A stretch of 64,000 bases of DNA. It comes from a virus. The stretch is from positions 41,688-105,687 of IMG/VR virus record IMGVR_UViG_3300025030_000054; one strand, written 5' to 3'. The notes under the pieces are model-generated. The model searched no databases. It had not been told where the DNA came from and saw only the letters and a program-made list of their open reading frames with translations. This document shows positions 1 through 64,000 of the stretch, one piece after another (within the stretch, counting starts at the first letter, position 1; the number at the start of each line of letters is the position of its first letter). The position numbers and the translations under genes were made by a program.

Positions 1-524
1 ATTTTGGGGTTACTTTTAGTGGAGCCGGTTCTTTTGCTCATGGAGAGATTATGCTAGTGTCTTATGGAGAACCTCAGTGGGTTAACCACGGATTTGGCCG
101 GGGTGGACATTCAGGGGTAGCCTTCCGGTTGTATGTACGGGGTCATCAAGAACAAAGAGATAAAGATAAAGTGAGAGTACCTACAAACATGTGGCCTAAA
201 ATAAAAGCTGCTGTTTTGGCTTATAATGAATTTTATTCTGGTAATAAAGAGGTGAAGAAAGAGAGTAAGGTAGAACCAGTAGTTAAAGCGACTGTTAAAA
301 GTAAGGCTGATAAAGAATCTGACTGGGGCAGAATAACCAAAGAGTCTTTTGAGAAGTGCCTTGCTCAATATACTTCCACACTGGACACTGAATTTATTTA
401 TAGTGACTCAGTAGTAGAAGCGCCGCCAAGTCCACGGTGGCAAGCTACAAGGCGTACCTTTAACACTGATTTAAGGGGCTACATTACTTCTGCCTATTTT
501 TTGGATGACCTTAATGGCGACTAA
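1..524 (+). CDS. 5'-truncated member 1 of the KHLKI...QTHF...W..K..V.AYNE paralog family, with a C-terminal extension
   Basis: Frame is open from the window start (xFGVTFSGAGSFAHGEIMLVSYGEP) and contains MWPKIKAAVLAYNEFY, matching ORFs at 3479, 3850 and 5321. Confidence 0.8.
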   Translation, partial: FGVTFSGAGSFAHGEIMLVSYGEPQWVNHGFGRGGHSGVAFRLYVRGHQEQRDKDKVRVPTNMWPKIKAAVLAYNEFYSGNKEVKKESKVEPVVKATVKSKADKESDWGRITKESFEKCLAQYTSTLDTEFIYSDSVVEAPPSPRWQATRRTFNTDLRGYITSAYFLDDLNGD

Positions 525-711
525 AAAACTTATCAGCCTGAGTCTAACAAAAGATGAAATAGCTCTGCTAGACACTCTTGTAATTATTGCAGAAAATAGA
601 GCTATAAACCCCAAGCAAGTGAACAGAAGTACAGTTATCCGCGACCTTATGGTAAACTCCATGAGAGAGATACAGAGTACTAAAACTTCTCAAGGAGGTA
701 ACAATGAGTAA
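514..711 (+). CDS. Ribbon-helix-helix (CopG-like) DNA-binding protein
   Basis: KLISLSLTKDEIALLD...NRSTVIRDLM fits the beta-strand plus two-helix RHH pattern; ATG at 514. Confidence 0.55.
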   Translation: MATKKLISLSLTKDEIALLDTLVIIAENRAINPKQVNRSTVIRDLMVNSMREIQSTKTSQGGNNE

Positions 712-1036
712 AGAAAATGGGGCAGAAAGGGTGACTGTAACTATTGAAGCACCGCCTAGCTTTTCTGTTGTTGAATACATTGAGTTGGTAAAGCAGGAAG
801 GCTACAAAAATGATTACATGAATTTCAACTTCGACCAACTTCTTGAAGATCTTCCTAAAGCCATGAAATCGTTTACAAATGACATAGTAGCCAAAGCAAT
901 ACTTTCGCATAGTTATGGAGAGATGCTGGCAAAACATTTTAGAAATTGGGTCAGGGGAAACATGGACGAGACCTTAGAGTACGCTTGTGGTGGGGCTAGC
1001 ATCGGAGAAGACGAGGAGGGACTTGCTGAATGTTAA
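704..1036 (+). CDS. Hypothetical protein
   Basis: ORF with AAGGAGG RBS, overlaps neighbours. Confidence 0.7.
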   Translation: MSKENGAERVTVTIEAPPSFSVVEYIELVKQEGYKNDYMNFNFDQLLEDLPKAMKSFTNDIVAKAILSHSYGEMLAKHFRNWVRGNMDETLEYACGGASIGEDEEGLAEC

Positions 1037-1623
1037 AAGTAGAAAACATCGGAGTGTTTAATATTGAAGGTGCTTTCAGGGGCATGAGAAATCCTTTGGA
1101 AAGTTGGGATAAGTCGGACAATGGAGGACCGAAAGATTTAGCTCTGGCAAAGAAACTAGTAGCTGCTGGAACGGATCATAGTAAATTCATGAGGCAGATT
1201 TTTGTAAGCATGGATATCACTACCTCTATGAGTCTTTGGAGTGAACTTGACACATACAAGGTAAGCACAGTAAGAAACAGCACCAGCCGTATGCACCGTC
1301 TCGGCTCCAGACTTTTAACTGCTGAGGATTTTAGTTGGGACAATGAAGAAGGTATTGTAGAATTGACTCCTTACAGAGAATCTTTTCTAAAGGAAATAAA
1401 TACCCGTATAACAGTTTGGCAGGAAACTAAGGATAAGAATCTTTGGAGGCAGATAGTTCTTGACCTACCTGCTAGTTATAATTTTCTAAGTACTTGGACA
1501 GGTAACTATCAGGTACTGAGAGCAATTTATCATGCCCGTAAGAACCATAAGCAAAGAGAATTTAGAGAGTTATGTGGCGAGGTAATTGCTAAATTGCCTT
1601 ACAGTGAACTTATTACAGATTAA
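1030..1623 (+). CDS. ThyX-like (FAD-dependent thymidylate synthase-like) protein
   Basis: GMRNPLESWDKSD, HSKFMRQI, ELDTYKV, STSRMH and ARKNHK motifs typical of phage ThyX-like proteins. Confidence 0.7.
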   Translation: MLKVENIGVFNIEGAFRGMRNPLESWDKSDNGGPKDLALAKKLVAAGTDHSKFMRQIFVSMDITTSMSLWSELDTYKVSTVRNSTSRMHRLGSRLLTAEDFSWDNEEGIVELTPYRESFLKEINTRITVWQETKDKNLWRQIVLDLPASYNFLSTWTGNYQVLRAIYHARKNHKQREFRELCGEVIAKLPYSELITD

Positions 1624-1633
1624 GGAGGAGTCT

Positions 1634-2056
1634 ATGAAAGTCGGTGACATTATAGGGGCTGGAGACGGAACTTTGATAGGCTTAACATGCAGTATTGAAA
1701 GTATACAAGGTAAGCAAATAGATGCTTGGGTTATTAATGGAGAATGGAATATTACTTTCTTTTTAGATAATAGAGCCACTATATGTCACTCTCCAGAAGG
1801 TCCAAGAGAGTTGCCTAGACAGAAAATTATGACAACATTCCCGATTCCTAAAGGACTAAATTATAATGAGCAGTTAGAGTATATGAATAAGCAATTTAGC
1901 AGCAGCCCTATAATTAGGTATACTACCGGCAAACTCTTAATGGTTAGGATGTGGGCATCTAAAATTCAAGATTCTTTAGCAGCAGCCTCAGTAGCATTTA
2001 AAAAGACATGGAAAGGAGAACCAGAAGATATCTCTGATAGCGATATCCCATTCTAA
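1634..2056 (+). CDS. Hypothetical protein with acidic DIPF tail
   Basis: AAGGAGGAG RBS before ATG 1634; ends DISDSDIPF. Confidence 0.7.
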   Translation: MKVGDIIGAGDGTLIGLTCSIESIQGKQIDAWVINGEWNITFFLDNRATICHSPEGPRELPRQKIMTTFPIPKGLNYNEQLEYMNKQFSSSPIIRYTTGKLLMVRMWASKIQDSLAAASVAFKKTWKGEPEDISDSDIPF

Positions 2057-2073
2057 AAATTAAAGGAGACTAA

Positions 2074-3432
2074 ATGAAAGAATTTCAAGTGCTTAAAGAT
2101 ATTCAAAATACTACCTCCAAAAAAGAAAAAGAGGCCATCTTGTATTGTAATGATTCAGAGACTCTTAGAAAGATGCTTCTGTACTGTTACTCTCCGCTTC
2201 TCACGTACAGAGTTAAACAGATTGATTTTCCAGATAAATATAACACTGTCCAGCCAGATATTTCTGATGAACTGTTCCGACTACTTGACCTACTAGCTAC
2301 ACACACGGTCGGGACAAATGACGCTAAAGCTATGATTAAAAGATTGCTAGCTAAGTGTACGGAAGATGGTGCTAATTGGGTTTGTAAAATAATTAGTAAA
2401 GACCTTAAGATAGGGATTTCTGAGTCAACCATCAACAAAGCTTTTCCTGACCTTGTGCCTACTTTTAAGGTTCAATTAGCACTTCCGATGACTGAGCCTA
2501 AATCTGGGGAAACTAGGTGGGACACAATTACTTACCCTAACTCTTGGATTCAGGAAGTTAAGCTAGACGCTCTTAGGTGCGTTGCTCTGTGTGATGGTGA
2601 AAAAGTTATATTTAGTAGCCGTGAAGGGTTTGAATTTGAGTCTTTAGATTTCCTGGCCAGCGAAGTTTTGAAGTTAGCTCAAGGTCGTGCTATAGTTTTA
2701 GACGGTGAAATTGTAGCGACTACTTACAATCCAAACTGTAAGGTTGCTAAAAAGAACTTTGAAGCAGGAACTAAATGGGTATTTCCTCAATCAAGTAGCA
2801 TGGTCCGTTCAAGCAAAGGTTCATACACTGAAGAGGAAATGAAAAGGTGCCTTACCTACGTAGTTTGGGATGTTGTTAGTTACGACTACTTTCTGAGCCA
2901 AGGGAAAGAAGGAACTTGCAAGCCTCTAAGGTACCGTAAAACTGAACTGGCGGGTATGTTTGAGGCGACTTCTGAACTTTCTAACATAAAGCGGATTTCA
3001 AGTAGACCTGTAGAATCTAAGGAAGGGGCTGTCGAATATCACAAAGAAATGATTGACCGAGACGAAGAAGGCACGATGCTGAAAGATCTTGATGCTGTTT
3101 ATGAGTTTAAAAGGTCGCCTACTGTGTTGAAATTAAAAGACTTTTTTACAAGTGACCTGAGAATCATAGGAGCAGTAGAAGGTACTAAAGGTTCTAAGTA
3201 TGAAATGTCTTTGGGCACTTTGGTAGTCAGTGACGATGCAGATTTGGTTAGTGAGGTGGGAACTGGAATTGACGACGATCTTAGGTTAAACATGTGGTTC
3301 AGGCATAAACGAGGAGAACTTGTTGGGGGAATTGTTGAAGTAATTTTTCAGGAACGCACGGCAGATAATAGTTTGAGACTCCCTGTGTTCGTTAGAGAGC
3401 GTCCTGAAAAAATGGAAGTTTCGTGGGGCTGA
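2074..3432 (+). CDS. ATP-dependent DNA ligase
   Basis: Motif I EVKLDALR, LDGEI, VVWDVV, EGTMLK, LKLK, VGTG and SLRLPVF. Confidence 0.93.
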   Translation: MKEFQVLKDIQNTTSKKEKEAILYCNDSETLRKMLLYCYSPLLTYRVKQIDFPDKYNTVQPDISDELFRLLDLLATHTVGTNDAKAMIKRLLAKCTEDGANWVCKIISKDLKIGISESTINKAFPDLVPTFKVQLALPMTEPKSGETRWDTITYPNSWIQEVKLDALRCVALCDGEKVIFSSREGFEFESLDFLASEVLKLAQGRAIVLDGEIVATTYNPNCKVAKKNFEAGTKWVFPQSSSMVRSSKGSYTEEEMKRCLTYVVWDVVSYDYFLSQGKEGTCKPLRYRKTELAGMFEATSELSNIKRISSRPVESKEGAVEYHKEMIDRDEEGTMLKDLDAVYEFKRSPTVLKLKDFFTSDLRIIGAVEGTKGSKYEMSLGTLVVSDDADLVSEVGTGIDDDLRLNMWFRHKRGELVGGIVEVIFQERTADNSLRLPVFVRERPEKMEVSWG

Positions 3433-3444
3433 TTGGTAGCAAAA

Positions 3445-3458
3445 TAGGTAATTACCTA
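3445..3458. promoter_or_regulatory. 14-bp palindrome TAGGTAATTACCTA (copy 1)
   Basis: Perfect palindrome, intergenic, just upstream of an RBS. Confidence 0.7.
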
Positions 3459-3478
3459 AATCTTAAGGAGGGGGTACA

Positions 3479-3853
3479 ATGAAGCACCTTAAAATACGGG
3501 CAGAGTACAGACCTGCCACAAAAGACGTAGAAGTAACTTTATTAGAGCAGTCGCATTTTGGTACTGATTTCGGTAGGATAGAAGATGCTTTTAAGATTGA
3601 TCCAAAAAATAATTGTGTGTTTAAACATAATGGTGTGGCGATTTATAGCCATATCACTTACAATAGAACCCCAATCTATTTTCACAAAAACAAGTACTCA
3701 AACGAAGTAAACAAAATTACCACTTGGATTTGCTTAGGAGATAGTTCCTCAATATTCAAACAAACTAAAGTAGAAAACACAGTGCCGATTGCTGAATGGC
3801 CAGCCTTGAAAGCAGCTATTGAAGCCTACAACGAATGGGGAGTTATCCAATGA
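3479..3853 (+). CDS. Paralog family member 2
   Basis: MKHLKIRAEY...LLEQSHFG...WPALKAAIEAYNEWG. Confidence 0.85.
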   Translation: MKHLKIRAEYRPATKDVEVTLLEQSHFGTDFGRIEDAFKIDPKNNCVFKHNGVAIYSHITYNRTPIYFHKNKYSNEVNKITTWICLGDSSSIFKQTKVENTVPIAEWPALKAAIEAYNEWGVIQ

Positions 3854-4200
3854 AACATTTAAAAATTAGAGGGGAACTTGTAAAAGAAGCTAAGGATAAA
3901 GTTAAAGTAACCATTCTGGAACAGACGCATTTCTTTAGAGAGTTCGGTAATGTTACAGATAAAATGGCTGGCTCTGCCTTTATTCATGGAGAAGGGATTT
4001 TGCACAGCGACGGAGAAGAGCCTTTATACAGCGGCAAAAATTCATACGCCGGACCTGACGCAAAGTACTACCACTGGCTATTTGTTAATGGGCAATCACA
4101 CCACAAAGGCGATGTTGTGGAACCTATAACACTAGAGGCTTGGGCAGTTTTGAAAGAAACTGTGAAGGCTTACAACGAATGGGGAGCAGATCAACCTTAG
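3850..4200 (+). CDS. Paralog family member 3
   Basis: ATG 3850 overlaps the previous stop; MKHLKIRGEL...ILEQTHFF...WAVLKETVKAYNEWG. Confidence 0.85.
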   Translation: MKHLKIRGELVKEAKDKVKVTILEQTHFFREFGNVTDKMAGSAFIHGEGILHSDGEEPLYSGKNSYAGPDAKYYHWLFVNGQSHHKGDVVEPITLEAWAVLKETVKAYNEWGADQP

Positions 4201-4213
4201 AGGAGAAACTACT

Positions 4214-5317
4214 ATGTCGATTTTAGATAAATTTGCCTCACTTATTCCACTTGAAGATTTAGAAGAAGGAGCTAAACAACAAATTTACAACATCCTGAAA
4301 CTTGACTGTTTAAAGAAACTTGCATTGATGCCAGATGCCCACCAAGGCTATGATATGCCTATTGGTGGAGTGGCTTTGCTAGACGGATTTATCTCAGCTA
4401 GCTTCGTGGGCTATGATTTGGGATGCGGCGTATGCCATATAGCTACTGAAGAAAACGCAGAAGACTACTCAAAAGATGATTTACAACACATTTATAAGAC
4501 TATCCACAAGACTATTCCGACAGGGTTTTCTTCACATTATCATTCTAAAGACTATCTTCCTAAGTTTAAGTCTGCGATTCTTGATAAACAGACCACTGAC
4601 AGAATAGCAGAGAAGGTTGACTTTCAGCTTGGTACACTAGGCGGTGGAAACCACTTCATAGAAATTGGAAGCAATAGGAAAGGTAAACTGGCGGTAACTA
4701 TCCATTCTGGCTCTAGGAATGTGGGACATACTATCGGCGGGGCTTATATGAAGATGGGTCGTATGTTTGAACTTTCTTCGGAACTAGGTCAGTCTTACCT
4801 GAGAGACATGAACTACGCACTTGACTGGGCTTTGGAAAACAGAATGCAAATGATGCGGAAGGTTTTAGAAGCAATTGGGATTAATAATAAAAATATAACG
4901 GTAGTCTTGAAGGACGTTATAAACGAGAACCATAATCATGCTGTAGTTACTTCTGAAGGTGTTTTGCACCGTAAGGGAGCTACTCCTGCTGATTTAGATC
5001 AACTTGGTATTATTCCGGCTAACATGCGAGACGGAGTTTATATTACTAGGGGTTTAGGTAATACCGAATTTTTGTCATCAGCTAGTCACGGTTGCGGTAG
5101 GCTTATGGGAAGGAACGTAGCTAAGAAATCTCTAGACTACGATGAATTCGTAACTCAGATGGAAGGTATTGTATGCTCCACCGACAGAAGCATTTTAGAT
5201 GAGGCTCCAAATGCCTATAAAGATGTTAACTATGTGCTTGATGCTCAAGTTGGTAGGACTGTGGAAGTTGTTGATTTTATTAAGCCTTTGCTAAATATTA
5301 AAGCAGGAGGAGACTAA
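4214..5317 (+). CDS. rtcB: RtcB-family RNA ligase
   Basis: MPDAHQG, VGYDLGCG, GTLGGGNHF, HSGSR, NHNH, HRKGA, SHGCGR, DEAPNAYK. Confidence 0.93.
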   Translation: MSILDKFASLIPLEDLEEGAKQQIYNILKLDCLKKLALMPDAHQGYDMPIGGVALLDGFISASFVGYDLGCGVCHIATEENAEDYSKDDLQHIYKTIHKTIPTGFSSHYHSKDYLPKFKSAILDKQTTDRIAEKVDFQLGTLGGGNHFIEIGSNRKGKLAVTIHSGSRNVGHTIGGAYMKMGRMFELSSELGQSYLRDMNYALDWALENRMQMMRKVLEAIGINNKNITVVLKDVINENHNHAVVTSEGVLHRKGATPADLDQLGIIPANMRDGVYITRGLGNTEFLSSASHGCGRLMGRNVAKKSLDYDEFVTQMEGIVCSTDRSILDEAPNAYKDVNYVLDAQVGRTVEVVDFIKPLLNIKAGGD

Positions 5318-5320
5318 CCA

Positions 5321-5665
5321 ATGAGCAGACACCTAAAAATAAAAGCACAATTAAATCTAGATAAAAAGACAGCAACTCTCACGTGGATTTCTCAAACTCA
5401 TTTTGGAAGTAATTTTGGAAATAGTAGGCCGGTTGGTAGTTATATGTTTGACAGTAGCTCCTTCAATATTGGCAACTTTAGTCTTGTAAGTCATCCTGAC
5501 AACGAGTTCAGAAAAGCGAGGTTAAGCCTGCCTAGTAATAAAAATAATAAATGGTTTTTGGTACCTTGTCGAATCAATCCGTGGAATCCAACCACTACAA
5601 TAGAAGTAGAAGACTGGCCTTGGATTAAAAAACTGGTGGAATCTTACAATGAATTTTACAAATAA
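5321..5665 (+). CDS. Paralog family member 4
   Basis: MSRHLKIKAQL...ISQTHFG...WPWIKKLVESYNEFYK. Confidence 0.85.
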   Translation: MSRHLKIKAQLNLDKKTATLTWISQTHFGSNFGNSRPVGSYMFDSSSFNIGNFSLVSHPDNEFRKARLSLPSNKNNKWFLVPCRINPWNPTTTIEVEDWPWIKKLVESYNEFYK

Positions 5666-5679
5666 GGAGGTACCTAAAA

Positions 5680-5997
5680 ATGATAATTGACTACTGCAAA
5701 GATGGAGAAGCTGTTGGGGATCTTAGTGCTAAAGATTACCTAAGAAAGAAATATGCAGAATACCCAGATTGGCACATTCACACTTCTTCAGAATGTGTTG
5801 TTGATGCAGCTAGGGCCATGGTGGCCGAAGGTGAACTTCCGGCTGATAAAATAAAGATTTGGCATGAGCACAAGTTCGTTAGTAAGATAGATAAATACGG
5901 TAAACTGACTCAGTGGCCTAAAGGACTTTGCGACTTTTCCTTTGATTGCAATGTGAGAATTCTAAAAGCGGCTTCTGTCAATAGGAAAACACCATGA
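5680..5997 (+). CDS. Hypothetical protein
   Basis: RBS AAGGAGG; contains HTSSE and IDKYGKLTQWPKG. Confidence 0.7.
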   Translation: MIIDYCKDGEAVGDLSAKDYLRKKYAEYPDWHIHTSSECVVDAARAMVAEGELPADKIKIWHEHKFVSKIDKYGKLTQWPKGLCDFSFDCNVRILKAASVNRKTP

Positions 5998-6302
5998 AAA
6001 TGCAATCTACCAGAGAAAAATACTTAGTAACTAAAATGGGAATCCAATACAAACACTGCACAGATAACTACGTATTTACTGGTCAGGGTATGTGGACCGA
6101 AGGAGAGTATTTTTACAAACTATTTAAATGGGCACAGAACAGTTCTTGGTGGGGTTATTTGAAAAGGGATTATATAGGCGACGAGGGGGATGGTATTTTA
6201 GGCCCGCTTTACTATCCTATTGACGAATCCTACATAGACGCTGAGATGCTGGCTAATGCAATCTACTCCTATTTTCTTAAGAAAGAGGAGGTTCCATTTT
6301 GA
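5994..6302 (+). CDS. Hypothetical protein
   Basis: ORF overlapping both neighbours by 4 nt. Confidence 0.7.
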   Translation: MKMQSTREKYLVTKMGIQYKHCTDNYVFTGQGMWTEGEYFYKLFKWAQNSSWWGYLKRDYIGDEGDGILGPLYYPIDESYIDAEMLANAIYSYFLKKEEVPF

Positions 6303-7615
6303 TAGAGGTTAGGCATGTCGCTCGCGTCCAACTACCTGAAGATGAAAATGTAAAAGCCCTGATTTTAAACCTATTTGCGTACACTTCCAGAAATGGAGAA
6401 TCTTTTCACAACTACTCTTACAAAGATGGAGTAGCATATTTTCCCCCTTGTCTTCCAAAATTAGAGGTAGTTGCTAGTCTGTTAAATGAAACGGTAGTGG
6501 ATAACAGGAGCCATGGGCAGACTATATCCTCGCCTTTCATACTAAATCCAGAATTCACTTTAAGGGATTATCAAGTTGAACCTGCCAGACAACTTTTCGA
6601 CGACACAAGAGATAATAAATCAGCAACTTTAAGTGCAGGCTGTGGAACTGGAAAAACTATAGTGGTATCTCACGCGGCTGGTCGCTTAAATAAGAAGATC
6701 CTAGGAATTTTAGATCAGTCGAACTTATTCCAAAATTGGGCGATTGCTTTTGATCTTATCTACGGCAAAAAAATTCAGCAACTAAAATCAACGGACATTG
6801 TATTCTCAGACGTATGCATAACAACGTTTCAGATGCTACACAGGAACCCTGAGTTACTTTCTAGGATTAGGAAAGAATTCGGCTGTCTAATTTTAGATGA
6901 GTGCCATGTTGTAAAGGCTACTACCTTCAAACAAGTTTTATCCAGACTAGATACGCAATACCGTGTAGCATGTACGGCCACTTTCTTCAACAAAAACCTA
7001 CCTTTAGGGATTCTTGAGGACTGGCTTGCTCCGGTGTCTGTTAAGATGGTAGATCAATATGCCTTAACTCCAGAGATACGTTGGATAGACACAGGAGTCA
7101 TTTGGTCTTCAGAAGAACCTATGGACTATGCTTCCTACGTTCTTCCAGCACTTGCAGCAGATGCCAAAAGAAACGCTGTTATATTTAGTATACTAAAACA
7201 ATGCCTAGAAGAGAAACGTAGAACTATAGTTTGCTGCATCACAGTAAAACAGGCTAACTTTCTACATGAGATTATGGTCAAATCTGGCGCACGATCTACC
7301 GTGTACACTGGAAGTACTACTGCTAAGAGGGACTTGGAAGTCAAAACTAAAATGAATTCTGGAGAGTTAGACTTCATTTTTGCTTCCATGAAATTTAATA
7401 AGGGAACAGATATAGATACAGCGGATTGCATGGTTTTGGTAAGACCCAACAACAATCTTAAAGACACTCAACAATTAACTGGGCGAGTAGTTCGGAAGGT
7501 TGAAGGGAAACCAAAGCCCATAGTTTATGATTTTGCTGATGTAGGTTACTTGGCAGAAATCTTCGTAAGAAACCGTAAAAAGTTCTATAGGAGCCTTAAC
7601 TACGAAGAAGGGTAG
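6299..7615 (+). CDS. SF2 DExH helicase (T5 D10/UvsW-like)
   Basis: LRDYQ, AGCGTGKT, LDECH, TAT, KGTDI, QQLTGRVVR. Confidence 0.9.
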   Translation: MIEVRHVARVQLPEDENVKALILNLFAYTSRNGESFHNYSYKDGVAYFPPCLPKLEVVASLLNETVVDNRSHGQTISSPFILNPEFTLRDYQVEPARQLFDDTRDNKSATLSAGCGTGKTIVVSHAAGRLNKKILGILDQSNLFQNWAIAFDLIYGKKIQQLKSTDIVFSDVCITTFQMLHRNPELLSRIRKEFGCLILDECHVVKATTFKQVLSRLDTQYRVACTATFFNKNLPLGILEDWLAPVSVKMVDQYALTPEIRWIDTGVIWSSEEPMDYASYVLPALAADAKRNAVIFSILKQCLEEKRRTIVCCITVKQANFLHEIMVKSGARSTVYTGSTTAKRDLEVKTKMNSGELDFIFASMKFNKGTDIDTADCMVLVRPNNNLKDTQQLTGRVVRKVEGKPKPIVYDFADVGYLAEIFVRNRKKFYRSLNYEEG

Positions 7616-7707
7616 GCTAGGGTATGGGGGAGTTAAAAAGTCCCTCTACAAGCAATCCTCGTTCGTTTTAGAGGTGGTTGTGGAGGATAATATGGAGGAG
7701 TTTTATT

Positions 7708-7911
7708 ATGAGAAATATTGTGACTGAAGAAGAGGCAGCTACGAAACGGTGCCCTCAACTCATGGGTAGGTCTGATCTTGTAAATCGGTATTGCAAAGGA
7801 TCTGACTGCATGGCTTGGCGGTGGCATTCTGAGGAGACACTAGAGAAGGGCTATGGAGAGAAAACTGTGGTACTAAAATATGGGTACTGTGGTAAGGTGC
7901 CTTTAACATGA
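7708..7911 (+). CDS. Small Cys-containing hypothetical protein
   Basis: GGAGGAG RBS before ATG 7708; KRCP...CKGSDCMAWRW...GYCG. Confidence 0.65.
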   Translation: MRNIVTEEEAATKRCPQLMGRSDLVNRYCKGSDCMAWRWHSEETLEKGYGEKTVVLKYGYCGKVPLT

Positions 7912-7913
7912 AA

Positions 7914-7927
7914 TTGGTAATTACCTA
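7914..7927. promoter_or_regulatory. Palindrome variant TTGGTAATTACCTA (copy 2, 1 mismatch)
   Basis: Intergenic, immediately upstream of RBS AAGGAG. Confidence 0.6.
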
Positions 7928-7943
7928 AAAAGGAGAAAATAAT

Positions 7944-8693
7944 ATGGCATTAGTTTCGGGCGACAGCCATGGTAACCTCAACCGCTTAAAAGCATTCCTG
8001 AGATACAAACCTGAAGAGGAACACATTCTAACAGGAGACCTAATGGACTCCTACATAGCGTCCGACACAGGTATTATAGAGACCTTTCAGTTGTTTCAAA
8101 AATCAGATGCATTAGCAACATGGTCGAACCATGATACGGTTTACCTAAAAAACTGTCCTGGACAACTGATGTGCTCAGGTCATCGTACTAACCCAATTTT
8201 CGGTCATCTGATAAACGGCAGCAAGGATAAATACAGAGGGTCGTTTGTAAGAGATGGCTACCTGATAACACATGCAGGAGTTGTGGAAGAGATTGGTAGT
8301 AGGTTCTCTGACCTAGAATCTTTAAGCGAGTATATAAACACTGAGATAGATAAGATTGTCTATAACGAGGAAATTTGGGTAGATAGTCCTTTGTCGGATG
8401 TGTTTAATATCTCTGTTGTGAGAGGAGGTTACCATAAGTACGGCGGACCTCTATGGGCTGATTACAGAAGAGAAAAATATGATTGCACCAAGAATCAAAT
8501 CTTTGGACACTCTCATTCGGAAACTTTGAAAATCTTTAACTACGGAGATGATGAAAACGAGAGGAAGCATGTCGCTGTAGATTGTAGTGAGTTTAGCTGT
8601 TTTAACACCAAGACTGGCGCAGCAGAGGATTTCATGTTTCCTGCTTTTAAAGATGGTCCTGCGGTAAGAAAACTGTTGGAGGTCGGGTACTAA
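7944..8693 (+). CDS. Calcineurin-like metallophosphoesterase
   Basis: GDSHG, GDLMD, SNHD, THAG, GPLWAD, FGHSH. Confidence 0.88.
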   Translation: MALVSGDSHGNLNRLKAFLRYKPEEEHILTGDLMDSYIASDTGIIETFQLFQKSDALATWSNHDTVYLKNCPGQLMCSGHRTNPIFGHLINGSKDKYRGSFVRDGYLITHAGVVEEIGSRFSDLESLSEYINTEIDKIVYNEEIWVDSPLSDVFNISVVRGGYHKYGGPLWADYRREKYDCTKNQIFGHSHSETLKIFNYGDDENERKHVAVDCSEFSCFNTKTGAAEDFMFPAFKDGPAVRKLLEVGY

Positions 8694-8866
8694 TGGTCAG
8701 AAAACAATTTACTTTGTTGGATTCTTTAAGATATCCAGAGAGCTACAATTCAAATTATCTTGAAGGCTCATATACAGAGGACGGTTCATTACATTTTTAT
8801 GGGTATTGGGATGAACGTAAGAAATGTTGGATACCTCTGAGCGAGCTGAAATACTATTCGGAATAG
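8693..8866 (+). CDS. Small hypothetical protein (57 aa, below the ORF-track cutoff)
   Basis: TAATG stop/start overlap, GGAGG RBS, fills the gap between genes. Confidence 0.55.
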   Translation: MVRKQFTLLDSLRYPESYNSNYLEGSYTEDGSLHFYGYWDERKKCWIPLSELKYYSE

Positions 8867-8875
8867 GGGAGGGTT

Positions 8876-9088
8876 ATGATACGTGTAGAAGTAGACTTAT
8901 CTGACATTCCTAAATGGGCACAGACTAATGATACCGACGCCTTCTCGTGCTATATTGCTGGAGAACTCAGTGCAGCAGGTATTCCTATAGTTGGAAGTCC
9001 TCTGCTGTCTAGGGTAGATTTTACTAAAGGAACGTTACTAACTTGGTACGACTATGAAAATGATAGGAATATTTACTTATGGAAGTAG
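8876..9088 (+). CDS. Hypothetical protein
   Basis: ORF with GGGGAGG RBS. Confidence 0.65.
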   Translation: MIRVEVDLSDIPKWAQTNDTDAFSCYIAGELSAAGIPIVGSPLLSRVDFTKGTLLTWYDYENDRNIYLWK

Positions 9089-9099
9089 AGGAGGACAAA

Positions 9100-9318
9100 A
9101 TGAAATGGAAAAAGAAAGAGAAGATTTATCCTAAGGAATACTCGACTAGACAAAGATATATTTTTACTTGGTATCCTGTAACAATAAGCGGAGAAACTCG
9201 TTGGCTATGGTTTTACAAAGTGGAGGAGATACATTATTACGGTACGTGCAGGCTTCTTGGAGATGAGAAATTCTATCCCGAGTTTGGATTTTGGAGCTAC
9301 AGCCGGTGGATTGACTAA
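9100..9318 (+). CDS. Hypothetical protein
   Basis: GAGGAGG RBS before ATG 9100. Confidence 0.6.
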   Translation: MKWKKKEKIYPKEYSTRQRYIFTWYPVTISGETRWLWFYKVEEIHYYGTCRLLGDEKFYPEFGFWSYSRWID

Positions 9319-9329
9319 AGGAGGGTAAA

Positions 9330-9572
9330 ATGAATTCTAAAAAAGAGATTTGGATAACTAATAGCGGTGAAGTTCTAGATGTTGATGAGATGACCGAAGA
9401 TCATGTTAGAAATACCCTGAAGATGTTGATAAAGCAAATTAGGGAAGGCAAGCTTGGTTGTCTGGGGTACCATCAGGATAGGATAAATATGGAGAGGCGT
9501 ATGGAAGAACTGAGGGAGATTCATCCTAGTCTTACTACTGGGATTAGGGAGTATGGTGTGGATGGTGGGTAG
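9330..9572 (+). CDS. Hypothetical protein
   Basis: RBS AAGGAG; WITNSGEVLDVDEMTEDHVRNTLKML. Confidence 0.65.
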   Translation: MNSKKEIWITNSGEVLDVDEMTEDHVRNTLKMLIKQIREGKLGCLGYHQDRINMERRMEELREIHPSLTTGIREYGVDGG

Positions 9573-9663
9573 GGGTTGTGTTAGGGAGTGGGTAGGGACT
9601 AAGGCAGTTGTTAGGTAAACCTTATAGTCTATATTATATATCTCGTCCGAAACGGACGACCTT

Positions 9664-9692
9664 ATTATACCACAGAAATGGCTTTTTGTCAA
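9664..9692 (-). promoter_or_regulatory. Consensus sigma70-type promoter facing left
   Basis: TTGACA-17 nt-TATAAT on the - strand with TG extension. Confidence 0.75.
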
Positions 9693-9769
9693 GCTTTTTC
9701 TTCAATGAAATGATTATTTTATTTTAATGTTCTGATTTTGGTAACTACCTAAAATTTAAGGAATAAGGA

Positions 9770-9815
9770 CTGTCAAGAGAATTATATTTAGTGATTTGTA
9801 TAATTCTCTTGACAG
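9770..9815. repeat. Perfect 17-bp inverted repeat with 12-nt spacer
   Basis: CTGTCAAGAGAATTATA (9770-9786) / TATAATTCTCTTGACAG (9799-9815). Confidence 0.85.
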
Positions 9816-9838
9816 AATTGGGTTTGGTGTGCTATAGT
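9809..9838 (+). promoter_or_regulatory. Sigma70-type promoter facing right
   Basis: TTGACA-18 nt-TATAGT with TG extension. Confidence 0.6.
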
Positions 9839-11154
9839 GGATTATTGGTTGTGTTGTTTTGTCGGTTTCTTACTACATGCCCATTACGTCTGACTGCATC
9901 TACGACAACACCCCCTCCGACATTGAAATCCTTGGAGATAGATAAAGCCGATTCTCCTGCCAAGTACCTCGTCACAGCAACGGCTTCTTGTTCCTTAGTT
10001 AGTGCAAATTTACACATAAGCGGGCGCATAGGTGTGTTCTTTTTGGCTAAAATTACATGCACAGAGGAGGATGATATACCAAACTTAGCAGCTATGCTCT
10101 CTGCATTGGCCCCTTCTAGGTATAATTTAACAATTTCATCGCCGTATAAGTCTATTAATTTTGGCTTAGGTTCTTTCTTGGGTTTTGGTGTGCACTCAGG
10201 TCTGCCATATACGTCATATAGGTAGTTACGAACCCTTTTAGCATTTAGTCGCAATAAGTCGCCAATAGCTCCTGCGGTAAGTCCTTCGGTATATTTTGTT
10301 CGAATTTGACTTAGTAACTGCTCGTCCCAATTGTGATCGCGAATAATTCCACGTGACCTTAGAAGTTTTGCTGTAGCTGCTTTAGGCACTTTGTACTTTC
10401 GTACGATAGCTTCAACTGACATACGATTTTCGTAATCTTTTATGATATTTTCTTTATTGTGCTCAAGGCGTTTATCACAAGCTCTAAGTCTTTTAGCTCC
10501 TTTCAGAATACTGCTGACTCTGGATTGGTTTACTTTAGTATGGGTTGATATTTCTTTTCTAGACATACCGCCATCGTGTAAAGTTTTAATGTAATTTATT
10601 GTTTCGTCTGGTATAGCACTATAAAATGAGTTTGATCGAGGCTGAATTCCCTCACGGTCTAAAATGTTTCGCACAGTTTTGTGAGACACTTTATATTTTT
10701 TACCTAGAGTAACCGTAGAGGCTCCATTTAGATATTCTTTAACTATTTCAAGTTCGTCTTCAGGAGAGTATTTGTGAGGCTTCAGCTTCCCTCCAGCGCC
10801 TCCATGGTGTACATTTAGAAGTGGGTTACTTTTGTCTATTATCTTCCTTCCGATACTCTTTATTGCCTTAGTCTCTAATAGGTAAGCTTCATCTTCGGGC
10901 ATATTGTCTTTCAATTTAATTATATAATCTCTTAGATCGAAGCCACTATCAATGATTTTCAGTATTAGCTTGTGCTTGGCTGTCTTATTTTTATTCTTAG
11001 CCTCAGAAATATGATTGTACATTCTGATCTTACTGCCCTTTCCGACATAAAATGGTTCATACTCTGTAACTAGACCTATATCTGGATACACAAAATTTCC
11101 TTCCACCAGCGGATTGAGGTACACATAAATATAGAAATTACGTTTTTGTTTCAT
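9832..11154 (-). CDS. GIY-YIG (LEM-3-like) homing endonuclease with tandem HTH repeats
   Basis: FYIYVYLNP...PFYVGKG..RM..H...EAYLLE...LLN, then repeated Y..G.S...I..K..VS...V..IL units; the only long - strand gene in the left arm. Confidence 0.8.
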   Translation of the reverse strand: MKQKRNFYIYVYLNPLVEGNFVYPDIGLVTEYEPFYVGKGSKIRMYNHISEAKNKNKTAKHKLILKIIDSGFDLRDYIIKLKDNMPEDEAYLLETKAIKSIGRKIIDKSNPLLNVHHGGAGGKLKPHKYSPEDELEIVKEYLNGASTVTLGKKYKVSHKTVRNILDREGIQPRSNSFYSAIPDETINYIKTLHDGGMSRKEISTHTKVNQSRVSSILKGAKRLRACDKRLEHNKENIIKDYENRMSVEAIVRKYKVPKAATAKLLRSRGIIRDHNWDEQLLSQIRTKYTEGLTAGAIGDLLRLNAKRVRNYLYDVYGRPECTPKPKKEPKPKLIDLYGDEIVKLYLEGANAESIAAKFGISSSSVHVILAKKNTPMRPLMCKFALTKEQEAVAVTRYLAGESALSISKDFNVGGGVVVDAVRRNGHVVRNRQNNTTNNPL

Positions 11155-11217
11155 AACTACTCCTTATAAAATATGATCTGGCTACCAATGTTTACCCCTC
11201 ACAACTCTTCCTTACCT

Positions 11218-11250
11218 TATTATATACGTAAATGGGTAATAACTTATCAC
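11218..11250 (-). promoter_or_regulatory. Bipartite phage promoter motif (GTGATA-N17-GTATATAATA)
   Basis: Upstream of the GIY-YIG gene; same spacing as four other copies. Confidence 0.7.
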
Positions 11251-11266
11251 TTAAAGGAGAAACAAA

Positions 11267-12637
11267 TTGTCAAAGATAGCTAACGTGCAGTATGAAATAC
11301 TATCTCTCAAAAAACTTCTAGACTCTAGAGATCCAGAGCTACTTAATAGACTACATTTTGATCTGTACTCTAACGCTGAACTAGCAAATATTTTGAAGAT
11401 ATCTAGTATACTGTATATGGACACTGGAAGACTGCCTAGCTGGGACCATCTTAAAGCGGAGATAGTAAACAGGGTATTACAGACTGACAAGCAAAACTTT
11501 TACCTAGGGCTGCTTCAAGATATCAAGGACAAGGACGCGGCAGACATAAGCACGGAAGACATAATTAAGAACTTGAAGACTCAAAGACAGTTCAGGCAGA
11601 TACTGGACTCTGCTGGCAAACTAGTAGGGTCTGTGGAAAGTAGAGATGCTAACGCAGCAGTAGATATTATGAAAGAATTGTACCAAGACATGTTTTATCA
11701 AGACTCTCAAGAATCCCTTGAATCTTCTGACTTAGTGAATATGGCAGGTAAGACAACGAGTATAGATTGGGAGACGACTGGCTACGACTCTATAGATGAG
11801 AGAGGTGGGATTTGTAAGGGTGGTTTATGGTACTGCTTAGGTGCAGCTAAGAGAGGTAAAAGCACATTAGCTCAAGGAATGCTGACCCATGCACATGAAA
11901 AGTACGGTGGAAGTTCTTGCTACATGTCATTTGAAATGTCAAAAATCGAGGTAAAGTCTAGGATACTGGCTGCCAAAAGCTCGACAGATATCGGCCTTGT
12001 AATAAGTGGATTGCTAAGTCAAACTGAGAGACTGAATCTAAGAAAAGCTGAGGTGGATCTTCTGATAGGACTTACTCCAAACGCAGAAGACTTTTGCGAG
12101 TACACTAGTCAGTTAAACGATGCAGAGTTTTGGGCAGAGGCTTGGCAGAATTTTGCGCCAAAGGATGATAGGGTCTACATTATCGACGATGCAGGCGATT
12201 GGGCTGATACGTTTACTAAGATGAGATTGTTGGCTACACTCAAAGGAGTCAAGCGATTTGTCATAGATTATCCGATGCTCATCCCTAGGGCATCGGGACC
12301 AGAATTCTCTAAATTATCCACGTGGGAATATCATTTGGAAATGTCAAAGCAGTTAAAAAGTTTTGCTAGAAATACTGGCACTAGGATCATAGCCCCTGCG
12401 CAGTACAAAGAGGGGGAGGATAAAATTTCTTTTGCTAGTAATATTATCAACGATTGCGACGGAATGATTGCTTTGTATGAAGATGACGGAGACAAAGATT
12501 ATGGCGAAATGGGTTGCGTGTCAGTTAAATTTAAAGCATACAGGAACTATATCACAATACCAAGTCAGCCGACACTTCAGCCTTTCAAACTACTTAAAGA
12601 ATTAAACTACTCTAGATTTGCTAATTTCAACTTCTAA
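11267..12637 (+). CDS. DnaB-like replicative helicase
   Basis: TGYDSID, Walker A GAAKRGKST, SFEMS, VIDY, PAQ. Confidence 0.85.
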   Translation: MSKIANVQYEILSLKKLLDSRDPELLNRLHFDLYSNAELANILKISSILYMDTGRLPSWDHLKAEIVNRVLQTDKQNFYLGLLQDIKDKDAADISTEDIIKNLKTQRQFRQILDSAGKLVGSVESRDANAAVDIMKELYQDMFYQDSQESLESSDLVNMAGKTTSIDWETTGYDSIDERGGICKGGLWYCLGAAKRGKSTLAQGMLTHAHEKYGGSSCYMSFEMSKIEVKSRILAAKSSTDIGLVISGLLSQTERLNLRKAEVDLLIGLTPNAEDFCEYTSQLNDAEFWAEAWQNFAPKDDRVYIIDDAGDWADTFTKMRLLATLKGVKRFVIDYPMLIPRASGPEFSKLSTWEYHLEMSKQLKSFARNTGTRIIAPAQYKEGEDKISFASNIINDCDGMIALYEDDGDKDYGEMGCVSVKFKAYRNYITIPSQPTLQPFKLLKELNYSRFANFNF

Positions 12638-12650
12638 GGAGACCAAAACA

Positions 12651-13028
12651 ATGCCTAAAACAATGACTAAACAAATCCCCAAAACCCATTCCCCAATCTT
12701 CACCAAACCAGACCTATCAACCCTCTACCACAAAGACGACTGCCGATACTACTACGATCCTGAATTTTGTACGTGCGGTGCAGATGCTTTTGCGGAGCTA
12801 GAATTTTACAAAACTGCTTACAAGGAGTTAGAAACAGCACTCCAAAAACAACAAGAAGAACATGAACAGCTCAACGAAACTAATAAGAAATATAAACAGG
12901 CGTTGGGGAAGATAGCCATTGAGGAAGCTAACTTGATTAACACCGATGGAGGGCATTACCGTTACGAATACTGTGAGGTTTGTACAGTTATTATCAAACT
13001 AGCCGCAGAAGCACTTAGTACAAAGTAA
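12651..13028 (+). CDS. Hypothetical coiled-coil/Cys protein
   Basis: AAGGAG RBS before ATG 12651; HKDDC...CTCG. Confidence 0.65.
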   Translation: MPKTMTKQIPKTHSPIFTKPDLSTLYHKDDCRYYYDPEFCTCGADAFAELEFYKTAYKELETALQKQQEEHEQLNETNKKYKQALGKIAIEEANLINTDGGHYRYEYCEVCTVIIKLAAEALSTK

Positions 13029-13040
13029 AGGAGCCAAAAA

Positions 13041-13223
13041 ATGATCTATGAAAATTCCCAAGAAGGCAAATGTCCAAAATGTTCTAACCCACATCTAGAT
13101 TCATCAGACGTAGAATTTGGTTCAGATTGGGTATCTCACTCAGTATTCTGTGACATTTGCCATTGGTATGGTTCTGAGGTTTATTCTACAAAATTTCTAA
13201 GAATGGAGGATGGAGAGAAATGA
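13041..13223 (+). CDS. Small zinc-ribbon protein
   Basis: CPKC...CDIC. Confidence 0.65.
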   Translation: MIYENSQEGKCPKCSNPHLDSSDVEFGSDWVSHSVFCDICHWYGSEVYSTKFLRMEDGEK

Positions 13224-13609
13224 TCCTAAGATGCCCACTGAACGCACAAATTAATGCACTAATCTGCATATACACCTGCACAAAAAGTGTGAAAGAAGTA
13301 TGCAAGGTTTACGAACAGAACTATGACAAGATTACCAAGCTGCTTATCGAACAGAAGTACCTTGATAAGTATGGTATTCCAGGGCACGTTCTACCAAAAT
13401 CTAGGCAACCTAAAAAAGAATCTAAGAGGAAACCAAAGGAAACTACAGCTACAGTTAAGCCAGCTAAAGAAACTAACCCAAAGACTGCTAAACCTGCTAA
13501 AGACAAAGAGGCAGTTCCAGCAGCTTCGGTAAAACCTAAAAGGAAACGTAGAACGAAAGCTGAGATGGCTTTGGCTAGGAATAAGGAGTACCGTAAGGGG
13601 GCAGCCTGA
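13220..13609 (+). CDS. Basic protein with Lys/Pro/Ala-rich tail (possible nucleic-acid binding)
   Basis: Cys-rich N-terminus, KPAK repeats, RKRRTKAEM. Confidence 0.65.
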   Translation: MILRCPLNAQINALICIYTCTKSVKEVCKVYEQNYDKITKLLIEQKYLDKYGIPGHVLPKSRQPKKESKRKPKETTATVKPAKETNPKTAKPAKDKEAVPAASVKPKRKRRTKAEMALARNKEYRKGAA

Positions 13610-13698
13610 ATAAGTTCAATCACAAAAAGAACTACATAAGACCTTTAAGTAAAGAGTACACAGACCTTGACGCAGCAATATTCAAGAAGTACCTTCAC

Positions 13699-14424
13699 AT
13701 GCCTAAAGTATACTTGAGAGGCATTATAAGAAGGTATCCTAAGAATCTTAACGAAGTCCCTTTGGTGCTTCACAAGCTGCTTGAACAATGTGACTCTTAT
13801 ATTTGGAAAGGAGTTAAGATGGAACGTAGTAAAGAAGAAATGATTGCGGCTGTTAAGATGAAAATCTCCGGCGTTCCTCCTGCATATTTACTTAGAACAG
13901 AACTTCCAAGCACTTGTGGAACTAACCTTAAAGTCTATCACAGCATATTGGAAGCACCAGAGTCACTTTCTAAATTAGGTAGGTTGTTGTATTTTCACAG
14001 TGGGTTTGAGGACAATTCTCTTCTAGCAGCGTCTAACATAATTAAGTCAGGTGTCACAAAAGGCTTAAAGTGCAAGATGACTTCTATGCCTCAGTTCATG
14101 GAGGAGCTAAAGACCTTTGAAGCCTCTAAGATATTGACCTCCCTAGCCGAAGCAGATATCTCTTGTCTGTATATGTTGGGAACTGTTTATGTTAAAGCTG
14201 AATCAGGGTTCACAGAGTCTTCTTTATTGACCTTCATAGACCAAAGGAGGGTGAACAAGAAGGCAACTATTTTGTCATCCCACCTAACACCCGCTGAGTT
14301 CAAGACGAGATTCAAAATAGACCTTGATAAGCTAGGGGCAATTTGTTTCAAGATGGAAGATGATGGTGTGGTAAATACTGTGTCGCAGTTAGCTAAAGAA
14401 CTTGCAGCGTTGAGAGGGGACTGA
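13699..14424 (+). CDS. DnaC/IstB-like AAA+ fold protein with degenerate Walker motifs (start uncertain: 13606, 13699 or 13819)
   Basis: FIDQRRVNKKATILSSHL matches the DnaC-type IID.R.....TII.SNL pattern; Walker A/B positions read HSGFEDNS and DISCLYMLG. Confidence 0.6.
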   Translation: MPKVYLRGIIRRYPKNLNEVPLVLHKLLEQCDSYIWKGVKMERSKEEMIAAVKMKISGVPPAYLLRTELPSTCGTNLKVYHSILEAPESLSKLGRLLYFHSGFEDNSLLAASNIIKSGVTKGLKCKMTSMPQFMEELKTFEASKILTSLAEADISCLYMLGTVYVKAESGFTESSLLTFIDQRRVNKKATILSSHLTPAEFKTRFKIDLDKLGAICFKMEDDGVVNTVSQLAKELAALRGD

Positions 14425-14426
14425 AA

Positions 14427-14606
14427 ATGGGCGTAAGTATTAACTGCAAATCAAACGATAGAGGCACTTGGTGTGTAAACAGAAATGTAAAGCGAAGTCT
14501 GTTTGGCCTCGGTGCCCGCTGCTGTGTACTGTTCGATAATTGTTCCAGTAGCTGTCCCTTTCAGGAGAAAGTACTTAGGCCAGAATGTCCACCTCCCCGC
14601 CCCTAG
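14427..14606 (+). CDS. Small Cys-rich protein (59 aa)
   Basis: ATG 14427 to TAG 14606, GAGGGG RBS. Confidence 0.5.
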   Translation: MGVSINCKSNDRGTWCVNRNVKRSLFGLGARCCVLFDNCSSSCPFQEKVLRPECPPPRP

Positions 14607-14633
14607 AAAACTAAATTATTGAGGAGAACAACT

Positions 14634-14879
14634 ATGCCAACAATTTTCATAAAACCTGTAGACTACCTAGTAAGCACCAAAGGAATTGGTATTGACGTTT
14701 ACAACCAAGATGATTACAAGTTGGTTGGGTGTACTTACTTATCAGTGAGTGATGCAAGGAATTTGGCTTGTGAGATTTTAAAGCAGTGTGAGCGGTTTGA
14801 CAGTGAGTTAGCTAAGAATAAAGAAGTTGATGGCAAAACTTTTAGCGAGCTTGACTTTAAAAAAGACATGTTGTTTTAA
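14634..14879 (+). CDS. Hypothetical protein
   Basis: GAGGAG RBS before ATG 14634. Confidence 0.6.
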   Translation: MPTIFIKPVDYLVSTKGIGIDVYNQDDYKLVGCTYLSVSDARNLACEILKQCERFDSELAKNKEVDGKTFSELDFKKDMLF

Positions 14880-14904
14880 AAATAATTTAAATAGGAGGTT
14901 ATAA

Positions 14905-15318
14905 ATGAGCCAAGAAATTATAGAAGGCATTAAAGTGCTAAGTGATATGATTAAGAAGTGTCAAGAAGAACTGAAGGTTATTTTGACTGACACTGAAACA
15001 CCACTGGCAGAGCGTTGGGAGATTTATAAGCAGACGGTAGAAGAAGATATTATTAGTGAGGTTGATAATTACGGTCCAAGCCTTAGAATCTTAGATAAGA
15101 TGGGTATTGACAGCCCTTACGACTACCTATACTGCGATAGATATGCTACTAAGGATTATCTAGATATAGTGGACACTCTGAGAGATAAAATTGCGACAGA
15201 GCCTAATAAACGAGGAAGTTTATGGAAAAGCGTAGATCTTACTAGAGAAAACATCAACAAGGTAAAAGAAGAAATCCTCAGCAAATTCCCTGAAAGGGGC
15301 TTTACCTATGACTGGTAG
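14905..15318 (+). CDS. Hypothetical protein
   Basis: AGGAGG RBS. Confidence 0.7.
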   Translation: MSQEIIEGIKVLSDMIKKCQEELKVILTDTETPLAERWEIYKQTVEEDIISEVDNYGPSLRILDKMGIDSPYDYLYCDRYATKDYLDIVDTLRDKIATEPNKRGSLWKSVDLTRENINKVKEEILSKFPERGFTYDW

Positions 15319-15327
15319 GTAATAACT

Positions 15328-16266
15328 ATGGAAGTCCTAGAAATCTTAGACAGCAGGGGTATCCCCTATGTTCACCGAGGAGACAATGAATACGCTATAG
15401 TCTGTCTCAACGCAGCAAATCATCAAGGAGGTTTTGATAGCAAGCCTAGTTTAAACATCAATGTGGAGAAACTTCAAGCCTTCTGTTTTAGCTGCGGATT
15501 CTCAATGTCAGAAACAGGATTGACTCGCTGGCTTATTGGAGGGGAACTAGAAGATTTATCCTTGCAGACTATGGCTCTAAGGGCTAAGATAAATCGCCTG
15601 AAATTGGAAGAGACTAAAGATCTTTCAGAAGCTAGGCAGATATTCATTCCACCTGGAGAACCTTGGGCCGAAGATGGGTATAGGGGGATCAGTTTAGACA
15701 CCTACCAAAAACTTGGGGCTATAAAATGTACAAGAGGTTTTTACAGTGACCGGATAGTGTTTCCTATTTATCTGCGTGGGGAATTAATTGGAGTGGATGC
15801 TAGGGCGCTGCTGGAAGGGATGCAGCCTAAGTACCAGAGAAATAAAGGATCGCTAGTAAAATCTACTTGGCTGTATCCTTACGATTTGGTTTGCGAGAAT
15901 AAGCCTGAGTATGTAATTCTTTGTGAAGGAATATTCGACGCTATAAATTTAGTGGATAAGGGCTTTGATGGGCTATGTTTCTTCGGCACAAACAACTTCG
16001 GGTTAACCAAACTTAGGCTCTTACTAGCTACTGGTTGCGGTGAGGTCATATTATTTTTAGATAAAGACGAGGCTGGCCAGGAAGCGCAGAAACGGATAGG
16101 TAGTATGTTAAGCGACTGGTTACACGTTACTGAGGCTTATACAGGTCACCTGAAAATAAAACCGATAGACTCTTTAGCGAAAGGAAAGTTAGTTTATCAG
16201 GACTGTGGCGAATTGACTAGAGAAGAGATTTTAGAGGCTGTGGAAAATAGAACTAAATTTAAGTAG
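15328..16266 (+). CDS. DNA primase (zinc finger plus TOPRIM)
   Basis: C....H...D.KPS...CFSCG, RIVFPI, PKY, CEGIFD, LDKDEAG. Confidence 0.9.
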   Translation: MEVLEILDSRGIPYVHRGDNEYAIVCLNAANHQGGFDSKPSLNINVEKLQAFCFSCGFSMSETGLTRWLIGGELEDLSLQTMALRAKINRLKLEETKDLSEARQIFIPPGEPWAEDGYRGISLDTYQKLGAIKCTRGFYSDRIVFPIYLRGELIGVDARALLEGMQPKYQRNKGSLVKSTWLYPYDLVCENKPEYVILCEGIFDAINLVDKGFDGLCFFGTNNFGLTKLRLLLATGCGEVILFLDKDEAGQEAQKRIGSMLSDWLHVTEAYTGHLKIKPIDSLAKGKLVYQDCGELTREEILEAVENRTKFK

Positions 16267-16350
16267 TTAAGGTATCTGAGAATTAAACTATAAGGAGGTA
16301 CAGAATGAAGATGCAGCAAAATCGGTATTTACCAATTTCTAGGAGCATCA

Positions 16351-16737
16351 ATGGCATTAACGGAACAAGAAACGAGGCAAGAGGCGGAAAAGTTCTTAGC
16401 TTGGCTGCGACGAAAATATCCGGCGTATGGGGCACAGGTAAAGGTGATGTACATAAACAAACCGGAGTTGCAGCCAAAAGTGGAGGCAATGGTTTACCAG
16501 TACGGAAACGTGTTTAAGGTTCATGTCGCTACTAGAAGAGACTTTAAGTTTGTTCTACGTGGTGTTGCACATGAATTTGAACATGTTCGGCAGGTTGTAA
16601 ATGAAGGGGTACCTATAAATAAAATTAGGGTTAATCAAGAAAAAGCAGCTTGGTTTTTTGCATTACAAGCCCTCAGAGAATACAAGAAAGAAGACCTTAA
16701 AAGATGGACTAGAATTACTGGTGAGGAAGTTACTTAA
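16351..16737 (+). CDS. HExxH zinc metallopeptidase-like protein
   Basis: VAHEFEHVRQ followed by E..A. Confidence 0.6.
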   Translation: MALTEQETRQEAEKFLAWLRRKYPAYGAQVKVMYINKPELQPKVEAMVYQYGNVFKVHVATRRDFKFVLRGVAHEFEHVRQVVNEGVPINKIRVNQEKAAWFFALQALREYKKEDLKRWTRITGEEVT

Positions 16738-16756
16738 AGGATAAAAGGAGAAAATT

Positions 16757-17065
16757 ATGTCAGAGAATTATTACGGAGTAGGGACTAGTATGCCGGGCGG
16801 GAGTTGGCTCTTTGAGGGTATATTTAGTTCAGAAAAATTGGCGGTAGAGGCTATTGAAGAATTACGTAATATGGTGGGAGTCTCACCTAACGGAGAAATA
16901 GCGCCTGAAGACATGTTTGTAGCCTACCCAGTTGTGGTGGATGATTTTTATGGCAGCTATGACATATATAATTTTGAGGTGTACTACAGACCTTTGAGAG
17001 AGACTAAGGAAGAAGGACTTAAAGGTTTGATGGAGTATAAGAAATCTGTGGAAGAGGCTTACTAA
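16757..17065 (+). CDS. Hypothetical protein
   Basis: AAGGAG RBS. Confidence 0.7.
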   Translation: MSENYYGVGTSMPGGSWLFEGIFSSEKLAVEAIEELRNMVGVSPNGEIAPEDMFVAYPVVVDDFYGSYDIYNFEVYYRPLRETKEEGLKGLMEYKKSVEEAY

Positions 17066-17107
17066 GGGAATTAAAATAAGCATAACCGTTATAAAACGAT
17101 TATTGAT

Positions 17108-17140
17108 GGAATAAAAAGTTGGGTGACCTGGTATATAATA
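17108..17140 (+). promoter_or_regulatory. Bipartite phage promoter motif (GGAATA-N17-GTATATAATA)
   Basis: Upstream of the HTH plus HNH pair. Confidence 0.7.
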
Positions 17141-17179
17141 AGATAGAGAAGTACAAAACTATCTTAGGAGAAGTATACC

Positions 17180-17356
17180 ATGTTAATTTCGTCAGGCACC
17201 GTATGGAAAAAATTTGAAATTTCGAGAGTAAGTTTAGAAGACTGGTTTAATAAAGGACTCATAAGACGCTTCCCGACTCCGGGGGGACATTATAGGTACC
17301 TTGAAAAAGAAATAATGGCTGTCCTCAATGTTACCGCTGAGGACTTACAGAAGTGA
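17180..17356 (+). CDS. MerR/excisionase-type HTH protein (58 aa, below the ORF-track cutoff)
   Basis: AGGAG RBS; ISRVSLEDWFNKGLIRRFPTPGGHYRY; stop overlaps the GTG of the next gene. Confidence 0.75.
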   Translation: MLISSGTVWKKFEISRVSLEDWFNKGLIRRFPTPGGHYRYLEKEIMAVLNVTAEDLQK

Positions 17357-18414
17357 TAGTTGATGAGTGGGTTGACGTGATTTGGAACTCTAGCACTAAA
17401 GACTACTACATTAATTTAGGGTATAAATACACCAAGCTGAGAGGTCCGTTAAAAGTACGAGTAGAACACCTTACTCAGGGGTCCAGCCAACTAGTGACTG
17501 TTCAGTGTGATTTTTGCGGCAAAGTGATTAAAAGACCTATGTACAGATACAACCAAGTAACTAAAAACCAAACTACTGGCTATAGATGCAGAGATTGTTT
17601 TGAAGGGAACTTTGAAAAGGTACACTCCGAATTCTTAGCAAGAGGGCTCACTCCGCTATTCACTGAGTATGTAAACTGTAAAGAGACTTTAGAGTATGTC
17701 TGTAAAAAGCATCCAGATAAAGTACAACGGACCAACTACGATAATTTTTCTTCAGGGCGTGGTTGTATGTTATGCGGTTGGGAATCTACAAGGTACTTTA
17801 AATTATCCAAGATTGAAGACATCAAAGAAGAATTTGCTAAAGACCCTAGAGGCTACATTCTTTTGAGTGAAAGTTACACGTCGCTAAAAGACAAGCTGCT
17901 GTATATTTGCCCTAAGCACCCCCAGGAAGTTATGAAAATTTCTTTAAACAATTATCGAAGAGGTAAAGGTTGCAGACTGTGTGCCTTTGACCGCCAAAGA
18001 GGTGCTGGGAATGGGAATTATAAAGGACTTTCCACTATTACTAAGAGTTTAAGGTTACACATAATACCGTGGGTCTTGACAGCCTTGAAAGAAAGTAACT
18101 TTACATGCTCTCTGACTGGCGTTAGGGGAGTGCCTTTGGAAGTTCACCATGAGTACTCCTTCTCGGCTAGTAGAGACTCAGCACTAAGGGCAACCGGATT
18201 TAGAAAAAATGCAGTCAGAAATGAACTTTCTGAAGAGCAGTACAGTGAGCTGGTAAAGGTATTTGAGAATATTCATAACAGACACGCACCTAAAGTTATA
18301 CAAAAGCCTTTACACAAATTATTTCACAAGTACTACGGAAACCGCAATAACACACAACAACAGTTTGAAGAATTTGCGTCTGATTTCTCAAAAGGTTGGT
18401 TACTATTTAGCTAA
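17353..18414 (+). CDS. HNH homing endonuclease with repeated zinc-ribbon domains
   Basis: CDFCG, CRDC, two C.KH...G.GC..C repeats, LEVHH...HKLFHKYYG.RNN. Confidence 0.82.
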   Translation: MIVDEWVDVIWNSSTKDYYINLGYKYTKLRGPLKVRVEHLTQGSSQLVTVQCDFCGKVIKRPMYRYNQVTKNQTTGYRCRDCFEGNFEKVHSEFLARGLTPLFTEYVNCKETLEYVCKKHPDKVQRTNYDNFSSGRGCMLCGWESTRYFKLSKIEDIKEEFAKDPRGYILLSESYTSLKDKLLYICPKHPQEVMKISLNNYRRGKGCRLCAFDRQRGAGNGNYKGLSTITKSLRLHIIPWVLTALKESNFTCSLTGVRGVPLEVHHEYSFSASRDSALRATGFRKNAVRNELSEEQYSELVKVFENIHNRHAPKVIQKPLHKLFHKYYGNRNNTQQQFEEFASDFSKGWLLFS

Positions 18415-18424
18415 GGAGGTTAAA

Positions 18425-20944
18425 TTGATTGTAGCAAAGATAGGCAGCAAAGTAAACTTGTTGATACTTTACGATTCTCCGCAACACCAAAACTGGATAA
18501 CTAAAGGAGAAGTTACCTCAGACGGACTTGGAAAATTCTATACAGACGCAACTACACAAGCTGGTATAGATTTTAACGAGGTTGCTATTTGCTGCCTATC
18601 TGACGAGAAGGACGGAAAGGCAGCAGGGTTCAAAGCTAAAGAAGCATACATCCAAGAGCTGATAGAAGTCTATGCCCCCAACTTGATCTTGCTGCCTTCC
18701 TCAAAAGCATTTGAAATATTTATGGGAATGAAAGGAGCAAGTAAATTTTACGGGAGAGTTCTGTACAACGAGAAACATAACTGTAAAGTAATAACTATGC
18801 CTCCTCACTCTATGCTTGTTTACAAACCAGACATTCAGCCTCTGATAACTTCCTCTCTGAGAACCGTTAAAGTAGAAATGGACTTTCCTGAGTTAAGAGA
18901 AGAAGAACGGCCCGACAAGCAGTATGTAATGATTGACACTATAGCCAAATTTAGATCAATGTTTAGGTTCTACAAAGAAAACGTATTTAGCTTCGCTATA
19001 GATACTGAAACAACGAGCCTTAGATTTAACAGCGGAAAAGTTATCCTCATTCAGTTGAGCCACAAAGATCATTTTGGGGCAGCGATACCAACTCCCGATT
19101 ACGGAGCTAAGTGGGCTGATGAAGAGTGGGCCGAAATAGTTGCAGGGCTTAAAGAACTTATAGAAGACGTTAGGAGGGAGAAACTCGTAGCTAATGGTTA
19201 CTTTGACTTTAAGTTTTTGGAACACTGTTACGATATTAAACTTCCGAAGGAAAATGTCTTCTGTGTGTTAATTGCGAGTTTTCTCTGTGATGAAAATCGG
19301 GAATCTCATTCTCTAAAATTCTGTGCGTCAACTCTCTTAGACGACAAAACCGCTGTCAACTATGAAGCCCCTTTAGATGACTTCAAAGACAAGTATTGCA
19401 AAGAACATAAAATCAAGAAGAGTGAGTTCACTTACGATTTAGTTCCACCGGATACCTTGTTTACTTATTCTTGCATGGATGTTGATTTCACATTTCAATT
19501 GGCAAGGTACTTTAAAGAAGAACTTAAAAAAGAAGAACAAGAACAGGTCTTTAAAGATGTAAGTTCTTATGCTTGGGCTTTGGCTAGGATTGAGCAAAAT
19601 GGCTGGAAGATTGACATGGAAGAAGCCCAAAGGTATAAAGAAGAACTAACCGGCAGGATAGCGGAGCTGGAAGAAAAAATTCAAGACCTAAATGAAATCA
19701 AAGCTGCTACTAAGGTCTTGTCTGCGGCAAAGTTAGTAGCTGAAAATGCTAAAAGAAAAACCAAATTAAAAGCACTTAAAGAGCCTCTCAAGTTTCTGGT
19801 AAGCAGTCCTAACCATAAACGTGTGCTTTTTAAAGACGTGCTTAGGTTCCCTGAAGTAAAGAAAACTAAGAAAGGTTCTTACGCAGTAGATAAAGAATGC
19901 TTTGCTATTTGGTGTGAAAAGTATCCTACAGTTCCTTCTATAAAAGTTATTAGAGAGTTGGAGGAACTTACTAAAATGCGTAATACATATGTGAACGCAT
20001 TGTTAGAAAAATCTGTAGACGGAAGAATTCACTGCTCCTACCGAGTAGCTTTTCCTAAAACGGGACGTATTTCAGCACTTTCGCCCAATCTCCAGAACAT
20101 TACAATGCACTCAGAAGAGAGTAAAAAACTCAGGAGATGTTTCACTGTAGACAAAGGAAACATGCTGGTACTTTCGGACCTCTCAAACGCGGAGCTGAGA
20201 CAGGTCGCTGCCATAAGCGGTGATGCAGTAATGAGCGAAGGCTTTAAAAATGGACAAGATCCCCACTCTACCACAGCAAAAAGTATTTTTAATCTTGAAG
20301 CGCCTGTTGAGGAAATTAAAGAAAAGTTCAACGAGTATAGACAGCTAGGTAAAGTCCTAGGCTTCTCTGCACTTTACGGCGGAGGTGGTTCTCTGATTGC
20401 TAAACGGGCTAACATTGAGGTCGAGGAAGCAGAAAGGCATCTGTCGGAATACTTTAGAAAACATTCTGGAATTGCCCAACTCTTTAAAGACAACACAGCT
20501 TTCGCCAAAGAACACGGTTACGCGGTTGCAATCTCAGGTAGACGTAGAAGGGTTCCGTACATCAATTCGGAAGATAAATATTTGGTTCTGAGAGCAGAAA
20601 GACAAGCCAACAACTTCTTAATCCAGTCTGTTGCCTCGGACTGCATGTTAAAATCCATTGTAAATATGATTACCGAGATTGATGAACTCAACCTCCCTAT
20701 TAAACTCATCAACGTGATCCACGACAGCGTTGAAACGGAAGTGCCTGAGTACTACGTCAACGAAGCCGCAGCATTCATAAAGAGGCATCTGGAAGTCTGG
20801 CATTTTGGGTTGAACCCAGGATTTGACATGAAGTGTGACGTTGAGGTAGGTTATACGTGGGCCGATCTTGGTGCTTACAAAGAAGAGAGTTATGCTGAAC
20901 TTGCTGTAGAAATCGACCCAGAACAAGAGGAGGAAGAAGAATGA
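18425..20944 (+). CDS. polA: Family A DNA polymerase with 3'-5' exonuclease and N-terminal UDG-like domain
   Basis: AAGGAGG plus TTG 18425; DTETT, NGYFD, YSCMD; TGRIS, PNLQNI, DLSNAELR, R..GK..GF..LYG, IHDS. Confidence 0.93.
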   Translation: MIVAKIGSKVNLLILYDSPQHQNWITKGEVTSDGLGKFYTDATTQAGIDFNEVAICCLSDEKDGKAAGFKAKEAYIQELIEVYAPNLILLPSSKAFEIFMGMKGASKFYGRVLYNEKHNCKVITMPPHSMLVYKPDIQPLITSSLRTVKVEMDFPELREEERPDKQYVMIDTIAKFRSMFRFYKENVFSFAIDTETTSLRFNSGKVILIQLSHKDHFGAAIPTPDYGAKWADEEWAEIVAGLKELIEDVRREKLVANGYFDFKFLEHCYDIKLPKENVFCVLIASFLCDENRESHSLKFCASTLLDDKTAVNYEAPLDDFKDKYCKEHKIKKSEFTYDLVPPDTLFTYSCMDVDFTFQLARYFKEELKKEEQEQVFKDVSSYAWALARIEQNGWKIDMEEAQRYKEELTGRIAELEEKIQDLNEIKAATKVLSAAKLVAENAKRKTKLKALKEPLKFLVSSPNHKRVLFKDVLRFPEVKKTKKGSYAVDKECFAIWCEKYPTVPSIKVIRELEELTKMRNTYVNALLEKSVDGRIHCSYRVAFPKTGRISALSPNLQNITMHSEESKKLRRCFTVDKGNMLVLSDLSNAELRQVAAISGDAVMSEGFKNGQDPHSTTAKSIFNLEAPVEEIKEKFNEYRQLGKVLGFSALYGGGGSLIAKRANIEVEEAERHLSEYFRKHSGIAQLFKDNTAFAKEHGYAVAISGRRRRVPYINSEDKYLVLRAERQANNFLIQSVASDCMLKSIVNMITEIDELNLPIKLINVIHDSVETEVPEYYVNEAAAFIKRHLEVWHFGLNPGFDMKCDVEVGYTWADLGAYKEESYAELAVEIDPEQEEEEE

Positions 20945-21321
20945 TATTTTGTGAAAATTGTAAGCATCTCCTGTACCCAAATTACCTTAATTATTATCCA
21001 CCAGCAAATGTAAAGACAGTCTTTGTAGACCCGACTTATAAAGAAGATCCTGATCGTCATTTGCTACAAGAACGGAGAGAAGGTTATACCATTTCACCAA
21101 TCTGCAACCACTCACAGTGCTTTGAAACATCAACCAAAATAACTCCTGTAACTAAACTTATCACCAAAACTAGAATCAAAGGACAAGCGCAGCTAAACAG
21201 GCATAACAACTGTAGGTTCTTTGAGGCTAAAGAGACTAAGCCTATCAGCTATTCGGAAGGCGGTTCAGCAGCAATAGTAGAAGCGCCTAAGCAAAAGCCG
21301 CGGTACAAATTCTGGCTCTAA
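20941..21321 (+). CDS. Cys-containing hypothetical protein
   Basis: CENCKH...CNH..C...N.HNNC..F. Confidence 0.65.
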   Translation: MIFCENCKHLLYPNYLNYYPPANVKTVFVDPTYKEDPDRHLLQERREGYTISPICNHSQCFETSTKITPVTKLITKTRIKGQAQLNRHNNCRFFEAKETKPISYSEGGSAAIVEAPKQKPRYKFWL

Positions 21322-21349
21322 TTCAAGGGCACTATGAGGAGAACTAAAC

Positions 21350-21517
21350 ATGAGTAAAGTATTCGATATCTCAAAAACATGCATAGTGAAACCTATATTT
21401 GACGGCAGTAGCTTGTACGAATTTTCATGCGGACACTGTGTATTCATCGAAGGGAAATCAATTCTTTCCTTAGATAAGTGCCCTTTCTGTGATAAGCCAG
21501 TCAACTCGTTAACCTAG
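21350..21517 (+). CDS. Small zinc-finger-like protein (55 aa)
   Basis: GAGGAG RBS; CGHC...CPFC. Confidence 0.5.
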   Translation: MSKVFDISKTCIVKPIFDGSSLYEFSCGHCVFIEGKSILSLDKCPFCDKPVNSLT

Positions 21518-21660
21518 TATCATAAACTTAATTAACTCTTACTCAAAAGGTGGTGATAAAGTGTCAACAGTAGTACGGTGTGATAAGGAACGTTGTAAAT
21601 ATAACGACGAAGGAGAATGTGTGGCTCAGGTTATTGAACTAGACGAGGAGGGAACTTGCC

Positions 21661-21981
21661 TTGATTTCGAAAAATTTATCGGATAGCCGGGGTTCTTTTT
21701 TAAGGTCTGACACTAAATGCTGGATTAGTTCTAGTCTATTCTTCATGTGTATCGAGAAGCTTGGCCTCAATGAAAAGATCTATTATATTCCGTCTGGTAT
21801 TGAGTGTACCAACGAAGAACTTACATACTACGTGGATCATTTATTTGACGAACTAGGCCACTTAGAAATGCGTAAGGACTACTGGACAGAGACCGAAAAG
21901 GATGCTAGAAACTATGTGACTAAGATCGGCTTTGCATTGAGAAACTGGTCTAAGGAGGGATTCGGAGTGAAACTAATCTGA
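21661..21981 (+). CDS. Hypothetical protein
   Basis: GAGGAGGG RBS before TTG. Confidence 0.55.
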   Translation: MISKNLSDSRGSFLRSDTKCWISSSLFFMCIEKLGLNEKIYYIPSGIECTNEELTYYVDHLFDELGHLEMRKDYWTETEKDARNYVTKIGFALRNWSKEGFGVKLI

Positions 21982-22205
21982 TGGTATACTTAAATAGGTA
22001 TTGTGTAGGTTGCCGAAGGTTAATTCCAGAAGACACCAATAGCCCTATCTTAGTTATAGGACAGGCTACCGTAAAGTGGAATAAAAAACAACATAAACAC
22101 TCCGCTAAAACTGACGGAGAATACGACTGCTTCTGTGAAATCTGCGCAGGTAGAATGATGGAGCTTATTAAGGCTCAACGGGAAAAGGGAGTGAAGGTAC
22201 TATGA
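21981..22205 (+). CDS. Small zinc-finger protein
   Basis: CVGC...CEIC. Confidence 0.6.
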   Translation: MVYLNRYCVGCRRLIPEDTNSPILVIGQATVKWNKKQHKHSAKTDGEYDCFCEICAGRMMELIKAQREKGVKVL

Positions 22206-23164
22206 CAAATGTGTTAGTCCTAGACGTACTTAACTGCGCGTTTACTTTGAAGCATGTTAAAGAGAAAGACCCTCTGTGGCGATTCATAACAGACATTAGA
22301 AACATTATCAGTGCTAACAAAATTCAGAAATGTATCCTAGCAACTGATACAGGGCAGAGTCAGTTCCGTCTGTCAATGTATCCTCAGTATAAAGAAACAA
22401 GGCGGGCTAGAAGAGCATCTGCGACAGATGACGAGAAGAAGGAATTGCAGGAGTTCTTTGAGGTAGTTAATCAATTCAAAGATATGGCTCCTCTGTTTGG
22501 TATGGAAGTTGCTACTGTAGATAAAACTGAAGCAGATGACATTGTGGCTTACTTTGCAATTAATTCTGAGGTTGGCAACTACAAGGCTCATATTCTAAGT
22601 TCAGATACTGACCTCTTTCAGCTGCTCAGGCCAACAGTTGTTCAAAGGTCTTACGCAGAGAAAATGAAGCTGGGCGATACTGACATTCCGCCTCAGATAT
22701 GGATCACAGAAGACAGGTTTAAGGAAGTATTTCAAATGACTCCTGCACAATACATGGAAGCTAAATCTATCTCAGGCGATACAGGCGATAGTATTTATTC
22801 CCCTGAAGGCGTTGGGAAGGAGACTGGCTTCAAACTTATCAGGAAATATGGAAGCATCTCTGAGGTTGAAAAGAACGTAGACGAACTGGAAATTCCTAGG
22901 TTCTCTTCAAAAGGCAGGGAAGCACTTAAGAAAGATTTCTGGATGGTTCACCGGAATGTAGAACTGGTAAGCCTTCTCCACACACCTGAAACATTCCAGA
23001 AGATTTTTGGAGAGGGGTTATCTAAGCTAGAAGACATACTAGCTAGGGTAGATGAACCGCCAAAAGTTAACGAAGAAGCGTTGAAGGAATATTTGTTTGC
23101 GACTGGTAGGGTTAACGTCTACTACGATTTCGACAATTGGGTAAGGCCATTTTATGGGAGATAA
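22202..23164 (+). CDS. 5'-3' exonuclease / flap endonuclease (T5 D15-like)
   Basis: VLD..N, FR..MYPQYK..R, EADD, SSDTD, GDTGD, GVG. Confidence 0.92.
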   Translation: MTNVLVLDVLNCAFTLKHVKEKDPLWRFITDIRNIISANKIQKCILATDTGQSQFRLSMYPQYKETRRARRASATDDEKKELQEFFEVVNQFKDMAPLFGMEVATVDKTEADDIVAYFAINSEVGNYKAHILSSDTDLFQLLRPTVVQRSYAEKMKLGDTDIPPQIWITEDRFKEVFQMTPAQYMEAKSISGDTGDSIYSPEGVGKETGFKLIRKYGSISEVEKNVDELEIPRFSSKGREALKKDFWMVHRNVELVSLLHTPETFQKIFGEGLSKLEDILARVDEPPKVNEEALKEYLFATGRVNVYYDFDNWVRPFYGR

Positions 23165-23359
23165 GATGATTCCTGAACCACCACAACCGCCACCTATGCG
23201 TATCATTATAGAAGGAGTTGACCCAAGAATAACCAACCCACGAAAGTGCAGTAAGTGTGGGTCAAAGATGAAATGGCGAGGAATTTTTAAGAAAAGATGG
23301 GAATGTGGGTGTGGCAACGTAGAAGCATCTTAACTTCTAAATTAAAGGAGAATACTAAA

Positions 23360-23572
23360 ATGCAGCTAGTTATTGATTGGAATTACGACGAGTACGATTG
23401 TGAGGATTGTGGAATTACTGACTCTACGGGAGCCTATGCTACATTGGACGGAGAAATGGTTTTTAATAATCGAGCTTCAGCGAGTTGTTTTGGCGCTGTT
23501 TACGTTACCAGGGAAGAAGTTTTGGAAGCTGCTTTGAAGAAGTTGGGTGTGGAAATTATCGACAACTATTAG
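23360..23572 (+). CDS. Hypothetical protein
   Basis: AAGGAG RBS before ATG 23360; YDCEDCG. Confidence 0.6.
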   Translation: MQLVIDWNYDEYDCEDCGITDSTGAYATLDGEMVFNNRASASCFGAVYVTREEVLEAALKKLGVEIIDNY

Positions 23573-23581
23573 GAGGGCTAA

Positions 23582-23785
23582 ATGAACTGGCAAACTAGAG
23601 TGCTGGAAGACGGAAAAATAAAATTAGAAGGCTCTTCCTACGATGGAGCTGGGGCTGTGATATACACCAAAGCAGATAAAACGTGTGACCTATTTGAAAT
23701 AACTCAGTATGGTACAGCAGAACTCTTCTATAATAACTACCCATACCTTGTAGAAGCTGTTCAAGTAGCTGAATCTTGGACTTAA
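23582..23785 (+). CDS. Hypothetical protein
   Basis: AGGAGG RBS. Confidence 0.6.
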   Translation: MNWQTRVLEDGKIKLEGSSYDGAGAVIYTKADKTCDLFEITQYGTAELFYNNYPYLVEAVQVAESWT

Positions 23786-23804
23786 AAATAATTTAAAATA
23801 AAGC

Positions 23805-23833
23805 TTGACAAACTACCGACCATGTGATATACT
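23805..23833 (+). promoter_or_regulatory. Sigma70-type promoter for the SSB gene
   Basis: TTGACA-17 nt-TATACT with TG extension and AT-rich UP element. Confidence 0.78.
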
Positions 23834-23955
23834 GGGTCTTCAAATTGAGAAAAGGAGGTGATGCTTGTTGCTTGCTCGTTAAACCACTCCCAAAATAACT
23901 CTAACTTAACACTCTAACAATTACTCAAAACATTACTCTAAGGAGAATCACTCAA

Positions 23956-24828
23956 ATGGCTAAAACTACTAATGACAAAATTACCGCTGCATACGAAGAA
24001 ATGATGAACCTGCTTTCCCCCGAAGAACGTGCTGCGCTTAAGCAGATGACTGGTCAGGATCAGGGAGGCGGTGGTAGCAAAACTCCTATCGTCAAAATCA
24101 ACTATAGGGAGAAGACTGCACAGGACGGCACCAAGATCGCTAAAGGCAACTTCTGTGTTGGTCAGAAAAATGCTACGGTAGACGGTAAGACTGTCATGCT
24201 TACAGCTGGTACTGACTTGGGTTCTGAACTCACAGCCGTAATTCTTAAGAAAGGGCAACAGTTCAGTTTCTGGGATAATGATGCCAAGAAGCGTTGCAGC
24301 TCGCAGGTTATTTGTGAGCGTGGTGAGGTGCCTACCGGATATAATCTTAAAAATGTCTGCAACGATAAAAGCTGTCCTCGTCGTAAAGATGGAATTGACA
24401 AAGGTGATAAATGCACCTGTCAGTACGTGGTTTATCTTCGTCTCCCTGCTGGTACTAAACTGCCTGACGGGACACCTTGCGAAGTTGCTATGATGTACAT
24501 CAAGGGTAACTCTTACATGCCTTTCCAGACTTACATGGAAACTGAACTGAAGAGTATCCCGTCCATCGCTGTCAACACTATTCTGTCTACCGAAGAGTGC
24601 GAGCAGGGAGCCACTCTGTTTTACGAACTGAAATTTGCTAAAGGCGCTCCGGTTACTAAGGAAGTGTTCACTGAGAATTTTCAGATGGTAAGTGGCATTA
24701 ACAAGCAGCTCGTCGAATACAAAGAAGAGCAGGCTAAAAAGATGCTGGAAGGTCCGAAAGATTCTTCTGGCGGTAATTCTTACGGCAATGCTACTGTTGT
24801 TAATGACGAGGATAACATTGTCTGGTAG
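23956..24828 (+). CDS. Probable single-stranded DNA-binding protein (T5 D11 position)
   Basis: Directly upstream of the SbcD/SbcC pair, own promoter and terminator, acidic/aromatic C-terminus NDEDNIVW, Cys cluster. Confidence 0.65.
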   Translation: MAKTTNDKITAAYEEMMNLLSPEERAALKQMTGQDQGGGGSKTPIVKINYREKTAQDGTKIAKGNFCVGQKNATVDGKTVMLTAGTDLGSELTAVILKKGQQFSFWDNDAKKRCSSQVICERGEVPTGYNLKNVCNDKSCPRRKDGIDKGDKCTCQYVVYLRLPAGTKLPDGTPCEVAMMYIKGNSYMPFQTYMETELKSIPSIAVNTILSTEECEQGATLFYELKFAKGAPVTKEVFTENFQMVSGINKQLVEYKEEQAKKMLEGPKDSSGGNSYGNATVVNDEDNIVW

Positions 24829-24838
24829 ACTGGTAATT

Positions 24839-24852
24839 TAGGTAATTACCTA
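24839..24852. promoter_or_regulatory. 14-bp palindrome TAGGTAATTACCTA (copy 4)
   Basis: Perfect copy between the SSB stop and the terminator. Confidence 0.7.
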
Positions 24853-24855
24853 TTT

Positions 24856-24883
24856 AGGAGGGTTTCGGCCCTCCTTACTTTTT
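24856..24883 (+). terminator. Rho-independent terminator
   Basis: AGGAGGGT-TTCG-GCCCTCCT followed by TACTTTTT. Confidence 0.8.
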
Positions 24884-24904
24884 AACTGATAAGGAGACTA
24901 TAAA

Positions 24905-25234
24905 ATGTTTAGCATTTTCAACCGTAAGGTAGATAAGAAATTCAATGATGCTATTTTGGGGATTGGTAAGTACGTAACTAAATTTGAAGAAGCTGCTAAA
25001 GCCGCCGAGAAGGAGATTCAGGCAGAAGAAGATAAGCTAGGTAAAATCGTAGACCGCGCCGACGAAGCTACTGAAAAGGCTTACGAGTTGTACCGTCAAC
25101 TTGAAATCAAAGCGATTGAGAAAGTTGACGAAGCGACAGCTAAAGCAGAAGCCCGTAAAGCAGAACTTCTGGCTATTGTAAATAACGCTAAGGTAGTAGC
25201 AGAAAGTTATAAGAAAGTTTACCTGTCTAACTAA
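24905..25234 (+). CDS. Coiled-coil hypothetical protein
   Basis: AAGGAG RBS; Ala/Glu/Lys-rich. Confidence 0.7.
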   Translation: MFSIFNRKVDKKFNDAILGIGKYVTKFEEAAKAAEKEIQAEEDKLGKIVDRADEATEKAYELYRQLEIKAIEKVDEATAKAEARKAELLAIVNNAKVVAESYKKVYLSN

Positions 25235-25246
25235 CCGGATAACTAC

Positions 25247-26218
25247 ATGAATAGTAAATTCTTAGCTGTAGCAGATTGTCATTTCAAGTTTATCAACGGG
25301 GTAAACAAGACATGGCAACGAGCCAGATACAAAAAGTTCATAGATGATATAGTTGCTAAGTGTGTCGAAGAAGGCCTTATCCTCATAATTGCCGGAGACA
25401 CATTTGAGTCAATAAACCCTAAGAGAGACGAGCTAAAGACTTTTCTGTACTTCCTGCACTCCTTAGAAAAGAACAAGATAACTACTCTCTTAGTAAGTGG
25501 CAACCATGAGACGATTTCATCAGGCTGTAGTATTTTGGACTACTTAGAGCTGTCTAGGTTCTCTAACTTATACTACAGGAAAAATTACATAGCAAATGAC
25601 ACGACATATCATCTGGTAAATCACGATAGCATCCATTCTTACAAGCCAACTCTGAACAAGCACAACGTACTCATCTCACATTTCCGTTGCACAGTAAACA
25701 AATTTATAACCGAAGAAATTAACGTAGCTGAATTTACTAACCCCTATGATCTATGTATTGTAGGGGATATTCATTCTCCGTTTGATTTTGGCAATGTATG
25801 GTACTGCAACAATCCAATCAACAAAGAATTTGAAGCAGAACCTAACTGCGGTTATTTAGAAGTCAGAAGGAAACTTACAGGATGGGACGTTCAGCGAGTA
25901 CCTACATACTATCCTGCTTTGGTGTTTAAGAAGTGCAACGCTAAGGAGTATGATACGTTAGCTATTAAGGACACTGAAAACTTCTACAAAATAGAAGTGG
26001 CAGGTAGTCCTCAAGAGCTGCGTTTGGTACAACCTATTCCTAACTCCATTCTTCATAAAATTCCTTTAGTACCAGCTTCACTAAAGGTCGAAGAGGGAGA
26101 CTCCGAAATAGTTGGGAGCACTGGCGGGGAAGAAGGACTTATCAGCTACATGAAATCAATGAAATATTCAGATCAACTTGTGTCAGATATGCTAACTGAA
26201 TTGGGGAGGGAACTGTGA
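25247..26218 (+). CDS. SbcD/Mre11-like recombination nuclease subunit
   Basis: ADCH, AGDTF, GNHE, SHF, GDIH. Confidence 0.9.
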   Translation: MNSKFLAVADCHFKFINGVNKTWQRARYKKFIDDIVAKCVEEGLILIIAGDTFESINPKRDELKTFLYFLHSLEKNKITTLLVSGNHETISSGCSILDYLELSRFSNLYYRKNYIANDTTYHLVNHDSIHSYKPTLNKHNVLISHFRCTVNKFITEEINVAEFTNPYDLCIVGDIHSPFDFGNVWYCNNPINKEFEAEPNCGYLEVRRKLTGWDVQRVPTYYPALVFKKCNAKEYDTLAIKDTENFYKIEVAGSPQELRLVQPIPNSILHKIPLVPASLKVEEGDSEIVGSTGGEEGLISYMKSMKYSDQLVSDMLTELGREL

Positions 26219-28089
26219 TAGTATTCAAAAAGATAATCGCTAAGGACTGCTTTGCTTTTGAGTACTTGGAGTTCGATTTTATATCTGGAATTCATAGCAT
26301 TGTAGGAGTTAACGGAGCAAGTAAGACAAGTCTGCTTCTAGCACTGTCGCAAGGATTATTTAACAAGAACCCTAAGAACACAAGGATAGATGATGTATCG
26401 AATTACATTACAGGCCAGCCTTATGAAATTAAAATCTTCTTCGATAAAGACGGGGATCAATTTGAAATCACTAACTCCAGAAAAAGTGGAAGCATCAATG
26501 TCAAGGTTAATGGAAAGGACATTTCCCTCAAAACCATTCCACAAAATCTAGAGCTGATTAAAAGGATTATTGGAGACGAGTATTCGACGTTTATTAATGT
26601 AACTTACCAAGCCTCTGATTCAGCACTTGACTTGCTGGAGGAATCTAGTGATGCAGCTAGAAAGAACTTCATCAACAAGATTCTTAAGTTTGACGAGTTA
26701 GACGAGAAGCTGGCCAACTGTAAAGAGAAACTGAAAAGACTGAAACTGATCCACAAAGATAAGCAGGACCAGCTAAGTCAATGGCAAGGTAATTTGCTGC
26801 CAATGCGGGAAGTAGTTGAGAAGGTTGATACCACTAAGTTAATTGAAGAAGTAACTCTCAGACTAAAGGCAAGGGACTCAGCAGACTGGTACAGAAACGA
26901 CAGGTCTATTGCTAAGGTTGAAGAAGCCGCTAAAAGAAAAGCCTACAACGAGTACAAAAATGCAGTAGCTCAGATAGATATTGTAAGGGCTAAGTTAAGT
27001 GCTATTGAGGTGCCTTCTAGGAGTTCTGAGGTAGTTGAGAAAGAGCTTGCAAAATCAAATGAAGAATTAGCTAGGGTTAGATCTTCTTACAACGAGGCAG
27101 AAAATAAGCTAAGTGAACTTCAAGAGCCTGAGCTAACTTGTTCTAGATGTGGCCAGTCAGTAGCCGCAGAGCAAGCCCTCACGATGTATCAAGAAGATGT
27201 GGCTAAGTTTACTTCTCAGCTAAACGAAGCAAAGCAGGAAAAGATTAGGCTGTTAAATACCTTAAATGAACTCTTAGAACAAAAGAGAGTGTGGTCTGCT
27301 ATATCTGAGTTAAGCAGCAGGAAAGATATTCTAGAAAGTGCTTTGGTAGTTGTCGAAGAGGCTGATGAAACAAGTTATAACAAGGCTTGTGCTGACCATG
27401 ATTATGCTGTACAGAATTATCAAGAAGCCGTAGAAGCGCACACCAAAGCTACGAATGATCTGAATGCAGCAATTAGGCACAACGACATGTCAGCTATGAT
27501 GGAAAAGCTAAACAAGGAAGCGGCTGAGTCTAACAAACAAGCTACGGTAAGGATTAATAAACTCACTGAAGAACTACAAGAAGTAGAAAAGAGAATGGAC
27601 CTACTAGACAACTGGACGAGAATCCTTGGGCCTAATGGTTACAGAGTCCATAGCATGAGCCGGTTCCTTAAAGTGCTAAATCAGACTATGGATAAGTACG
27701 CAGATATCATTTCAGGTGGGAGGATTAAATGTACCTTCTATGTTACTGAAGAGGGTAAGGTAGACTTCTCCGTAGTGGACCCTGATAAGAAGGTGCCGTT
27801 TGCTAATTGGAGTAAGGGAGAGCAAGCTAGGGTTAAACTTGCATGTCTCTTTTCGGTCATTGAATTGTTGGAAGTTATGGGTTCTGCGAGTTACAATGTG
27901 TTAGTGCTTGATGAAATATTTAGTGCGCTGGACGATGAAGGAAAGGAGGGATTATTTGAGGTACTTTCTTATTTACGATCTAATGGTAAGTGCATCTACA
28001 CTATCAGTCACACACCTTTGGTCAATCCTGTGGTGTTCGACAGTGCTATTCAAGTGGTGAAGGAAAATGGATTGGCTAGGATAATTTAG
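26215..28089 (+). CDS. SbcC/Rad50-like ATPase subunit
   Basis: GVNGASKTS, zinc hook CSRC, signature WSKGE, VLDEIF.ALD, ISH. Confidence 0.92.
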   Translation: MIVFKKIIAKDCFAFEYLEFDFISGIHSIVGVNGASKTSLLLALSQGLFNKNPKNTRIDDVSNYITGQPYEIKIFFDKDGDQFEITNSRKSGSINVKVNGKDISLKTIPQNLELIKRIIGDEYSTFINVTYQASDSALDLLEESSDAARKNFINKILKFDELDEKLANCKEKLKRLKLIHKDKQDQLSQWQGNLLPMREVVEKVDTTKLIEEVTLRLKARDSADWYRNDRSIAKVEEAAKRKAYNEYKNAVAQIDIVRAKLSAIEVPSRSSEVVEKELAKSNEELARVRSSYNEAENKLSELQEPELTCSRCGQSVAAEQALTMYQEDVAKFTSQLNEAKQEKIRLLNTLNELLEQKRVWSAISELSSRKDILESALVVVEEADETSYNKACADHDYAVQNYQEAVEAHTKATNDLNAAIRHNDMSAMMEKLNKEAAESNKQATVRINKLTEELQEVEKRMDLLDNWTRILGPNGYRVHSMSRFLKVLNQTMDKYADIISGGRIKCTFYVTEEGKVDFSVVDPDKKVPFANWSKGEQARVKLACLFSVIELLEVMGSASYNVLVLDEIFSALDDEGKEGLFEVLSYLRSNGKCIYTISHTPLVNPVVFDSAIQVVKENGLARII

Positions 28090-28098
28090 GAGGAAATT

Positions 28099-28353
28099 AT
28101 GTGTGAGAAACAATATGGCGGCAGAAGTCCTTACGATGACCGCCCCTTTGGGGTACGAGAGACGGGTAGTAAAAAATCAACTAACTTGCTCAAAAAGACT
28201 TTTGGTTGGACAATGATAAGCATAGCAATTTCAATGTATGTGGTGACAGTTATCGTAGGACTTGGGGGAGGTTTTCTGGCAGTACTGATGGCTTTTGGGG
28301 TAGTTGTCTTCTTAGGGCTAATCTTCTGGGGCACTCACCTACTAACCAGCTAA
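28099..28353 (+). CDS. Small protein with two transmembrane segments
   Basis: AGGAGG RBS; hydrophobic C-terminal half. Confidence 0.65.
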   Translation: MCEKQYGGRSPYDDRPFGVRETGSKKSTNLLKKTFGWTMISIAISMYVVTVIVGLGGGFLAVLMAFGVVVFLGLIFWGTHLLTS

Positions 28354-28354
28354 C

Positions 28355-29860
28355 ATGCTAGAAATAAAAGAAACAGACGTAGGCAAAATCATAGAGCTAA
28401 CCATAGAGATGCAGCAAGCTAAATTTTATCCTGCTAAAAGAAAAATTCTCATATCATCTTTAACGTCACTAAAAGAATCTGAGAAATGGTTGCTCAATTT
28501 TTGTTGTTGGCAGTGCTTGTTCAACTCAAGGTTCAAGGCTATAGATGCAGATAAACTCTGTCTGTATGAACCAGCAAAAACCAACAAAACTACCTTTCAA
28601 GACTTCCTGAAAATAGTTAAAAAGTTTGATAGTAAAAGAGTTTCACCGTCGCGTTTAAAACCACTGCTACAATTCCTAGCAAACTGTGACGAGAAGCACC
28701 GAAACTTTTACCTAGCACTCTTTACCAAGGACTTTATAAACTATTTTCCGGCACTTGAAATACAAACCCTATTAGACTTAGACAGCATCAGTGGGGAGAA
28801 AGTGTACGGAGAACCTGAATATCTCAAGACTAGTTTTTCTGAGCTACGTTACCCCGTATCTCTACGTAGAATATCATCTAAAAAACTGACTCCTTATATC
28901 ATTGCTAAAGAGCCTCTGTCAACGATGCTGCTAACAAAAACAGAAGAAGGGTACAAAAGAGTTGTCAAATCGCCTCATATAAAGATTGACATAAAACTTT
29001 CAACAACTCCTAGATTCGCTGTTGCTGGTTTCTATGATTCCGACACGTATTATCCTACGGACTGTTTTAGTTATTGGGAAAGTTGTGCTGTGTATCTTAA
29101 GGGGATTGATCTTGACCAGCACCTTTATAGCAACAGAATAAGTGACCTAAATAACTTCGTAGATAGGAGCATGTTGGTACACACAGATTCTTCTAAGTCA
29201 TATTTTGCAACGTCTGAACAGGAAGTCATAGATGCAATTGCAGACTTGGCTAAAGGGTCAATGATTTCAGATATCTTGGTTTTGGATTCTGAAAGCACTC
29301 GTACAGGGGAAGCCTACCGAATTATTTGCAGAACTGCTTCAGGTATTATTGAGAGTGTGTCTGAGAATTACATTTCTGTGTGGGCTAATGGTGAGCTAGT
29401 AAATTGCTACTATAAGTTTGAAGGTAAAGAACAGGCTCTGCTGACTGCTCCTGAATTACTTAAAGACCGTGTGATGGAATTCTATTACGTCAAAATAGGT
29501 AATACCGAATACTCCATCGGTAAGGGGGTGTGCTGGCATCGTGAAAGGTGGAGGGAGATGAGGCTGAGAGGGACTAACATATGGATTGATAAATGTGCGT
29601 TGTGTGGCTCCACCCAACACAAACACGCTAACAGAGGTGTCTGCATTTCCTGCGAAGCCAACCTCCATTACTACTATGATACTTACGGCGTGGGAAACTG
29701 GATACAGCCTAGCCAGCAAATGATTAAGAAACGGTACGAGTCAGTGTGGAAGCCTAGTGCTTTGAATTTGGTTAAGTACAGATATAAAGGGACAACCCTA
29801 GAAGCTAATGAAACGGGTGAGTGGAGATTCACCCAAGGAGATTTGAATGAGCAAGACTAA
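28355..29860 (+). CDS. Degenerate DNA-ligase-like protein with C-terminal zinc finger
   Basis: Colinear similarity to the ligase at 2074 but no KxDxxR motif; CALC..H..RGVCISC. Confidence 0.6.
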   Translation: MLEIKETDVGKIIELTIEMQQAKFYPAKRKILISSLTSLKESEKWLLNFCCWQCLFNSRFKAIDADKLCLYEPAKTNKTTFQDFLKIVKKFDSKRVSPSRLKPLLQFLANCDEKHRNFYLALFTKDFINYFPALEIQTLLDLDSISGEKVYGEPEYLKTSFSELRYPVSLRRISSKKLTPYIIAKEPLSTMLLTKTEEGYKRVVKSPHIKIDIKLSTTPRFAVAGFYDSDTYYPTDCFSYWESCAVYLKGIDLDQHLYSNRISDLNNFVDRSMLVHTDSSKSYFATSEQEVIDAIADLAKGSMISDILVLDSESTRTGEAYRIICRTASGIIESVSENYISVWANGELVNCYYKFEGKEQALLTAPELLKDRVMEFYYVKIGNTEYSIGKGVCWHRERWREMRLRGTNIWIDKCALCGSTQHKHANRGVCISCEANLHYYYDTYGVGNWIQPSQQMIKKRYESVWKPSALNLVKYRYKGTTLEANETGEWRFTQGDLNEQD

Positions 29861-30203
29861 AGAAACCAAAGAAGAACTTTACAACATGTCTCAAGAAGAC
29901 CTGATCGAATTGCATAGAAGTACAACTGCTAAATGTCTGGAAGTTATGATGAAGAAGAACAATGACTATACTTCTGGAGGTAGCGTCTTTGCTAATTTTA
30001 ACGGGTCAACTGCCTTAGGAGTTCATCCTGTAATTGGGATTCTGCTAAGGTCTCTGGACAAGTTTAAAAGGATTCAGACCTTCGTAACTACTGGAGGGTT
30101 GGCTGTAGAAGGTGAGGGAGTTTTGGACGCTATAGATGACGTGGTAAATTACATGATACTTGCTAAAGGGATTATTATTGAACAGCAGCGCAGAGGTAAG
30201 TAA
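29847..30203 (+). CDS. Nucleotide-modification-associated all-alpha NTP-PPase-like protein (DUF1599-like)
   Basis: KKNNDY...FANF...R.LDK..R...D...D..NY. Confidence 0.7.
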   Translation: MSKTKETKEELYNMSQEDLIELHRSTTAKCLEVMMKKNNDYTSGGSVFANFNGSTALGVHPVIGILLRSLDKFKRIQTFVTTGGLAVEGEGVLDAIDDVVNYMILAKGIIIEQQRRGK

Positions 30204-30378
30204 TGACTAAAAATGACTGTAGTGTTATCTCGTACATAGATGAAGAATGTTCCTGTGTAAGGACTTTTAAGTATTGGTACCTAGGCGCAGCACAGCAGAA
30301 AGTAGAGGCTCTGAAGAAACTTGGCTATAAGTATGTATGGTGTTTTAAAGGTAGCCGTCAGATATAAAAGGAAAACTA

Positions 30379-30912
30379 ATGATTATAGGCATAGATCAAT
30401 CAAAGCGAAGCACGGCTGTTGTCTGTATGGATTTGGCAGGTAGGGTAGTTGACTTCCTTTTGATAAACCCTTCTAAAGAACTTGACGGAGAAATTTTAAT
30501 AGCTTATCAATGGGATCTTATAGATAGTTTTGTAAGTGCTTACCGAAGTGATTTGAAGGGTATCGCTCTAGAAGGACTCAGCTTTAATTCTGTAGGCTCT
30601 GGGAAAGATTTGCTTGCAGGGATATTTTGGGCAGTTCGGCTAAACTTGTATAAGAAGTTTCCTGAAATACCTGTCGGAGTTATTCCCTCTGCAAGTTGGC
30701 GTAGCGCGTTAATTGACAAAGAGAAGCGGAAGAAGATTAAAGAGTTAGGTATAAAAGATGGTCTTAAAAGGGCTACTGTAGATGAACTTCCTTTTGAGGT
30801 GCGTGTTAGATTTGAGAATTATATTCGTGAGAATGGAATTAAGAAAGAGGCGTTGTGGGATTTGGCTGATGCATTTGGGATAGCGAAGTATAGACTGGGT
30901 TTGGAGAGCTAG
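30379..30912 (+). CDS. RuvC-like Holliday junction resolvase
   Basis: IIGIDQS..ST, ALEG, P.ASWR, DLADAFGIA. Confidence 0.8.
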   Translation: MIIGIDQSKRSTAVVCMDLAGRVVDFLLINPSKELDGEILIAYQWDLIDSFVSAYRSDLKGIALEGLSFNSVGSGKDLLAGIFWAVRLNLYKKFPEIPVGVIPSASWRSALIDKEKRKKIKELGIKDGLKRATVDELPFEVRVRFENYIRENGIKKEALWDLADAFGIAKYRLGLES

Positions 30913-30941
30913 AAATTAGAATTTTGGTAGGAAGGTGTTTT

Positions 30942-31853
30942 ATGGGCGGTAAAGTAAAAGATTTGGTGGGAAAGACTTTTGGCCTGTGGACCGTAAAGTA
31001 CATGACCAAAAAGATCACAGGATACGGAGCCTATTGGCATTGTGTTTGTGAGTGTGGTACTGAGAGGGAAATTAGAGGGTCTGCACTAAAGAATAGATCG
31101 GTCTATTCTTGCGGTTGTAAGAATCGCAGGATACTAGCCGCTGAGAGGTTTCCAGAAACGGGATCTAAGGAGTACTACTCAGAGGTCATAGCAAAAGCAG
31201 CAGACCCTTCGGGGCTAAGGATAGGATCACTTACAATATTAAACTTAGTGCCCAAAGAACAAAGAATGCGTAGCAGGGATAGAGACGTAATTTGCAAATG
31301 TGACTGCGGTAAGATTATTCAGAGAAGTGTGCACAGTTTGAAGAGAACCCACTCCTGCGGGTGTCTTCGCACTCCTAACTTAAAAGGCAAAACGTTTGGG
31401 CGTATCACAGTAACGTCAGAACCCTATAAGCTAGATGGAGTTTTGGTGGCGGATTACTTATGCATTTGTGGCAATACAGGGTCTGCTCCAAACACCGTGC
31501 TACATAGGGGCGGAACTACCTCATGCGGTGTAGGTATTTGTCACTACAGTTATAACCCGACGCTAACCGAAGAGGATAGAGTTAGAGGTAGGAAATACGA
31601 AGAGTATTATGAATGGAGAAGAGGAGTATACGCTAGGGATAATTATGTGTGTGTTGTTTGTGGTACTAAAGGGGATATACAGGCACATCACATACTAGCG
31701 TATAAAGCCTACCCAGAACATCAGACTGTATTACCTAACGGCATAACTCTTTGCAGACCCTGCCACGAATCTTTTCACGATGTGTATGGTAAGGGAGATA
31801 ACAACCTAATGCAGTTAATAGAATGGAACCCACTAAAAGGAGTATTGACTTAA
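30942..31853 (+). CDS. HNH homing endonuclease with three C.C.CG...SCG repeats
   Basis: DLVGKTFGLWTV-type repeats; RDNYVCVVCG...AHHI...NGITLC..CH..FH. Confidence 0.85.
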   Translation: MGGKVKDLVGKTFGLWTVKYMTKKITGYGAYWHCVCECGTEREIRGSALKNRSVYSCGCKNRRILAAERFPETGSKEYYSEVIAKAADPSGLRIGSLTILNLVPKEQRMRSRDRDVICKCDCGKIIQRSVHSLKRTHSCGCLRTPNLKGKTFGRITVTSEPYKLDGVLVADYLCICGNTGSAPNTVLHRGGTTSCGVGICHYSYNPTLTEEDRVRGRKYEEYYEWRRGVYARDNYVCVVCGTKGDIQAHHILAYKAYPEHQTVLPNGITLCRPCHESFHDVYGKGDNNLMQLIEWNPLKGVLT

Positions 31854-32443
31854 TGACCAGTATAGCAGAAACATTCTTCAGTCAGGAGTTAAATGATATG
31901 ACTGATGATTCAATTCGTAATTTTTCGACTTATGTTTTAGATAATGCTCCACACTATTTTTCGTTGTGCCCTGCGTCTTCTTCAAAACGATATCACTCTA
32001 AGCAGTCTAATCAGATGCCTGGAGGACTAATAAACCACACAAGGGCGGTGGCTTATTTTATCGGAATACTTTGTAGAGGTTATAACATTGAGGGTAAAGC
32101 TAAAGATAAGATAGTAGCATCTGGACTTTTCCACGATGAACTTAAGCTTGGTTTGCCTATGCAGCGTTACACAGACCCTCACCACCCACGTAAAGGTGCA
32201 GACTTTGTATACTCCCTTTACAAACAATATACAGCAGAAGGGGGTGTAGTTGACAAAGATGATGTTATAGAAATTTGTAGAGCTTTGAATTTTCATCATG
32301 GCAGGTGGACCGAAGAAAAGTATCGTAAAAAATTTCCTGAAGAATATACTACACCAGAACTTATACTTCACCTAGCAGACTTAATCTCAGCGGGTAAAGA
32401 AGTAAACCTAGAGTTCCTAGAGCAGGCTTCTCTAATAGGCTAA
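31853..32443 (+). CDS. HD-domain phosphohydrolase
   Basis: PAS...YH, GGLINHT, FHD..K.G, HHGRW, HLAD. Confidence 0.82.
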   Translation: MTSIAETFFSQELNDMTDDSIRNFSTYVLDNAPHYFSLCPASSSKRYHSKQSNQMPGGLINHTRAVAYFIGILCRGYNIEGKAKDKIVASGLFHDELKLGLPMQRYTDPHHPRKGADFVYSLYKQYTAEGGVVDKDDVIEICRALNFHHGRWTEEKYRKKFPEEYTTPELILHLADLISAGKEVNLEFLEQASLIG

Positions 32444-32643
32444 AAAATTCTCCAGCAAGGAGGCAAACAAAATGGTTAATAAAAATGATAACACAATTAA
32501 CAACCAAAGCAACAAACTAAAAGACCTTTACCAGCAAGCCAAGGAGGTTGAGGAGCGGCTGACTTCTCTGTCTAAAAATCAAAAGTACCTTCTTAAGAAA
32601 CATGAAAGGCTGTGTAAAGAAATTATAAGGGAGGAAAAGAAAC

Positions 32644-33090
32644 GTGGGTAAGATTAATGTTAAGATCAAACAAATGAAAGATGGTAGGCATCCCCTCCCT
32701 AAATATGCTCATAAAGGTGACGCAGGAGTTGACTTCTATGCTTACCTTGATGAACCCCTCAGACTGTTTGCAGGGGACCGAGCACTCATCCCTTTGGGCG
32801 TCGCTGTGAGTTTGCCTGACGGGTACGAACTTCAGTTGCGCCCTAGGTCTGGGTTGGCACTTAAGAAAGGAATTTCGCTCTGCAATGCGCCAGGCACTGT
32901 GGATTGCGGATTTTTGAACGAAGTTGGCGCTATTATTATCAATCACGGCTCTGAGATGGTAGTCATCAACGACGGCGAACGGATCTGTCAAGGAGTTTTT
33001 AATGAATATTCAGAAGCAACATTCGAAGAAGTCGATGAACTGGATGACACCGAAAGAGGCACTAACGGTTTCGGAAGCACAGGGGTCTAA
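32644..33090 (+). CDS. dut: Trimeric dUTPase
   Basis: AGVD, RPRSGLA, GTVD, ERICQ, RGTNGFGSTG. Confidence 0.95.
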   Translation: MGKINVKIKQMKDGRHPLPKYAHKGDAGVDFYAYLDEPLRLFAGDRALIPLGVAVSLPDGYELQLRPRSGLALKKGISLCNAPGTVDCGFLNEVGAIIINHGSEMVVINDGERICQGVFNEYSEATFEEVDELDDTERGTNGFGSTGV

Positions 33091-33838
33091 TATTTATACT
33101 CCTAAATTTATTGGCAGGAAAACCTCTTGGACAACTAAACAAACTACCGAAACAAATAACTGCAATCACCGACCAGAGACTACTGGAGATTTGATTCAGG
33201 ACATTTACAGAGAACACCTTCAACATAGGCAAATTATAATCAACGAAGTAATTACCGACCAGTCCGTTAGCACGGTAGCCCTTCAGATTATGAAATTCAA
33301 TGAAGAAGATGACGAAAGAACTATGTGTGAGGTAGGATATGATAGAATGTCCAATCCTATAACTTTGAAAATCTCTTCTGATGGTGGGCATGTTGATGCT
33401 GGTTTAGCTATTATTTCCCAGATCGTTTCAAGTAATACTCCTGTGATTGGCGTGGCGGTTGGTGCTTGTTCCTCTATGAGTGCTTTGATTCTTGTAAGTT
33501 GTCATGCCAGATTTTGTGGGAAATATAGCAGAATTATGCTACATAGCCTGTTCGGTGGCAATGCAGATAAATTTAGAGGACTAACTGAGCACGCCGACGA
33601 GGTAACTAAACTCCAAGCGGTTCTGGATTCTATCGTTACAGATCGCACTCTAATTACCCAAAAAGAGCTGGATGAACTGCATGACAGAAAACGTGACTGG
33701 TTCTTGAACAGCAGTGAAGCTGTTGATTTGGGGGTAGTTGATGAAGTAATTGGGGTAGGAATTCAGATGAGTCCTATGAAAGCACGTAAAAAGAATGTGA
33801 AGGCTGCTGGTAAAGGGAAGGGTAGGGTTGTGGGTTAA
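33002..33838 (+). CDS. clpP: ClpP-like serine protease (true start uncertain, probably after 33090)
   Basis: ISSDGG.V..G, ACSSMS, RIMLH, RDWFL...EAV.LG.VD. Confidence 0.8.
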   Translation: MNIQKQHSKKSMNWMTPKEALTVSEAQGSNIYTPKFIGRKTSWTTKQTTETNNCNHRPETTGDLIQDIYREHLQHRQIIINEVITDQSVSTVALQIMKFNEEDDERTMCEVGYDRMSNPITLKISSDGGHVDAGLAIISQIVSSNTPVIGVAVGACSSMSALILVSCHARFCGKYSRIMLHSLFGGNADKFRGLTEHADEVTKLQAVLDSIVTDRTLITQKELDELHDRKRDWFLNSSEAVDLGVVDEVIGVGIQMSPMKARKKNVKAAGKGKGRVVG

Positions 33839-33850
33839 TAGTATTTTAAG

Positions 33851-33883
33851 GTAATAAAAAGATAGTGTTTTAGGTATATAATT
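33851..33883 (+). promoter_or_regulatory. Bipartite phage promoter motif (GTAATA-N17-GTATATAATT)
   Basis: Upstream of nrdD. Confidence 0.7.
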
Positions 33884-33951
33884 AAGTGTCACTAAAAGGG
33901 GTGGGTCAAACCGCCCCTTTAATTTTAACTTTAGCAAGAGGAGTTTTAAAA

Positions 33952-36885
33952 ATGTACTATGTCCCGATAAGTTACACAAGAGAATTTGTAGACCTGATGA
34001 TGTACCTAAAAACAAAGTATGGCCAGAAGTTGTTTGATCTGGAAGGTATAGGCAAGCAACTTGATATGTGCAAATTCTCTAAGGATTTTTTCTCAGCTAC
34101 TACTACGGCAGATGCCAGTGTAGACGCAAATGCCAACGTCACAGACACTTCCAATATTGCTTACGGTATTGAACTACCTAAACCTTATTTCAAACTCAAT
34201 AGCTATTTCATGTTGTGGAAGCATATGAGAAAACTATATGGCATGGAGGTTGCCAACTCTACTATAGAGCAGCAGCTTACAGGGTCGGTATACGTAAATG
34301 ATTTTCTTGGAATCGCTGCTGGAAGTCCGTACTGCTTTAATTACAGTACCTACGATATCATGCTTCTGGGCCTACCTATGGTGGATAAAATTAAGTCGGT
34401 AGCCCCCAAATACCTGTATAGTTTCAAAAGCCAACTTGAGCAGTTTGTTGTAATTGCTTCTAACTCTACCCTCGGTGCTGCTGGGCTGGCTGATCTTCTG
34501 ATTGTAATGAGCTACTATGTCAAAAATATTCTAAGTACTAAATCAGATGCTGGATTTTCTTTCAAGGATGAGGCGGCTTGCTGGAACTACGTTAAAGAAA
34601 CTTTGGTGAGTTTTATCTACACTATTAACCAGCCAATGCGAGGCAATCAGTCACCGTTTACTAATGTATCTATTTATGACTCAGAGTTTTTGAATTCTCT
34701 TTGCCCCCAATACGTGTTTCCTGACGGCAGCACTCCAGATATATACTTAGTTCAGCGGATTCAGGAACTCTTCTTGGATGTTATGAACTCAGAAATGAAA
34801 CGCACTCCTGTGACTTTCCCAATTACCACAGCTTGCTTCTCTGTAAATGACGATAAGAAAATTACGGACGAAGCATTCATTGAGTTCATCGCTGAAAAGA
34901 ACACAGAGTTTGGCTTTATCAATATGTACATAGGTAAGAGTTCAACGCTCTCAAGTTGCTGTTTCACTGGCGATCAAAAAGTTCTCGTGAGGGATAGCTA
35001 TGCGGGTGTGAGGTTAATGCCTATTGAGAAATACGCCACCACCCCCTTTGAAGAAAAACCTAACGCAACCGTATACCATGATGGGTCTTGGGTTAAAGGC
35101 AAAACGGTAAAAACTAAATACACCGGCAAACTGTACACTATCAAAACTGCTAATAAAAAAGAAGTCACTGTGACTGCCGACCATATTTTTCCCACACAGA
35201 ATGGGGATAAGAATGCTGCGGATATCACTTTAGATGAAATGTTACTTTTTAATAGTTCTCCACTCACACCAGCTATGAGGGGAACCCAAGAGTTAACCTA
35301 CGAAGACGGTCTGTTGATAGGTGCTTACTTAGGAGATGGAAGTATTTATTACAGAAACAATGGGGCATCTGTTGAAGTTACTATGTCGGTAACTGAGGTG
35401 AAACTTGAAAGACTGCCCTTCTTGAAGTCTTGGAATATTTACCCTAGCAAAAATAATGTGGTATTTGCTAAGAGCTATTCTTTAGAAACAGCAGCTAAGA
35501 TTGAAGAGTGGGTTACTGTGGGTAGAGCGCCAGATAAGCGTTTGTCTATGCAGGTACTAGACCAACCTTACGAGTTTAGAGAAGGAATTTTAGACGGACT
35601 TTACGCCACTGACGGAGGCAATAGCAACCGAATTTATACCACATCAGAAGGTCTGGCAGAGGACTTGGAAGTCCTTCTTACCAGCCTCGGAAGACAGAGT
35701 ATAATGGACGTGTCTGACAGGACTGACGAGCCTGTAGTGATTAGGGGAGAAGAGTTCAACAGAAACTACCCGCTACATTGTGTGAGATGGTACGCCCCTA
35801 AAAATTCAAGAAAACAGGAAGGTATATATCTTAAGAGAAATGGTAATACCTATTTCAAGGCAACTGAGATAGCCGTGAGGGAGGTTGTTGAAGAAGAAGT
35901 TTACTGCTTTGAGGTTCTAAATACAGATGAGCCGTATTTCACGCTACCTAATGGAATTATAACCCACAATTGTCGCCTCAGAAGTGATACAGATAACGAG
36001 TACTTCAATAGTTTTGGTTCTGGTAGCTCTAAGATTGGCTCATTGGGTGTTACTACAATTAATCTTCCGAGGCTTGCTTTTAAAACAGCAGGGCTATCAA
36101 AAGATACTGCCGAACGAGAAGCCTATTTCTGGAGTGAGCTTAAAGAGTTGGTAGGCATTGCCGCTAGAGTCAACCACACTAAGCGAGATATCGTAAAGAG
36201 CAGAATTGACAGTAATAATCTGCCGCTGTACTCTTTAGGTTTTATGGACCTATCTAAACAATACTCAACGCTAGGGGTAAACGGTCTTAATGAGTGCCTA
36301 GAAATTTTAGGGCTTAACATTTTGGCGAGTGATGGGCAAGAATTTGTTGTTCGAATACTCGAAACCATAAACTCTGAAAATGATAAATTCCAAAAGGCTT
36401 ACAAAACTCCCCATAACTGCGAGCAAATTCCAGGAGAAAATGTCTCTATTAAACTTGCAGATAAAGATAGGTTTATGGGGTATAACGATAGGTACGAACT
36501 TTATAGCAATCAGTTTATACCCCTCACAACTAAAGCTGACCTGCTAGACCGTATTCATCTTCAAGGTTTGTTTGACAGTCATTTTTCGGGTGGCGCTATT
36601 TGTCACTTGAATATTGAAGAGAAGGTAGAAGATACTAAGAAAGTAGTAGAACTTATCAAGATGTGTGCAGAGAAGGGTGTAATTTATTTTGCCTTAAACT
36701 ACAATCTGCAACGTTGTTCTGAAGGCCACATGTCTGTAGGTAAGAAGGAAACTTGTGGGGTATGTGGCGGGGAAGTGATAGATAACTATACAAGGGTTGT
36801 TGGGTTCCTGACCAATGTAAAGAACTGGCATAAGGTAAGACGCGAGCAAGATTATCCTGAAAGACAGTTTTATAAAGAGGCTTAG
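33952..36885 (+). CDS. nrdD: Anaerobic (class III) ribonucleotide reductase, intein-containing
   Basis: GAGGAG RBS; QSPFTN, SSC/CRL finger loop, PGEN, C..GH...CGVCG, RVVGFL glycyl-radical motif. Confidence 0.93.
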   Translation: MYYVPISYTREFVDLMMYLKTKYGQKLFDLEGIGKQLDMCKFSKDFFSATTTADASVDANANVTDTSNIAYGIELPKPYFKLNSYFMLWKHMRKLYGMEVANSTIEQQLTGSVYVNDFLGIAAGSPYCFNYSTYDIMLLGLPMVDKIKSVAPKYLYSFKSQLEQFVVIASNSTLGAAGLADLLIVMSYYVKNILSTKSDAGFSFKDEAACWNYVKETLVSFIYTINQPMRGNQSPFTNVSIYDSEFLNSLCPQYVFPDGSTPDIYLVQRIQELFLDVMNSEMKRTPVTFPITTACFSVNDDKKITDEAFIEFIAEKNTEFGFINMYIGKSSTLSSCCFTGDQKVLVRDSYAGVRLMPIEKYATTPFEEKPNATVYHDGSWVKGKTVKTKYTGKLYTIKTANKKEVTVTADHIFPTQNGDKNAADITLDEMLLFNSSPLTPAMRGTQELTYEDGLLIGAYLGDGSIYYRNNGASVEVTMSVTEVKLERLPFLKSWNIYPSKNNVVFAKSYSLETAAKIEEWVTVGRAPDKRLSMQVLDQPYEFREGILDGLYATDGGNSNRIYTTSEGLAEDLEVLLTSLGRQSIMDVSDRTDEPVVIRGEEFNRNYPLHCVRWYAPKNSRKQEGIYLKRNGNTYFKATEIAVREVVEEEVYCFEVLNTDEPYFTLPNGIITHNCRLRSDTDNEYFNSFGSGSSKIGSLGVTTINLPRLAFKTAGLSKDTAEREAYFWSELKELVGIAARVNHTKRDIVKSRIDSNNLPLYSLGFMDLSKQYSTLGVNGLNECLEILGLNILASDGQEFVVRILETINSENDKFQKAYKTPHNCEQIPGENVSIKLADKDRFMGYNDRYELYSNQFIPLTTKADLLDRIHLQGLFDSHFSGGAICHLNIEEKVEDTKKVVELIKMCAEKGVIYFALNYNLQRCSEGHMSVGKKETCGVCGGEVIDNYTRVVGFLTNVKNWHKVRREQDYPERQFYKEA
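34960..35970 (+). mobile_element. Intein with LAGLIDADG homing endonuclease (337 aa)
   Basis: Starts CFTGDQKV, block B VTADHIF, LIGAYLGDG and LDGLYATDG, ends ITHN before C; splicing restores SSCCRL. Confidence 0.93.
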
Positions 36886-36892
36886 AGTATAA

Positions 36893-37351
36893 GTGAGATT
36901 CTTAACTACACAGTATACTCTTTCTAAAGGTGCATTAGAAATTTACTTTTCAGGTTGTAAAGGACCGCATTGTAGGGGTTGCCATAACCCCGAAACTCAG
37001 TCTTTTAGTTTAGGTACAGAAGTAGGTGCTAAAGAACTATCTAGCATTATTAAGGCTAAGGTGCAGTCTTTTGGTACGCTTATAGAAAGTATAATGATCT
37101 TAGGGGGCGAGCCTCTAGACCAACCACAGAAAGAACTAGAAGAGTTTATTCAAGCACTGTCAGATCTTAACCTACCTATCTGGCTGTTTACTAGGTATGA
37201 ACTTTCACAAGTACCTTTTAGTTTGCGTATAAAGTTCAGTTATATTAAGACTGGAAGGTACCTCGAAGAGTTCAAGGGCGAAAAGACTCAGTACGGCATT
37301 ACGTTAGCAACTAGCAATCAAAAAATTCATAAAAGAGGTTTAGACTACTAA
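36893..37351 (+). CDS. nrdG: Anaerobic RNR activase (radical SAM)
   Basis: SGCKGPHCRGCHN, LGGEP, KTGRY, SNQ. Confidence 0.92.
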   Translation: MRFLTTQYTLSKGALEIYFSGCKGPHCRGCHNPETQSFSLGTEVGAKELSSIIKAKVQSFGTLIESIMILGGEPLDQPQKELEEFIQALSDLNLPIWLFTRYELSQVPFSLRIKFSYIKTGRYLEEFKGEKTQYGITLATSNQKIHKRGLDY

Positions 37352-37356
37352 CAAAC

Positions 37357-37390
37357 AAAAGCCCCTACAAACTATCTTGTAGGGGCTTTT
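37357..37390. terminator. Bidirectional terminator at the convergence of the two arms
   Basis: AAAAGCCCCTACAA-ACTATC-TTGTAGGGGCTTTT. Confidence 0.85.
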
Positions 37391-37416
37391 CTCATTCATC
37401 CGAAAAATCATCTAAA

Positions 37417-37430
37417 TAGGTAATTACCTA
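37417..37430. promoter_or_regulatory. 14-bp palindrome TAGGTAATTACCTA (copy 5)
   Basis: Perfect copy between convergent genes. Confidence 0.7.
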
Positions 37431-37455
37431 AATCATCGTAAAGTCATTAACCCAC

Positions 37456-38034
37456 CTAAAACTTCCTACCAACAAACTTGTTGTAGTAGCTAATAGAGTG
37501 ATCGCCAACATCCACCAACTCCTCACCACTATCCCCGTCTGCAATACCTACCCCTTCACATTTATGTTCAAAAAGAAATTTAGGTATCATCGCCACCGGA
37601 TCGTCCTTCATGAAAATTCTAACATGATCTACAGAGGACTCGAAAGACCAGTATTTAAAGTACACTCTAGGCGACCCGAAGGTAATGCAACCAACTCCTA
37701 ATTTCTCAGCGAATAAAGTAGCAACAGCACCTCCCAAAGAATGACCTGTAAAAATTATCTTCCGGTTATCTCCCAGCTCCTTTAGAATCTTAGGGCTAAG
37801 TTTATTAAAAGCTCTGACGAAGCCCCACGTACTAAAGAAACTTCCAAACTTCCAAGGGATAACGTTAATGTCCCTAGCAGCATTTCTAGCATTTGAGGTT
37901 CCTCTTATAGATACTAAAGTTAAGTCTGCTAAGTGTGTGATGGAATAGCCTAAGTCTTTAACCTCTGTGCAGTTATCATAGACCTCTTCAGATAGTTTGC
38001 CGCACAGTTTTATTAGTTCGTTTGTAATTGGCAT
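37456..38034 (-). CDS. Class 3 lipase / alpha-beta hydrolase
   Basis: IRGT, TGHSLGGA, TFGSPRV, DPVAMIP, H..Y. Confidence 0.88.
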   Translation of the reverse strand: MPITNELIKLCGKLSEEVYDNCTEVKDLGYSITHLADLTLVSIRGTSNARNAARDINVIPWKFGSFFSTWGFVRAFNKLSPKILKELGDNRKIIFTGHSLGGAVATLFAEKLGVGCITFGSPRVYFKYWSFESSVDHVRIFMKDDPVAMIPKFLFEHKCEGVGIADGDSGEELVDVGDHSISYYNKFVGRKF

Positions 38035-38080
38035 GGTGGGTACCTTTAAAATTATTTTTTACTAATAGTGCATTTTTTAC

Positions 38081-38109
38081 TTGACTTTTTGCCGAAAATG
38101 TGCTATAAT
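38081..38109 (+). promoter_or_regulatory. Sigma70-type promoter firing into a non-coding region
   Basis: TTGACT-17 nt-TATAAT with TG extension. Confidence 0.75.
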
Positions 38110-38422
38110 AAAACCATGTTGACTTGAAAGGTTAACAAGAAAGATTTTTATCTTTCTAAGTAATTTAAATATTACTAAACAGAAAAACTAATTACTACTT
38201 AGTATCTCAACGAAGCGTAGCGGAGTTGAGCAACAAATTAAACCTTCTAAGTCTTAAACAAGTTGTTAGCTAAGTTATCTAAAGGCAAATTCTATACCTA
38301 AAATCTAACAGCCTTCAGGCTTACTTGAAAGTAGACTTTGCTTTGTTCAGTCGCACAAGTGCTCCTGAACTTATTATAGAAATAGTAAATATTTGAAAGG
38401 CTACTACAGGTTAGTAACTATA

Positions 38423-38512
38423 CTTCAGAAGGCTTTCCATACTACTTGTCTCAGACCTTCAGAAGACTTTCCATACTACTTGCCTCAGACCTTCAGAAGA
38501 CTTTCCATACTA
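38423..38512. repeat. 34-bp tandem repeat, about 2.6 copies
   Basis: CTTCAGAAG(A/G)CTTTCCATACTACTTG(C/T)CTCAGAC at 38423, 38457 and 38491 (partial). Confidence 0.9.
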
Positions 38513-38533
38513 TCTCCCGTCCCGCCCAAATAA

Positions 38534-38959
38534 TCACTCAACCTTCAGCTTCCCAGCTCGCCACAATTCCCTCTGGCGCCGCCAACTCGGGTCCTCAATA
38601 TGCGGTAAATCCAAGAAGCTCTTAAAATAGAACCCAGCAGTCAGACCTAACTTAACTGCTATATCAGCCATTATTTTAAACAGTTTTTTATTTGCAGACC
38701 AGTCGAAGTTTTTACCGTCCGCTGTCAAAGGCCATAGATCAACAGCTAGTCCGTAGTTATGAGCGGAACTTCCCGGAGGCGCGTTACTAACTACTTTTCC
38801 TGGAGTCGTCCTGCCTTGGGCGTAGATAGCTTTCTGATGTGCCATTGTTCGTCGCCCATCACTAATTCCCCACTTCCTTCCAGTAGCCTTCTCAGTCTGC
38901 TTTATAAGTTCCTCTACCTTTGCCTTAAATGCTGGTTCAAGGGTATCTATCTTCCTCAT
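38534..38959 (-). CDS. Endolysin, M15-family peptidase
   Basis: AGGAG RBS before ATG 38959; G.RT...Q..IYAQGRT, SAHNYGLAVD, DLPHIE. Confidence 0.88.
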   Translation of the reverse strand: MRKIDTLEPAFKAKVEELIKQTEKATGRKWGISDGRRTMAHQKAIYAQGRTTPGKVVSNAPPGSSAHNYGLAVDLWPLTADGKNFDWSANKKLFKIMADIAVKLGLTAGFYFKSFLDLPHIEDPSWRRQRELWRAGKLKVE

Positions 38960-38969
38960 TTTAAATCTC

Positions 38970-40634
38970 CTAAAATAATCCCAACTCTTTATAATCGCCC
39001 CAGTACTCTTCCACGCTAACATAGTTCTTGCTATAAAGGTCGCAGTGGTTTGTAAAGTTCTTTCCGTGGTTAATATGAACACTAGAATTAATACAATGCC
39101 AAGGGTTTCTCACTAAATCAGGCTCAAGCATTACCTGACCTCTTAGCAAAGCCTCTTTAACTTTACTCTCAAAATGACCTATAGCATCACTAAAAAGCAT
39201 GGTCATCTGGTGCAAAGGAATAGAGTCATGCACATGCTCATAGCTCTGAAAGCCCTCAGAACATACTCCTTTTAAGTTAGTATTATAAATCACCCCACTA
39301 TCAAAGTTAGGGTAATCGAAGTAGCCCTCTGGATAAAGTACGTCATGTTCTAAGAAACTCACATATTTGTAAGACCCAGTGGCTTCCGCTCGGTAAAGTA
39401 ACTGAAGGATCTGCAAAGTAATGTTTAGATGGTTGCTACTCTGGGTCTGCGCTATGAGTTCTGGGAAAGGATTATTTTCAATAGTTTTCCAAGTGCTTGT
39501 TAAAATGTCTGCCTTGCCCTTAGATATCCTCTCCAAATTACCTAAAACATTACTCACAACACTATCGTCATTATTATTTGTATAGAATATTCCAAGCCTG
39601 TTACAAGTGCCTTCTGGGATAATTAGATAGTCATTTTCAGGGATTACTTTAGAGTACTCAACGTCATCCAGTTTGTACTTAACCACTAGGTGCTTTAGTA
39701 TGCCTTCTTGGGGGTCCCACCCGGCTAGGCTATTATTCACGCAAACATTAAGGCCACTACCTCTAACCAACCGCCTAAGATTAGCTGTTACGTTAGCCCC
39801 ACCGTATGATGCTTCTATAATCTCTAATTTCACAGTCTTATCCTTTGCAGCGGTTATTTGAGCAGCTATTGAGTTAACCCTATCAGCACCAAAATGTTCT
39901 TCGATAGGCTTTAAATCAAGTCCGAGTTCGTTGAAACCTATGATATAATTCCTAATCCTATCGTCGTAAATCATAGGGTAAGGTATATCTCCCATACCAG
40001 TTTTGAAGAGATGCACCCAAGACAGGAATGGAAGGCAGATAGTTTTATGCCCTGCCTTTCTATACTTACTGTGAATGTAACCCTCTTCCCCACCAAAGCC
40101 TGCAAAGTCTGGGTTAAATCCTAGCCAAGCATCTTTCCTACAAGCAAATAGACCAAGACCCTGCATAGGAATTTCGTAGGGTTCTGAGTTAGGGTCTATT
40201 GAAGCAGCTCGCCAAGTCCCCCACATACCACTTGCCCACTCATCGTTGAAAGCGTCTGCATAATTAACTAGATCGTCGTATCTCAACGGACCTTGCAGAA
40301 GATCTTTACAGTCAGGATTTTTAGAAGTCCAATCTTTAAAGCTAGCCATAGCACCTTCTGTAAGTAAAACATGGGTATCAATGCACATAACCCAGTCACC
40401 TAGAGCCTCTCTAAATACAAGGTCTCTAGGTGCCGAAGTTCCTGTTTTTTCTGTGTAAAGAATGTAGCGAGTTCCGTAGGTACCGTCTATAAAACTTTTT
40501 AGACGCTTATCACCATAGTTGTCTATCACTAAAATCTCAGTGTCTGTCATATCTTGGTACATTAAGAGAGATTGGACAGTGAACCAAACTTCAGTAAAAT
40601 TATTATAACTCGCCATTCCTATAGTTAGTTTCAT
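38970..40634 (-). CDS. Multi-domain glycosyltransferase (ppGalNAc-T-like GT-A, SUEL-lectin-like, second GT-A)
   Basis: EILVIDN, DTH, GLF, FGGEE, VHLFK..PYP; IIEASYG..NVT...N...WDP..G..KHL.VKY; VSFLEHDVLY. Confidence 0.8.
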   Translation of the reverse strand: MKLTIGMASYNNFTEVWFTVQSLLMYQDMTDTEILVIDNYGDKRLKSFIDGTYGTRYILYTEKTGTSAPRDLVFREALGDWVMCIDTHVLLTEGAMASFKDWTSKNPDCKDLLQGPLRYDDLVNYADAFNDEWASGMWGTWRAASIDPNSEPYEIPMQGLGLFACRKDAWLGFNPDFAGFGGEEGYIHSKYRKAGHKTICLPFLSWVHLFKTGMGDIPYPMIYDDRIRNYIIGFNELGLDLKPIEEHFGADRVNSIAAQITAAKDKTVKLEIIEASYGGANVTANLRRLVRGSGLNVCVNNSLAGWDPQEGILKHLVVKYKLDDVEYSKVIPENDYLIIPEGTCNRLGIFYTNNNDDSVVSNVLGNLERISKGKADILTSTWKTIENNPFPELIAQTQSSNHLNITLQILQLLYRAEATGSYKYVSFLEHDVLYPEGYFDYPNFDSGVIYNTNLKGVCSEGFQSYEHVHDSIPLHQMTMLFSDAIGHFESKVKEALLRGQVMLEPDLVRNPWHCINSSVHINHGKNFTNHCDLYSKNYVSVEEYWGDYKELGLF

Positions 40635-41869
40635 ATTAGACTCTTAGTTCCCACGCTTGTTTTAATTCTAACTGCTCCCTCATTTGAATACAACGCAAAT
40701 GATAGAATACCGTTAGATGTTTTAATTCTTAAAGGCCCGTTTTGAGATGTTTGAACAGGCACTTTAGTTGACCCTGCGAGTAATGTTATAAATGGTATGA
40801 AAGGTGCTGCTGTAGTGGTTGTAGTTGGATTACTTGTTGTCGTAGCTTGTATAGTTGTAGTTGTCGGTTGAACTGTTGTAGTAGCCGCCAAAGTTGTTGT
40901 AGGAACTAAGGTAGTTGTGGTAGTTGGAGCTACGGTTGTTGTAGGGGCAGCTGTTGTGGTAGCCAGCGTAATCACCACCGTATCGCTCACCCCTGCGCTC
41001 ACATTCCCCGCCGCGTCCTTGGCCCACGCCCAGAGCGTCTTGATCCCTGCTTCCGCAAACGTGTGCGTCTCAGGTGCCGTCGCGCTCCATCCTGAGTCTC
41101 CTGCAAGCGGTGGGGTTGCTGACTCGGTGAGCTTGTAACCTGTTACTGCTACATCGTCCGTTGCGAGTAGAGATGTGATCGGGACGGTGAGGGTGGTTGA
41201 GGTTGCGGGGATAGTGAAGTAGGTAACGGCCGGGAAAACTATCGCACCATCTGCCGCCAAAAACGGTGTGAGTGCAGACATGATGCCAGTGACCAAAACA
41301 TCCTTCGCCGCCGCGTTGACATGTACGCCGTCAACCAGATAATCAGCTTTCCAGTTGGCGTTGACGGTCATCGCCGTCTGCCAATTGACAAACGGCAGAC
41401 CCCATTCTGTCGCCAGAGATTGCAGCCTATTGCGTAGCGGATCGGTATCGGTCAGATTTCTGTGGTAGGTGAAGCCATCTGTTGATTCCGCATGTGCGGG
41501 CGCAGCCACAAGCAACATGAGGGGATAGCTTGCCATCCCGTCCAAGAGTGCGCGATAATCCCTCACCCTCTGTTCGTAGGCGTCAGGGTTATAGCGTGTC
41601 GGATTTCCAGAGATAAAGTTGTAGTATCCGTCATTGGTCCCGCCGTGAAGGAACACAACCAAGTCAGGCGCAAACGGTGTTACTTGAGTCGAGAAGTTGT
41701 TCAGCGCATCGTAAGAAGTAGACCCCCCAACCCCACTGTTGGTAATAGTGTATGTTGCTGCCGGATATGAATCATTGAGCGCGGCCTGTAGCTTAGCCGC
41801 TAAATCCCCAAAGGTTGCGTCGTTGTATTCGGTGTTGCTGTCGCCTACTAGGGTTATTTTGGTTGTCAT
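40631..41869 (-). CDS. SGNH/GDSL hydrolase plus Ig-like domain plus Thr-rich tract
   Basis: GDSNT, N.GVGG, GTND, DGVH; WAWAKDAAGNVS; PTTT repeats. Confidence 0.82.
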   Translation of the reverse strand: MTTKITLVGDSNTEYNDATFGDLAAKLQAALNDSYPAATYTITNSGVGGSTSYDALNNFSTQVTPFAPDLVVFLHGGTNDGYYNFISGNPTRYNPDAYEQRVRDYRALLDGMASYPLMLLVAAPAHAESTDGFTYHRNLTDTDPLRNRLQSLATEWGLPFVNWQTAMTVNANWKADYLVDGVHVNAAAKDVLVTGIMSALTPFLAADGAIVFPAVTYFTIPATSTTLTVPITSLLATDDVAVTGYKLTESATPPLAGDSGWSATAPETHTFAEAGIKTLWAWAKDAAGNVSAGVSDTVVITLATTTAAPTTTVAPTTTTTLVPTTTLAATTTVQPTTTTIQATTTSNPTTTTTAAPFIPFITLLAGSTKVPVQTSQNGPLRIKTSNGILSFALYSNEGAVRIKTSVGTKSLI

Positions 41870-41877
41870 TTTGTCCC

Positions 41878-44415
41878 CTAGTACTCTTTGTAATTCGTTA
41901 CTGTGAAATCTGAAGCATTACTATCTGTATAAAAGTCCATACCTAAACACTCATAAAAAGTTGACCCTGCGTCTTTTATGTCTATGCCAAAAGTTAGCCA
42001 ACCTGTAGTTGCTAGCTGAGTACGGCTTGAATTTAAGACTGACAGCTTTGCCGTAGTGCCGCTAACTTCCAGTTTCGCAATATAGGTTGTCCCTGCCGTT
42101 ACTGTAGGGGTGTCAATGACACCTGAATATGTATCAGATGGTGTGTACCACCTCAGCCTAAGAACATTAGTACTTCCCGTACCAGCCGGTGATGCATACA
42201 CCCATAATCTACGTGTAGATGCGATAGTCGCACCATCCCCAACGACCGGAGCGGAAGATTTTTCAACAAGGCCGAATATATCACCGCCTCCTTCCGTGAA
42301 TACAGAAGCAGCAACAGAAAATGTTACTTCGTAACTCCTCACATTGGCTTTGCTGAAATTCTTAGAATACATAAAAGCAGCTTCCCATCCCAATGAAAGG
42401 ATTCTTAAGCTGGATGTTTCCGAAACCGACCCCCCATCCCCGGTGACTACTTGCCACTTAGCTGTATCAAGTGACGAATTGTTAAAATTATCGGAGTATA
42501 ACGGCGGAGTCCCGCTAACCTCCGCCGACTCCGTACTCCCCGCCCCGTTGATAGCCGCGAGGCTGTAATAGTACGTGGTCCCGTTGGTGCGCCCTGTGTG
42601 AGTGTACGGGAGGGTGACGCCGGTTATCGTATTGCTACGGGTGCCTGCTACTGTGCCCCATTTGAGGTCGTAGCTGGTCGCGCCGGTGCCGCCGGATGTT
42701 AGGGCGATGACGTTTTGAGTGTCGCCGGGGGTGACGCTGATGACCGGCTGAGTGGGAGCGGCTGCGGTTGTGACAGTAAACGTATCGCTAACCCCACCAA
42801 TGGTAAGTGTGGTATTTACTGCTGTACTAGCACTGCCAGAACTTGTCACCTTGACCTTGACAGTATCACCATTGATGACCGTTCCCGATGTGCTTGTGTA
42901 CGCTCCACCATTCTTGCTGTATTCGCCACCTGTTATCGAAATAGTAGCAGCATCATTTATTCCTGCTACAGTGATCGTGTTGGACTCTGTAGCTGTACTC
43001 ACCGCAACGCCTGTCTGATCGGTAAAGGTGAAAGCATCGGGAGTCGTATCTGCCACTACAGTAACGACAGAGAAAGTATCAGTCACATCACCTATGGTTA
43101 AGAACGCTGTCGCTGAACTGTTATACCCAGTAGAGCTGTAAAGCTGTACCCTTACGCTGTCGCCGTTTACTACAGTTCCGTCCACATTTGTGAATGCACC
43201 CTCATTGACAGAATACCAGCCACTGAGTACGTGAATGGCAGCAGGTGCATTTATACCAGAGACAGTTATCGGAGCCGAGGTAATCAGGGTGTTTAGTGCT
43301 ACGCTTGATTGATCCACGAAGACGAATCCATCGGGCGTCGTATCTGGTGCTACTGTAGTTGTCGGACTTGCTGTAGTTGTCGGTGCTACTGTAGTTGTCG
43401 GTGCTACTGTTGTGGTAGTAGTTGTTGTAGGCACTGCAGTAGTTGTAGCTGCTAAAGTTGTAGTCGTAGGGTTAGCCGTAGTTGTCGGACTTGCTGTAGT
43501 TGTCGGTGCTACGGTAGTCGTAGTTTCTATTAACGTAGTGACGGTGAAAGAGTCTGTAACTCCGCCTATGGTTAAATACCCAGTCGTTACAGTCCCATAG
43601 TCAGGAGAACTGTAAAGTTGTACTTTTACGGTATCCCCATTCACCACTGTACCATCCGCATTTGTAAACGGGCCGTCATTGATAGAATAATTAGCGCCAG
43701 TTATACTTATCGGAGTTGCCGTATTAATACCATCCACAGTTATACCAAAGAACAGTGTAATTAAGCTATTCCGGGCTACATTCGTTTCATTGATAAAATT
43801 AAATGTATTAGGAGTGGTATCTGGTACTGCTGTAGTTGTTGGAGCCACTGTTGTAGGTACTGCTGTAGTTGTGGCTGCTACTGTAGTAGTAGTTGGTGCT
43901 ATAGTTGTAGTAGTAGGTACTGCCGTAGTAGTAGGTGCTACAGTAGTCGTAGGTGCTACCGTAGTTGTAGGTGTTACAGTAGTTGTTCCTAACAAATCGG
44001 TCCTAATAACAAACGTATAGCCTTGTGCAAACAACGCATCTTCCTGCACTTGTGTAGAAGCCTCTCCTACAAGTATGCCGGACTGACCAATCCTAGCATC
44101 CAGTTTCCGAATTACTTCTTGGGTTAAATGAAAGGCAAACTCGCTGTCACCTGCATAAATTTCTGCAAGCCCCAAGTTAGGAGTCCAGTCAGTAGTTATC
44201 TGGTAAGAAGAACCAGCTACGGAAATTCCAGCGTAGTTAGGGCTGATCTGAATTTGGGTGTTACTATCCACAGATATAATACCGTAAATAGCGGCTACTC
44301 CGTAAACTTTAAAAGTATCCCCAACACCAACCTTACTGAGCCAAGAAGTTCCCACCCCAGTCACTATATTTGTACCTTGATCTACTGATACTGTACCAAC
44401 CTGATACTGTGCCAT
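41878..44415 (-). CDS. Tail fibre-like protein with two mucin-like Thr/Pro tracts, three DTTP-led beta repeats, FN3 and C-terminal beta-sandwich
   Basis: N-terminus YQVGTVSV..GT..VTGVGTSW typical of fibre anchors; (P/A)TTT(V/A) repeats; YTHTGRTNGTTYYY. Confidence 0.75.
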   Translation of the reverse strand: MAQYQVGTVSVDQGTNIVTGVGTSWLSKVGVGDTFKVYGVAAIYGIISVDSNTQIQISPNYAGISVAGSSYQITTDWTPNLGLAEIYAGDSEFAFHLTQEVIRKLDARIGQSGILVGEASTQVQEDALFAQGYTFVIRTDLLGTTTVTPTTTVAPTTTVAPTTTAVPTTTTIAPTTTTVAATTTAVPTTVAPTTTAVPDTTPNTFNFINETNVARNSLITLFFGITVDGINTATPISITGANYSINDGPFTNADGTVVNGDTVKVQLYSSPDYGTVTTGYLTIGGVTDSFTVTTLIETTTTVAPTTTASPTTTANPTTTTLAATTTAVPTTTTTTTVAPTTTVAPTTTASPTTTVAPDTTPDGFVFVDQSSVALNTLITSAPITVSGINAPAAIHVLSGWYSVNEGAFTNVDGTVVNGDSVRVQLYSSTGYNSSATAFLTIGDVTDTFSVVTVVADTTPDAFTFTDQTGVAVSTATESNTITVAGINDAATISITGGEYSKNGGAYTSTSGTVINGDTVKVKVTSSGSASTAVNTTLTIGGVSDTFTVTTAAAPTQPVISVTPGDTQNVIALTSGGTGATSYDLKWGTVAGTRSNTITGVTLPYTHTGRTNGTTYYYSLAAINGAGSTESAEVSGTPPLYSDNFNNSSLDTAKWQVVTGDGGSVSETSSLRILSLGWEAAFMYSKNFSKANVRSYEVTFSVAASVFTEGGGDIFGLVEKSSAPVVGDGATIASTRRLWVYASPAGTGSTNVLRLRWYTPSDTYSGVIDTPTVTAGTTYIAKLEVSGTTAKLSVLNSSRTQLATTGWLTFGIDIKDAGSTFYECLGMDFYTDSNASDFTVTNYKEY

Positions 44416-44474
44416 ACAAGTCTCCTAACAAACTATCTAATAAATTGTCCTAAAACAAATAAATCATTTCATAC

Positions 44475-44507
44475 TATTATATACCCTCTAGGCATAATAA
44501 ATATTAC
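44475..44507 (-). promoter_or_regulatory. Bipartite phage promoter motif (GTAATA-N17-GTATATAATA)
   Basis: Upstream of the Thr-rich fibre/SGNH/GT/endolysin operon. Confidence 0.72.
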
Positions 44508-44527
44508 TTTGGCAAGTACATTTAATA

Positions 44528-45058
44528 CTAGACCCACTTAATTGCTTCTACTTCCTCTACTGTCTCAGCTAATTCTATTTGAGTTTTTAATGCTCTGGCC
44601 TTTTGATGTATAGCATTACCTCTCAAGGCCATAGTTATGGGAATCTGAACCATCTGAGATTTATCCATAGTTACTGTAGAGCTGTCCTGGCAAGTCCACT
44701 CAATAGAAAACTCTGGAACAACTTGAGCTGCCTGAACTGCTATACTAATTCTTCGGATAGCTGCTAAGTCTGAATCAAAACGTTTGTCTAGGTAATCAAA
44801 GCCAGAGAGTTCTTCTACATCTCTGGCTTTTTTGATTTCATCCCATTTTATTTCTTTGGCTCTAAGCAAAGTCAGTGTAGACTGCACCACAGGAACTCCA
44901 TTAATTATGTGGGTAGCCTTCTCCATCTCCAATAGATTTTCTGGGCTGGCTTTAAAGTGCAGAAATTTATGGATGGCGGGGTCACTGTTATAGTCTGCTG
45001 AATCATCATCATAAATTCCCACTTTCTTTCCAGTTATTATTTCATATACACAAATCAT
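44528..45058 (-). CDS. Tail fibre-associated protein (DUF4376-like)
   Basis: KWDEIKKARD...GF...FDSD....RI...W...D...V...KAR.LK..I..A.T.EEV..I.W. Confidence 0.75.
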   Translation of the reverse strand: MICVYEIITGKKVGIYDDDSADYNSDPAIHKFLHFKASPENLLEMEKATHIINGVPVVQSTLTLLRAKEIKWDEIKKARDVEELSGFDYLDKRFDSDLAAIRRISIAVQAAQVVPEFSIEWTCQDSSTVTMDKSQMVQIPITMALRGNAIHQKARALKTQIELAETVEEVEAIKWV

Positions 45059-48000
45059 CTGACAACTCCCTCTATAGAAAACACAACTTTCGTTATTTCC
45101 TTTATCCCAGAAAATCCTGCTATATTAGCGTGCAAGGCTACGGTATGAGAACCTGAATTAAGGTAAACCCTATTGCTAACCGCATTGCCTCCTAAGTACG
45201 CTCCAGCACCACCATATTGATGTGAATCTATAGTTACGCCGTCTACTTTTATTTCGTAGTAGTAGTGCTCATCGCCAGACACTGCCCCGTCTTTGGTAAC
45301 GTAAGTCATAAGGTTATAATAAGCCGAATGTCTTACTGTAAAATTATAAGAAGCAACCAAGGCTGGGTTTATGTTGTTGTTTATACCATTGTAAAAATTT
45401 GTGTCTATAGAGGCGTACCGCTGCACTGAAACAGCTTCTCCGGCAATTTGCAAGGTATCTACATAGGCATCTCCAGTGTATATCTTGTTACCGTCTATGG
45501 TAGTTGTGCCTGGCCTTGTCCACTCTGATACTGTTGTAGCCGCACTAGCCGCATTATCCCTTACAGTAGCTGCCAAGGTTCCGCCCACTTTAGCTACGTC
45601 ACTGGCGTATACCATGTTGTCTGTATCAGTTACTTGAATAGTTCCGAAAGAAGTTACGACAGAAACGTCCCAGCCTGCTTTCCAAGTATCTATATCGTAG
45701 TTAGAATAACCCGCGATAAAATTCTTTACGACTACTTTAGGGTGTGCCCAAGAAGCATTAGTCTCCCCAATCCAAACACACGCCTTGGTTCCATCGTGTC
45801 CGAAACGTATAGCATGAGATGCACTAGACTGTCCTATAATAGACGCAGAAGTGTTTACCCAGTAACCTCCTGAGTAATTATACCCGCCAATCAATGCGGT
45901 AAAGTATTGGTTGGTGGTGTAATTGTAAACATCTACAGAAAACTGAAGCATCGTACCAGACCATAATACCGGCAATGATATCTTAATAGCTCCAGTCGCA
46001 CTACCAGTAATACTGTAAGTTCCACCTACTGGTCTTGCTATGGTGGTTAAGCTATCTTCAGTGGAGTTTGCCATAGAAGCTGCTTTAACAGCTACCGCGT
46101 TAAGTAAGGCAGTTCTAGCATCGTAGTAAGCCTTCCAGCTTGCCCTAAAGGTTGACCCTACGATTACAGTAGTAGTACTTGCACTAGCGTCTGAAATCCA
46201 AGAGGGTATTCCACTAGTCCAAGTTACTCCTGCATTTAAGTAATCGGCTAAACTCTGAAAAGCGGCTGTGTAAGTAGCCTTTTCTGTAGGTAATCCAAAT
46301 GAGGTAGCTTGGGTTTCTATTCCAGCCTTTTCAGCAGATATTACCTCCCACTCTCTCCTAACCGTGTACTTTTCATTGGGCGTTAGTTTACTGTCAGAGG
46401 CGATATCTGATACTAAACTATTAACTGTGTTTGCTGTGTTCACTGCGTTGGTTGCATTTTGAGAGGCAGTTGCAGCAGCTCCCGCAGCAGTATTTGCAGT
46501 ACTATTTGCCGTGTCTGCTACAGTCTTTGCTTTGGTAGATATGGCATTTAATAAGATAGTTCGATTGTAATAATAGGTGCTCCATTTTGACCTAAAAGTT
46601 GCTCCTACAATAGTCGTGGTGGTTGGTATGTTAGCGTCAGTTATCCAAGAAGGAACTCCACTACTCCATGCCGCGCCATTGTTAAGGTAGTTTGCAAGAG
46701 CCTGAAAAGCATTTATGTAGTTAGCCTTTTCTGTAGTTATTCCGAAGTTCTCTGCCTGAGTATTTATCCCACCCCACTCGCTAGCAACAACATCCCACTC
46801 TAGTCTTACAGACTGCTTTTCGGTAGCCGTTAGTTTGCCATCAGACGCTATTTCAGCAATTAGTGCATTAGCTGTTTCGGCTTCGTTTAGAGCATCTGCT
46901 ATAGACTCATTTATATCTTCCACTGCGGGAGTCCATGCAGTAGCCGTGTTACCTATTTCTACTTTTAATAACTTGACTATAGGTTTTACTCCAGTACCGT
47001 AAGTACCGTAGAACGAAAGATGGCAGATATCTCCATTATATCCAGCAGGGTCATATGAGAAACTTCCAGTTAAGGAGAAATACTGATACTCTGTTGTAGC
47101 ATTCACAACTAAAGAAGTGTTTATAAGGTATTTTCCCAAACTATAGACTACTACCTGACCAGGGATGGTAGATTTTAACAAACCAGAAATAGTTACAGGC
47201 TTCCCTAAGTTGGCTATTGCAATACTGTTAAGATCCACTGGTAGGTACTCTGTAACAGAAGTTCTTTCTACGTCACTGCCTGCTAATAGGTTTCTCCCAC
47301 CAACCACAATAGCACTGTTATCTACTTCAATTGTTTGTCCGGCAGCATTTTTAGGGTTTGAAGTGAAATGAACTGTCCCATAGAAATCACCGCCCATGAG
47401 CTGAAAAGTGCCTGTCTTATCAAACTTCCAGCCAGCCTGTCCAGCAACATAGTTAGTGCTTTGAATATAGTTGCCTATCTTTGCATTGTCTATGTCCCCC
47501 TCTTTTATTGCAGCTTTGGCTATATAAACTGTTCCTTGGTCAACTATGAAAGGAACTAAAGGCGTAGCTCCCGGACCTGCATCCACAATAGAAAATCTGT
47601 CAGCAAGAATTTCTACATTGCTAGTTACTCCATCACTCCACAGACCTATTCCAGCGATCTTACCGTTAGCATCCACCTTCAACATCATCTTAGCCTCTAC
47701 CGCAGAGGTTATAGCTCCGTCAATTGCTGTAGTAGTTTCGACAGTAGTAGAGTAGTTGATTAGTGCAGAAGCTGTGTTATTGTTTGCCGTAGCTACCGCG
47801 CCAGAAGTAGCAGTAGCTATAGCTGAGTCCGCGTCTACTTTTGTATAGTAGCTTGCTAACGAAGTTGCCAGCGAACCAGTACTAACTAGAGAAGAGGTAG
47901 CCCCAGTTATTGCCGTAGCAGTTGCAGAGTCCGCTTCGGTTTTTGTGTAGTAACCAGAAAGCGCCGTAGCAAGTGTACCGTTAGTGACTGACTCAGAGGT

Positions 48001-48525
48001 CGCGCCAATTACTGCTTCAGAGATTGCAGTGTCGGCTTCCACCTTAGTATAGTAGTAGTCCAATGCTGCGGCTCTGGCTTGGGCTTCTCCAGATACCGCA
48101 GCAGCTCTATCTAAAATCTCTTGGGCTAGTCTATCTAACAAACCAACTTCAGGGGAATCTATCAGGTCTATTCTGCTACTAAGTTCCGAATGCAATTCGC
48201 TTTCAGTAATCTGCCCCGAAATCATTTCTATAATATCTGGGATAGATCTTACCGTGACACTCTTCTCTTCTGAATAGTTTAAACTTAGAAAATCAATGTT
48301 TTCTGGATCTTCAAAACTATCGTAAGCAGCTACCTTAATGTAGTACACCCCGTCATCTGAAGGTATAGTTACAGAAGTATCAGGCCCAACACTAACCATA
48401 TTACTTTCAGAAGGCGTAAAGCCGCTCTCTAAAGATGCATTGATTACGTAACCTACCACGTCAAGGTCAGGTGCCGGATTAAATGTTACTACATAATTTT
48501 TTATTCCAGCTTCTAAGTTTATCAT
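45055..48525 (-). CDS. Tail fibre / gpJ C-terminal-like receptor-binding protein
   Basis: N-terminal FN3, YYTK.EAD repeats, DUF1983-like KVDANG.IAGIG...ADRF...PFIV, duplicated IASD.KLT..EK domain. Confidence 0.8.
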   Translation of the reverse strand: MINLEAGIKNYVVTFNPAPDLDVVGYVINASLESGFTPSESNMVSVGPDTSVTIPSDDGVYYIKVAAYDSFEDPENIDFLSLNYSEEKSVTVRSIPDIIEMISGQITESELHSELSSRIDLIDSPEVGLLDRLAQEILDRAAAVSGEAQARAAALDYYYTKVEADTAISEAVIGATSESVTNGTLATALSGYYTKTEADSATATAITGATSSLVSTGSLATSLASYYTKVDADSAIATATSGAVATANNNTASALINYSTTVETTTAIDGAITSAVEAKMMLKVDANGKIAGIGLWSDGVTSNVEILADRFSIVDAGPGATPLVPFIVDQGTVYIAKAAIKEGDIDNAKIGNYIQSTNYVAGQAGWKFDKTGTFQLMGGDFYGTVHFTSNPKNAAGQTIEVDNSAIVVGGRNLLAGSDVERTSVTEYLPVDLNSIAIANLGKPVTISGLLKSTIPGQVVVYSLGKYLINTSLVVNATTEYQYFSLTGSFSYDPAGYNGDICHLSFYGTYGTGVKPIVKLLKVEIGNTATAWTPAVEDINESIADALNEAETANALIAEIASDGKLTATEKQSVRLEWDVVASEWGGINTQAENFGITTEKANYINAFQALANYLNNGAAWSSGVPSWITDANIPTTTTIVGATFRSKWSTYYYNRTILLNAISTKAKTVADTANSTANTAAGAAATASQNATNAVNTANTVNSLVSDIASDSKLTPNEKYTVRREWEVISAEKAGIETQATSFGLPTEKATYTAAFQSLADYLNAGVTWTSGIPSWISDASASTTTVIVGSTFRASWKAYYDARTALLNAVAVKAASMANSTEDSLTTIARPVGGTYSITGSATGAIKISLPVLWSGTMLQFSVDVYNYTTNQYFTALIGGYNYSGGYWVNTSASIIGQSSASHAIRFGHDGTKACVWIGETNASWAHPKVVVKNFIAGYSNYDIDTWKAGWDVSVVTSFGTIQVTDTDNMVYASDVAKVGGTLAATVRDNAASAATTVSEWTRPGTTTIDGNKIYTGDAYVDTLQIAGEAVSVQRYASIDTNFYNGINNNINPALVASYNFTVRHSAYYNLMTYVTKDGAVSGDEHYYYEIKVDGVTIDSHQYGGAGAYLGGNAVSNRVYLNSGSHTVALHANIAGFSGIKEITKVVFSIEGVVR

Positions 48526-48534
48526 AAATTATCC

Positions 48535-51500
48535 TTAAGTTAGTCTAGCAGGTACTGGGTTAGTCACTTGCAAGGTTTTTGGTGCAGACTCTCTTCCCAA
48601 CCTATCTACTGCAATTACAGTAATACTGAAAGTTCTAACTGGCCTACCTGCACCGTCTACATAATTTTGCTCATATTTATAGTCGTAATGCTCATCATAG
48701 ACCTTAGTACTATGCCTCACAGAACCATCAGCATTTTTAATGGTTATCTGATATTCCTTCAACCAAGAATCTGCTGTGGCTGTTGCTAGGGCACTGTCGG
48801 TAGCTAGATCGTTGAGATTAAAGTCAACTACGGCAGGTTTTCGCCAAGTGAATTTAGCATCCTTCCCAGCAAACTCCGTAGTATTTCCCTGACCTACTAA
48901 CTGAAGCCCAGACACGCCCTTTATAAACTCAGTGTTATCTATGTAAGGAGTTATGTAGAGAGTGTAGTAAGGAGTCAGGTCAGTATCGCCCAAAGCCTCT
49001 GCTATACTCTGCCTAGTTCCATCTGTGTAAACCGAGATGCAGATAAACTGGTATTCTCCTTCTACTGTTATCTCCGGAATATTAACTACTCCAGTTTTGT
49101 CTATAGGAGTCTCAGCATAAACTCCGTTAATTCCGTAGTAGACAATAACACCAGCCCAGCCTAATTGAACAGGCTTAGAGTAGTAAACCCTAGCACCAGT
49201 CTTTAAGTTACCCGTAGAATCAACATACACAGTAGACTCTGCGAACACATTCTTAACTGACCTCTTAATGGCGTCTAAGCTGCTGTAGTTCGGCATCACT
49301 ATAATTGGCAGGTCGGTAATATCGTCAGCGTCTGTATAAATCTCATCTAAGTATTCTACACAAGTAACTTCTATAACTTCGTCTTTATCTCTCTTTAGTG
49401 AAACAAATTTAAAGGGCTTTACGGTGTTTGTAATGTCGCCTACAATGTACAAATCATCCTTCGCTGGGGTATTTACAGGAATCTCGTCTAAGGTAAATTC
49501 TCTACAGATGCCCATATTACTTGGTGTAACCGCAACTATCTCTGGAGACTTGCCTTTACAAACTAACTGCATAGAATGTAAAACAGAAACATCTGAACTA
49601 ATTTCTACATCGTCACTTACAGTTATTAGTCTAGTCTCTGCATCATAACTTACTACCCTTCCCCCAAACCCCCATTGAGGAACATCGTGCTGTACACCTA
49701 TCACGTCCCCTACCGTAGATAGTAATCCATAAGTAGAAGTCTTGAAAGAAACCGAGGTAGTTAAAAGCTGACCAACCCTGAGAGCGTATTTAGCAAGTGA
49801 CTTAGCTTGGTCCTCTCCGGTAACGCCTATCAACTGCAAGGTCTTTTTGCTCTCTTCCTTAGTAATGTCTAACTGATAATCTGGATCTTCCAAAATCAAA
49901 GTATCCTGATCGTAATCCTTCTCTTTATTATTGAACTGTACTTCATATACGTTAGGAAGTTGCTTGAAAGACATACCTGTTTCGACATACTCTTTGATGT
50001 TGCTCATGTTAAAGAGTTGGCTTATGGGTTTGGGTCTATCAATATCAATGAAAACAACCCCTTCAGTGTAATACAAGGTGGCTCTCATCGAAGCGCATAT
50101 AATAGTCAACCATTCGATAGCTGTCTTAGACTGGTCTATTACTATGTTGAGGCTGAATCTAGGTCTAGCAGATTCGTAGTCGTCACTGGTAGGGTCCGTT
50201 ACTAGCGTGCCGTCAGGTGTTATCCTCTCGTCACAGTACTGAGCCATTTGAAAGAAGTTGGCCTTCATCAACCCAAGTTTGGAGGATGAAATTTTAAAGT
50301 AGTCTTTTAAGCCATACCTCTCGTTCATTATCAAATCATACAGACACCAAACTGGATTATCGGTCCATTCTTTATCTGCTTTGAATAGTCCGTTATAGGC
50401 ATCTGACATGTACCTGCGAGTTCCGTTATAGAACTGTGGTAGTTGAACCTTAGTACCTTGTATGACAGATGTTATTGTAGGCAACCCGCCGGATATAAAC
50501 TCAGTCGCTTTGATACTCAACCCTAGAAGTGCTGTGTGGGGGTATATAAGCTGTTCTTGAATCTCCTCAATAACATCCTTAACATAAACGTTATCTACTA
50601 TCAAGAGATTATCTGAGTTACTAGGAGTGACCCTAATAAGTTTTACATCGTATGCGCCATTTTCCCGTATAGGCACTACGAAGGTTTGCTCAGACTCTGA
50701 TTTAGTTTTTCCTCTTATGCTGACTATAGTGTGTTTTTTTGTAATACCGTCTGAGTAAAATTCTGAGTACGAATCTCCTGTGCTTAATTTCCAGTATACT
50801 TTTATATCGACTGTGGTGTCTAACAGTTCGCCCTTTTCACTCTTATATATTGCTGGGGCCGCCAAGTTTATTTTAAGCGCATCGACTGGTGTTGAAGTAG
50901 ATACAACCACACCGTCAGAGGTTGGGTCTATCGTAGAGTCTTCAGTGTTGGTTACTAAAAGATTATACGAAAAAGAGTTCTTAACTCTGTTGAAGTACTC
51001 CATTGACGAGGTAACGTCCGTATTTAATGCGCCAGAGTTTCTTATGACGTACTTATCCACGTAACCGTCTAAGGTAGCAGCCGAACTAGGTACTGGGTAT
51101 CTGGACACTTCAAAGCGCGGGTCTGCCGCAAGCGTGTCATACCACACCTCAGTAAACCCACCAGCCCAAGACTTAGGCGTTACTACTTTAATTTTATACA
51201 TCCCAGTGGTGGGGAATACTACATTAGCTTTTGTGGGTTCTAGGTAAGCGCGTAAGTTATTAAAAGGTTTTCTTGGAATAGCAACTGGACCTACTCTATT
51301 GGAATAGTCATCCGAACTTGAAGCCTCCTTCCAGTAAATATAACATACCTCATCTGTCTGATCTGGGTACGTACCACTAAATGCACCTATATAAACATCT
51401 ACGCTAGTAGCTGCGCTTTCTAATGTGTACTCTAATTCTAAATGAAAACCTGTAGGTGCTTCTAGTCTGTCAAAGGTTCTAATTACAGGTACAACTGTGC

Positions 51501-52272
51501 TAGTTGCGTCGTCGGCTATCACCAACTGCGAATCTGGGGCAGTTTGAAATTTAGTACCTAACCGGTATGAAGCACCGATATCTGACTCAGGAAACGTATT
51601 GACACTTCTGTTATTAATCTCTATAGACTTAGGATCTATGGCTTGAATTTCTCCCTCACATAGACCTATTTGTACGCGCAGCCAACTTGAGTTTCCAGTA
51701 GTACCTACCCCTATTACGTCATTATAGGCGTTGAGTATGTGTCCGCCTATCCTGTGAGTTCCGTACACAATCCCTATCGGGGTGCCTAATACGGTAGTAT
51801 TTTTAATGCCTGAGAAGGTATAAGTAGCTGAGGTATTAGAGCCAGAGTCGAAAGTAGGTAAAAGAGGCTGGCCTGCTATTAACTCTCCGACACCGCCCAA
51901 AGCCAAAGAGATACCAAAACCTACTACATAAGGGTTCCACCCCGAAAGATACCCGCCTACAACAGCTATAACCACCCCGGCTATAATCTTCCCTACCCCA
52001 TTCTCCCCGTAAGGTACGTCACAACCTACTTCAAGTATATCTTCAGAACTAACCTTCCGGTGTATTTCCTTTACATCTGTTATGTATTCTCCGTTTAATT
52101 TAAAAGAAGTTTTATCGGCTTCCTTACCATTATCTGCTACCAAAAATACATGCAGTTGAGGATAATCATTTAAAAGACTCTCTAACACAGCACGCAGAGA
52201 ATCACCTTTGACCTCTATAGTCTCCTGAAAACTTGTATATTTAAAAAAGTATGGATCAAATTTAATTATCAT
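48535..52272 (-). CDS. Tail tip protein, gpI-like plus gpJ-like fusion
   Basis: Ubiquitin-like N-terminus, TYTFSG..NT...G.PI.IVYG, LCEGEI, YPHTALLG, WTDNPVWC.YD. Confidence 0.88.
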   Translation of the reverse strand: MIIKFDPYFFKYTSFQETIEVKGDSLRAVLESLLNDYPQLHVFLVADNGKEADKTSFKLNGEYITDVKEIHRKVSSEDILEVGCDVPYGENGVGKIIAGVVIAVVGGYLSGWNPYVVGFGISLALGGVGELIAGQPLLPTFDSGSNTSATYTFSGIKNTTVLGTPIGIVYGTHRIGGHILNAYNDVIGVGTTGNSSWLRVQIGLCEGEIQAIDPKSIEINNRSVNTFPESDIGASYRLGTKFQTAPDSQLVIADDATSTVVPVIRTFDRLEAPTGFHLELEYTLESAATSVDVYIGAFSGTYPDQTDEVCYIYWKEASSSDDYSNRVGPVAIPRKPFNNLRAYLEPTKANVVFPTTGMYKIKVVTPKSWAGGFTEVWYDTLAADPRFEVSRYPVPSSAATLDGYVDKYVIRNSGALNTDVTSSMEYFNRVKNSFSYNLLVTNTEDSTIDPTSDGVVVSTSTPVDALKINLAAPAIYKSEKGELLDTTVDIKVYWKLSTGDSYSEFYSDGITKKHTIVSIRGKTKSESEQTFVVPIRENGAYDVKLIRVTPSNSDNLLIVDNVYVKDVIEEIQEQLIYPHTALLGLSIKATEFISGGLPTITSVIQGTKVQLPQFYNGTRRYMSDAYNGLFKADKEWTDNPVWCLYDLIMNERYGLKDYFKISSSKLGLMKANFFQMAQYCDERITPDGTLVTDPTSDDYESARPRFSLNIVIDQSKTAIEWLTIICASMRATLYYTEGVVFIDIDRPKPISQLFNMSNIKEYVETGMSFKQLPNVYEVQFNNKEKDYDQDTLILEDPDYQLDITKEESKKTLQLIGVTGEDQAKSLAKYALRVGQLLTTSVSFKTSTYGLLSTVGDVIGVQHDVPQWGFGGRVVSYDAETRLITVSDDVEISSDVSVLHSMQLVCKGKSPEIVAVTPSNMGICREFTLDEIPVNTPAKDDLYIVGDITNTVKPFKFVSLKRDKDEVIEVTCVEYLDEIYTDADDITDLPIIVMPNYSSLDAIKRSVKNVFAESTVYVDSTGNLKTGARVYYSKPVQLGWAGVIVYYGINGVYAETPIDKTGVVNIPEITVEGEYQFICISVYTDGTRQSIAEALGDTDLTPYYTLYITPYIDNTEFIKGVSGLQLVGQGNTTEFAGKDAKFTWRKPAVVDFNLNDLATDSALATATADSWLKEYQITIKNADGSVRHSTKVYDEHYDYKYEQNYVDGAGRPVRTFSITVIAVDRLGRESAPKTLQVTNPVPARLT

Positions 52273-52666
52273 TTTGATTATCCTTGTGCCTAAGTATGCA
52301 ATGTACTTTGCCATGCCACTGACCACTTCTGTAAGAATGAACTGCTGTGCCTACTTTAGTGGTATGTACAAAATACTCAGAATCTATTATTACACCTAAA
52401 TGCTTAGGGATTCTGTGTTCGATTAAAACTACTACGTCGCCGGTTCTAGGAGAGTCGGTTATTTTATAGAAACCTTCAGACTCATAGCGGTCAAGTATCA
52501 GGTTGTCTTTTAGATTAAACCAATCCTCAACATAATCAGCGTCTGGAAGGTCTATTCCGAATTCCTTAGAGTAAATGAGTTTGACCAGTCTGTAGCAATC
52601 GGCACCTTCTCCGATACCTGAGCCTCTAAACTTATATGGAATTTTCAAATACTCTAAGTAATTCAT
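52262..52666 (-). CDS. NlpC/P60 tail tip protein (gpK C-terminal-like)
   Basis: IPY..RG...GADCY.LV, HLGV, FVH. Confidence 0.88.
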   Translation of the reverse strand: MNYLEYLKIPYKFRGSGIGEGADCYRLVKLIYSKEFGIDLPDADYVEDWFNLKDNLILDRYESEGFYKITDSPRTGDVVVLIEHRIPKHLGVIIDSEYFVHTTKVGTAVHSYRSGQWHGKVHCILRHKDNQNDN

Positions 52667-52667
52667 G

Positions 52668-53309
52668 TTAGAAATTTATCCTTCTGGTTTGTGTAGGAAT
52701 CCCAGGGAAGCCGCCGAACCTAGCCTCATTACCTTTCTGCCTACAACTATCTAAGTCTTTAGTGCAGGTACTCTCTGCCCCCGCGTACATACAAGTTTCT
52801 GGATCTTTAAATCTCCAATAACACATGTGAGTAAACCTTCGTCTAGGAATTTTTATACTAAAGTCACACACAGGGTCTAACTGAAACTGTATAGTCTGGT
52901 CTGTTGCTGTGTAGCTGTCGATTATAAAAGAATCTTCTACGCAAGACAAAGGATCGGGAGACTCACCAGAATCCAGAAAACGCTCAAAGACAGTTTTAAC
53001 TTCTACCCGAATTCCCCTTAGCCCTTTAAACTGTTGTAAGTAAGCCTGAAAGGTTCTCTCTGGGTTTGCTACAACAAGGCTTGCCTTATTTATCTCTCCA
53101 GTCCCTGTCATCTCTATGCCATTAAAAATGACTGGAAATTTTATGTAGGTAACTCCATCGTAAATTACATCTTCGTTAGCATCTACTATACTTACGCTAG
53201 TAGGCTCGGGAGTCGTAGGAATATCAACGAAAGTAATTAGATGGTAGAGTTGGCCTTGTTCTGTTTTAGTTGTTTCTTCTCTAAATAATGCGCTTAAGTC
53301 TCTAGCCAT
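52668..53309 (-). CDS. Minor tail protein gpL-like
   Basis: IPRR...CYW......CMY...CTK....C.......FGGFP. Confidence 0.88.
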   Translation of the reverse strand: MARDLSALFREETTKTEQGQLYHLITFVDIPTTPEPTSVSIVDANEDVIYDGVTYIKFPVIFNGIEMTGTGEINKASLVVANPERTFQAYLQQFKGLRGIRVEVKTVFERFLDSGESPDPLSCVEDSFIIDSYTATDQTIQFQLDPVCDFSIKIPRRRFTHMCYWRFKDPETCMYAGAESTCTKDLDSCRQKGNEARFGGFPGIPTQTRRINF

Positions 53310-53599
53310 AAATAATCATCCTTTGTTACTATCAGAAATTTGTAAGGGAATCTTCTGGCAGCTTCTAGGTCTGCCTCAGAAGGTTTGCAATCATAGGGAT
53401 GTGTGTGCCATATAGCAACCACCTTAGCACCTGAATTCAAAAGACTAAACCAACTGAACTTATCAAACACAAATGCATCTTTATTTCTGGACACATTCGC
53501 AATCTCAATCGTGGTTTCGTCTTCTAAAATTACCCCACACCTTTCACTTACTAAATTTGATAGTGCTTGTAATTTTCTAAGTGATTCCTCAGAAAGCAT
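53294..53599 (-). CDS. JAB/MPN-domain tail tip protein (gpK N-terminal-like)
   Basis: ERCG, WHTHP...PS.AD JAMM motif. Confidence 0.85.
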   Translation of the reverse strand: MLSEESLRKLQALSNLVSERCGVILEDETTIEIANVSRNKDAFVFDKFSWFSLLNSGAKVVAIWHTHPYDCKPSEADLEAARRFPYKFLIVTKDDYLWLET

Positions 53600-53976
53600 T
53601 ACAGAACCTCTTCTAGTTGAACGTCCAAGGAGTACAGAGGAGTCTTGAAGTTATGTGCGAAACTCTTGGCAGCAAAGGCTTCCATTTTAAACCTGACAGT
53701 GAACTCTTCTTTACTTACGGGATCAGTCCATTTAAACGCTGAGTAAGAACCTTTCCTAGCTATGTAAAAGTCCTTCAAAGTTTTGTACTGTGTGTCTGTT
53801 AGCGCCTTGTAGGAGAAATCAAAGGTCTGTTTAAGCCTACCTTTGGGCCTGACTTCCTCAATCCCACTGTCAGACATAAATGAAATATTATTACTCTTGA
53901 TTCCGTATGAAATAGGAAGCGAACAATTAGGCATAGGCTTTCCTGTGGTTGTGTCGGTAGTCGGGTACGTTTCCAT
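53599..53976 (-). CDS. Distal tail protein (gpM-like)
   Basis: Follows the tape measure gene; FYIARKG...F.WTDP...VRF. Confidence 0.8.
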   Translation of the reverse strand: METYPTTDTTTGKPMPNCSLPISYGIKSNNISFMSDSGIEEVRPKGRLKQTFDFSYKALTDTQYKTLKDFYIARKGSYSAFKWTDPVSKEEFTVRFKMEAFAAKSFAHNFKTPLYSLDVQLEEVL

Positions 53977-54005
53977 TACTCTCTCCTGTCTATGTCTTTC
54001 TACTC

Positions 54006-54038
54006 TATTATATACAAACTGGTTACGTATTTTATTAC
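54006..54038 (-). promoter_or_regulatory. Bipartite phage promoter motif (GTAATA-N17-GTATATAATA)
   Basis: Upstream of the tail tip operon, right after the tape measure terminator. Confidence 0.72.
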
Positions 54039-54044
54039 TTGAGC

Positions 54045-54082
54045 AAAGAAAAACCCTACTAAATTTTTGTTTAGTAGGGTTT
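54045..54082 (-). terminator. Terminator after the tape measure gene
   Basis: 13-bp stem AAACCCTACTAAA/TTTAGTAGGGTTT with U-rich tail on the - strand. Confidence 0.78.
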
Positions 54083-54089
54083 ATTTAAT

Positions 54090-57000
54090 TTAACCTAAAG
54101 CCATTTTTATAGTCTTTAACGTAGAACCCCTCTTTATAATATCCAAGTTGATTACGTTAATTATTTGAGCATCGGTGGTCTGAGGAATGTCATCAGGATT
54201 TACTACGTTAACTATCTGAATGGTTCCGTTTAACCCCCCGCCAGAAGAACTTCCACTGTTATTAGAAGAACCGCCTACCAAACCGCCTGTAGCCATTTTT
54301 CTAATCTTGCCCATGTTAAGGTCATCCATGAAAGTTACTCCCAAGGATCTTACTACATCAGCTTTGACAACATATTCGTCAGGCATTGCCATGATAGGCA
54401 CGGAGTCAATTCCCGGAGTCCCGCCCACTATAAGCCCACCAGATGCTTTCGGAGCGAAGAGACTAGGTGAAGTGTTGAAGGCCGGTTGAGAGATGCCAGA
54501 AGGCGAATTAGCTGCTGCTCCTGCCTGACTTCCCCAAGAATTACTAAATAAACCTACCAACTGCTCTGCGGCCCAAATCACCATAAGTTTGATGTAGTAC
54601 TTCTGAAGTTGGCCCGCAATGTCCTGCATTACTTCCCCTAAAGTTTGCCTGAAAGACTTCCAGCTCCACTCTAGTTTGGACAATTTGCTTATGGATTGGT
54701 CTAGCAAATCAACCATTCCGTTCAGTCCTGAGTTGGCTACATCCAAGCCTAACTGCTGAGAATTACTTTTTACGTCACCCATCCCAAGAAGACCTTGCGT
54801 AGCGCCTTTCTTGAAGTTTGCCAAAGGTCCAGTCTCAGCTTCTTCTTTTCTCTTTCTCCTTATGGCTTCTTCCAGCTCTTTAATTTCTTCTAAAGATTCG
54901 GTTATGAGAACGTACCTGTTGAGCTGCGCGTCCAAAACTTCTTTGTCTATGTCTGTCTTAACCATAGCAGCTTCCAAGGTTTCTATTTCAGTCTGGTAAG
55001 CTTTGGCTTTAGATTCTGTGTTAGCAATCTGAGCATCGAGTATTCCGAGTTCAGCTTCTCTTACTTCAGAAGAAGTTTTGGCTAATTCTTTTTCCAACTC
55101 CAACCTTTTGGTAGTGTTTTGAAGAATCTTGTCAGCGGCTTTTACGTCTTTGTCGGAAGTGTATAGCTTCTCTGCTACTTCCTTTTTGTTGAATTCTGGT
55201 ATTTTCTTGTTACGAAGATCACTACCGTCGCTTGCTAAATAGCCCTTCTCTTCTACCGCTGCGTTCATACTATTCTTAAACGCATCTGGATTCTTCTTTA
55301 TAAACTCTGTGTACTTCTTAGCATTTAATTTTCCAACTTCTGTGTCAGGGAATACAAAAGGATTTTCTTTAGAGGAGTCATACTCAGCCCCTATAGCCGC
55401 AGCCTTGTTTATGTTCTGTTCCTCTTTAAACGCCTTGAGAGTTTCTGTAGTAAGTCTCTTGATATACCACTGTACAGCCTGTTTCTTCTCTTCATAGGCC
55501 GCAGGATCGGTTTCTCCTTTGATATCTTCCATAGCGGCAGAGAGGTTAGTTTCTAAATCTCTGATAAGCATCTGCTGCATGAGTTTGGCATTTGAGTTAT
55601 TAAACTTACGCTCAGCCTCTGCCATGTCAATACCAGTAGGCCCGTTGTTGTGGGTAGGTCTTTCAGCAATACCTGGAGTTGGGGTCTTCTTGGTGGGGGA
55701 CTCAGGCATTTTATACCCCGGTCCCTTTTTCATCAGAGATAAGTCTAAGTTATAAATGTCGTCGGAGGCTCCCGGAACTACAGTCTCCCAACCTATACCT
55801 GCTGCCCTTGAAGTAGAAGCTCTATCCAAGTTTGCTCTGTTGTTAGGGTCGTTCCTGAACCTATCCTTAATCTCCTCTCTGCGGGTTACACTGGCTTCTT
55901 TTATACGGGATAAGGCCGCGTCGTACTGTTCTTTACTGTACTTCCATTTAGCCCCTTCCAGATTCGTCAGTTCCTGCTTCTCTCTGGAGTTTTCGTAGGC
56001 CATGTCAGAATCATAACTTCTACCGAACATGTTCTTTTTAGATTTAGCCCTATTTAATGCATTTATAGAAGAATTATAGGCACTAAGATTCAAATCAGAC
56101 ATCTTCTCCATTTGGTCGTTTGCGCTCTTAATAGACCCCGCAAGCTGCCCATACTTCTCTACAGAGGTGTCTATAACACCATGCAGTGAAGGGGTATCCC
56201 TAACTAGCTTATTAAGTTCCTCTCTATGCTCCTTGGTAATTTGGTTGTTGAGTTCTCCCGCCTGAGTAGCCTTTCCATACATATCCGTGATAACTTGGAA
56301 AGCTCTCTGGGTATCACTCATATCTTTAGTCATGCGTCTAAATTCTCTGTTAGCCCTTTCAGTCTCAGGAGAGAGACTTCCGAATTTAGCTATCAAAGCA
56401 GTTAAAGCTACTCCTGCTACCGTCAGCCAAAGTGTTAAAGGATTGCTCGCCACAAAAGCCGCTATAGCAGTTCTGCAAGTATAAATAGCAGTTCCTACAG
56501 CTAACAACGCAGAAGCAACAGCTAAGACCTTTCCTTCGGTGGTCATTAAGCCGCGAGTAAGGTTCAGTAACGCTTGATACCCTACCCCAATTATTCCATT
56601 AAACTCTGTAATGGAGCCTATCAACTGCACGAAGGTCTGACGCAGAATGTTCATTTTTGCGCCTACGCCTTCCATAACTTTACTGTAAGCGACTAGAGAG
56701 GCATTTCCAAGAGATACGTTTCTTTCCATCTCTTTGAAGTACTCAGCTCCCGCTGTAACTGCCGCAGAAACAGAACGTCCAGCGATCTGACCAAACCCTT
56801 TAAGCAAGTCCTGAACGGGTATTGCCTTGCCTCCGTCAGCAGTTTGTAAAGTCTTTATAATTTCGCTAAACTTATGCAGACGAGGATTTAGCTGATCTAA
56901 CTCAAGGTTGTACGCTTTGGCTAAATCTTTAACACCCTTAGTAGGAGCCATAAGACGAGTAAGCAACTGACCTGTACCAGTACCGATAGTAGAAGCCTTA

Positions 57001-58634
57001 ACCCCCATCTGAGACATGGTTGCTATGATCGCTGTGGTTTCCTGTATCGAGTAACCCGCCTGTTTAGCCATAGGAGCTAAATAGTTGAATACCGTGGAAA
57101 GTTCGTTGACCTCTAGTTTAGCAGAGTTAAGTCCAGCAGCCAAAGTATTAGCAACTATGGAAGAGTTCTTAGCTTCAACTTCCCAGACGTTAAGGGCTGT
57201 AGTCATAACACGAACAGCATTTTCGGCGCTAGACCCAGTTCCTGTAGCGAACATTGCTGTCACTTTGGAGACTAACGGAACGTCTTTTTCACTAACACCT
57301 GACTGTGCTAACAGGTTCATCAGCTTCATAGTTTCCTGAAGATCCATTTTAGAATTTCTAGCAATGGATTCAGCAGAAAGCCCGAAGCGTTTGATCCCAG
57401 CCTCTGAAGCGTTAGATATACCAGCGGTGTCTGCTAAGGCTTGGTTAAATTGCAGCAACTCAGACACAGCAGTTCTAACTTGATTGGATATAGCAAACAG
57501 TACGCCACGGATAGCATAGAACTCTACTAAGTGCTTTGTAACTTGTCCTATAGAAGTACCGAAGATAGTGAACAGGCTGTTAGACCTATTAAGAAGCTGA
57601 TTGTACTCCCGCATAGGAACTAACTGACCGTTCCACATAGCCATGCCTTGAGTACGTAAAGCTTTCATGTAATCTTCGTACATCTTGATTTTAGGAAGAA
57701 GTTTGTTGTACTCTTGGTTCTCCTTCAGAGCCTGCCCGTAAGCTATGGTAGGGTCAGATACCACAGAGTTACGAACAAAGCCACCATTCACAGGATGCAT
57801 ACCACTATTGCGATAAGCACCCATCATAGCGTCGCCGTCTTTGAGCATCTTAGCGACCGCTTGCTGTTTAGCCTTTTCGGTGTTCTTGATGATATCCAGA
57901 TTAAGTTTTGCTCTGTCTTCTTCCTGCTTCATTGCTTCTTTTTTAGCTGCAACAGTCCTCTGAAGAATCTTTACTGTCTCGTCTGCTGAACGTTCCTCCC
58001 CACGACGCCTAGAATCCAACATAGCATCGTGCTTAACATTTAATCTAGCTTCTTCATCTAAGTCTGCCTTCTTACCAGCAGCAGTTCTCCGAAGCATCTT
58101 TAAAGTAGTGTCACCAAGTTCTTCTTCATACTTCCTACGAGTAGCCAGCATAGCATCTTGCTTAGTATATAAAGCAGCTTCTTCTTTAAGAGCAGCTTTT
58201 CTATGAGCCTCGTTCATTCTCTGTGCTGCTGCAAATGCCGATTGCTGCTGCTGGAATGTGACAAATTGACTGCCAAGTTTTACTAAGTTTCCACTGTAGT
58301 TGGTAATCGTGCCGCTGCTTTGAGTAATTACCTTATTCAGCTCGCCGTGATTCAGAGCAGTCTTTGTAATAGCCCCGCTAGTCTCTTTCAACACAGCGTT
58401 GTACTTAGCCGCACCTTGCTCTACTAATTTAAACTGAGCGTTGGTTAATTTAGAGAAATCTAGAGAAGTCTTTTCAGCTTTCTTGGTAGCTTCTTCTACA
58501 GCTTTGATTTGTTTAACCGCCGCATCAACATTTATAGACGCAAACGCTTTTTGAATATCGTCAATTATTTTTTTGAACCCTTCGTTCAGGGATACGTTTA
58601 GTTCTATACCTAACTGTTGCTTTGTATCTGGCAT
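54090..58634 (-). CDS. Tail tape measure protein (1514 aa)
   Basis: TP901-type core (LAPMAKQAGYSIQET...G.K.S..GT), C-terminal ASGG...G....DSVP.M..P.EYVV. Confidence 0.92.
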   Translation of the reverse strand: MPDTKQQLGIELNVSLNEGFKKIIDDIQKAFASINVDAAVKQIKAVEEATKKAEKTSLDFSKLTNAQFKLVEQGAAKYNAVLKETSGAITKTALNHGELNKVITQSSGTITNYSGNLVKLGSQFVTFQQQQSAFAAAQRMNEAHRKAALKEEAALYTKQDAMLATRRKYEEELGDTTLKMLRRTAAGKKADLDEEARLNVKHDAMLDSRRRGEERSADETVKILQRTVAAKKEAMKQEEDRAKLNLDIIKNTEKAKQQAVAKMLKDGDAMMGAYRNSGMHPVNGGFVRNSVVSDPTIAYGQALKENQEYNKLLPKIKMYEDYMKALRTQGMAMWNGQLVPMREYNQLLNRSNSLFTIFGTSIGQVTKHLVEFYAIRGVLFAISNQVRTAVSELLQFNQALADTAGISNASEAGIKRFGLSAESIARNSKMDLQETMKLMNLLAQSGVSEKDVPLVSKVTAMFATGTGSSAENAVRVMTTALNVWEVEAKNSSIVANTLAAGLNSAKLEVNELSTVFNYLAPMAKQAGYSIQETTAIIATMSQMGVKASTIGTGTGQLLTRLMAPTKGVKDLAKAYNLELDQLNPRLHKFSEIIKTLQTADGGKAIPVQDLLKGFGQIAGRSVSAAVTAGAEYFKEMERNVSLGNASLVAYSKVMEGVGAKMNILRQTFVQLIGSITEFNGIIGVGYQALLNLTRGLMTTEGKVLAVASALLAVGTAIYTCRTAIAAFVASNPLTLWLTVAGVALTALIAKFGSLSPETERANREFRRMTKDMSDTQRAFQVITDMYGKATQAGELNNQITKEHREELNKLVRDTPSLHGVIDTSVEKYGQLAGSIKSANDQMEKMSDLNLSAYNSSINALNRAKSKKNMFGRSYDSDMAYENSREKQELTNLEGAKWKYSKEQYDAALSRIKEASVTRREEIKDRFRNDPNNRANLDRASTSRAAGIGWETVVPGASDDIYNLDLSLMKKGPGYKMPESPTKKTPTPGIAERPTHNNGPTGIDMAEAERKFNNSNAKLMQQMLIRDLETNLSAAMEDIKGETDPAAYEEKKQAVQWYIKRLTTETLKAFKEEQNINKAAAIGAEYDSSKENPFVFPDTEVGKLNAKKYTEFIKKNPDAFKNSMNAAVEEKGYLASDGSDLRNKKIPEFNKKEVAEKLYTSDKDVKAADKILQNTTKRLELEKELAKTSSEVREAELGILDAQIANTESKAKAYQTEIETLEAAMVKTDIDKEVLDAQLNRYVLITESLEEIKELEEAIRRKRKEEAETGPLANFKKGATQGLLGMGDVKSNSQQLGLDVANSGLNGMVDLLDQSISKLSKLEWSWKSFRQTLGEVMQDIAGQLQKYYIKLMVIWAAEQLVGLFSNSWGSQAGAAANSPSGISQPAFNTSPSLFAPKASGGLIVGGTPGIDSVPIMAMPDEYVVKADVVRSLGVTFMDDLNMGKIRKMATGGLVGGSSNNSGSSSGGGLNGTIQIVNVVNPDDIPQTTDAQIINVINLDIIKRGSTLKTIKMALG

Positions 58635-58650
58635 CTCAATCTCCGCTGTA

Positions 58651-58664
58651 TAGGTAATTACCTA
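58651..58664. promoter_or_regulatory. 14-bp palindrome TAGGTAATTACCTA (copy 6)
   Basis: Perfect copy just upstream of the tape measure RBS. Confidence 0.7.
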
Positions 58665-58734
58665 AAAAGAAATAGCGAACTAAACCCTAGGAGGTTTAGC
58701 CTCGCTTTGTTTAGTTCGCTATAGTATTATACTC

Positions 58735-59126
58735 TTATTTGTCACCGTACATGGTATCGTAATCATCGCCTAAAGCTGCCCTAAGAAGAGCCTCTTGATC
58801 GTCGGTGATTTCGTCTAAGCCTTCTCCTGAATCCACTTCTACAGACTCCGAAGAACCGCCCCCACCCATACACGCCTGTGCTAAATTTCTTAAAAACTCA
58901 AAGTCAAGCTTTTTATTCTCGTAGAAGATTGTGTTTTTCCTTTTATAGAACTTCAAGATTTCATTCCAAGAATAACCCCACTTGTAGTACAGAGCGGATT
59001 CTGGATTCCAGTTTGAAAGTTCTAGGATAAGTTCCTCTATGGTTACTTGCTCGCCTTCTTTACTTTGCTTTCTAGGTCTTCGCTCATCTCCGGTGTCTTC
59101 TCTGACATGTCGGACATGAGCAGAAT
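58735..59126 (-). CDS. Tail assembly chaperone -1 frameshift extension (gpT-like part)
   Basis: -1 frame is open from the slippery site to the stop at 58735. Confidence 0.75.
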
Positions 59127-59441
59127 AAAATTTTTGACAATATCCGAAGCGACCTCGAAGAGCTGTAAAGCTTCTGCTGCCGAAAGGGTGCTACAGTCAC
59201 CTTCCTCTACAATCGAACCTTTAGGCCCGTAAGTGCTAAGGAGAATATCGCCTACCGTGGTAAAGTTTCTAGTCAGTGCGTAAGGGTCGGTAGTTACGTT
59301 CCCATACTCGTCCAGCAAACCACCACTGCTTATAAACTGTGTGAAGATCTTTTCAGTCTTTGCGTAGGGGACAGAAAGGTCTACGTATTTGCCGTCTATT
59401 TGAATTTGATACAATTTGTCGCTGACTTTTTGCCATGCCAT
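59043..59441 (-). CDS. Tail assembly chaperone (gpG-like)
   Basis: Lies between tail tube and tape measure genes; contains A AAT TTT. Confidence 0.78.
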   Translation of the reverse strand: MAWQKVSDKLYQIQIDGKYVDLSVPYAKTEKIFTQFISSGGLLDEYGNVTTDPYALTRNFTTVGDILLSTYGPKGSIVEEGDCSTLSAAEALQLFEVASDIVKNFILLMSDMSEKTPEMSEDLESKVKKASK

Positions 59442-59482
59442 TTTAGTTTCTCCAGTCGTTGAGTTAGTCTTTGTGTATTTTA

Positions 59483-60310
59483 TTAAGCAGCTTCTGTGAG
59501 GGGCTGGTTTTGTTCAGGTTGGTTTAGTGTTTCTATGTAAGCTTGATGCTTAACAATTTTGTCGTATTTTTCAGCATCTACATGTTTTATGTGTTCTATA
59601 AATTCTTCGGGTGACTTTACGTGCTTACTGCGATTACATTCTTTACAAAGAAGCTGTAAGTTACTAGTATCAGAATTTCCGCCCCTAAATATAGAATGAA
59701 TGTGGTCTACCTCATAATATGCGGAAATGTCCTCACCACACAACGCGCAAAGACCTTGCTGATTTTCCATTAATACTTTGACATACTTATGGGTGTGAAG
59801 ACCAGCAGACCTGTCTTTAGCTCTTCTATTGTAGTTGTATATTCTGCATATACCGGGGTTATCTTCTCTCCACTTTCTATGTTTAGCTAGCACCTTTTCT
59901 TTGTTGTTTTTATAGTACAAAGAACCAACTATTCGTATTCTGGTCTTTTTTTCTTGGTAACGCATTCTTGCATATTCTGCTCGTTGTTCTTTATTCTTTT
60001 CATGATAATCTTTGTTGTATGCTGCACGCTTTTCCTTATTAGCCTCTCTATAAGCTCTTCGGCTAGCCTTTACTTTCTCGGCATTTTTCTCATTATACTG
60101 TTTATAATATTCTCTGCGCCGTTCTTTATTGCGCGCTACATACTCTTTCGCGTGGGCTTTAATCTTTTCTTTATTAGCCAGTCTGTACTCTTTCTCGCAA
60201 AGTTTACACTGAGATCTAAGTTTGCCTTTATGCATCCCAAAGAACTCTCTAGTTTTGTACTCCCCACATAAGCTACATACCCGTCCGTCAGGCAACTCTA
60301 CAGTTTCCAA
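59483..60310 (-). CDS. HNH homing endonuclease with long basic helical linker
   Basis: GAGGAG plus TTG 60310; CSLC...CKLC; CALCG...EVDHI...GG....NLQLLC..CN.SK. Confidence 0.88.
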   Translation of the reverse strand: METVELPDGRVCSLCGEYKTREFFGMHKGKLRSQCKLCEKEYRLANKEKIKAHAKEYVARNKERRREYYKQYNEKNAEKVKASRRAYREANKEKRAAYNKDYHEKNKEQRAEYARMRYQEKKTRIRIVGSLYYKNNKEKVLAKHRKWREDNPGICRIYNYNRRAKDRSAGLHTHKYVKVLMENQQGLCALCGEDISAYYEVDHIHSIFRGGNSDTSNLQLLCKECNRSKHVKSPEEFIEHIKHVDAEKYDKIVKHQAYIETLNQPEQNQPLTEAA

Positions 60311-60464
60311 ATTAAGTCTCCTCAGTCTCAAGATTTAGTCAATTTAATATGCGGGGCTGTGAGGCGACTAACTCTCACACACCTGGCCAGGTGCTGCCCC
60401 GCAATCTTTGATTTTAGTGCAACTCTATTTATGCTCAATAAAAACGTAGTTAAATCAAATACTT

Positions 60465-61469
60465 CTAGTGAATGTAAGAAAGTTCTTGGTAGATAGGGGC
60501 GTTACGCAGGGCTACGTTATAAGAGTCGCTTTCGCCAGCCACCTCAGTTTGCTTGATTGCGTCTAATTCCCACGGCAGTACAGAAAAATCATTGGTAGGC
60601 CCGAAAGAAGGGAACTGCGTGATACCGCAGTTGGCGATCCAGAACGATACCAAGGAGTTTCCACGAGTACGCATGACTACTTCCACCGGAACAGAGGCAA
60701 GTTCAGAATTGTTGACAACAGTGTCAACCATATCTTTGAGTGCCTTGATGTTAGCATTATTATACTCGTAGCTTTCGAACTTAACGTTAACGGAAGTCTT
60801 CTCAACAATCCTGTCGTACACCTGAGAAGGGAATCCAGCCTCAAGGGTCTTGATACTGTCGATTCGTGGAGAAAAGGATGCACTCTTAACACCACCTACA
60901 GACTCAGCAGAACCAGAGAACATGGAATACGGGCTGATAATACCAGTCTGTACTTTGTTAATCACCGAGCCAGACCAGACAGGCACGATCCAGCTCATAC
61001 CGGCAGCAATCGTAGTAGCAGGAACACCAACGATGGTAGCGCCAGAGTTTTCGGATGCACCAAGCTTCATATCATAAGCTACAGCAGCGAAGGAAGCAAC
61101 CTCTACACCCTCGTCCTTATAACCGTTGGGTGCATAGATATCTACCTCGGTGGAACTGATAGCACGAATGATAAAGCAACCATCATAATCACCGGTATAA
61201 GTTCCGGCAGAAGCCAGAGTCATACCAGTCGGGGTATTGCCAACACCGCCTACAGTCATGTCAAGGGGTTTAACAAGGTCAACGCTGGTTGTAGTCGTGG
61301 TGTCTACCGTGATAGAACTTGTACCGACATACTGCACAGATTTGATAGCTGCGGTACCTGCCGGACGAACCGAAGGGCGACCGATACGGATCTGCGCTAC
61401 ACCAACAAGAACGGAACCTACTTCTTTTACTTGGGGCTGATACTCTTTGCCCAGAGTCGTAATAGACAT
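60465..61469 (-). CDS. Major tail (tube) protein
   Basis: Size and position between tail terminator and chaperone; beta-rich. Confidence 0.72.
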   Translation of the reverse strand: MSITTLGKEYQPQVKEVGSVLVGVAQIRIGRPSVRPAGTAAIKSVQYVGTSSITVDTTTTTSVDLVKPLDMTVGGVGNTPTGMTLASAGTYTGDYDGCFIIRAISSTEVDIYAPNGYKDEGVEVASFAAVAYDMKLGASENSGATIVGVPATTIAAGMSWIVPVWSGSVINKVQTGIISPYSMFSGSAESVGGVKSASFSPRIDSIKTLEAGFPSQVYDRIVEKTSVNVKFESYEYNNANIKALKDMVDTVVNNSELASVPVEVVMRTRGNSLVSFWIANCGITQFPSFGPTNDFSVLPWELDAIKQTEVAGESDSYNVALRNAPIYQELSYIH

Positions 61470-61497
61470 TTTATTTCTCCTAATTAGTTAAATATTT

Positions 61498-61905
61498 CTA
61501 GTATGTTACACTTATAACTAATGTACGCATCATACCACCAGCCCTGTGTGTAAGCACCTGACTTAAAGATGAATCACTAACGTACATAGTTCCTATCAAT
61601 GTTCCAGTATCGTAACTATACAGATTAATTGGAGTGCCTATGTCAAGCGCATCTTTTACTTTATCTGTAAGTTCATTTAGTTTGTGCTTCGAGTTAGGTG
61701 CGCCTTTCTGTACTGCCAGATGTATAAACCAGTGCTGTACAGGCTGATGCCCCAAATTGTTATCTAAAGAATCTAGAACAACCCAGTTAATAAGGTCAGT
61801 GGGGTCTTCCTGAGAGGTATCTTCCAAGACCACTATGCTATGTAGTAGTGTAAGTTTCTCGTACAAGTGACGAAACATGGAAGCTTCTATATCTTCTATT
61901 TTCAT
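61498..61905 (-). CDS. Probable tail terminator
   Basis: Size and synteny. Confidence 0.55.
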   Translation of the reverse strand: MKIEDIEASMFRHLYEKLTLLHSIVVLEDTSQEDPTDLINWVVLDSLDNNLGHQPVQHWFIHLAVQKGAPNSKHKLNELTDKVKDALDIGTPINLYSYDTGTLIGTMYVSDSSLSQVLTHRAGGMMRTLVISVTY

Positions 61906-62483
61906 CAGCTACCCCACTTTATTTTCTTAATTTCTCTTTCAACAGCTTTGTAAAAACCTTTTCGTATGACTTCTGATTTCTCTGATAATAGAACGTTAAG
62001 TAAGGTGAACAAAGCTCTTCCATTAAATTTAGTTTGACCTTCCGAAGCTGCTACTCCAAATTCAGTTCTGTAAGCATGGTTAAAGGCTTCTGCAAATCTA
62101 GTGCCGTCTATACCAGCAAACATATCTATCTTAGTTCCTGAACTAGTTATCTTAAATGAGTCTCTAGTAGCTTCCTCTGTTTCACCAGATGCTTTCCAGA
62201 CCTCTAAAGTCCAGCCCATCTCCACTTTTTTACCTATAGTAGCCTTAGTGTTCGGCTTCCATTTTACTGATTTTGCCTCTCCTAGAAAACTCTTCAAAGT
62301 TGCTACGCCAGTTACGGTAGTACCCATCCCGCTAATTACAGCCTCAGTGTACCCGTCACCAATCGTTAAAACATACTTGTAGACTTCTCCATCTTTCTTC
62401 AGGAGGTTCTTTTCTAGCAAGGCAGTTTTTTCGTATATCTTCGCTAAGTCGCTAGCGTTTAGTTTCAAAGTTATATTAGCCAT
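61905..62483 (-). CDS. Probable neck/tail completion protein
   Basis: Synteny; AY..EFG motif. Confidence 0.55.
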   Translation of the reverse strand: MANITLKLNASDLAKIYEKTALLEKNLLKKDGEVYKYVLTIGDGYTEAVISGMGTTVTGVATLKSFLGEAKSVKWKPNTKATIGKKVEMGWTLEVWKASGETEEATRDSFKITSSGTKIDMFAGIDGTRFAEAFNHAYRTEFGVAASEGQTKFNGRALFTLLNVLLSEKSEVIRKGFYKAVEREIKKIKWGS

Positions 62484-63097
62484 TACCTGTTATCGGGAAT
62501 TACATAAAGCATTACTACGTTATCAAGTTCGGCTCTGTTGATGTAGTCTACTTTATATACCTCGCCGTCCTCCGTAGAAATTCTGTCATTGAGTTTAACG
62601 TCCACAGAACTCTGCATGGCTACTTTTATTTTTGATTTGTCAGACTGTCTTTCAGGCAAGTCTAAAGGGGCTTCTGCCATAGGATTTAACATGAGCCATA
62701 TGCCAGTAGCTACGTCAGTAAAATCTGCGGCTGATTTCCTACCAAAAGCGTCTACTGCGGAACCCATCCGAGAGATTGTGCAAGTAGTTGTGACATACAT
62801 TAATGTTCCATCAACGAAGGCAGTGTTACCGGCGGTGTATTCCTTCTTCAAAGACATTACTATGTATCTGTGGCCATCTACTCTATCTACAATCCTAGTA
62901 CCGTCAATAATGTCAGAAGTACCCACCAACCAAGCTTTGTGCATCTTAGTTCTTGCAAATGCTGTGGTGGCCTGAGTATTAACTTCCGTGAACCCTACGG
63001 TATAAGTACCTAGGTCGGCATTATAGATTCTAGGAAGTCCTTCATAAGTGCCCCTAGACTTTAAGAGTCTATTTACGACATGAGCAGCACTCTTCAT
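62483..63097 (-). CDS. Probable head closure (stopper) protein
   Basis: Synteny; D.K.NDRI....G..Y.V motif. Confidence 0.6.
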   Translation of the reverse strand: MKSAAHVVNRLLKSRGTYEGLPRIYNADLGTYTVGFTEVNTQATTAFARTKMHKAWLVGTSDIIDGTRIVDRVDGHRYIVMSLKKEYTAGNTAFVDGTLMYVTTTCTISRMGSAVDAFGRKSAADFTDVATGIWLMLNPMAEAPLDLPERQSDKSKIKVAMQSSVDVKLNDRISTEDGEVYKVDYINRAELDNVVMLYVIPDNR

Positions 63098-63107
63098 AAA
63101 GACTCCT

Positions 63108-63659
63108 TTAGTAGATACTTAGGTACTTGTATTGGTCAAGCACATGTTTTACCATTACTGGAATGTCAACCTTATCGTACTCAGCTTTAACCCCTTGGAA
63201 TTCTTCACTGGAAATTCCAATATTCTCAGAAGCTATTCTGTTAAAGTTGATAGCAGCCAGCCAAGAAGCAGCGTAAGCTAGGTCGTTAGGTACTTCTGTG
63301 TGTCCAGCGTTAAAAGTTATCTGGATGTTCCTACTACCGCTAGTAAAAGTATTCCCGTCAGTTGCTTCAAAATACACAGCTCCGTCTTCACTAGCAATAG
63401 ACACGTTATCAGTTAGGTCTGTGTCACTTACCAAAAGTTCAGCTACAGTATTGATAGGAGTTATGCGTAAATCAAGAGTGGCCGAACCGTCTCCGTCAAA
63501 GACTTTGGTGTAGTCCTTAGCCAAGATTTCCCATCTGCAATAGTTCTTAATTATCGCATCAACCATATCTATAAGCATAGTTATGGTGGCTGTTTCGGCT
63601 ACAGTCAGCGAACTCTTATTTAGAAACTTCTGTACATTTGCTAGTGTAGTGAAATTCAC
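63108..63659 (-). CDS. Head-tail adaptor/connector protein
   Basis: TTL..V..FL, I.NYC, FDG.G, ITFNAG...VP.DL..A, L..Y. Confidence 0.8.
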   Translation of the reverse strand: MNFTTLANVQKFLNKSSLTVAETATITMLIDMVDAIIKNYCRWEILAKDYTKVFDGDGSATLDLRITPINTVAELLVSDTDLTDNVSIASEDGAVYFEATDGNTFTSGSRNIQITFNAGHTEVPNDLAYAASWLAAINFNRIASENIGISSEEFQGVKAEYDKVDIPVMVKHVLDQYKYLSIY

Positions 63660-63671
63660 TTAGAGTACCTC

Positions 63672-63908
63672 TTAGCCTTTTGCAGCCTTTTTAGTAAACT
63701 TGACGTTAGACGTTTCAATTACTGGGTCGTTGTGTTCAATCACAAGTTCAGATTCTTTTTCTTTTTTGATTACCTTAAACTTGTCAGGGTAGTCTGCAAC
63801 AATGCTGGCTTTGTAAGCATCAGACATATCTGCAAACATTTCTGTACTTTCCCCTGCTTTGATTCTGTACAGAGTATCGGAATAATCCTTAATGCAAAGT
63901 AGTTCCAT
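63672..63908 (-). CDS. Small hypothetical protein upstream of the head-tail adaptor
   Basis: ORF with GAGGG RBS. Confidence 0.6.
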   Translation of the reverse strand: MELLCIKDYSDTLYRIKAGESTEMFADMSDAYKASIVADYPDKFKVIKKEKESELVIEHNDPVIETSNVKFTKKAAKG

Positions 63909-63925
63909 TTTATAATCCCTCTACT

Positions 63926-63957
63926 AATAAAAAGAGGGGCTGACTAGCAGCCCCTCT
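63926..63957 (-). terminator. Rho-independent terminator
   Basis: AGAGGGGCTG/CAGCCCCTCT stem with U tail on the - strand. Confidence 0.8.
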
Positions 63958-63971
63958 AGCCCTTTGTTCAA

Positions 63972-64000
63972 TTACACGTAGTTTACGCCCCAAACAGCAG
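63972..64000 (-). CDS. 3' end of an upstream gene, possibly the major capsid protein
   Basis: ...AVWGVNYV-stop followed by a strong terminator, upstream of head-tail genes; only a few codons visible. Confidence 0.35.

Follow-up and report, generated by a model that had tools for sequence, protein, structure and literature searches.

The ppGalNAc-Ts of animals and protists (CAZy family GT27; human GalNAc-T2, PDB 2FFU/4D0T/6NQT) use Thr/Pro-rich tandem repeats as acceptors. In GalNAc-T2, Mn2+ is bound by Asp224, His226 and His359 (PMC13071866; PMC6994419). A lectin-type domain of the ricin-B kind lies C-terminal to the catalytic domain, and the enzymes are held by a type-II membrane anchor.

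Virion glycosylation has, to our knowledge, been shown experimentally in mycobacteriophages only, where it alters antibody recognition, and the mycobacteriophage study reportedly found tail-tube subunits to be glycosylated too. As presented in papers that cite this study (Freeman et al. 2023, Cell Host Microbe 31:1216, via PMC11256854 and PMC12582341), glycosyltransferases encoded by Che8, Corndog and Myrna modify the phages' own virion proteins in the host cytoplasm, and the glycans are borne by capsid proteins (PMC11256854).

Two other groups of enzymes offer partial parallels. K4CP, the chondroitin polymerase of E. coli K4, and PmHS2, the heparosan synthase of Pasteurella, each carry two GT-A domains per chain and make a free polysaccharide. 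The glycocin transferases SunS and ThuS, GT2 enzymes of the GT-A fold, glycosylate a ribosomal peptide in the cytoplasm; their reaction is the S-glycosylation of a single Cys of a structured peptide, not of poly-Thr.

The locus described here belongs to an uncultured tailed phage (genome of 105.7 kb, 93% complete) and was studied in a window of 64 kb, the whole stretch of DNA that was analysed. It probably encodes a protein O-glycosylation cassette acting on the Thr tracts of a fibre-like protein and an SGNH protein. As in the mycobacteriophages, a phage-encoded enzyme is proposed to act, within the host cytoplasm, on virion proteins of the phage itself, a proposal that gene linkage supports indirectly. 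In contrast to the mycobacteriophages, the glycans would be placed on mucin-like tracts inside fibre and accessory proteins, and the enzyme has no detectable homology to the mycobacteriophage glycosyltransferases. In 50,697 GenBank phage records, tblastn matched neither the full enzyme nor a second member of the family, nor the N-domain even with a cut-off of E<=1, and megablast against GenBank phages likewise gave no match.

Layout of the cassette and its threonine tracts

The cassette and its immediate context comprise the following features.

44416..44527, minus strand: gap of 112 nt separating the fibre-like gene from a DUF4376 tail gene; it contains TATATAAT and, ahead of the ATG, an AGGAG ribosome-binding site
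41878..44415, minus strand: fibre-like protein, 845 aa (open reading frame; PHROG tail fibre families)
43822..43989, minus strand: Thr/Pro tract 1, fibre aa 143-198, 52% Thr, 14% Pro, no charged residue; proposed O-glycan acceptor
43345..43527, minus strand: Thr/Pro tract 2, fibre aa 297-357, 54% Thr; proposed O-glycan acceptor
40631..41869, minus strand: SGNH/GDSL hydrolase protein, 412 aa (Pfam Lipase_GDSL_2)
40802..40963, minus strand: Thr/Pro tract, SGNH aa 303-356, 54% Thr; proposed O-glycan acceptor
40634..40801, minus strand: 56-aa C-terminal module of the SGNH protein, after the tract
38970..40634, minus strand: glycosyltransferase (GT), 554 aa (open reading frame; Pfam Glycos_transf_2)
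38534..38959, minus strand: M15/VanY endolysin, given for context (open reading frame; start chosen at ATG 38959)

The genes are as tightly packed as the sequence-only reading had described. There are 8 nt between the fibre stop and the SGNH start, and the SGNH stop and GT start overlap in an ATGA. The endolysin most likely starts at ATG 38959, which lies 11 nt past the GT stop and behind a GGAG; a start at GTG 39082 would overlap the GT and was disfavoured. The same reading had placed a single dedicated promoter at 44475-44507, and this could not be upheld. A scan with the sigma-70 consensus reported no promoter at that position, and the sole promoter-like element in the 112-nt gap is the extended -10-like TATATAAT (44476-44483, minus strand), a motif that occurs once in the window. 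The gap is a possible internal late promoter, and the cassette may be transcribed by read-through from the same-strand tail genes upstream. It would sit at the tail-fibre/lysis end of a late operon.

Tracts were defined by 30-aa windows with at least 40% Thr and at least 70% T+P+A+S. A scan of the whole window found them confined to the fibre and SGNH reading frames, where three (P/A/V)TTT tracts of 54-61 residues and 52-54% Thr occur in the two genes directly upstream of the GT. All three had been noticed earlier; the SGNH tract, then placed at 40805-40965, is shifted by 2-3 nt to the coordinates listed. At the DNA level, fibre tract 1 consists of imperfect tandem repeats of 18-60 nt and tract 2 of 18-nt tandem repeats.

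The fibre-like protein matches the PHROG tail fibre families phrog_4924 and phrog_1980. Its attachment-like N-domain (aa 1-140; aa 6-79 resemble PDB 23gd_B, "distal tail protein gp20", E 1.9e-5) is followed by tract 1, a repeat domain, tract 2, two further repeat domains of ~95 aa, an FN3 domain (aa ~553-636; profile match at aa 560-638) and a beta-rich C-domain. The SGNH protein consists of an esterase domain (aa ~3-200; Lipase_GDSL_2, E 4.9e-17; resembling PDB acylhydrolases, E 1.5e-5), a linker domain, the Thr tract and the conserved 56-aa module. In a related phage, L001, this module is kept at 74% identity behind a wholly different N-terminal domain, and it may be an anchor or recognition element. 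NCBIfam held no family for the fibre, SGNH or GT protein, and PHROGs held none for the GT or SGNH protein.

Domains of the glycosyltransferase

From its sequence, the GT is a soluble protein with no signal and no membrane segment. Three domains can be distinguished.

39870..40634, minus strand: domain 1 (N-domain), aa 1-255, GT-A, ppGalNAc-T-like (Pfam PF00535, Foldseek, VIA, invariant columns)
39603..39818, minus strand: domain 2, aa 273-344, small beta domain, SUEL/L-rhamnose-binding-lectin-like (hhalign, HMM)
38973..39602, minus strand: domain 3 (C-domain), aa 345-554, second GT-A domain (model, VIA, invariants)

The N-domain matches Pfam Glycos_transf_2 (PF00535) over aa 5-98, with an E-value of 4e-8 and 33.8 bits against a gathering cut-off of 23.3, and no other Pfam family matches it even at E<=10. 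All 40 aligned homologues match the same family. The full-length model is of middling confidence (pLDDT 70.8). The best Foldseek matches of the N-domain are ppGalNAc-T2, T10, T12 and T4 (E ~1e-13; range 1e-13 to 1e-11). In VIA, the top ~22 structural matches are all ppGalNAc-Ts, with Z 20.5-18.0 and rmsd 3.2-3.8 Å over ~235 residues (best match Z 20.5, 3.3 Å, 236 residues). Other GT2 enzymes trail by 2.5-3.5 Z (RmlT 18.0, PcManGT 17.6, SpsA and TarS 17.1), a margin so narrow that the fold alone cannot settle the acceptor type.

Residues D38, D86-x-H88, G159/G161, G181-G182-E183-E184 and W206-x-H208 are invariant in the N-domain, with D86, H88, E183 and H208 invariant across 40 and 29 homologues in two alignments. 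In sequence pattern, the DxH motif and the distal His resemble those of the ppGalNAc-Ts and mark a putative metal site; the spacing of 25 residues from E183 to H208 equals that from Glu334 to His359 in GalNAc-T2. The phage N-domain is ~12 residues shorter from the DxH to the glycine loop. A profile of the N-domain (A2) matched TarP and TarS in the PDB and no ppGalNAc-T (GT27). A profile of the GGEE-His half found nothing in the PDB at E<=10, so the WGGEN-like resemblance stays at the motif level. Similarly, phmmer with the GT found no PDB match, and profile matches to SunS and ThuS were marginal (E 0.2-0.27). At the sequence level, the N-domain is thus not a member of GT27. The earlier label "ppGalNAc-T-like" is apt for the fold and the metal-site pattern; as a statement of sequence-family membership it fails, as the profile hits are TarP and TarS and Pfam gives PF00535 only.

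In homologue P0036, Pfam Glyco_transf_7C matched a second GT domain and not the shared N-domain, and this match was dropped as evidence. In some neighbouring clusters of the ESM Atlas, 20-82% of the members carry PF02709, which offers a lead only.

Domain 2 aligns by hhalign with the N-terminal extension of the A3 profile (probability 98.5%, E 3.9e-15), and an HMM built here picks GT aa 273-344 with an E-value of 6e-13. The A3 profile in turn matches the rhamnose-binding lectins 5h4s (E 7e-12) and CSL3 (E 3e-7), over a C-terminal half-motif of ~35 aa from a full lectin domain of ~95 aa. Domain 2 alone found no lectin in the PDB, the conserved cysteines of rhamnose-binding lectins are absent from it, and it has a weak Pfam match to DnaJ-like_C11_C. 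No ricin-B (R-type) lectin was matched by Pfam in the GT.

Domain 3 belongs to a rare, unannotated family with 147 representatives among 1.84 billion proteins and has no Pfam match. Its model is confident (pLDDT 96.8), and a wide VIA search returned TarS, TarP, SpsA and CgT at Z 13.7-13.8. The invariant residues E429-H430-D431-x-x-Y434 lie past strand 4.

In its order of domains, the phage enzyme resembles the ppGalNAc-Ts in that a lectin-type domain follows the catalytic domain, here SUEL/rhamnose-lectin-like and not ricin-B. It differs from them in its second fused GT-A domain and as a soluble, cytoplasmic protein without the type-II anchor. Foldseek aligns both halves with K4CP and PmHS2; whole-chain superposition on these is poor (rmsd ~20 Å), and they have neither the lectin-like insert nor a link to Thr tracts.

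Linkage of the N-domain family to threonine tracts

The N-domain family was found in at least 445 viral contigs and in at least 392 bacterial genome matches. The sequence-only reading had tied its proposal to the co-occurrence of such transferases with Thr-rich genes, and this proved strongly positive in both phages and bacteria. Of the 80 viral loci that hold an N-domain homologue, 57 have Thr-tract reading frames; 71 of these frames lie on the same strand and no more than 5 kb upstream (37 directly abutting), against 10 anywhere else.

Raw locus counts are inflated by synteny among related phages. When the viral GTs were clustered at 70% identity, a same-strand tract within 5 kb upstream was present in 25 of 34 evaluable clusters. 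Where at least 2.5 kb of sequence was available on each side of the GT (27 clusters), 19 had tracts upstream only, none downstream only, three on both sides and five on neither (sign test p=3.8e-6). Shorter Thr runs, below the threshold, are present in some of the tract-less viral clusters.

The 73 upstream tract proteins form 40 homology groups when the tracts are masked. Those that can be annotated belong to the virion, as head, Hoc-like head decoration, major tail and tail fibre proteins and a pectate-lyase-like protein. The converse relation was rejected, as this GT was present at 2 of 47 viral Thr-tract loci, and among 86 reading frames downstream of tracts there was one further recognisable GT (PF11397). 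The enzyme predicts tracts, whereas tracts do not predict the enzyme, and such tracts can therefore exist without this GT.

The association is also seen among close relatives. In 25 loci whose fibre shares the N-terminal domain of the window's fibre, the GT lies downstream of every tract-bearing fibre with enough sequence (L280, L283, L285, L287 and L302), and beside none of the tract-less fibres. Fibre neighbourhoods without the GT are almost free of tracts. A sibling contig of 113 kb (L284), whose fibre N-domain is 68% identical, keeps the order fibre, endolysin, lipase, NrdG and NrdD and is without tracts, SGNH gene and GT.

In bacteria, Thr-tract reading frames occur at 45 of 78 genomic N-domain loci. 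The both-sides test (31 clusters) gave 13 upstream only versus 3 downstream only (p=0.02), with 12 lacking a tract. At one locus (L153), the GT and an HprK-related-kinase-like domain form a single protein, which adjoins a PqqD peptide chaperone and several proteins of 70-175 aa with a twin-arginine signal followed by poly-Thr. Other homologues have radical-SAM/SPASM, PqqD, TatA and methyltransferase domains as fusion partners. These are peptide-modification contexts. The kinase-like fusion, PqqD and small Thr-rich precursor-like neighbours recall the HprK-like/PqqD cassettes (TIGR04352 HprK-related kinase A contexts). In contrast to these, neither a kinase nor PqqD accompanies the phage enzyme, whose inferred targets are large structural proteins. 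The linear polyphosphorylated peptide (LPP) RiPP system phosphorylates, and the available text of its description mentions no glycosylation (PMC13381572).

Proposed function and its alternatives

As relatives of the N-domain adjoin unrelated Thr-tract proteins in many phages and bacteria, the phage probably sugar-coats its own proteins. The N-domain is proposed to be an initiating polypeptide Thr O-glycosyltransferase. In the cytoplasm of the infected cell, it would draw on host nucleotide sugars and, using its putative metal site (D86-x-H88...H208) and GGEE sugar-binding loop, would place the first sugar on the (P/A/V)TTT hydroxyls of the two fibre tracts and the one tract of the SGNH esterase protein. 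No nucleotide-sugar synthesis genes (PF01370, PF00483) were found in the phage genome, so the donors must be host metabolites. The C-terminal GT-A domain, with its invariant EHD, is proposed as an elongating transferase that would attach a further sugar. By analogy with the ricin-type lectin domain of ppGalNAc-Ts, the SUEL/rhamnose-lectin-like domain may tether the enzyme to stretches that already bear sugar, allowing it to fill dense tracts. Between the functional domains of virion-associated proteins there would then be extended stalks coated with glycans. The sequence-only reading had suggested that such stalks might be stiff, shield the virion or mimic host surface glycans.

Alternative substrates appear unlikely, and the GT is the only GT2 match in the 105.7-kb genome. 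A target other than protein has nevertheless to be weighed, with the tracts as flexible linkers of the kind common in tail-fibre modules; the enzyme would then act on a host envelope glycan or lipid-linked sugar (for superinfection exclusion or receptor masking) or on phage DNA. Phage GTs are usually assigned to DNA or cell-wall modification in published work (PMC10202952), and the generic GT2 match in Pfam, the wall-teichoic-acid transferases TarP and TarS as best sequence-level PDB relatives and the frequency of viral Thr tracts without this GT agree with such a target. This explanation is unlikely, as it has to contend with a linkage that is directional whatever protein family bears the tract, and that holds in bacteria beside small Tat-signal poly-Thr proteins and PqqD, not fibres. 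Tract and GT are also gained or lost jointly among fibres with the same N-domain, GT-less neighbourhoods being nearly tract-free, and the enzyme has no membrane segment. DNA modification was set aside: no homologue of thymidylate synthase/dCMP hydroxymethylase, which would point to a glucosylatable base, was found in the 105.7-kb genome, and no hydroxymethyl-pyrimidine pathway.

If the tracts are glycosylated, initiation could still fall to the C-terminal GT-A domain or a host enzyme, with the N-domain elongating or decorating and its likeness to ppGalNAc-Ts not functional. Initiation and elongation are not assignable from fold similarity, the lectin-like module often precedes the C-domain family itself, and at one locus (L212), where no N-domain is in view, a tract gene is followed by a gene of lectin plus C-domain. 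Against this division of labour, which is quite improbable, the N-domain is the constant partner of the tracts: the C-domain is present at 13 of 80 viral and 1 of 78 bacterial N-domain loci, and at many loci an N-domain gene of ~250 aa is the sole GT adjoining the tract gene. That the tracts are unmodified, recombination-prone spacer DNA in a mobile host-range module with the GT as a passenger is very improbable; imperfect tandem repeats and the swapping of tract-flanking domains between relatives (SGNH versus another N-domain in L001, differing fibre C-domains) would suit it, and it leaves unexplained how one GT domain accompanies 40 unrelated tract protein groups and bacterial Tat-signal poly-Thr peptides.

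The favoured reading, glycosylation of the phage's own Thr tracts, would have the cassette work like mucin-type O-glycosylation with an N-domain outside GT27 in sequence. The N-domain family, distinct from and much more widespread than the mycobacteriophage enzymes, appears to be dedicated to poly-threonine tracts. A bolder form can be entertained tentatively, in which the family is a prokaryotic and viral sister of eukaryotic GT27 that performs true mucin-type (HexNAc-O-Thr) glycosylation in the cytoplasm. Phage fibres, heads and tails would then have a glycan brush, and bacteria would have Tat-exported glycosylated poly-Thr peptides. On this view, dense Thr/Pro-repeat O-glycosylation with lectin-assisted filling would not be a eukaryotic invention.

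If glycosylation of the tracts is confirmed, many environmental phages would bear mucin-like glycan stalks on their fibres and decoration proteins, which would matter for adsorption, for resistance to proteases, for the stickiness of the particles and for recognition by the immune system. It would provide a soluble bacterial-type enzyme for the synthesis of mucin-like glycopeptides, and would bring to light a class of modified, Thr-rich peptides with Tat signals in bacteria. It would also have implications for how the eukaryotic ppGalNAc-Ts arose as a family.

A late gene block with three threonine tracts

The source record is a 105,687-bp IMG/VR virus, rated 93% complete, of which the window forms the right-hand 64 kb. 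A late gene block on the minus strand leads from the tail genes through a fibre, an SGNH protein and a glycosyltransferase (GT) to an endolysin and a lipase. The sequence-only reading had described three threonine (Thr) tracts in the fibre and SGNH proteins, and both their positions and their Thr content were recovered.

Features of the late gene block and its Thr tracts (window positions)
Ahead of the DUF4376 gene, minus strand: genes for the tape measure and J-like tail tip, among them a Phage_Tail_Tip protein of 1156 aa at 45055-48525
44528-45058, minus strand: DUF4376 tail protein
41878-44415, minus strand: fibre-like protein, 845 aa
Fibre aa 143-198: Thr tract 1, 52% Thr
Fibre aa 297-357: Thr tract 2, 54% Thr
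40631-41869, minus strand: SGNH/GDSL protein, 412 aa
SGNH protein aa 303-356: Thr tract, 54% Thr
38970-40634, minus strand: GT, 554 aa
Downstream of the GT, minus strand: M15 endolysin, then class-3 lipase
37390-37357: terminator (hairpin and T-run)

The genes are tightly packed, with the SGNH start 8 nt past the fibre stop and the SGNH stop overlapping the GT start in ATGA. For the M15 endolysin the most likely start is ATG 38959, 11 nt past the GT stop, given the GGAG ahead of this codon and the agreement with a 145-aa homologue in the related viral contig L284. The longest endolysin ORF (38534-39082, minus strand, from GTG 39082) would share 113 nt with the GT gene. The proposed promoter is the single weak point of the earlier description, as the site is a 112-nt gap that holds a TATATAAT box and lacks a consensus sigma-70 site.

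All three tracts are essentially without charge and are encoded by imperfect tandem repeats of 18-60 nt; a scan of the whole 64-kb window found no further Thr tracts. The fibre also contains three repeat domains of approximately 95 aa (42760-43821, minus strand), each beginning DTTP(N/D)xF and without a Pfam family match. Domains 1 and 2 are each preceded by a Thr tract, so that the layout resembles beads on a string. Behind the SGNH tract lies a 56-aa C-terminal module (40634-40801, minus strand) with an internal (R)IKTS repeat. Its counterpart in the closely related viral locus L001 (9830-10001) is 74% identical, in a protein with an unrelated enzymatic N-domain, and in both genomes the module directly precedes the GT gene. 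It may anchor the protein in the virion or serve to dock the enzyme.

Two other features of the region were recorded. A 500-nt stretch without ORFs (38035-38533) separates the endolysin and lipase, and on its plus strand a near-consensus promoter, TTGACT-17-TATAAT (38081-38109), points against the flanking genes. The anaerobic ribonucleotide reductase NrdD (33886-36885, plus strand) is 999 aa long, compared with 632 aa in two related phages, owing to an insert of approximately 367 aa between ...SSCC and RLRSD.... The position of this insert, its LAGLIDADG-like motifs and its terminal HN mark it as an intein with a homing endonuclease, absent from the two relatives.

Domain make-up of the glycosyltransferase

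In the GT, Pfam recognizes Glycos_transf_2 at aa 5-98 and nothing else, and searches of NCBIfam, PHROGs and PDB sequences gave no match. Three parts were delimited by alignment with seven full-length homologues, structure prediction and profile searches. The first (aa 1-255, the N-domain) is a GT-A domain, and about 25 chains of ppGalNAc-Ts come first in the Foldseek list for its predicted model (E 1e-13 to 1e-11). The best VIA-align match, at Z 20.5, is GalNAc-T2 (rmsd 3.3 Å across 236 residues; model 1-265 aligned with chain 136-413). ppGalNAc-Ts also fill the following ~21 rows, and generic GT2 enzymes score 2.5-3.5 Z below.

Residues D38, D86, H88, E183, E184, W206 and H208 are invariant in alignments of 40 and 29 homologues, and G182 is nearly so. 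In GalNAc-T2, Mn2+ is held by Asp224, His226 and His359, while Gly332 and Glu334 contact the sugar (PMC13071866; PMC6994419). In both proteins 25 residues separate Glu from His. From DxH to Glu the N-domain is approximately 13 residues shorter, in agreement with the length difference of 13 residues in the structural alignment. The proposed correspondence of the metal and sugar sites is an argument from residue spacing. The enzyme had earlier been called ppGalNAc-T-like; the fold ranking bears this out and the residue spacing agrees with it, but searches at the sequence level do not assign the N-domain to GT27. Glyco_transf_7C is present in some neighbouring ESM Atlas clusters, which is no more than a lead.

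The middle part (aa 273-344) is a small beta domain that matches the N-terminal extension of stand-alone C-domain relatives (98.5% probability, E 3.9e-15). The profile of this extension in turn matches L-rhamnose-binding (SUEL-type) lectins (5h4s, E 7e-12; CSL3, E 3e-7), covering their conserved C-terminal half-motif. The C-domain (aa 345-554) is a second GT-A domain, modelled at pLDDT 96.8, with Z 13.7-13.8 to TarS, TarP, SpsA and CgT and an invariant E-H-D-x-x-Y at the DxD position. Its family is rare (147 representatives in 1.84 billion proteins) and its members stand alone, carry the lectin-like module or are fused to GTs. The phage enzyme differs from GT27 not only at the sequence level, but also in its different lectin-type module, its additional GT-A domain and the lack of a membrane anchor, no signal or membrane segment being present.

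Association of the enzyme with threonine tracts in viruses

Scanning IMG/VR by alignment yielded at least 445 relatives of the N-domain, and 80 loci were retained for linkage counts. Thr-tract ORFs are present in 57 of these. Across approximately 0.8 Mb of flanks, 71 tract ORFs are upstream of the GT, on its strand and no more than 5 kb away; 37 of these abut the GT start. Only 10 are found elsewhere. When the GTs were clustered at 70% identity, the 80 loci gave 36 clusters, of which 34 could be evaluated and 25 have an upstream tract ORF. Among the clusters with at least 2.5 kb on both sides, tracts are upstream only in 19, downstream only in none, on both sides in three and on neither in five (sign test, p=3.8e-6). 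In some clusters counted as tract-less, shorter runs of Thr occur right at the start of the GT.

With their tracts masked, 73 upstream tract proteins fall into 40 homology groups, which indicates that the tract, rather than any one protein, recurs beside the enzyme. Those that can be annotated include Hoc-like head decoration, head, major tail, tail, tail-fibre, pectate-lyase-like and hydrolase proteins, and others bear Ig, Calx-beta or BNR domains. What stays constant beside the tracts is the N-domain; the C-domain occurs in 13 of the 80 viral and one of 78 bacterial loci. At the viral loci L028, L031-L037 and L049, tract proteins of 1000-1600 aa upstream of the GT homologues contain several poly-Thr tracts and also Cys-rich modules, one of which matches the plant Stig1 family (PF04885, E 7e-18).

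Gain and loss can be followed in 25 loci found by searching for fibres that have the N-terminal 140-aa domain of the window's fibre. In every homologue where a Thr tract follows this domain, the GT lies downstream (L280, L283, L285, L287 and L302); the sequence of L281 stops within the gene between the fibre and the GT position. No tract-less homologue has a GT, with 2.5-7.9 kb of downstream sequence available in about nine. The most telling case is L284 (IMGVR_UViG_3300025030_000005, 8001-12558), a sibling phage contig of 113 kb whose fibre N-terminal domain is 68% identical and whose sample also yielded the nearest relative. Its order is fibre (no tract), M15 endolysin, lipase, NrdG and NrdD, so the SGNH gene and GT are absent together with the tracts. 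L284 and the window form a natural presence/absence pair for the cassette. In L001 the GT is 93% identical, and the N-terminal domain encoded by the second gene is a different one, with the tract and 56-aa module kept directly before the GT. A different 148-aa protein occupies the endolysin position in L001 (11678-12124), indicating a swap of the lysis gene with the flanking GT and lipase kept.

The converse does not hold. Forty-seven viral loci were chosen by a TTTAPTTT-coding pattern and confirmed to encode tracts; two carry the N-domain and one more a lectin-plus-C-domain gene. Pfam searches of 86 ORFs downstream of these tracts found the same two GT2 proteins, one PF11397 GlcNAc-transferase and no other GTs. 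Thr tracts are therefore widespread also where this enzyme is absent.

Regarding donors, a search of the 105.7-kb genome (93% complete) found no nucleotide-sugar enzymes of the common families, so sugar donors must come from the host. Nor does the phage genome contain a thymidylate-synthase-like gene, which would point to DNA glucosylation. In its predicted function the cassette resembles mucin-type O-glycosylation and, among phages, the virion glycosylation of mycobacteriophages. No GT homologues were detectable in 50,697 GenBank phage records, and full-text literature searches turned up no paper that links a family of GTs to phage poly-Thr tracts.

Bacterial relatives and the probable substrate of the family

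The genome collection contains 392 N-domain relatives, carried by Chloroflexota/Thermomicrobiales, Actinomycetota, Gemmatimonadota, Planctomycetota and Alpha-, Delta- and Gammaproteobacteria, with isolates of Labrys, Bradyrhizobium, Oricola, Desulfofustis and Desulforhopalus among them. Carriers in culture include Bradyrhizobium diazoefficiens SZCCT0138 and Desulfofustis glycolicus. Thr-tract ORFs are present in 45 of 78 bacterial loci, with 13 clusters upstream only versus three downstream only (p=0.02). Linkage of homologues to Thr-rich genes, whose absence the sequence-only reading had taken to count against glycosylation, is thus found in viruses and bacteria.

At L153, in an alphaproteobacterial MAG (CAVUGF010000007.1, 5100-12600), the N-domain forms a fusion with an HprK-related-kinase-A-like domain (TIGR04352, E 2e-20, under its cut-off), and a PqqD-family chaperone gene follows. 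In several flanking proteins of 70-175 aa, poly-Thr comes after a twin-arginine signal and an AHA cleavage-like site. This looks like an undescribed system that glycosylates secreted Thr-rich peptides. The cassette is tandemly duplicated. Other N-domain homologues are fused with radical-SAM/SPASM, PqqD, TatA, FemAB or methyltransferase domains. These bacterial neighbourhoods and fusions are peptide-modification contexts, which argues that polypeptide Thr tracts are the substrate of the N-domain family and that its setting among phage tail genes is no coincidence.

Follow-up and report, generated by a model that had tools for sequence, protein, structure and literature searches.

The window analysed here is a stretch of 64,000 nucleotides from an uncultured, tailed phage whose genome is 93% complete (IMG/VR record IMGVR_UViG_3300025030_000054, positions 41,688 to 105,687). 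It contains P0001, a gene that occurs only once in the 105.7-kb genome of the phage and whose product can be divided into three domains (Table 1). The open reading frame originally predicted here is real. It runs along the minus strand rather than the strand as presented, and a plus-strand reading of the same interval is ruled out, its translation being full of stops. The ATG of P0001 and the stop of the upstream gene overlap by 4 nt. There are also signs of an operon: the ribosome binding site of the endolysin gene comes after the P0001 stop, and the first terminator is located only past the lipase gene. P0001 is placed in this late tail-lysis operon, in the tail/lysis block of the genome and not in its replication block.

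Table 1. Features of the locus, with positions in the window
Feature	Position	Strand	Description
P0001, whole gene	38970..40634	-	three-domain soluble glycosyltransferase (predicted), 554 aa
P0001 N-domain, residues 1-255	39870..40634	-	GT27-like GT-A catalytic domain (predicted)
P0001 middle domain, residues ~268-340	39615..39833	-	Cys-poor SUEL/rhamnose-binding-lectin-like module
P0001 C-domain, residues 345-554	38973..39602	-	second GT-A fold domain (from model), unannotated family
P0269, upstream gene	40631..41869	-	412 aa; SGNH/GDSL esterase domain, Ig-like region, Thr/Pro tract; candidate acceptor
P0269 Thr/Pro tract, residues 300-356	40802..40972	-	57 aa
P0270, second upstream gene	41878..44415	-	845 aa; fibre-like protein, two Thr/Pro tracts; candidate acceptor
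P0270 first Thr/Pro tract, residues 139-204	43804..44001	-	66 aa
P0270 second Thr/Pro tract, residues 289-357	43345..43551	-	69 aa

Searches with the whole P0001 protein found no match in PHROGs, NCBIfam or PDB sequences, and comparison with the phage GenBank collection, at the DNA and the protein level, gave no match. The J-like tail-tip protein of this phage is most like those of phages of Gram-negative bacteria, its closest relatives (~26% identity) being from Serratia, E. coli and Klebsiella phages. All of the motifs on which the original prediction rested are found where they had been placed. In the N-domain these are R70, D86-T-H88, PMQGLGLF (156-163), FGGEE (180-184), HLFK (208-211) and PYP (218-220), and in the remainder of the protein IIEASYG (272-278), WDP (306-308), KHL (314-316) and VSFLEHDVLY (425-434). 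They are conserved across the homologues of each domain and are not chance occurrences. The architecture that had been proposed, with a GT27-like domain followed by a lectin-like domain and a second GT-A domain, is upheld in that each domain call passed independent tests.

The N-domain represents a minimal, GT27-like version of the GT-A domain, in which a DxH motif and a C-terminal His make up the metal site. Its key residues are D38, R70, D86-x-H88, a G-loop (156-163), GGEE (181-184) and the C-terminal His H208, followed by a flexible loop (211-220). The top 50 Foldseek matches of its AlphaFold model (pLDDT 95.3) are all GT27 polypeptide GalNAc-transferases (E about 1e-13, TMq up to 0.79). 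In VIA, GalNAc-T1 comes first (Z 22.1), with 245 of the 255 residues aligned. TgGalNAc-T3 scores Z 21.0, and the next fold, that of K4CP, is 2-3 Z lower than GT27 (Z 18.7). Among the matches are peptide- and glycopeptide-bound complexes, which means that the best structural relatives of the N-domain do possess a peptide-binding groove. A profile of 48 phage homologues, in which D86, H88, G159, F180, G181 and H208 are invariant, aligns with GalNAc-T10 over residues 32-224. This pairs DSH with DSH, GGLF with GGLF, FGGEE with WGGEQ and His208 with the GT27 C-His, so that the DxH (86-88) and His208 fall on the GT27 metal ligands. Profile alignment and structural matches agree with the original reading of the motif order as that of GT27 rather than the usual DxD. 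The DxH is a trait of GT27 and GT60, two families that O-glycosylate polypeptides and belong to the same GT-A clade (PMC7185993).

The likeness to GT27 enzymes (GalNAc-T1, T2, T10 and TgGalNAc-T3) extends to the order of the DxH, G-loop, GGE, C-His and flexible loop. However, the N-domain has about 255 aa whereas a GT27 catalytic domain has about 330 aa, sequence identity is 14-16%, and none of the 48 family members matches Pfam Glyco_transf_7C (PF02709) at E up to 0.01. All 48 homologues do match Glycos_transf_2 (PF00535), which in P0001 covers residues 5-98 only (33.8 bits; cut-off 23.3). Pfam sees just the generic GT2 half of the domain. P0001 has no Pfam match to GT60 at E up to 1, and the fold searches did not bring up a structure from GT60. 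The N-domain also occurs in bacterial fusions with radical-SAM/SPASM, FemAB, PqqD and methyltransferase domains, which makes it possible that there are further acceptors.

The middle domain follows the pattern I..A.YG, DVT, N..xGxDP..G..K.L and is predicted to form an alpha/beta unit (pLDDT above 90). It had been described as a Cys-free SUEL/galactose-rhamnose lectin. The SUEL likeness holds. A profile of 61 sequences (A4) matches only SUEL/RBL lectins among PDB sequences, namely 5h4s (E 1e-12), CSL3 (8e-8), CSL2 and the latrophilin RBL domain, with a further E value of 6e-4, although the HMMER alignment takes in only the C-terminal ~35 residues. A smaller profile (A5) leads to the same families. 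This sequence evidence indicates homology to SUEL/rhamnose-binding lectins for the C-terminal half of the middle domain at least, and argues against the domain not being lectin-like. The signatures in common with these lectins (YG and N..FGDP.xG..K.L) include ASYGG at 275-279, of the YGR type, and GWDPQEGILKHL at 305-316, of the DPC..KYL type. Of 35 homologues, 28-33 retain Y277, G278, N301, D307, K314 and L316 (for N301, D307 and K314 the count is 32-33). Residues 262-344 contain one Cys. The DPC cysteine is replaced and the four SUEL disulfides are missing, and the domain further differs from SUEL lectins in being intracellular and fused to enzymes. Orthologues score 19-20 bits against Pfam SUEL_Lectin (PF02140), below the gathering threshold of 31.4, and the window's own copy has only a sub-threshold match to DnaJ-like_C11_C. 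In an ESM Atlas search with the middle domain the best score was 0.76, under the lead threshold.

The C-domain belongs to a rare family, with 178 representative clusters among 1.84 billion proteins. It has no Pfam match at E up to 10, and the C-domain part of the profile finds no PDB sequence. Its model (pLDDT 94.2) has a GT-A fold. VIA gives Z 13.5-14.1 with 6p61, TarP, TarS, SpsA and WrtF over model residues 82-262; the first four, at Z 14, are GT2 enzymes. Foldseek matches the model to B4GALNT1, BoGT6a, SpsA and PBCV-1 A64R (E about 5e-6). The motifs of this domain are FYTNN (350-354), E429-H430-D431, G461, E504-P505 and H520. The EHD, the E504-P505 pair and H520 are each at least 90% conserved in 61 homologues. 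In the model the EHD comes directly after a strand (model residues 163-168) that corresponds to strand 4, and thus occupies the DxD position. The VSFLEHDVLY stretch that had been singled out as GT-A-like is borne out by this fold and placement. E429-H430-D431, E504 and H520 follow the canonical order of a DxD-type motif, an xED-type acid and a C-His, and may have the corresponding catalytic roles.

Does the C-domain act on the same glycan as the N-domain? Even if the N-domain O-glycosylates Thr tracts, as argued below, the lectin and C-domain might not be an extender. They could serve another acceptor, decorate the glycan as a nucleotidyl- or phospho-transferase, or have a binding or regulatory role without catalysis. 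The lectin-C module often occurs without the N-domain (37 clusters have the lectin-C architecture and 59 the C-domain only). It is the C-domain, not the N-domain, that the SUEL-like lectin accompanies. The C-domain is in no known sequence family in Pfam or PDB sequences, and its Z of 12-13 with the nucleotidyltransferases IspD and GlmU is close to the Z 14 of glycosyltransferases. However, strand 1 begins with FYTNN, similar to 'PTYN' of GT2, where nucleotidyltransferases have GxGxR, and the GT-A core motifs, G461 among them, are conserved in their canonical order. In addition, the C-domain is repeatedly fused to the N-domain (about 35 of about 156 C-domain clusters) or encoded beside it, as in loci L017-19, L032-33 and L052, where the two are separate neighbouring genes. 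A C-domain with a role other than extension thus seems unlikely.

A clue to the acceptor comes from the two genes upstream of P0001. P0269 and P0270 are the only poly-Thr open reading frames in the whole phage genome, and their tracts are of the TTTxxP type. This arrangement is not confined to one phage. A poly-Thr open reading frame ends no more than 5 kb upstream of the glycosyltransferase gene in 33 of 55 dereplicated phage loci, and downstream in 3 of 51. Altogether 56 poly-Thr open reading frames were counted at phage loci, of which 53 are upstream and all 56 are on the glycosyltransferase strand. Their density is 2.8 per 10 kb within the first 2 kb and about 0.1 elsewhere. Bacterial genomes give a similar picture (upstream at 26 of 65 loci, downstream at 5 of 60), and more than 600 kb of their flanks contain no poly-Thr open reading frame past 4 kb. 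Hence, in both phages and bacteria, there is a tight linkage between poly-Thr genes and the N-domain family. The linkage is not universal, as 40% of the phage loci holding the N-domain lack a poly-Thr open reading frame at the threshold used. A search for relatives of the fibre N-terminus without the glycosyltransferase turned up only three near-identical contigs. At least seven of the nine bacterial partners read carry twin-arginine signals, which fits cytoplasmic modification prior to export.

The position of P0001 directly after two tail-fibre genes with Thr-rich stretches suggests that it probably sugar-coats the phage's own fibres. On balance, we consider it somewhat probable that P0001 is a soluble, late-expressed O-glycosyltransferase that acts in the cytoplasm and decorates the Thr tracts of the two upstream fibre or tail-associated proteins. 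One consideration that speaks against this is that Thr/Pro tracts could be plain flexible linkers.

Linkers are what the tracts would be if P0001 instead modifies a host envelope glycan such as LPS, O-antigen, capsule or cell-wall polysaccharide. The purpose could be superinfection exclusion, or the glycan could be recognised by the neighbouring esterase-bearing fibre. The SGNH esterase of P0269 is typical of glycan-deacetylating fibres. Furthermore, the Pfam assignment of the N-domain is to the GT2 superfamily, and in phages enzymes of this superfamily often serve to remodel surface polysaccharides. Polysaccharide enzymes (K4CP, TarS, TarP and WrtF) come next among the structural matches. However, GT27 matches rank above these in VIA, and P0001 has no apparent membrane segment. 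Nor does a Gtr-type flippase or acceptor-side partner adjoin the gene, which is expressed in the late tail-lysis operon. Envelope modification would also not lead one to expect that poly-Thr genes, in phages and bacteria alike, are coupled to the family by strand and position. This explanation is, in our judgement, distinctly unlikely.

Another type of acceptor is DNA. Phage glycosyltransferases are known to hypermodify DNA, according to work cited in PMC12619734, and P0001 could conceivably glycosylate hypermodified bases in the same way as other virus-encoded enzymes. A member of the thymidylate-synthase family is a prerequisite for such sugar modification. No pyrimidine hydroxymethylase of this type was found in the 93%-complete genome, and this counts against DNA as the acceptor. 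So do the location of P0001 outside the replication block, the lack of any DNA glycosyltransferase among the top 50 structural matches, and the fact that in bacterial genomes the family adjoins Tat-signal poly-Thr proteins. DNA glycosylation is accordingly highly improbable.

If fibre O-glycosylation is the function of P0001, its three domains may act in sequence, as had originally been envisaged for one polypeptide that initiates, binds and extends a glycan. The N-domain would transfer the first sugar from a UDP-sugar to Thr, probably with retention as in GT27 and GT60. The lectin-like domain would bind this sugar, perhaps one of Gal/Rha/GalNAc-type configuration, and hold the C-domain on the glycosylated tract. 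The C-domain would then attach a second sugar. The end product would be a mucin-like 'bottle-brush' linker within the fibres.

Mucin-type O-glycosylation is generally seen as a process of eukaryotes that takes place in the Golgi. In GT27 enzymes as in P0001 a catalytic and a lectin domain are combined in one protein, and in both cases the presumed acceptors are Thr-rich and mucin-like. However, P0001 has no apparent type II membrane anchor or stem, would act without a Golgi and is predicted to be cytoplasmic; in the model of the N-domain, residue 3 is already part of strand 1 (residues 3-9) of the Rossmann-like fold. Moreover, its lectin is of the SUEL type and not a ricin beta-trefoil (no ricin-lectin Pfam domain matches P0001 at E up to 1), and it associates with a second GT-A domain that is absent from GT27 enzymes. 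Some members of GT60 are soluble and cytoplasmic, and the cytoplasmic Skp1 hydroxyproline GlcNAc-transferase belongs to this family. The GT60 polypeptide alpha-GlcNAc-transferases of Dictyostelium and trypanosomatids resemble P0001 in having DxH instead of DxD and in polypeptide O-glycosylation (PMC7185993).

There are also viral precedents. PBCV-1 A064R is one viral polypeptide with several transferase domains that builds a virion-protein glycan without ER or Golgi. In the Foldseek search the C-domain also matched the N-terminal GT-A domain of A064R (2p6w), a likeness at the level of fold only (TMt 0.47). However, A064R acts on the N-linked glycan of a eukaryotic-virus capsid and has neither a lectin nor a GT27-like domain. 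We know of no phage-particle protein glycosylation that has been shown experimentally outside the mycobacteriophages. In Che8, Corndog and Myrna, phage-encoded glycosyltransferases are described as acting, inside the host cytoplasm, on structural proteins of the phage itself, with the glycans on C-terminal tails of capsid and tail-tube subunits (Freeman et al., 2023, as cited in PMC12619734). In contrast, the candidate sites for P0001 are internal Thr/Pro linkers of fibre proteins.

No relevant account of GT27-like enzymes with poly-Thr partners in phages or bacteria came up in a full-text literature search. Perhaps there is, in phages and many bacteria, a cytoplasmic version of the mucin-type O-glycosylation of eukaryotes, in which a minimal GT27-like enzyme is paired with poly-Thr acceptors (virion fibres in phages, Tat-exported mucin-like proteins in bacteria). 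Here it would be condensed into an initiator, glycan reader and extender polypeptide, with a SUEL-type lectin in the role of the ricin lectin, and the family might be placed close to where GT27 and GT60 have their prokaryotic root. We put this forward tentatively, as possible rather than probable. As a candidate, P0001 is compact, soluble and made of a single polypeptide, and the genes for its likely acceptors lie alongside, which makes the idea directly testable in E. coli. If it is true, an enzyme lineage from bacteria and phages would stand next to GT27/GT60, a new lectin-coupled GT-A family would be defined and a small enzyme would be available for making mucin-like glycoproteins in bacteria. 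Glycan-shielded, 'mucin-like' fibres would then be common in environmental phages, with a bearing on host recognition, protease resistance and stickiness.

The segment 38970-40634 holds a single ORF of 554 aa on the minus strand, encoding the glycosyltransferase P0001; on the plus strand, its frame is riddled with stops. The source IMG/VR virus record, of which the window is part, has 105,687 bp and an estimated completeness of 93%. The P0001 gene is among the last members of a minus-strand late block. This block runs from the tape-measure gene through genes for a lambda-J-like tail-tip protein, a second large tail protein, a DUF4376 tail-fibre protein, the 845-aa fibre-like P0270 and the 412-aa SGNH-esterase P0269 to P0001, and then to an M15/VanY endolysin and a class-3 lipase. 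The ATG of the P0001 gene overlaps the P0269 stop codon, a GGAG ribosome-binding site and the endolysin ATG directly follow its own stop codon, and this strand's only strong terminator is located 3' of the lipase gene. This layout therefore predicts that P0001 is expressed together with the structural and lysis genes. As listed, the endolysin ORF begins at a GTG and overlaps the P0001 gene by 113 nt, although the ATG behind GGAG is the more likely start. Elsewhere in the window, an intein carrying a LAGLIDADG endonuclease domain splits the gene for NrdD (999 aa), an anaerobic ribonucleotide reductase, and a radical-SAM activase gene comes next.

Features and their coordinates in the window (upper rows) and in other viral or bacterial loci (L-handles)
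Feature	Coordinates	Strand	Remark
P0001	38970-40634	minus	three-domain glycosyltransferase
P0269	40631-41869	minus	esterase with Thr tract
P0270	41878-44415	minus	fibre-like, two Thr tracts
Endolysin	38534-39082	minus	GTG at 39082; preferred ATG at ~38958
NrdD	33886-36885	plus
Radical-SAM activase	36893-37351
G+C-rich patch	41000-41499		inside fibre genes
G+C-rich patch	42500-42999		inside fibre genes
Split enzyme	L052:9986-11382		viral contig
Bacterial poly-Thr ORF	L143:8511-8900
Bacterial poly-Thr ORF	L147:8445-8954
Bacterial poly-Thr ORF	L119:7727-8137
Bacterial poly-Thr ORF	L135:8782-9084
Bacterial poly-Thr ORF	L155:13242-13577	minus
Bacterial poly-Thr ORF	L101:9296-9880
Bacterial poly-Thr ORF	L112:2411-3166

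What kind of enzyme is the N-domain (residues 1-255)? Its Pfam match is the generic GT2 model alone (residues 5-98). One clue comes from a profile built on 48 phage copies: its match to TarP and TarS, both GT2 enzymes, is confined to the nucleotide-binding half, and it aligns across positions 32-224 with ppGalNAc-T10, T7, T4 and a Toxoplasma enzyme. In that alignment DSH, GGLF and FGGEE face DSH, GGLF and WGGEQ, respectively, and His208 falls on the C-terminal His of GT27. The domain thus carries GT27-type metal-site residues. The AlphaFold model has a pLDDT of 95.3, lower only across residues 211-220, which we take to be the counterpart of the flexible catalytic loop in GalNAc-Ts. In Foldseek against the PDB, the best 50 matches are all GT27 (E ~1e-13, TMq <=0.79). 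An independent all-against-representatives alignment ranks GalNAc-T1 (Z 22.1, 245/255 residues, rmsd 3.0) and Toxoplasma GalNAc-T3 (21.0) ahead of the chondroitin polymerase K4CP (18.7), B4GALNT1 (17.9) and ordinary GT2 enzymes (16-17). The GT27-like DxH catalytic domain of the original prediction is supported. The motifs it quoted occur at the residues named and are conserved among homologues, so they are not chance strings.

The structural ranking fits a published GT-A clade uniting GT27, GT60, GT7 and GT2-CHS, in which GT27 and GT60 have DxH instead of DxD and both O-glycosylate polypeptides (PMC7185993). Nevertheless, the N-domain is outside formal GT27 membership. It is ~75 residues shorter than its GT27 counterpart, P0001 has neither the membrane anchor nor the ricin-type lectin of GT27 enzymes, and 0/48 family members match Pfam Glyco_transf_7C. 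The domain is common to more than 2,000 proteins at 45-60% identity, with many different fusion partners, and is encoded by 443 viral stretches. In bacterial fusions (P0010-P0118, 50-60% identity) the partners are radical-SAM/SPASM, PqqD, FemAB/GNAT, methyltransferase, DoxX, redoxin, core-2/I-branching (GT14) and DUF7164 domains, which may point to RiPP-like pathways of peptide modification and to glycan pathways with several steps.

The middle domain (residues ~268-340) has only sub-threshold Pfam matches: DnaJ-like_C11_C for the copy in P0001 and SUEL_Lectin (E ~0.001) in two orthologues. A four-sequence profile searched against the PDB placed four SUEL-type lectin domains at the top. A larger profile of 61 sequences, 35 of them with the middle domain, had six matches among PDB sequences, all SUEL/rhamnose-binding lectins: 5h4s (E 1e-12), CSL3 (8e-8), CSL2 (6e-4) and, weakly, three latrophilin-type domains. 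The alignment covers the signature N..FGDPxxGxxKxL, and an I..A.YG motif resembling the ANYGR of lectins is also kept in the family. N301, D307 and K314, conserved in 32-33 of 35 homologues, are presumably the counterparts of sugar-contacting residues in these lectins. The middle domain lacks the disulfides of these lectins; it is modelled confidently, as part of a longer model, as a small alpha/beta unit. The profile matches argue for a SUEL-like fold, as had been proposed.

The C-domain (residues 345-554) matches nothing in Pfam or among PDB sequences, and only 178 clusters contained it when 1.84 billion representatives were searched exhaustively with an HMM. A model of residues 262-554 has a pLDDT of 94.2. 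VIA gives the C-domain Z scores of 13.5-14.1 with the GT2 enzymes 6p61, TarP, TarS and SpsA and the fucosyltransferase WrtF, followed by nucleotidyltransferases (12-13). Foldseek matches include B4GALNT1, BoGT6a, SpsA and A64R, which glycosylates the PBCV-1 capsid. E429-H430-D431 directly follows strand 4, the DxD place of GT-A enzymes, and G461, E504-P505 and H520 come after it in the canonical order of G-loop, xED and C-His; each is at least 90% conserved. The modelled fold is GT-A, so the predicted GT-A-like domain with its EHD motif stands, and all three domain calls have withstood testing, the middle one at the sequence level. Because of this fold and the ordered motifs, the C-domain is best read as a second glycosyltransferase, from an undescribed sequence family, although its role may be something other than chain extension.

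Across ~156 clusters with the C-domain, it stands alone in 59, follows the lectin-like domain in 37 (~290 aa), precedes it in 4 and is fused to the N-domain in ~35; the complete N-lectin-C order occurs in 5 (this phage clade and one larger protein). Other viral contigs (L017-19, L032-33, L052) carry the N- and C-domains as separate genes of one locus. From these counts and split loci, it follows that the lectin-like module belongs functionally with the C-domain, which has repeatedly joined the N-domain pathway. Among viral structure predictions, the nearest (TM 0.92) is an uncharacterised lectin-C protein of 289 aa. In L052 a C-domain gene without the lectin module comes directly after an N-domain gene and overlaps it. 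P0129 (391 aa) has two lectin-like domains in tandem before the C-domain, and in P0211, P0216 and P0218 the lectin-like domain is C-terminal to it.

The next link is to threonine-rich proteins. P0269 contains one TTTAAPTTTVAPTTTTT-type tract, 57 aa long, and P0270 two such tracts (66 and 69 aa); no other ORF of the 105.7-kb genome has one, and the two proteins are the likely acceptors of P0001. P0269, a probable tail-associated glycan esterase, consists of an SGNH/GDSL esterase, an Ig-like region, the Thr tract and, towards the C-terminus, a short repeat (..PLRIKTSNG.. / ..AVRIKTSVG..). Two patches inside the fibre genes have 56-57% G+C against ~40% nearby, which would fit the capture of domains from a source with higher G+C. 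With a poly-Thr ORF defined as at least 50% Thr within a 30-aa window, dereplicated phage N-domain loci have one on either strand within 5 kb upstream in 33/55 cases and downstream in 3/51. All poly-Thr ORFs in 80 fetched phage loci share the strand of the glycosyltransferase gene. In 69 dereplicated phage loci, 35/56 hits fall within the first 2 kb upstream, a density of 2.8 per 10 kb against ~0.1 elsewhere. The N-domain family is tightly coupled to poly-Thr genes. P0001 may instead remodel a host envelope glycan, but this would not predict the poly-Thr synteny, and membrane components are absent.

The same coupling is seen in bacterial genomes of many phyla, where a poly-Thr ORF lies within 5 kb upstream on the same strand in 26/65 loci and downstream in 5/60, with none past 4 kb across more than 600 kb of flank. 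At least 7 of 9 partners examined are small and carry a twin-arginine signal ahead of a poly-Thr tail (poly-Thr/Pro in the tabulated Tat-signal ORFs), and several share a PVV.S.VVPAHA motif. Such signals fit modification by a soluble cytoplasmic enzyme prior to export, as does the fact that three fused N-domain homologues bear "TatA" names in one source. As a group, these partners resemble mucin-like proteins that are exported by Tat and putatively glycosylated in the cytoplasm. Glycosylation of DNA by P0001 is unlikely given these Tat-protein partners; moreover, no hydroxymethylase-type enzyme was found in the genome, and the P0001 gene sits in the wrong module.

None of the papers searched describes GT27-like enzymes of phages or bacteria that pair with poly-Thr proteins. 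As cited in PMC12619734, virion glycosylation is documented in mycobacteriophages only. P0001, a soluble late protein, combines a SUEL-like module with two GT-A domains; what sets this case apart is that a putative initiator, the lectin-like domain and the predicted second transferase share one polypeptide. In the proposed mechanism, the N-domain would attach the first sugar to Thr residues in the fibre linkers. The lectin-like domain would bind this sugar and tether the C-domain, which would add a second one. The product would be stiff, protease-resistant, densely glycosylated mucin-like spacers within the fibres.
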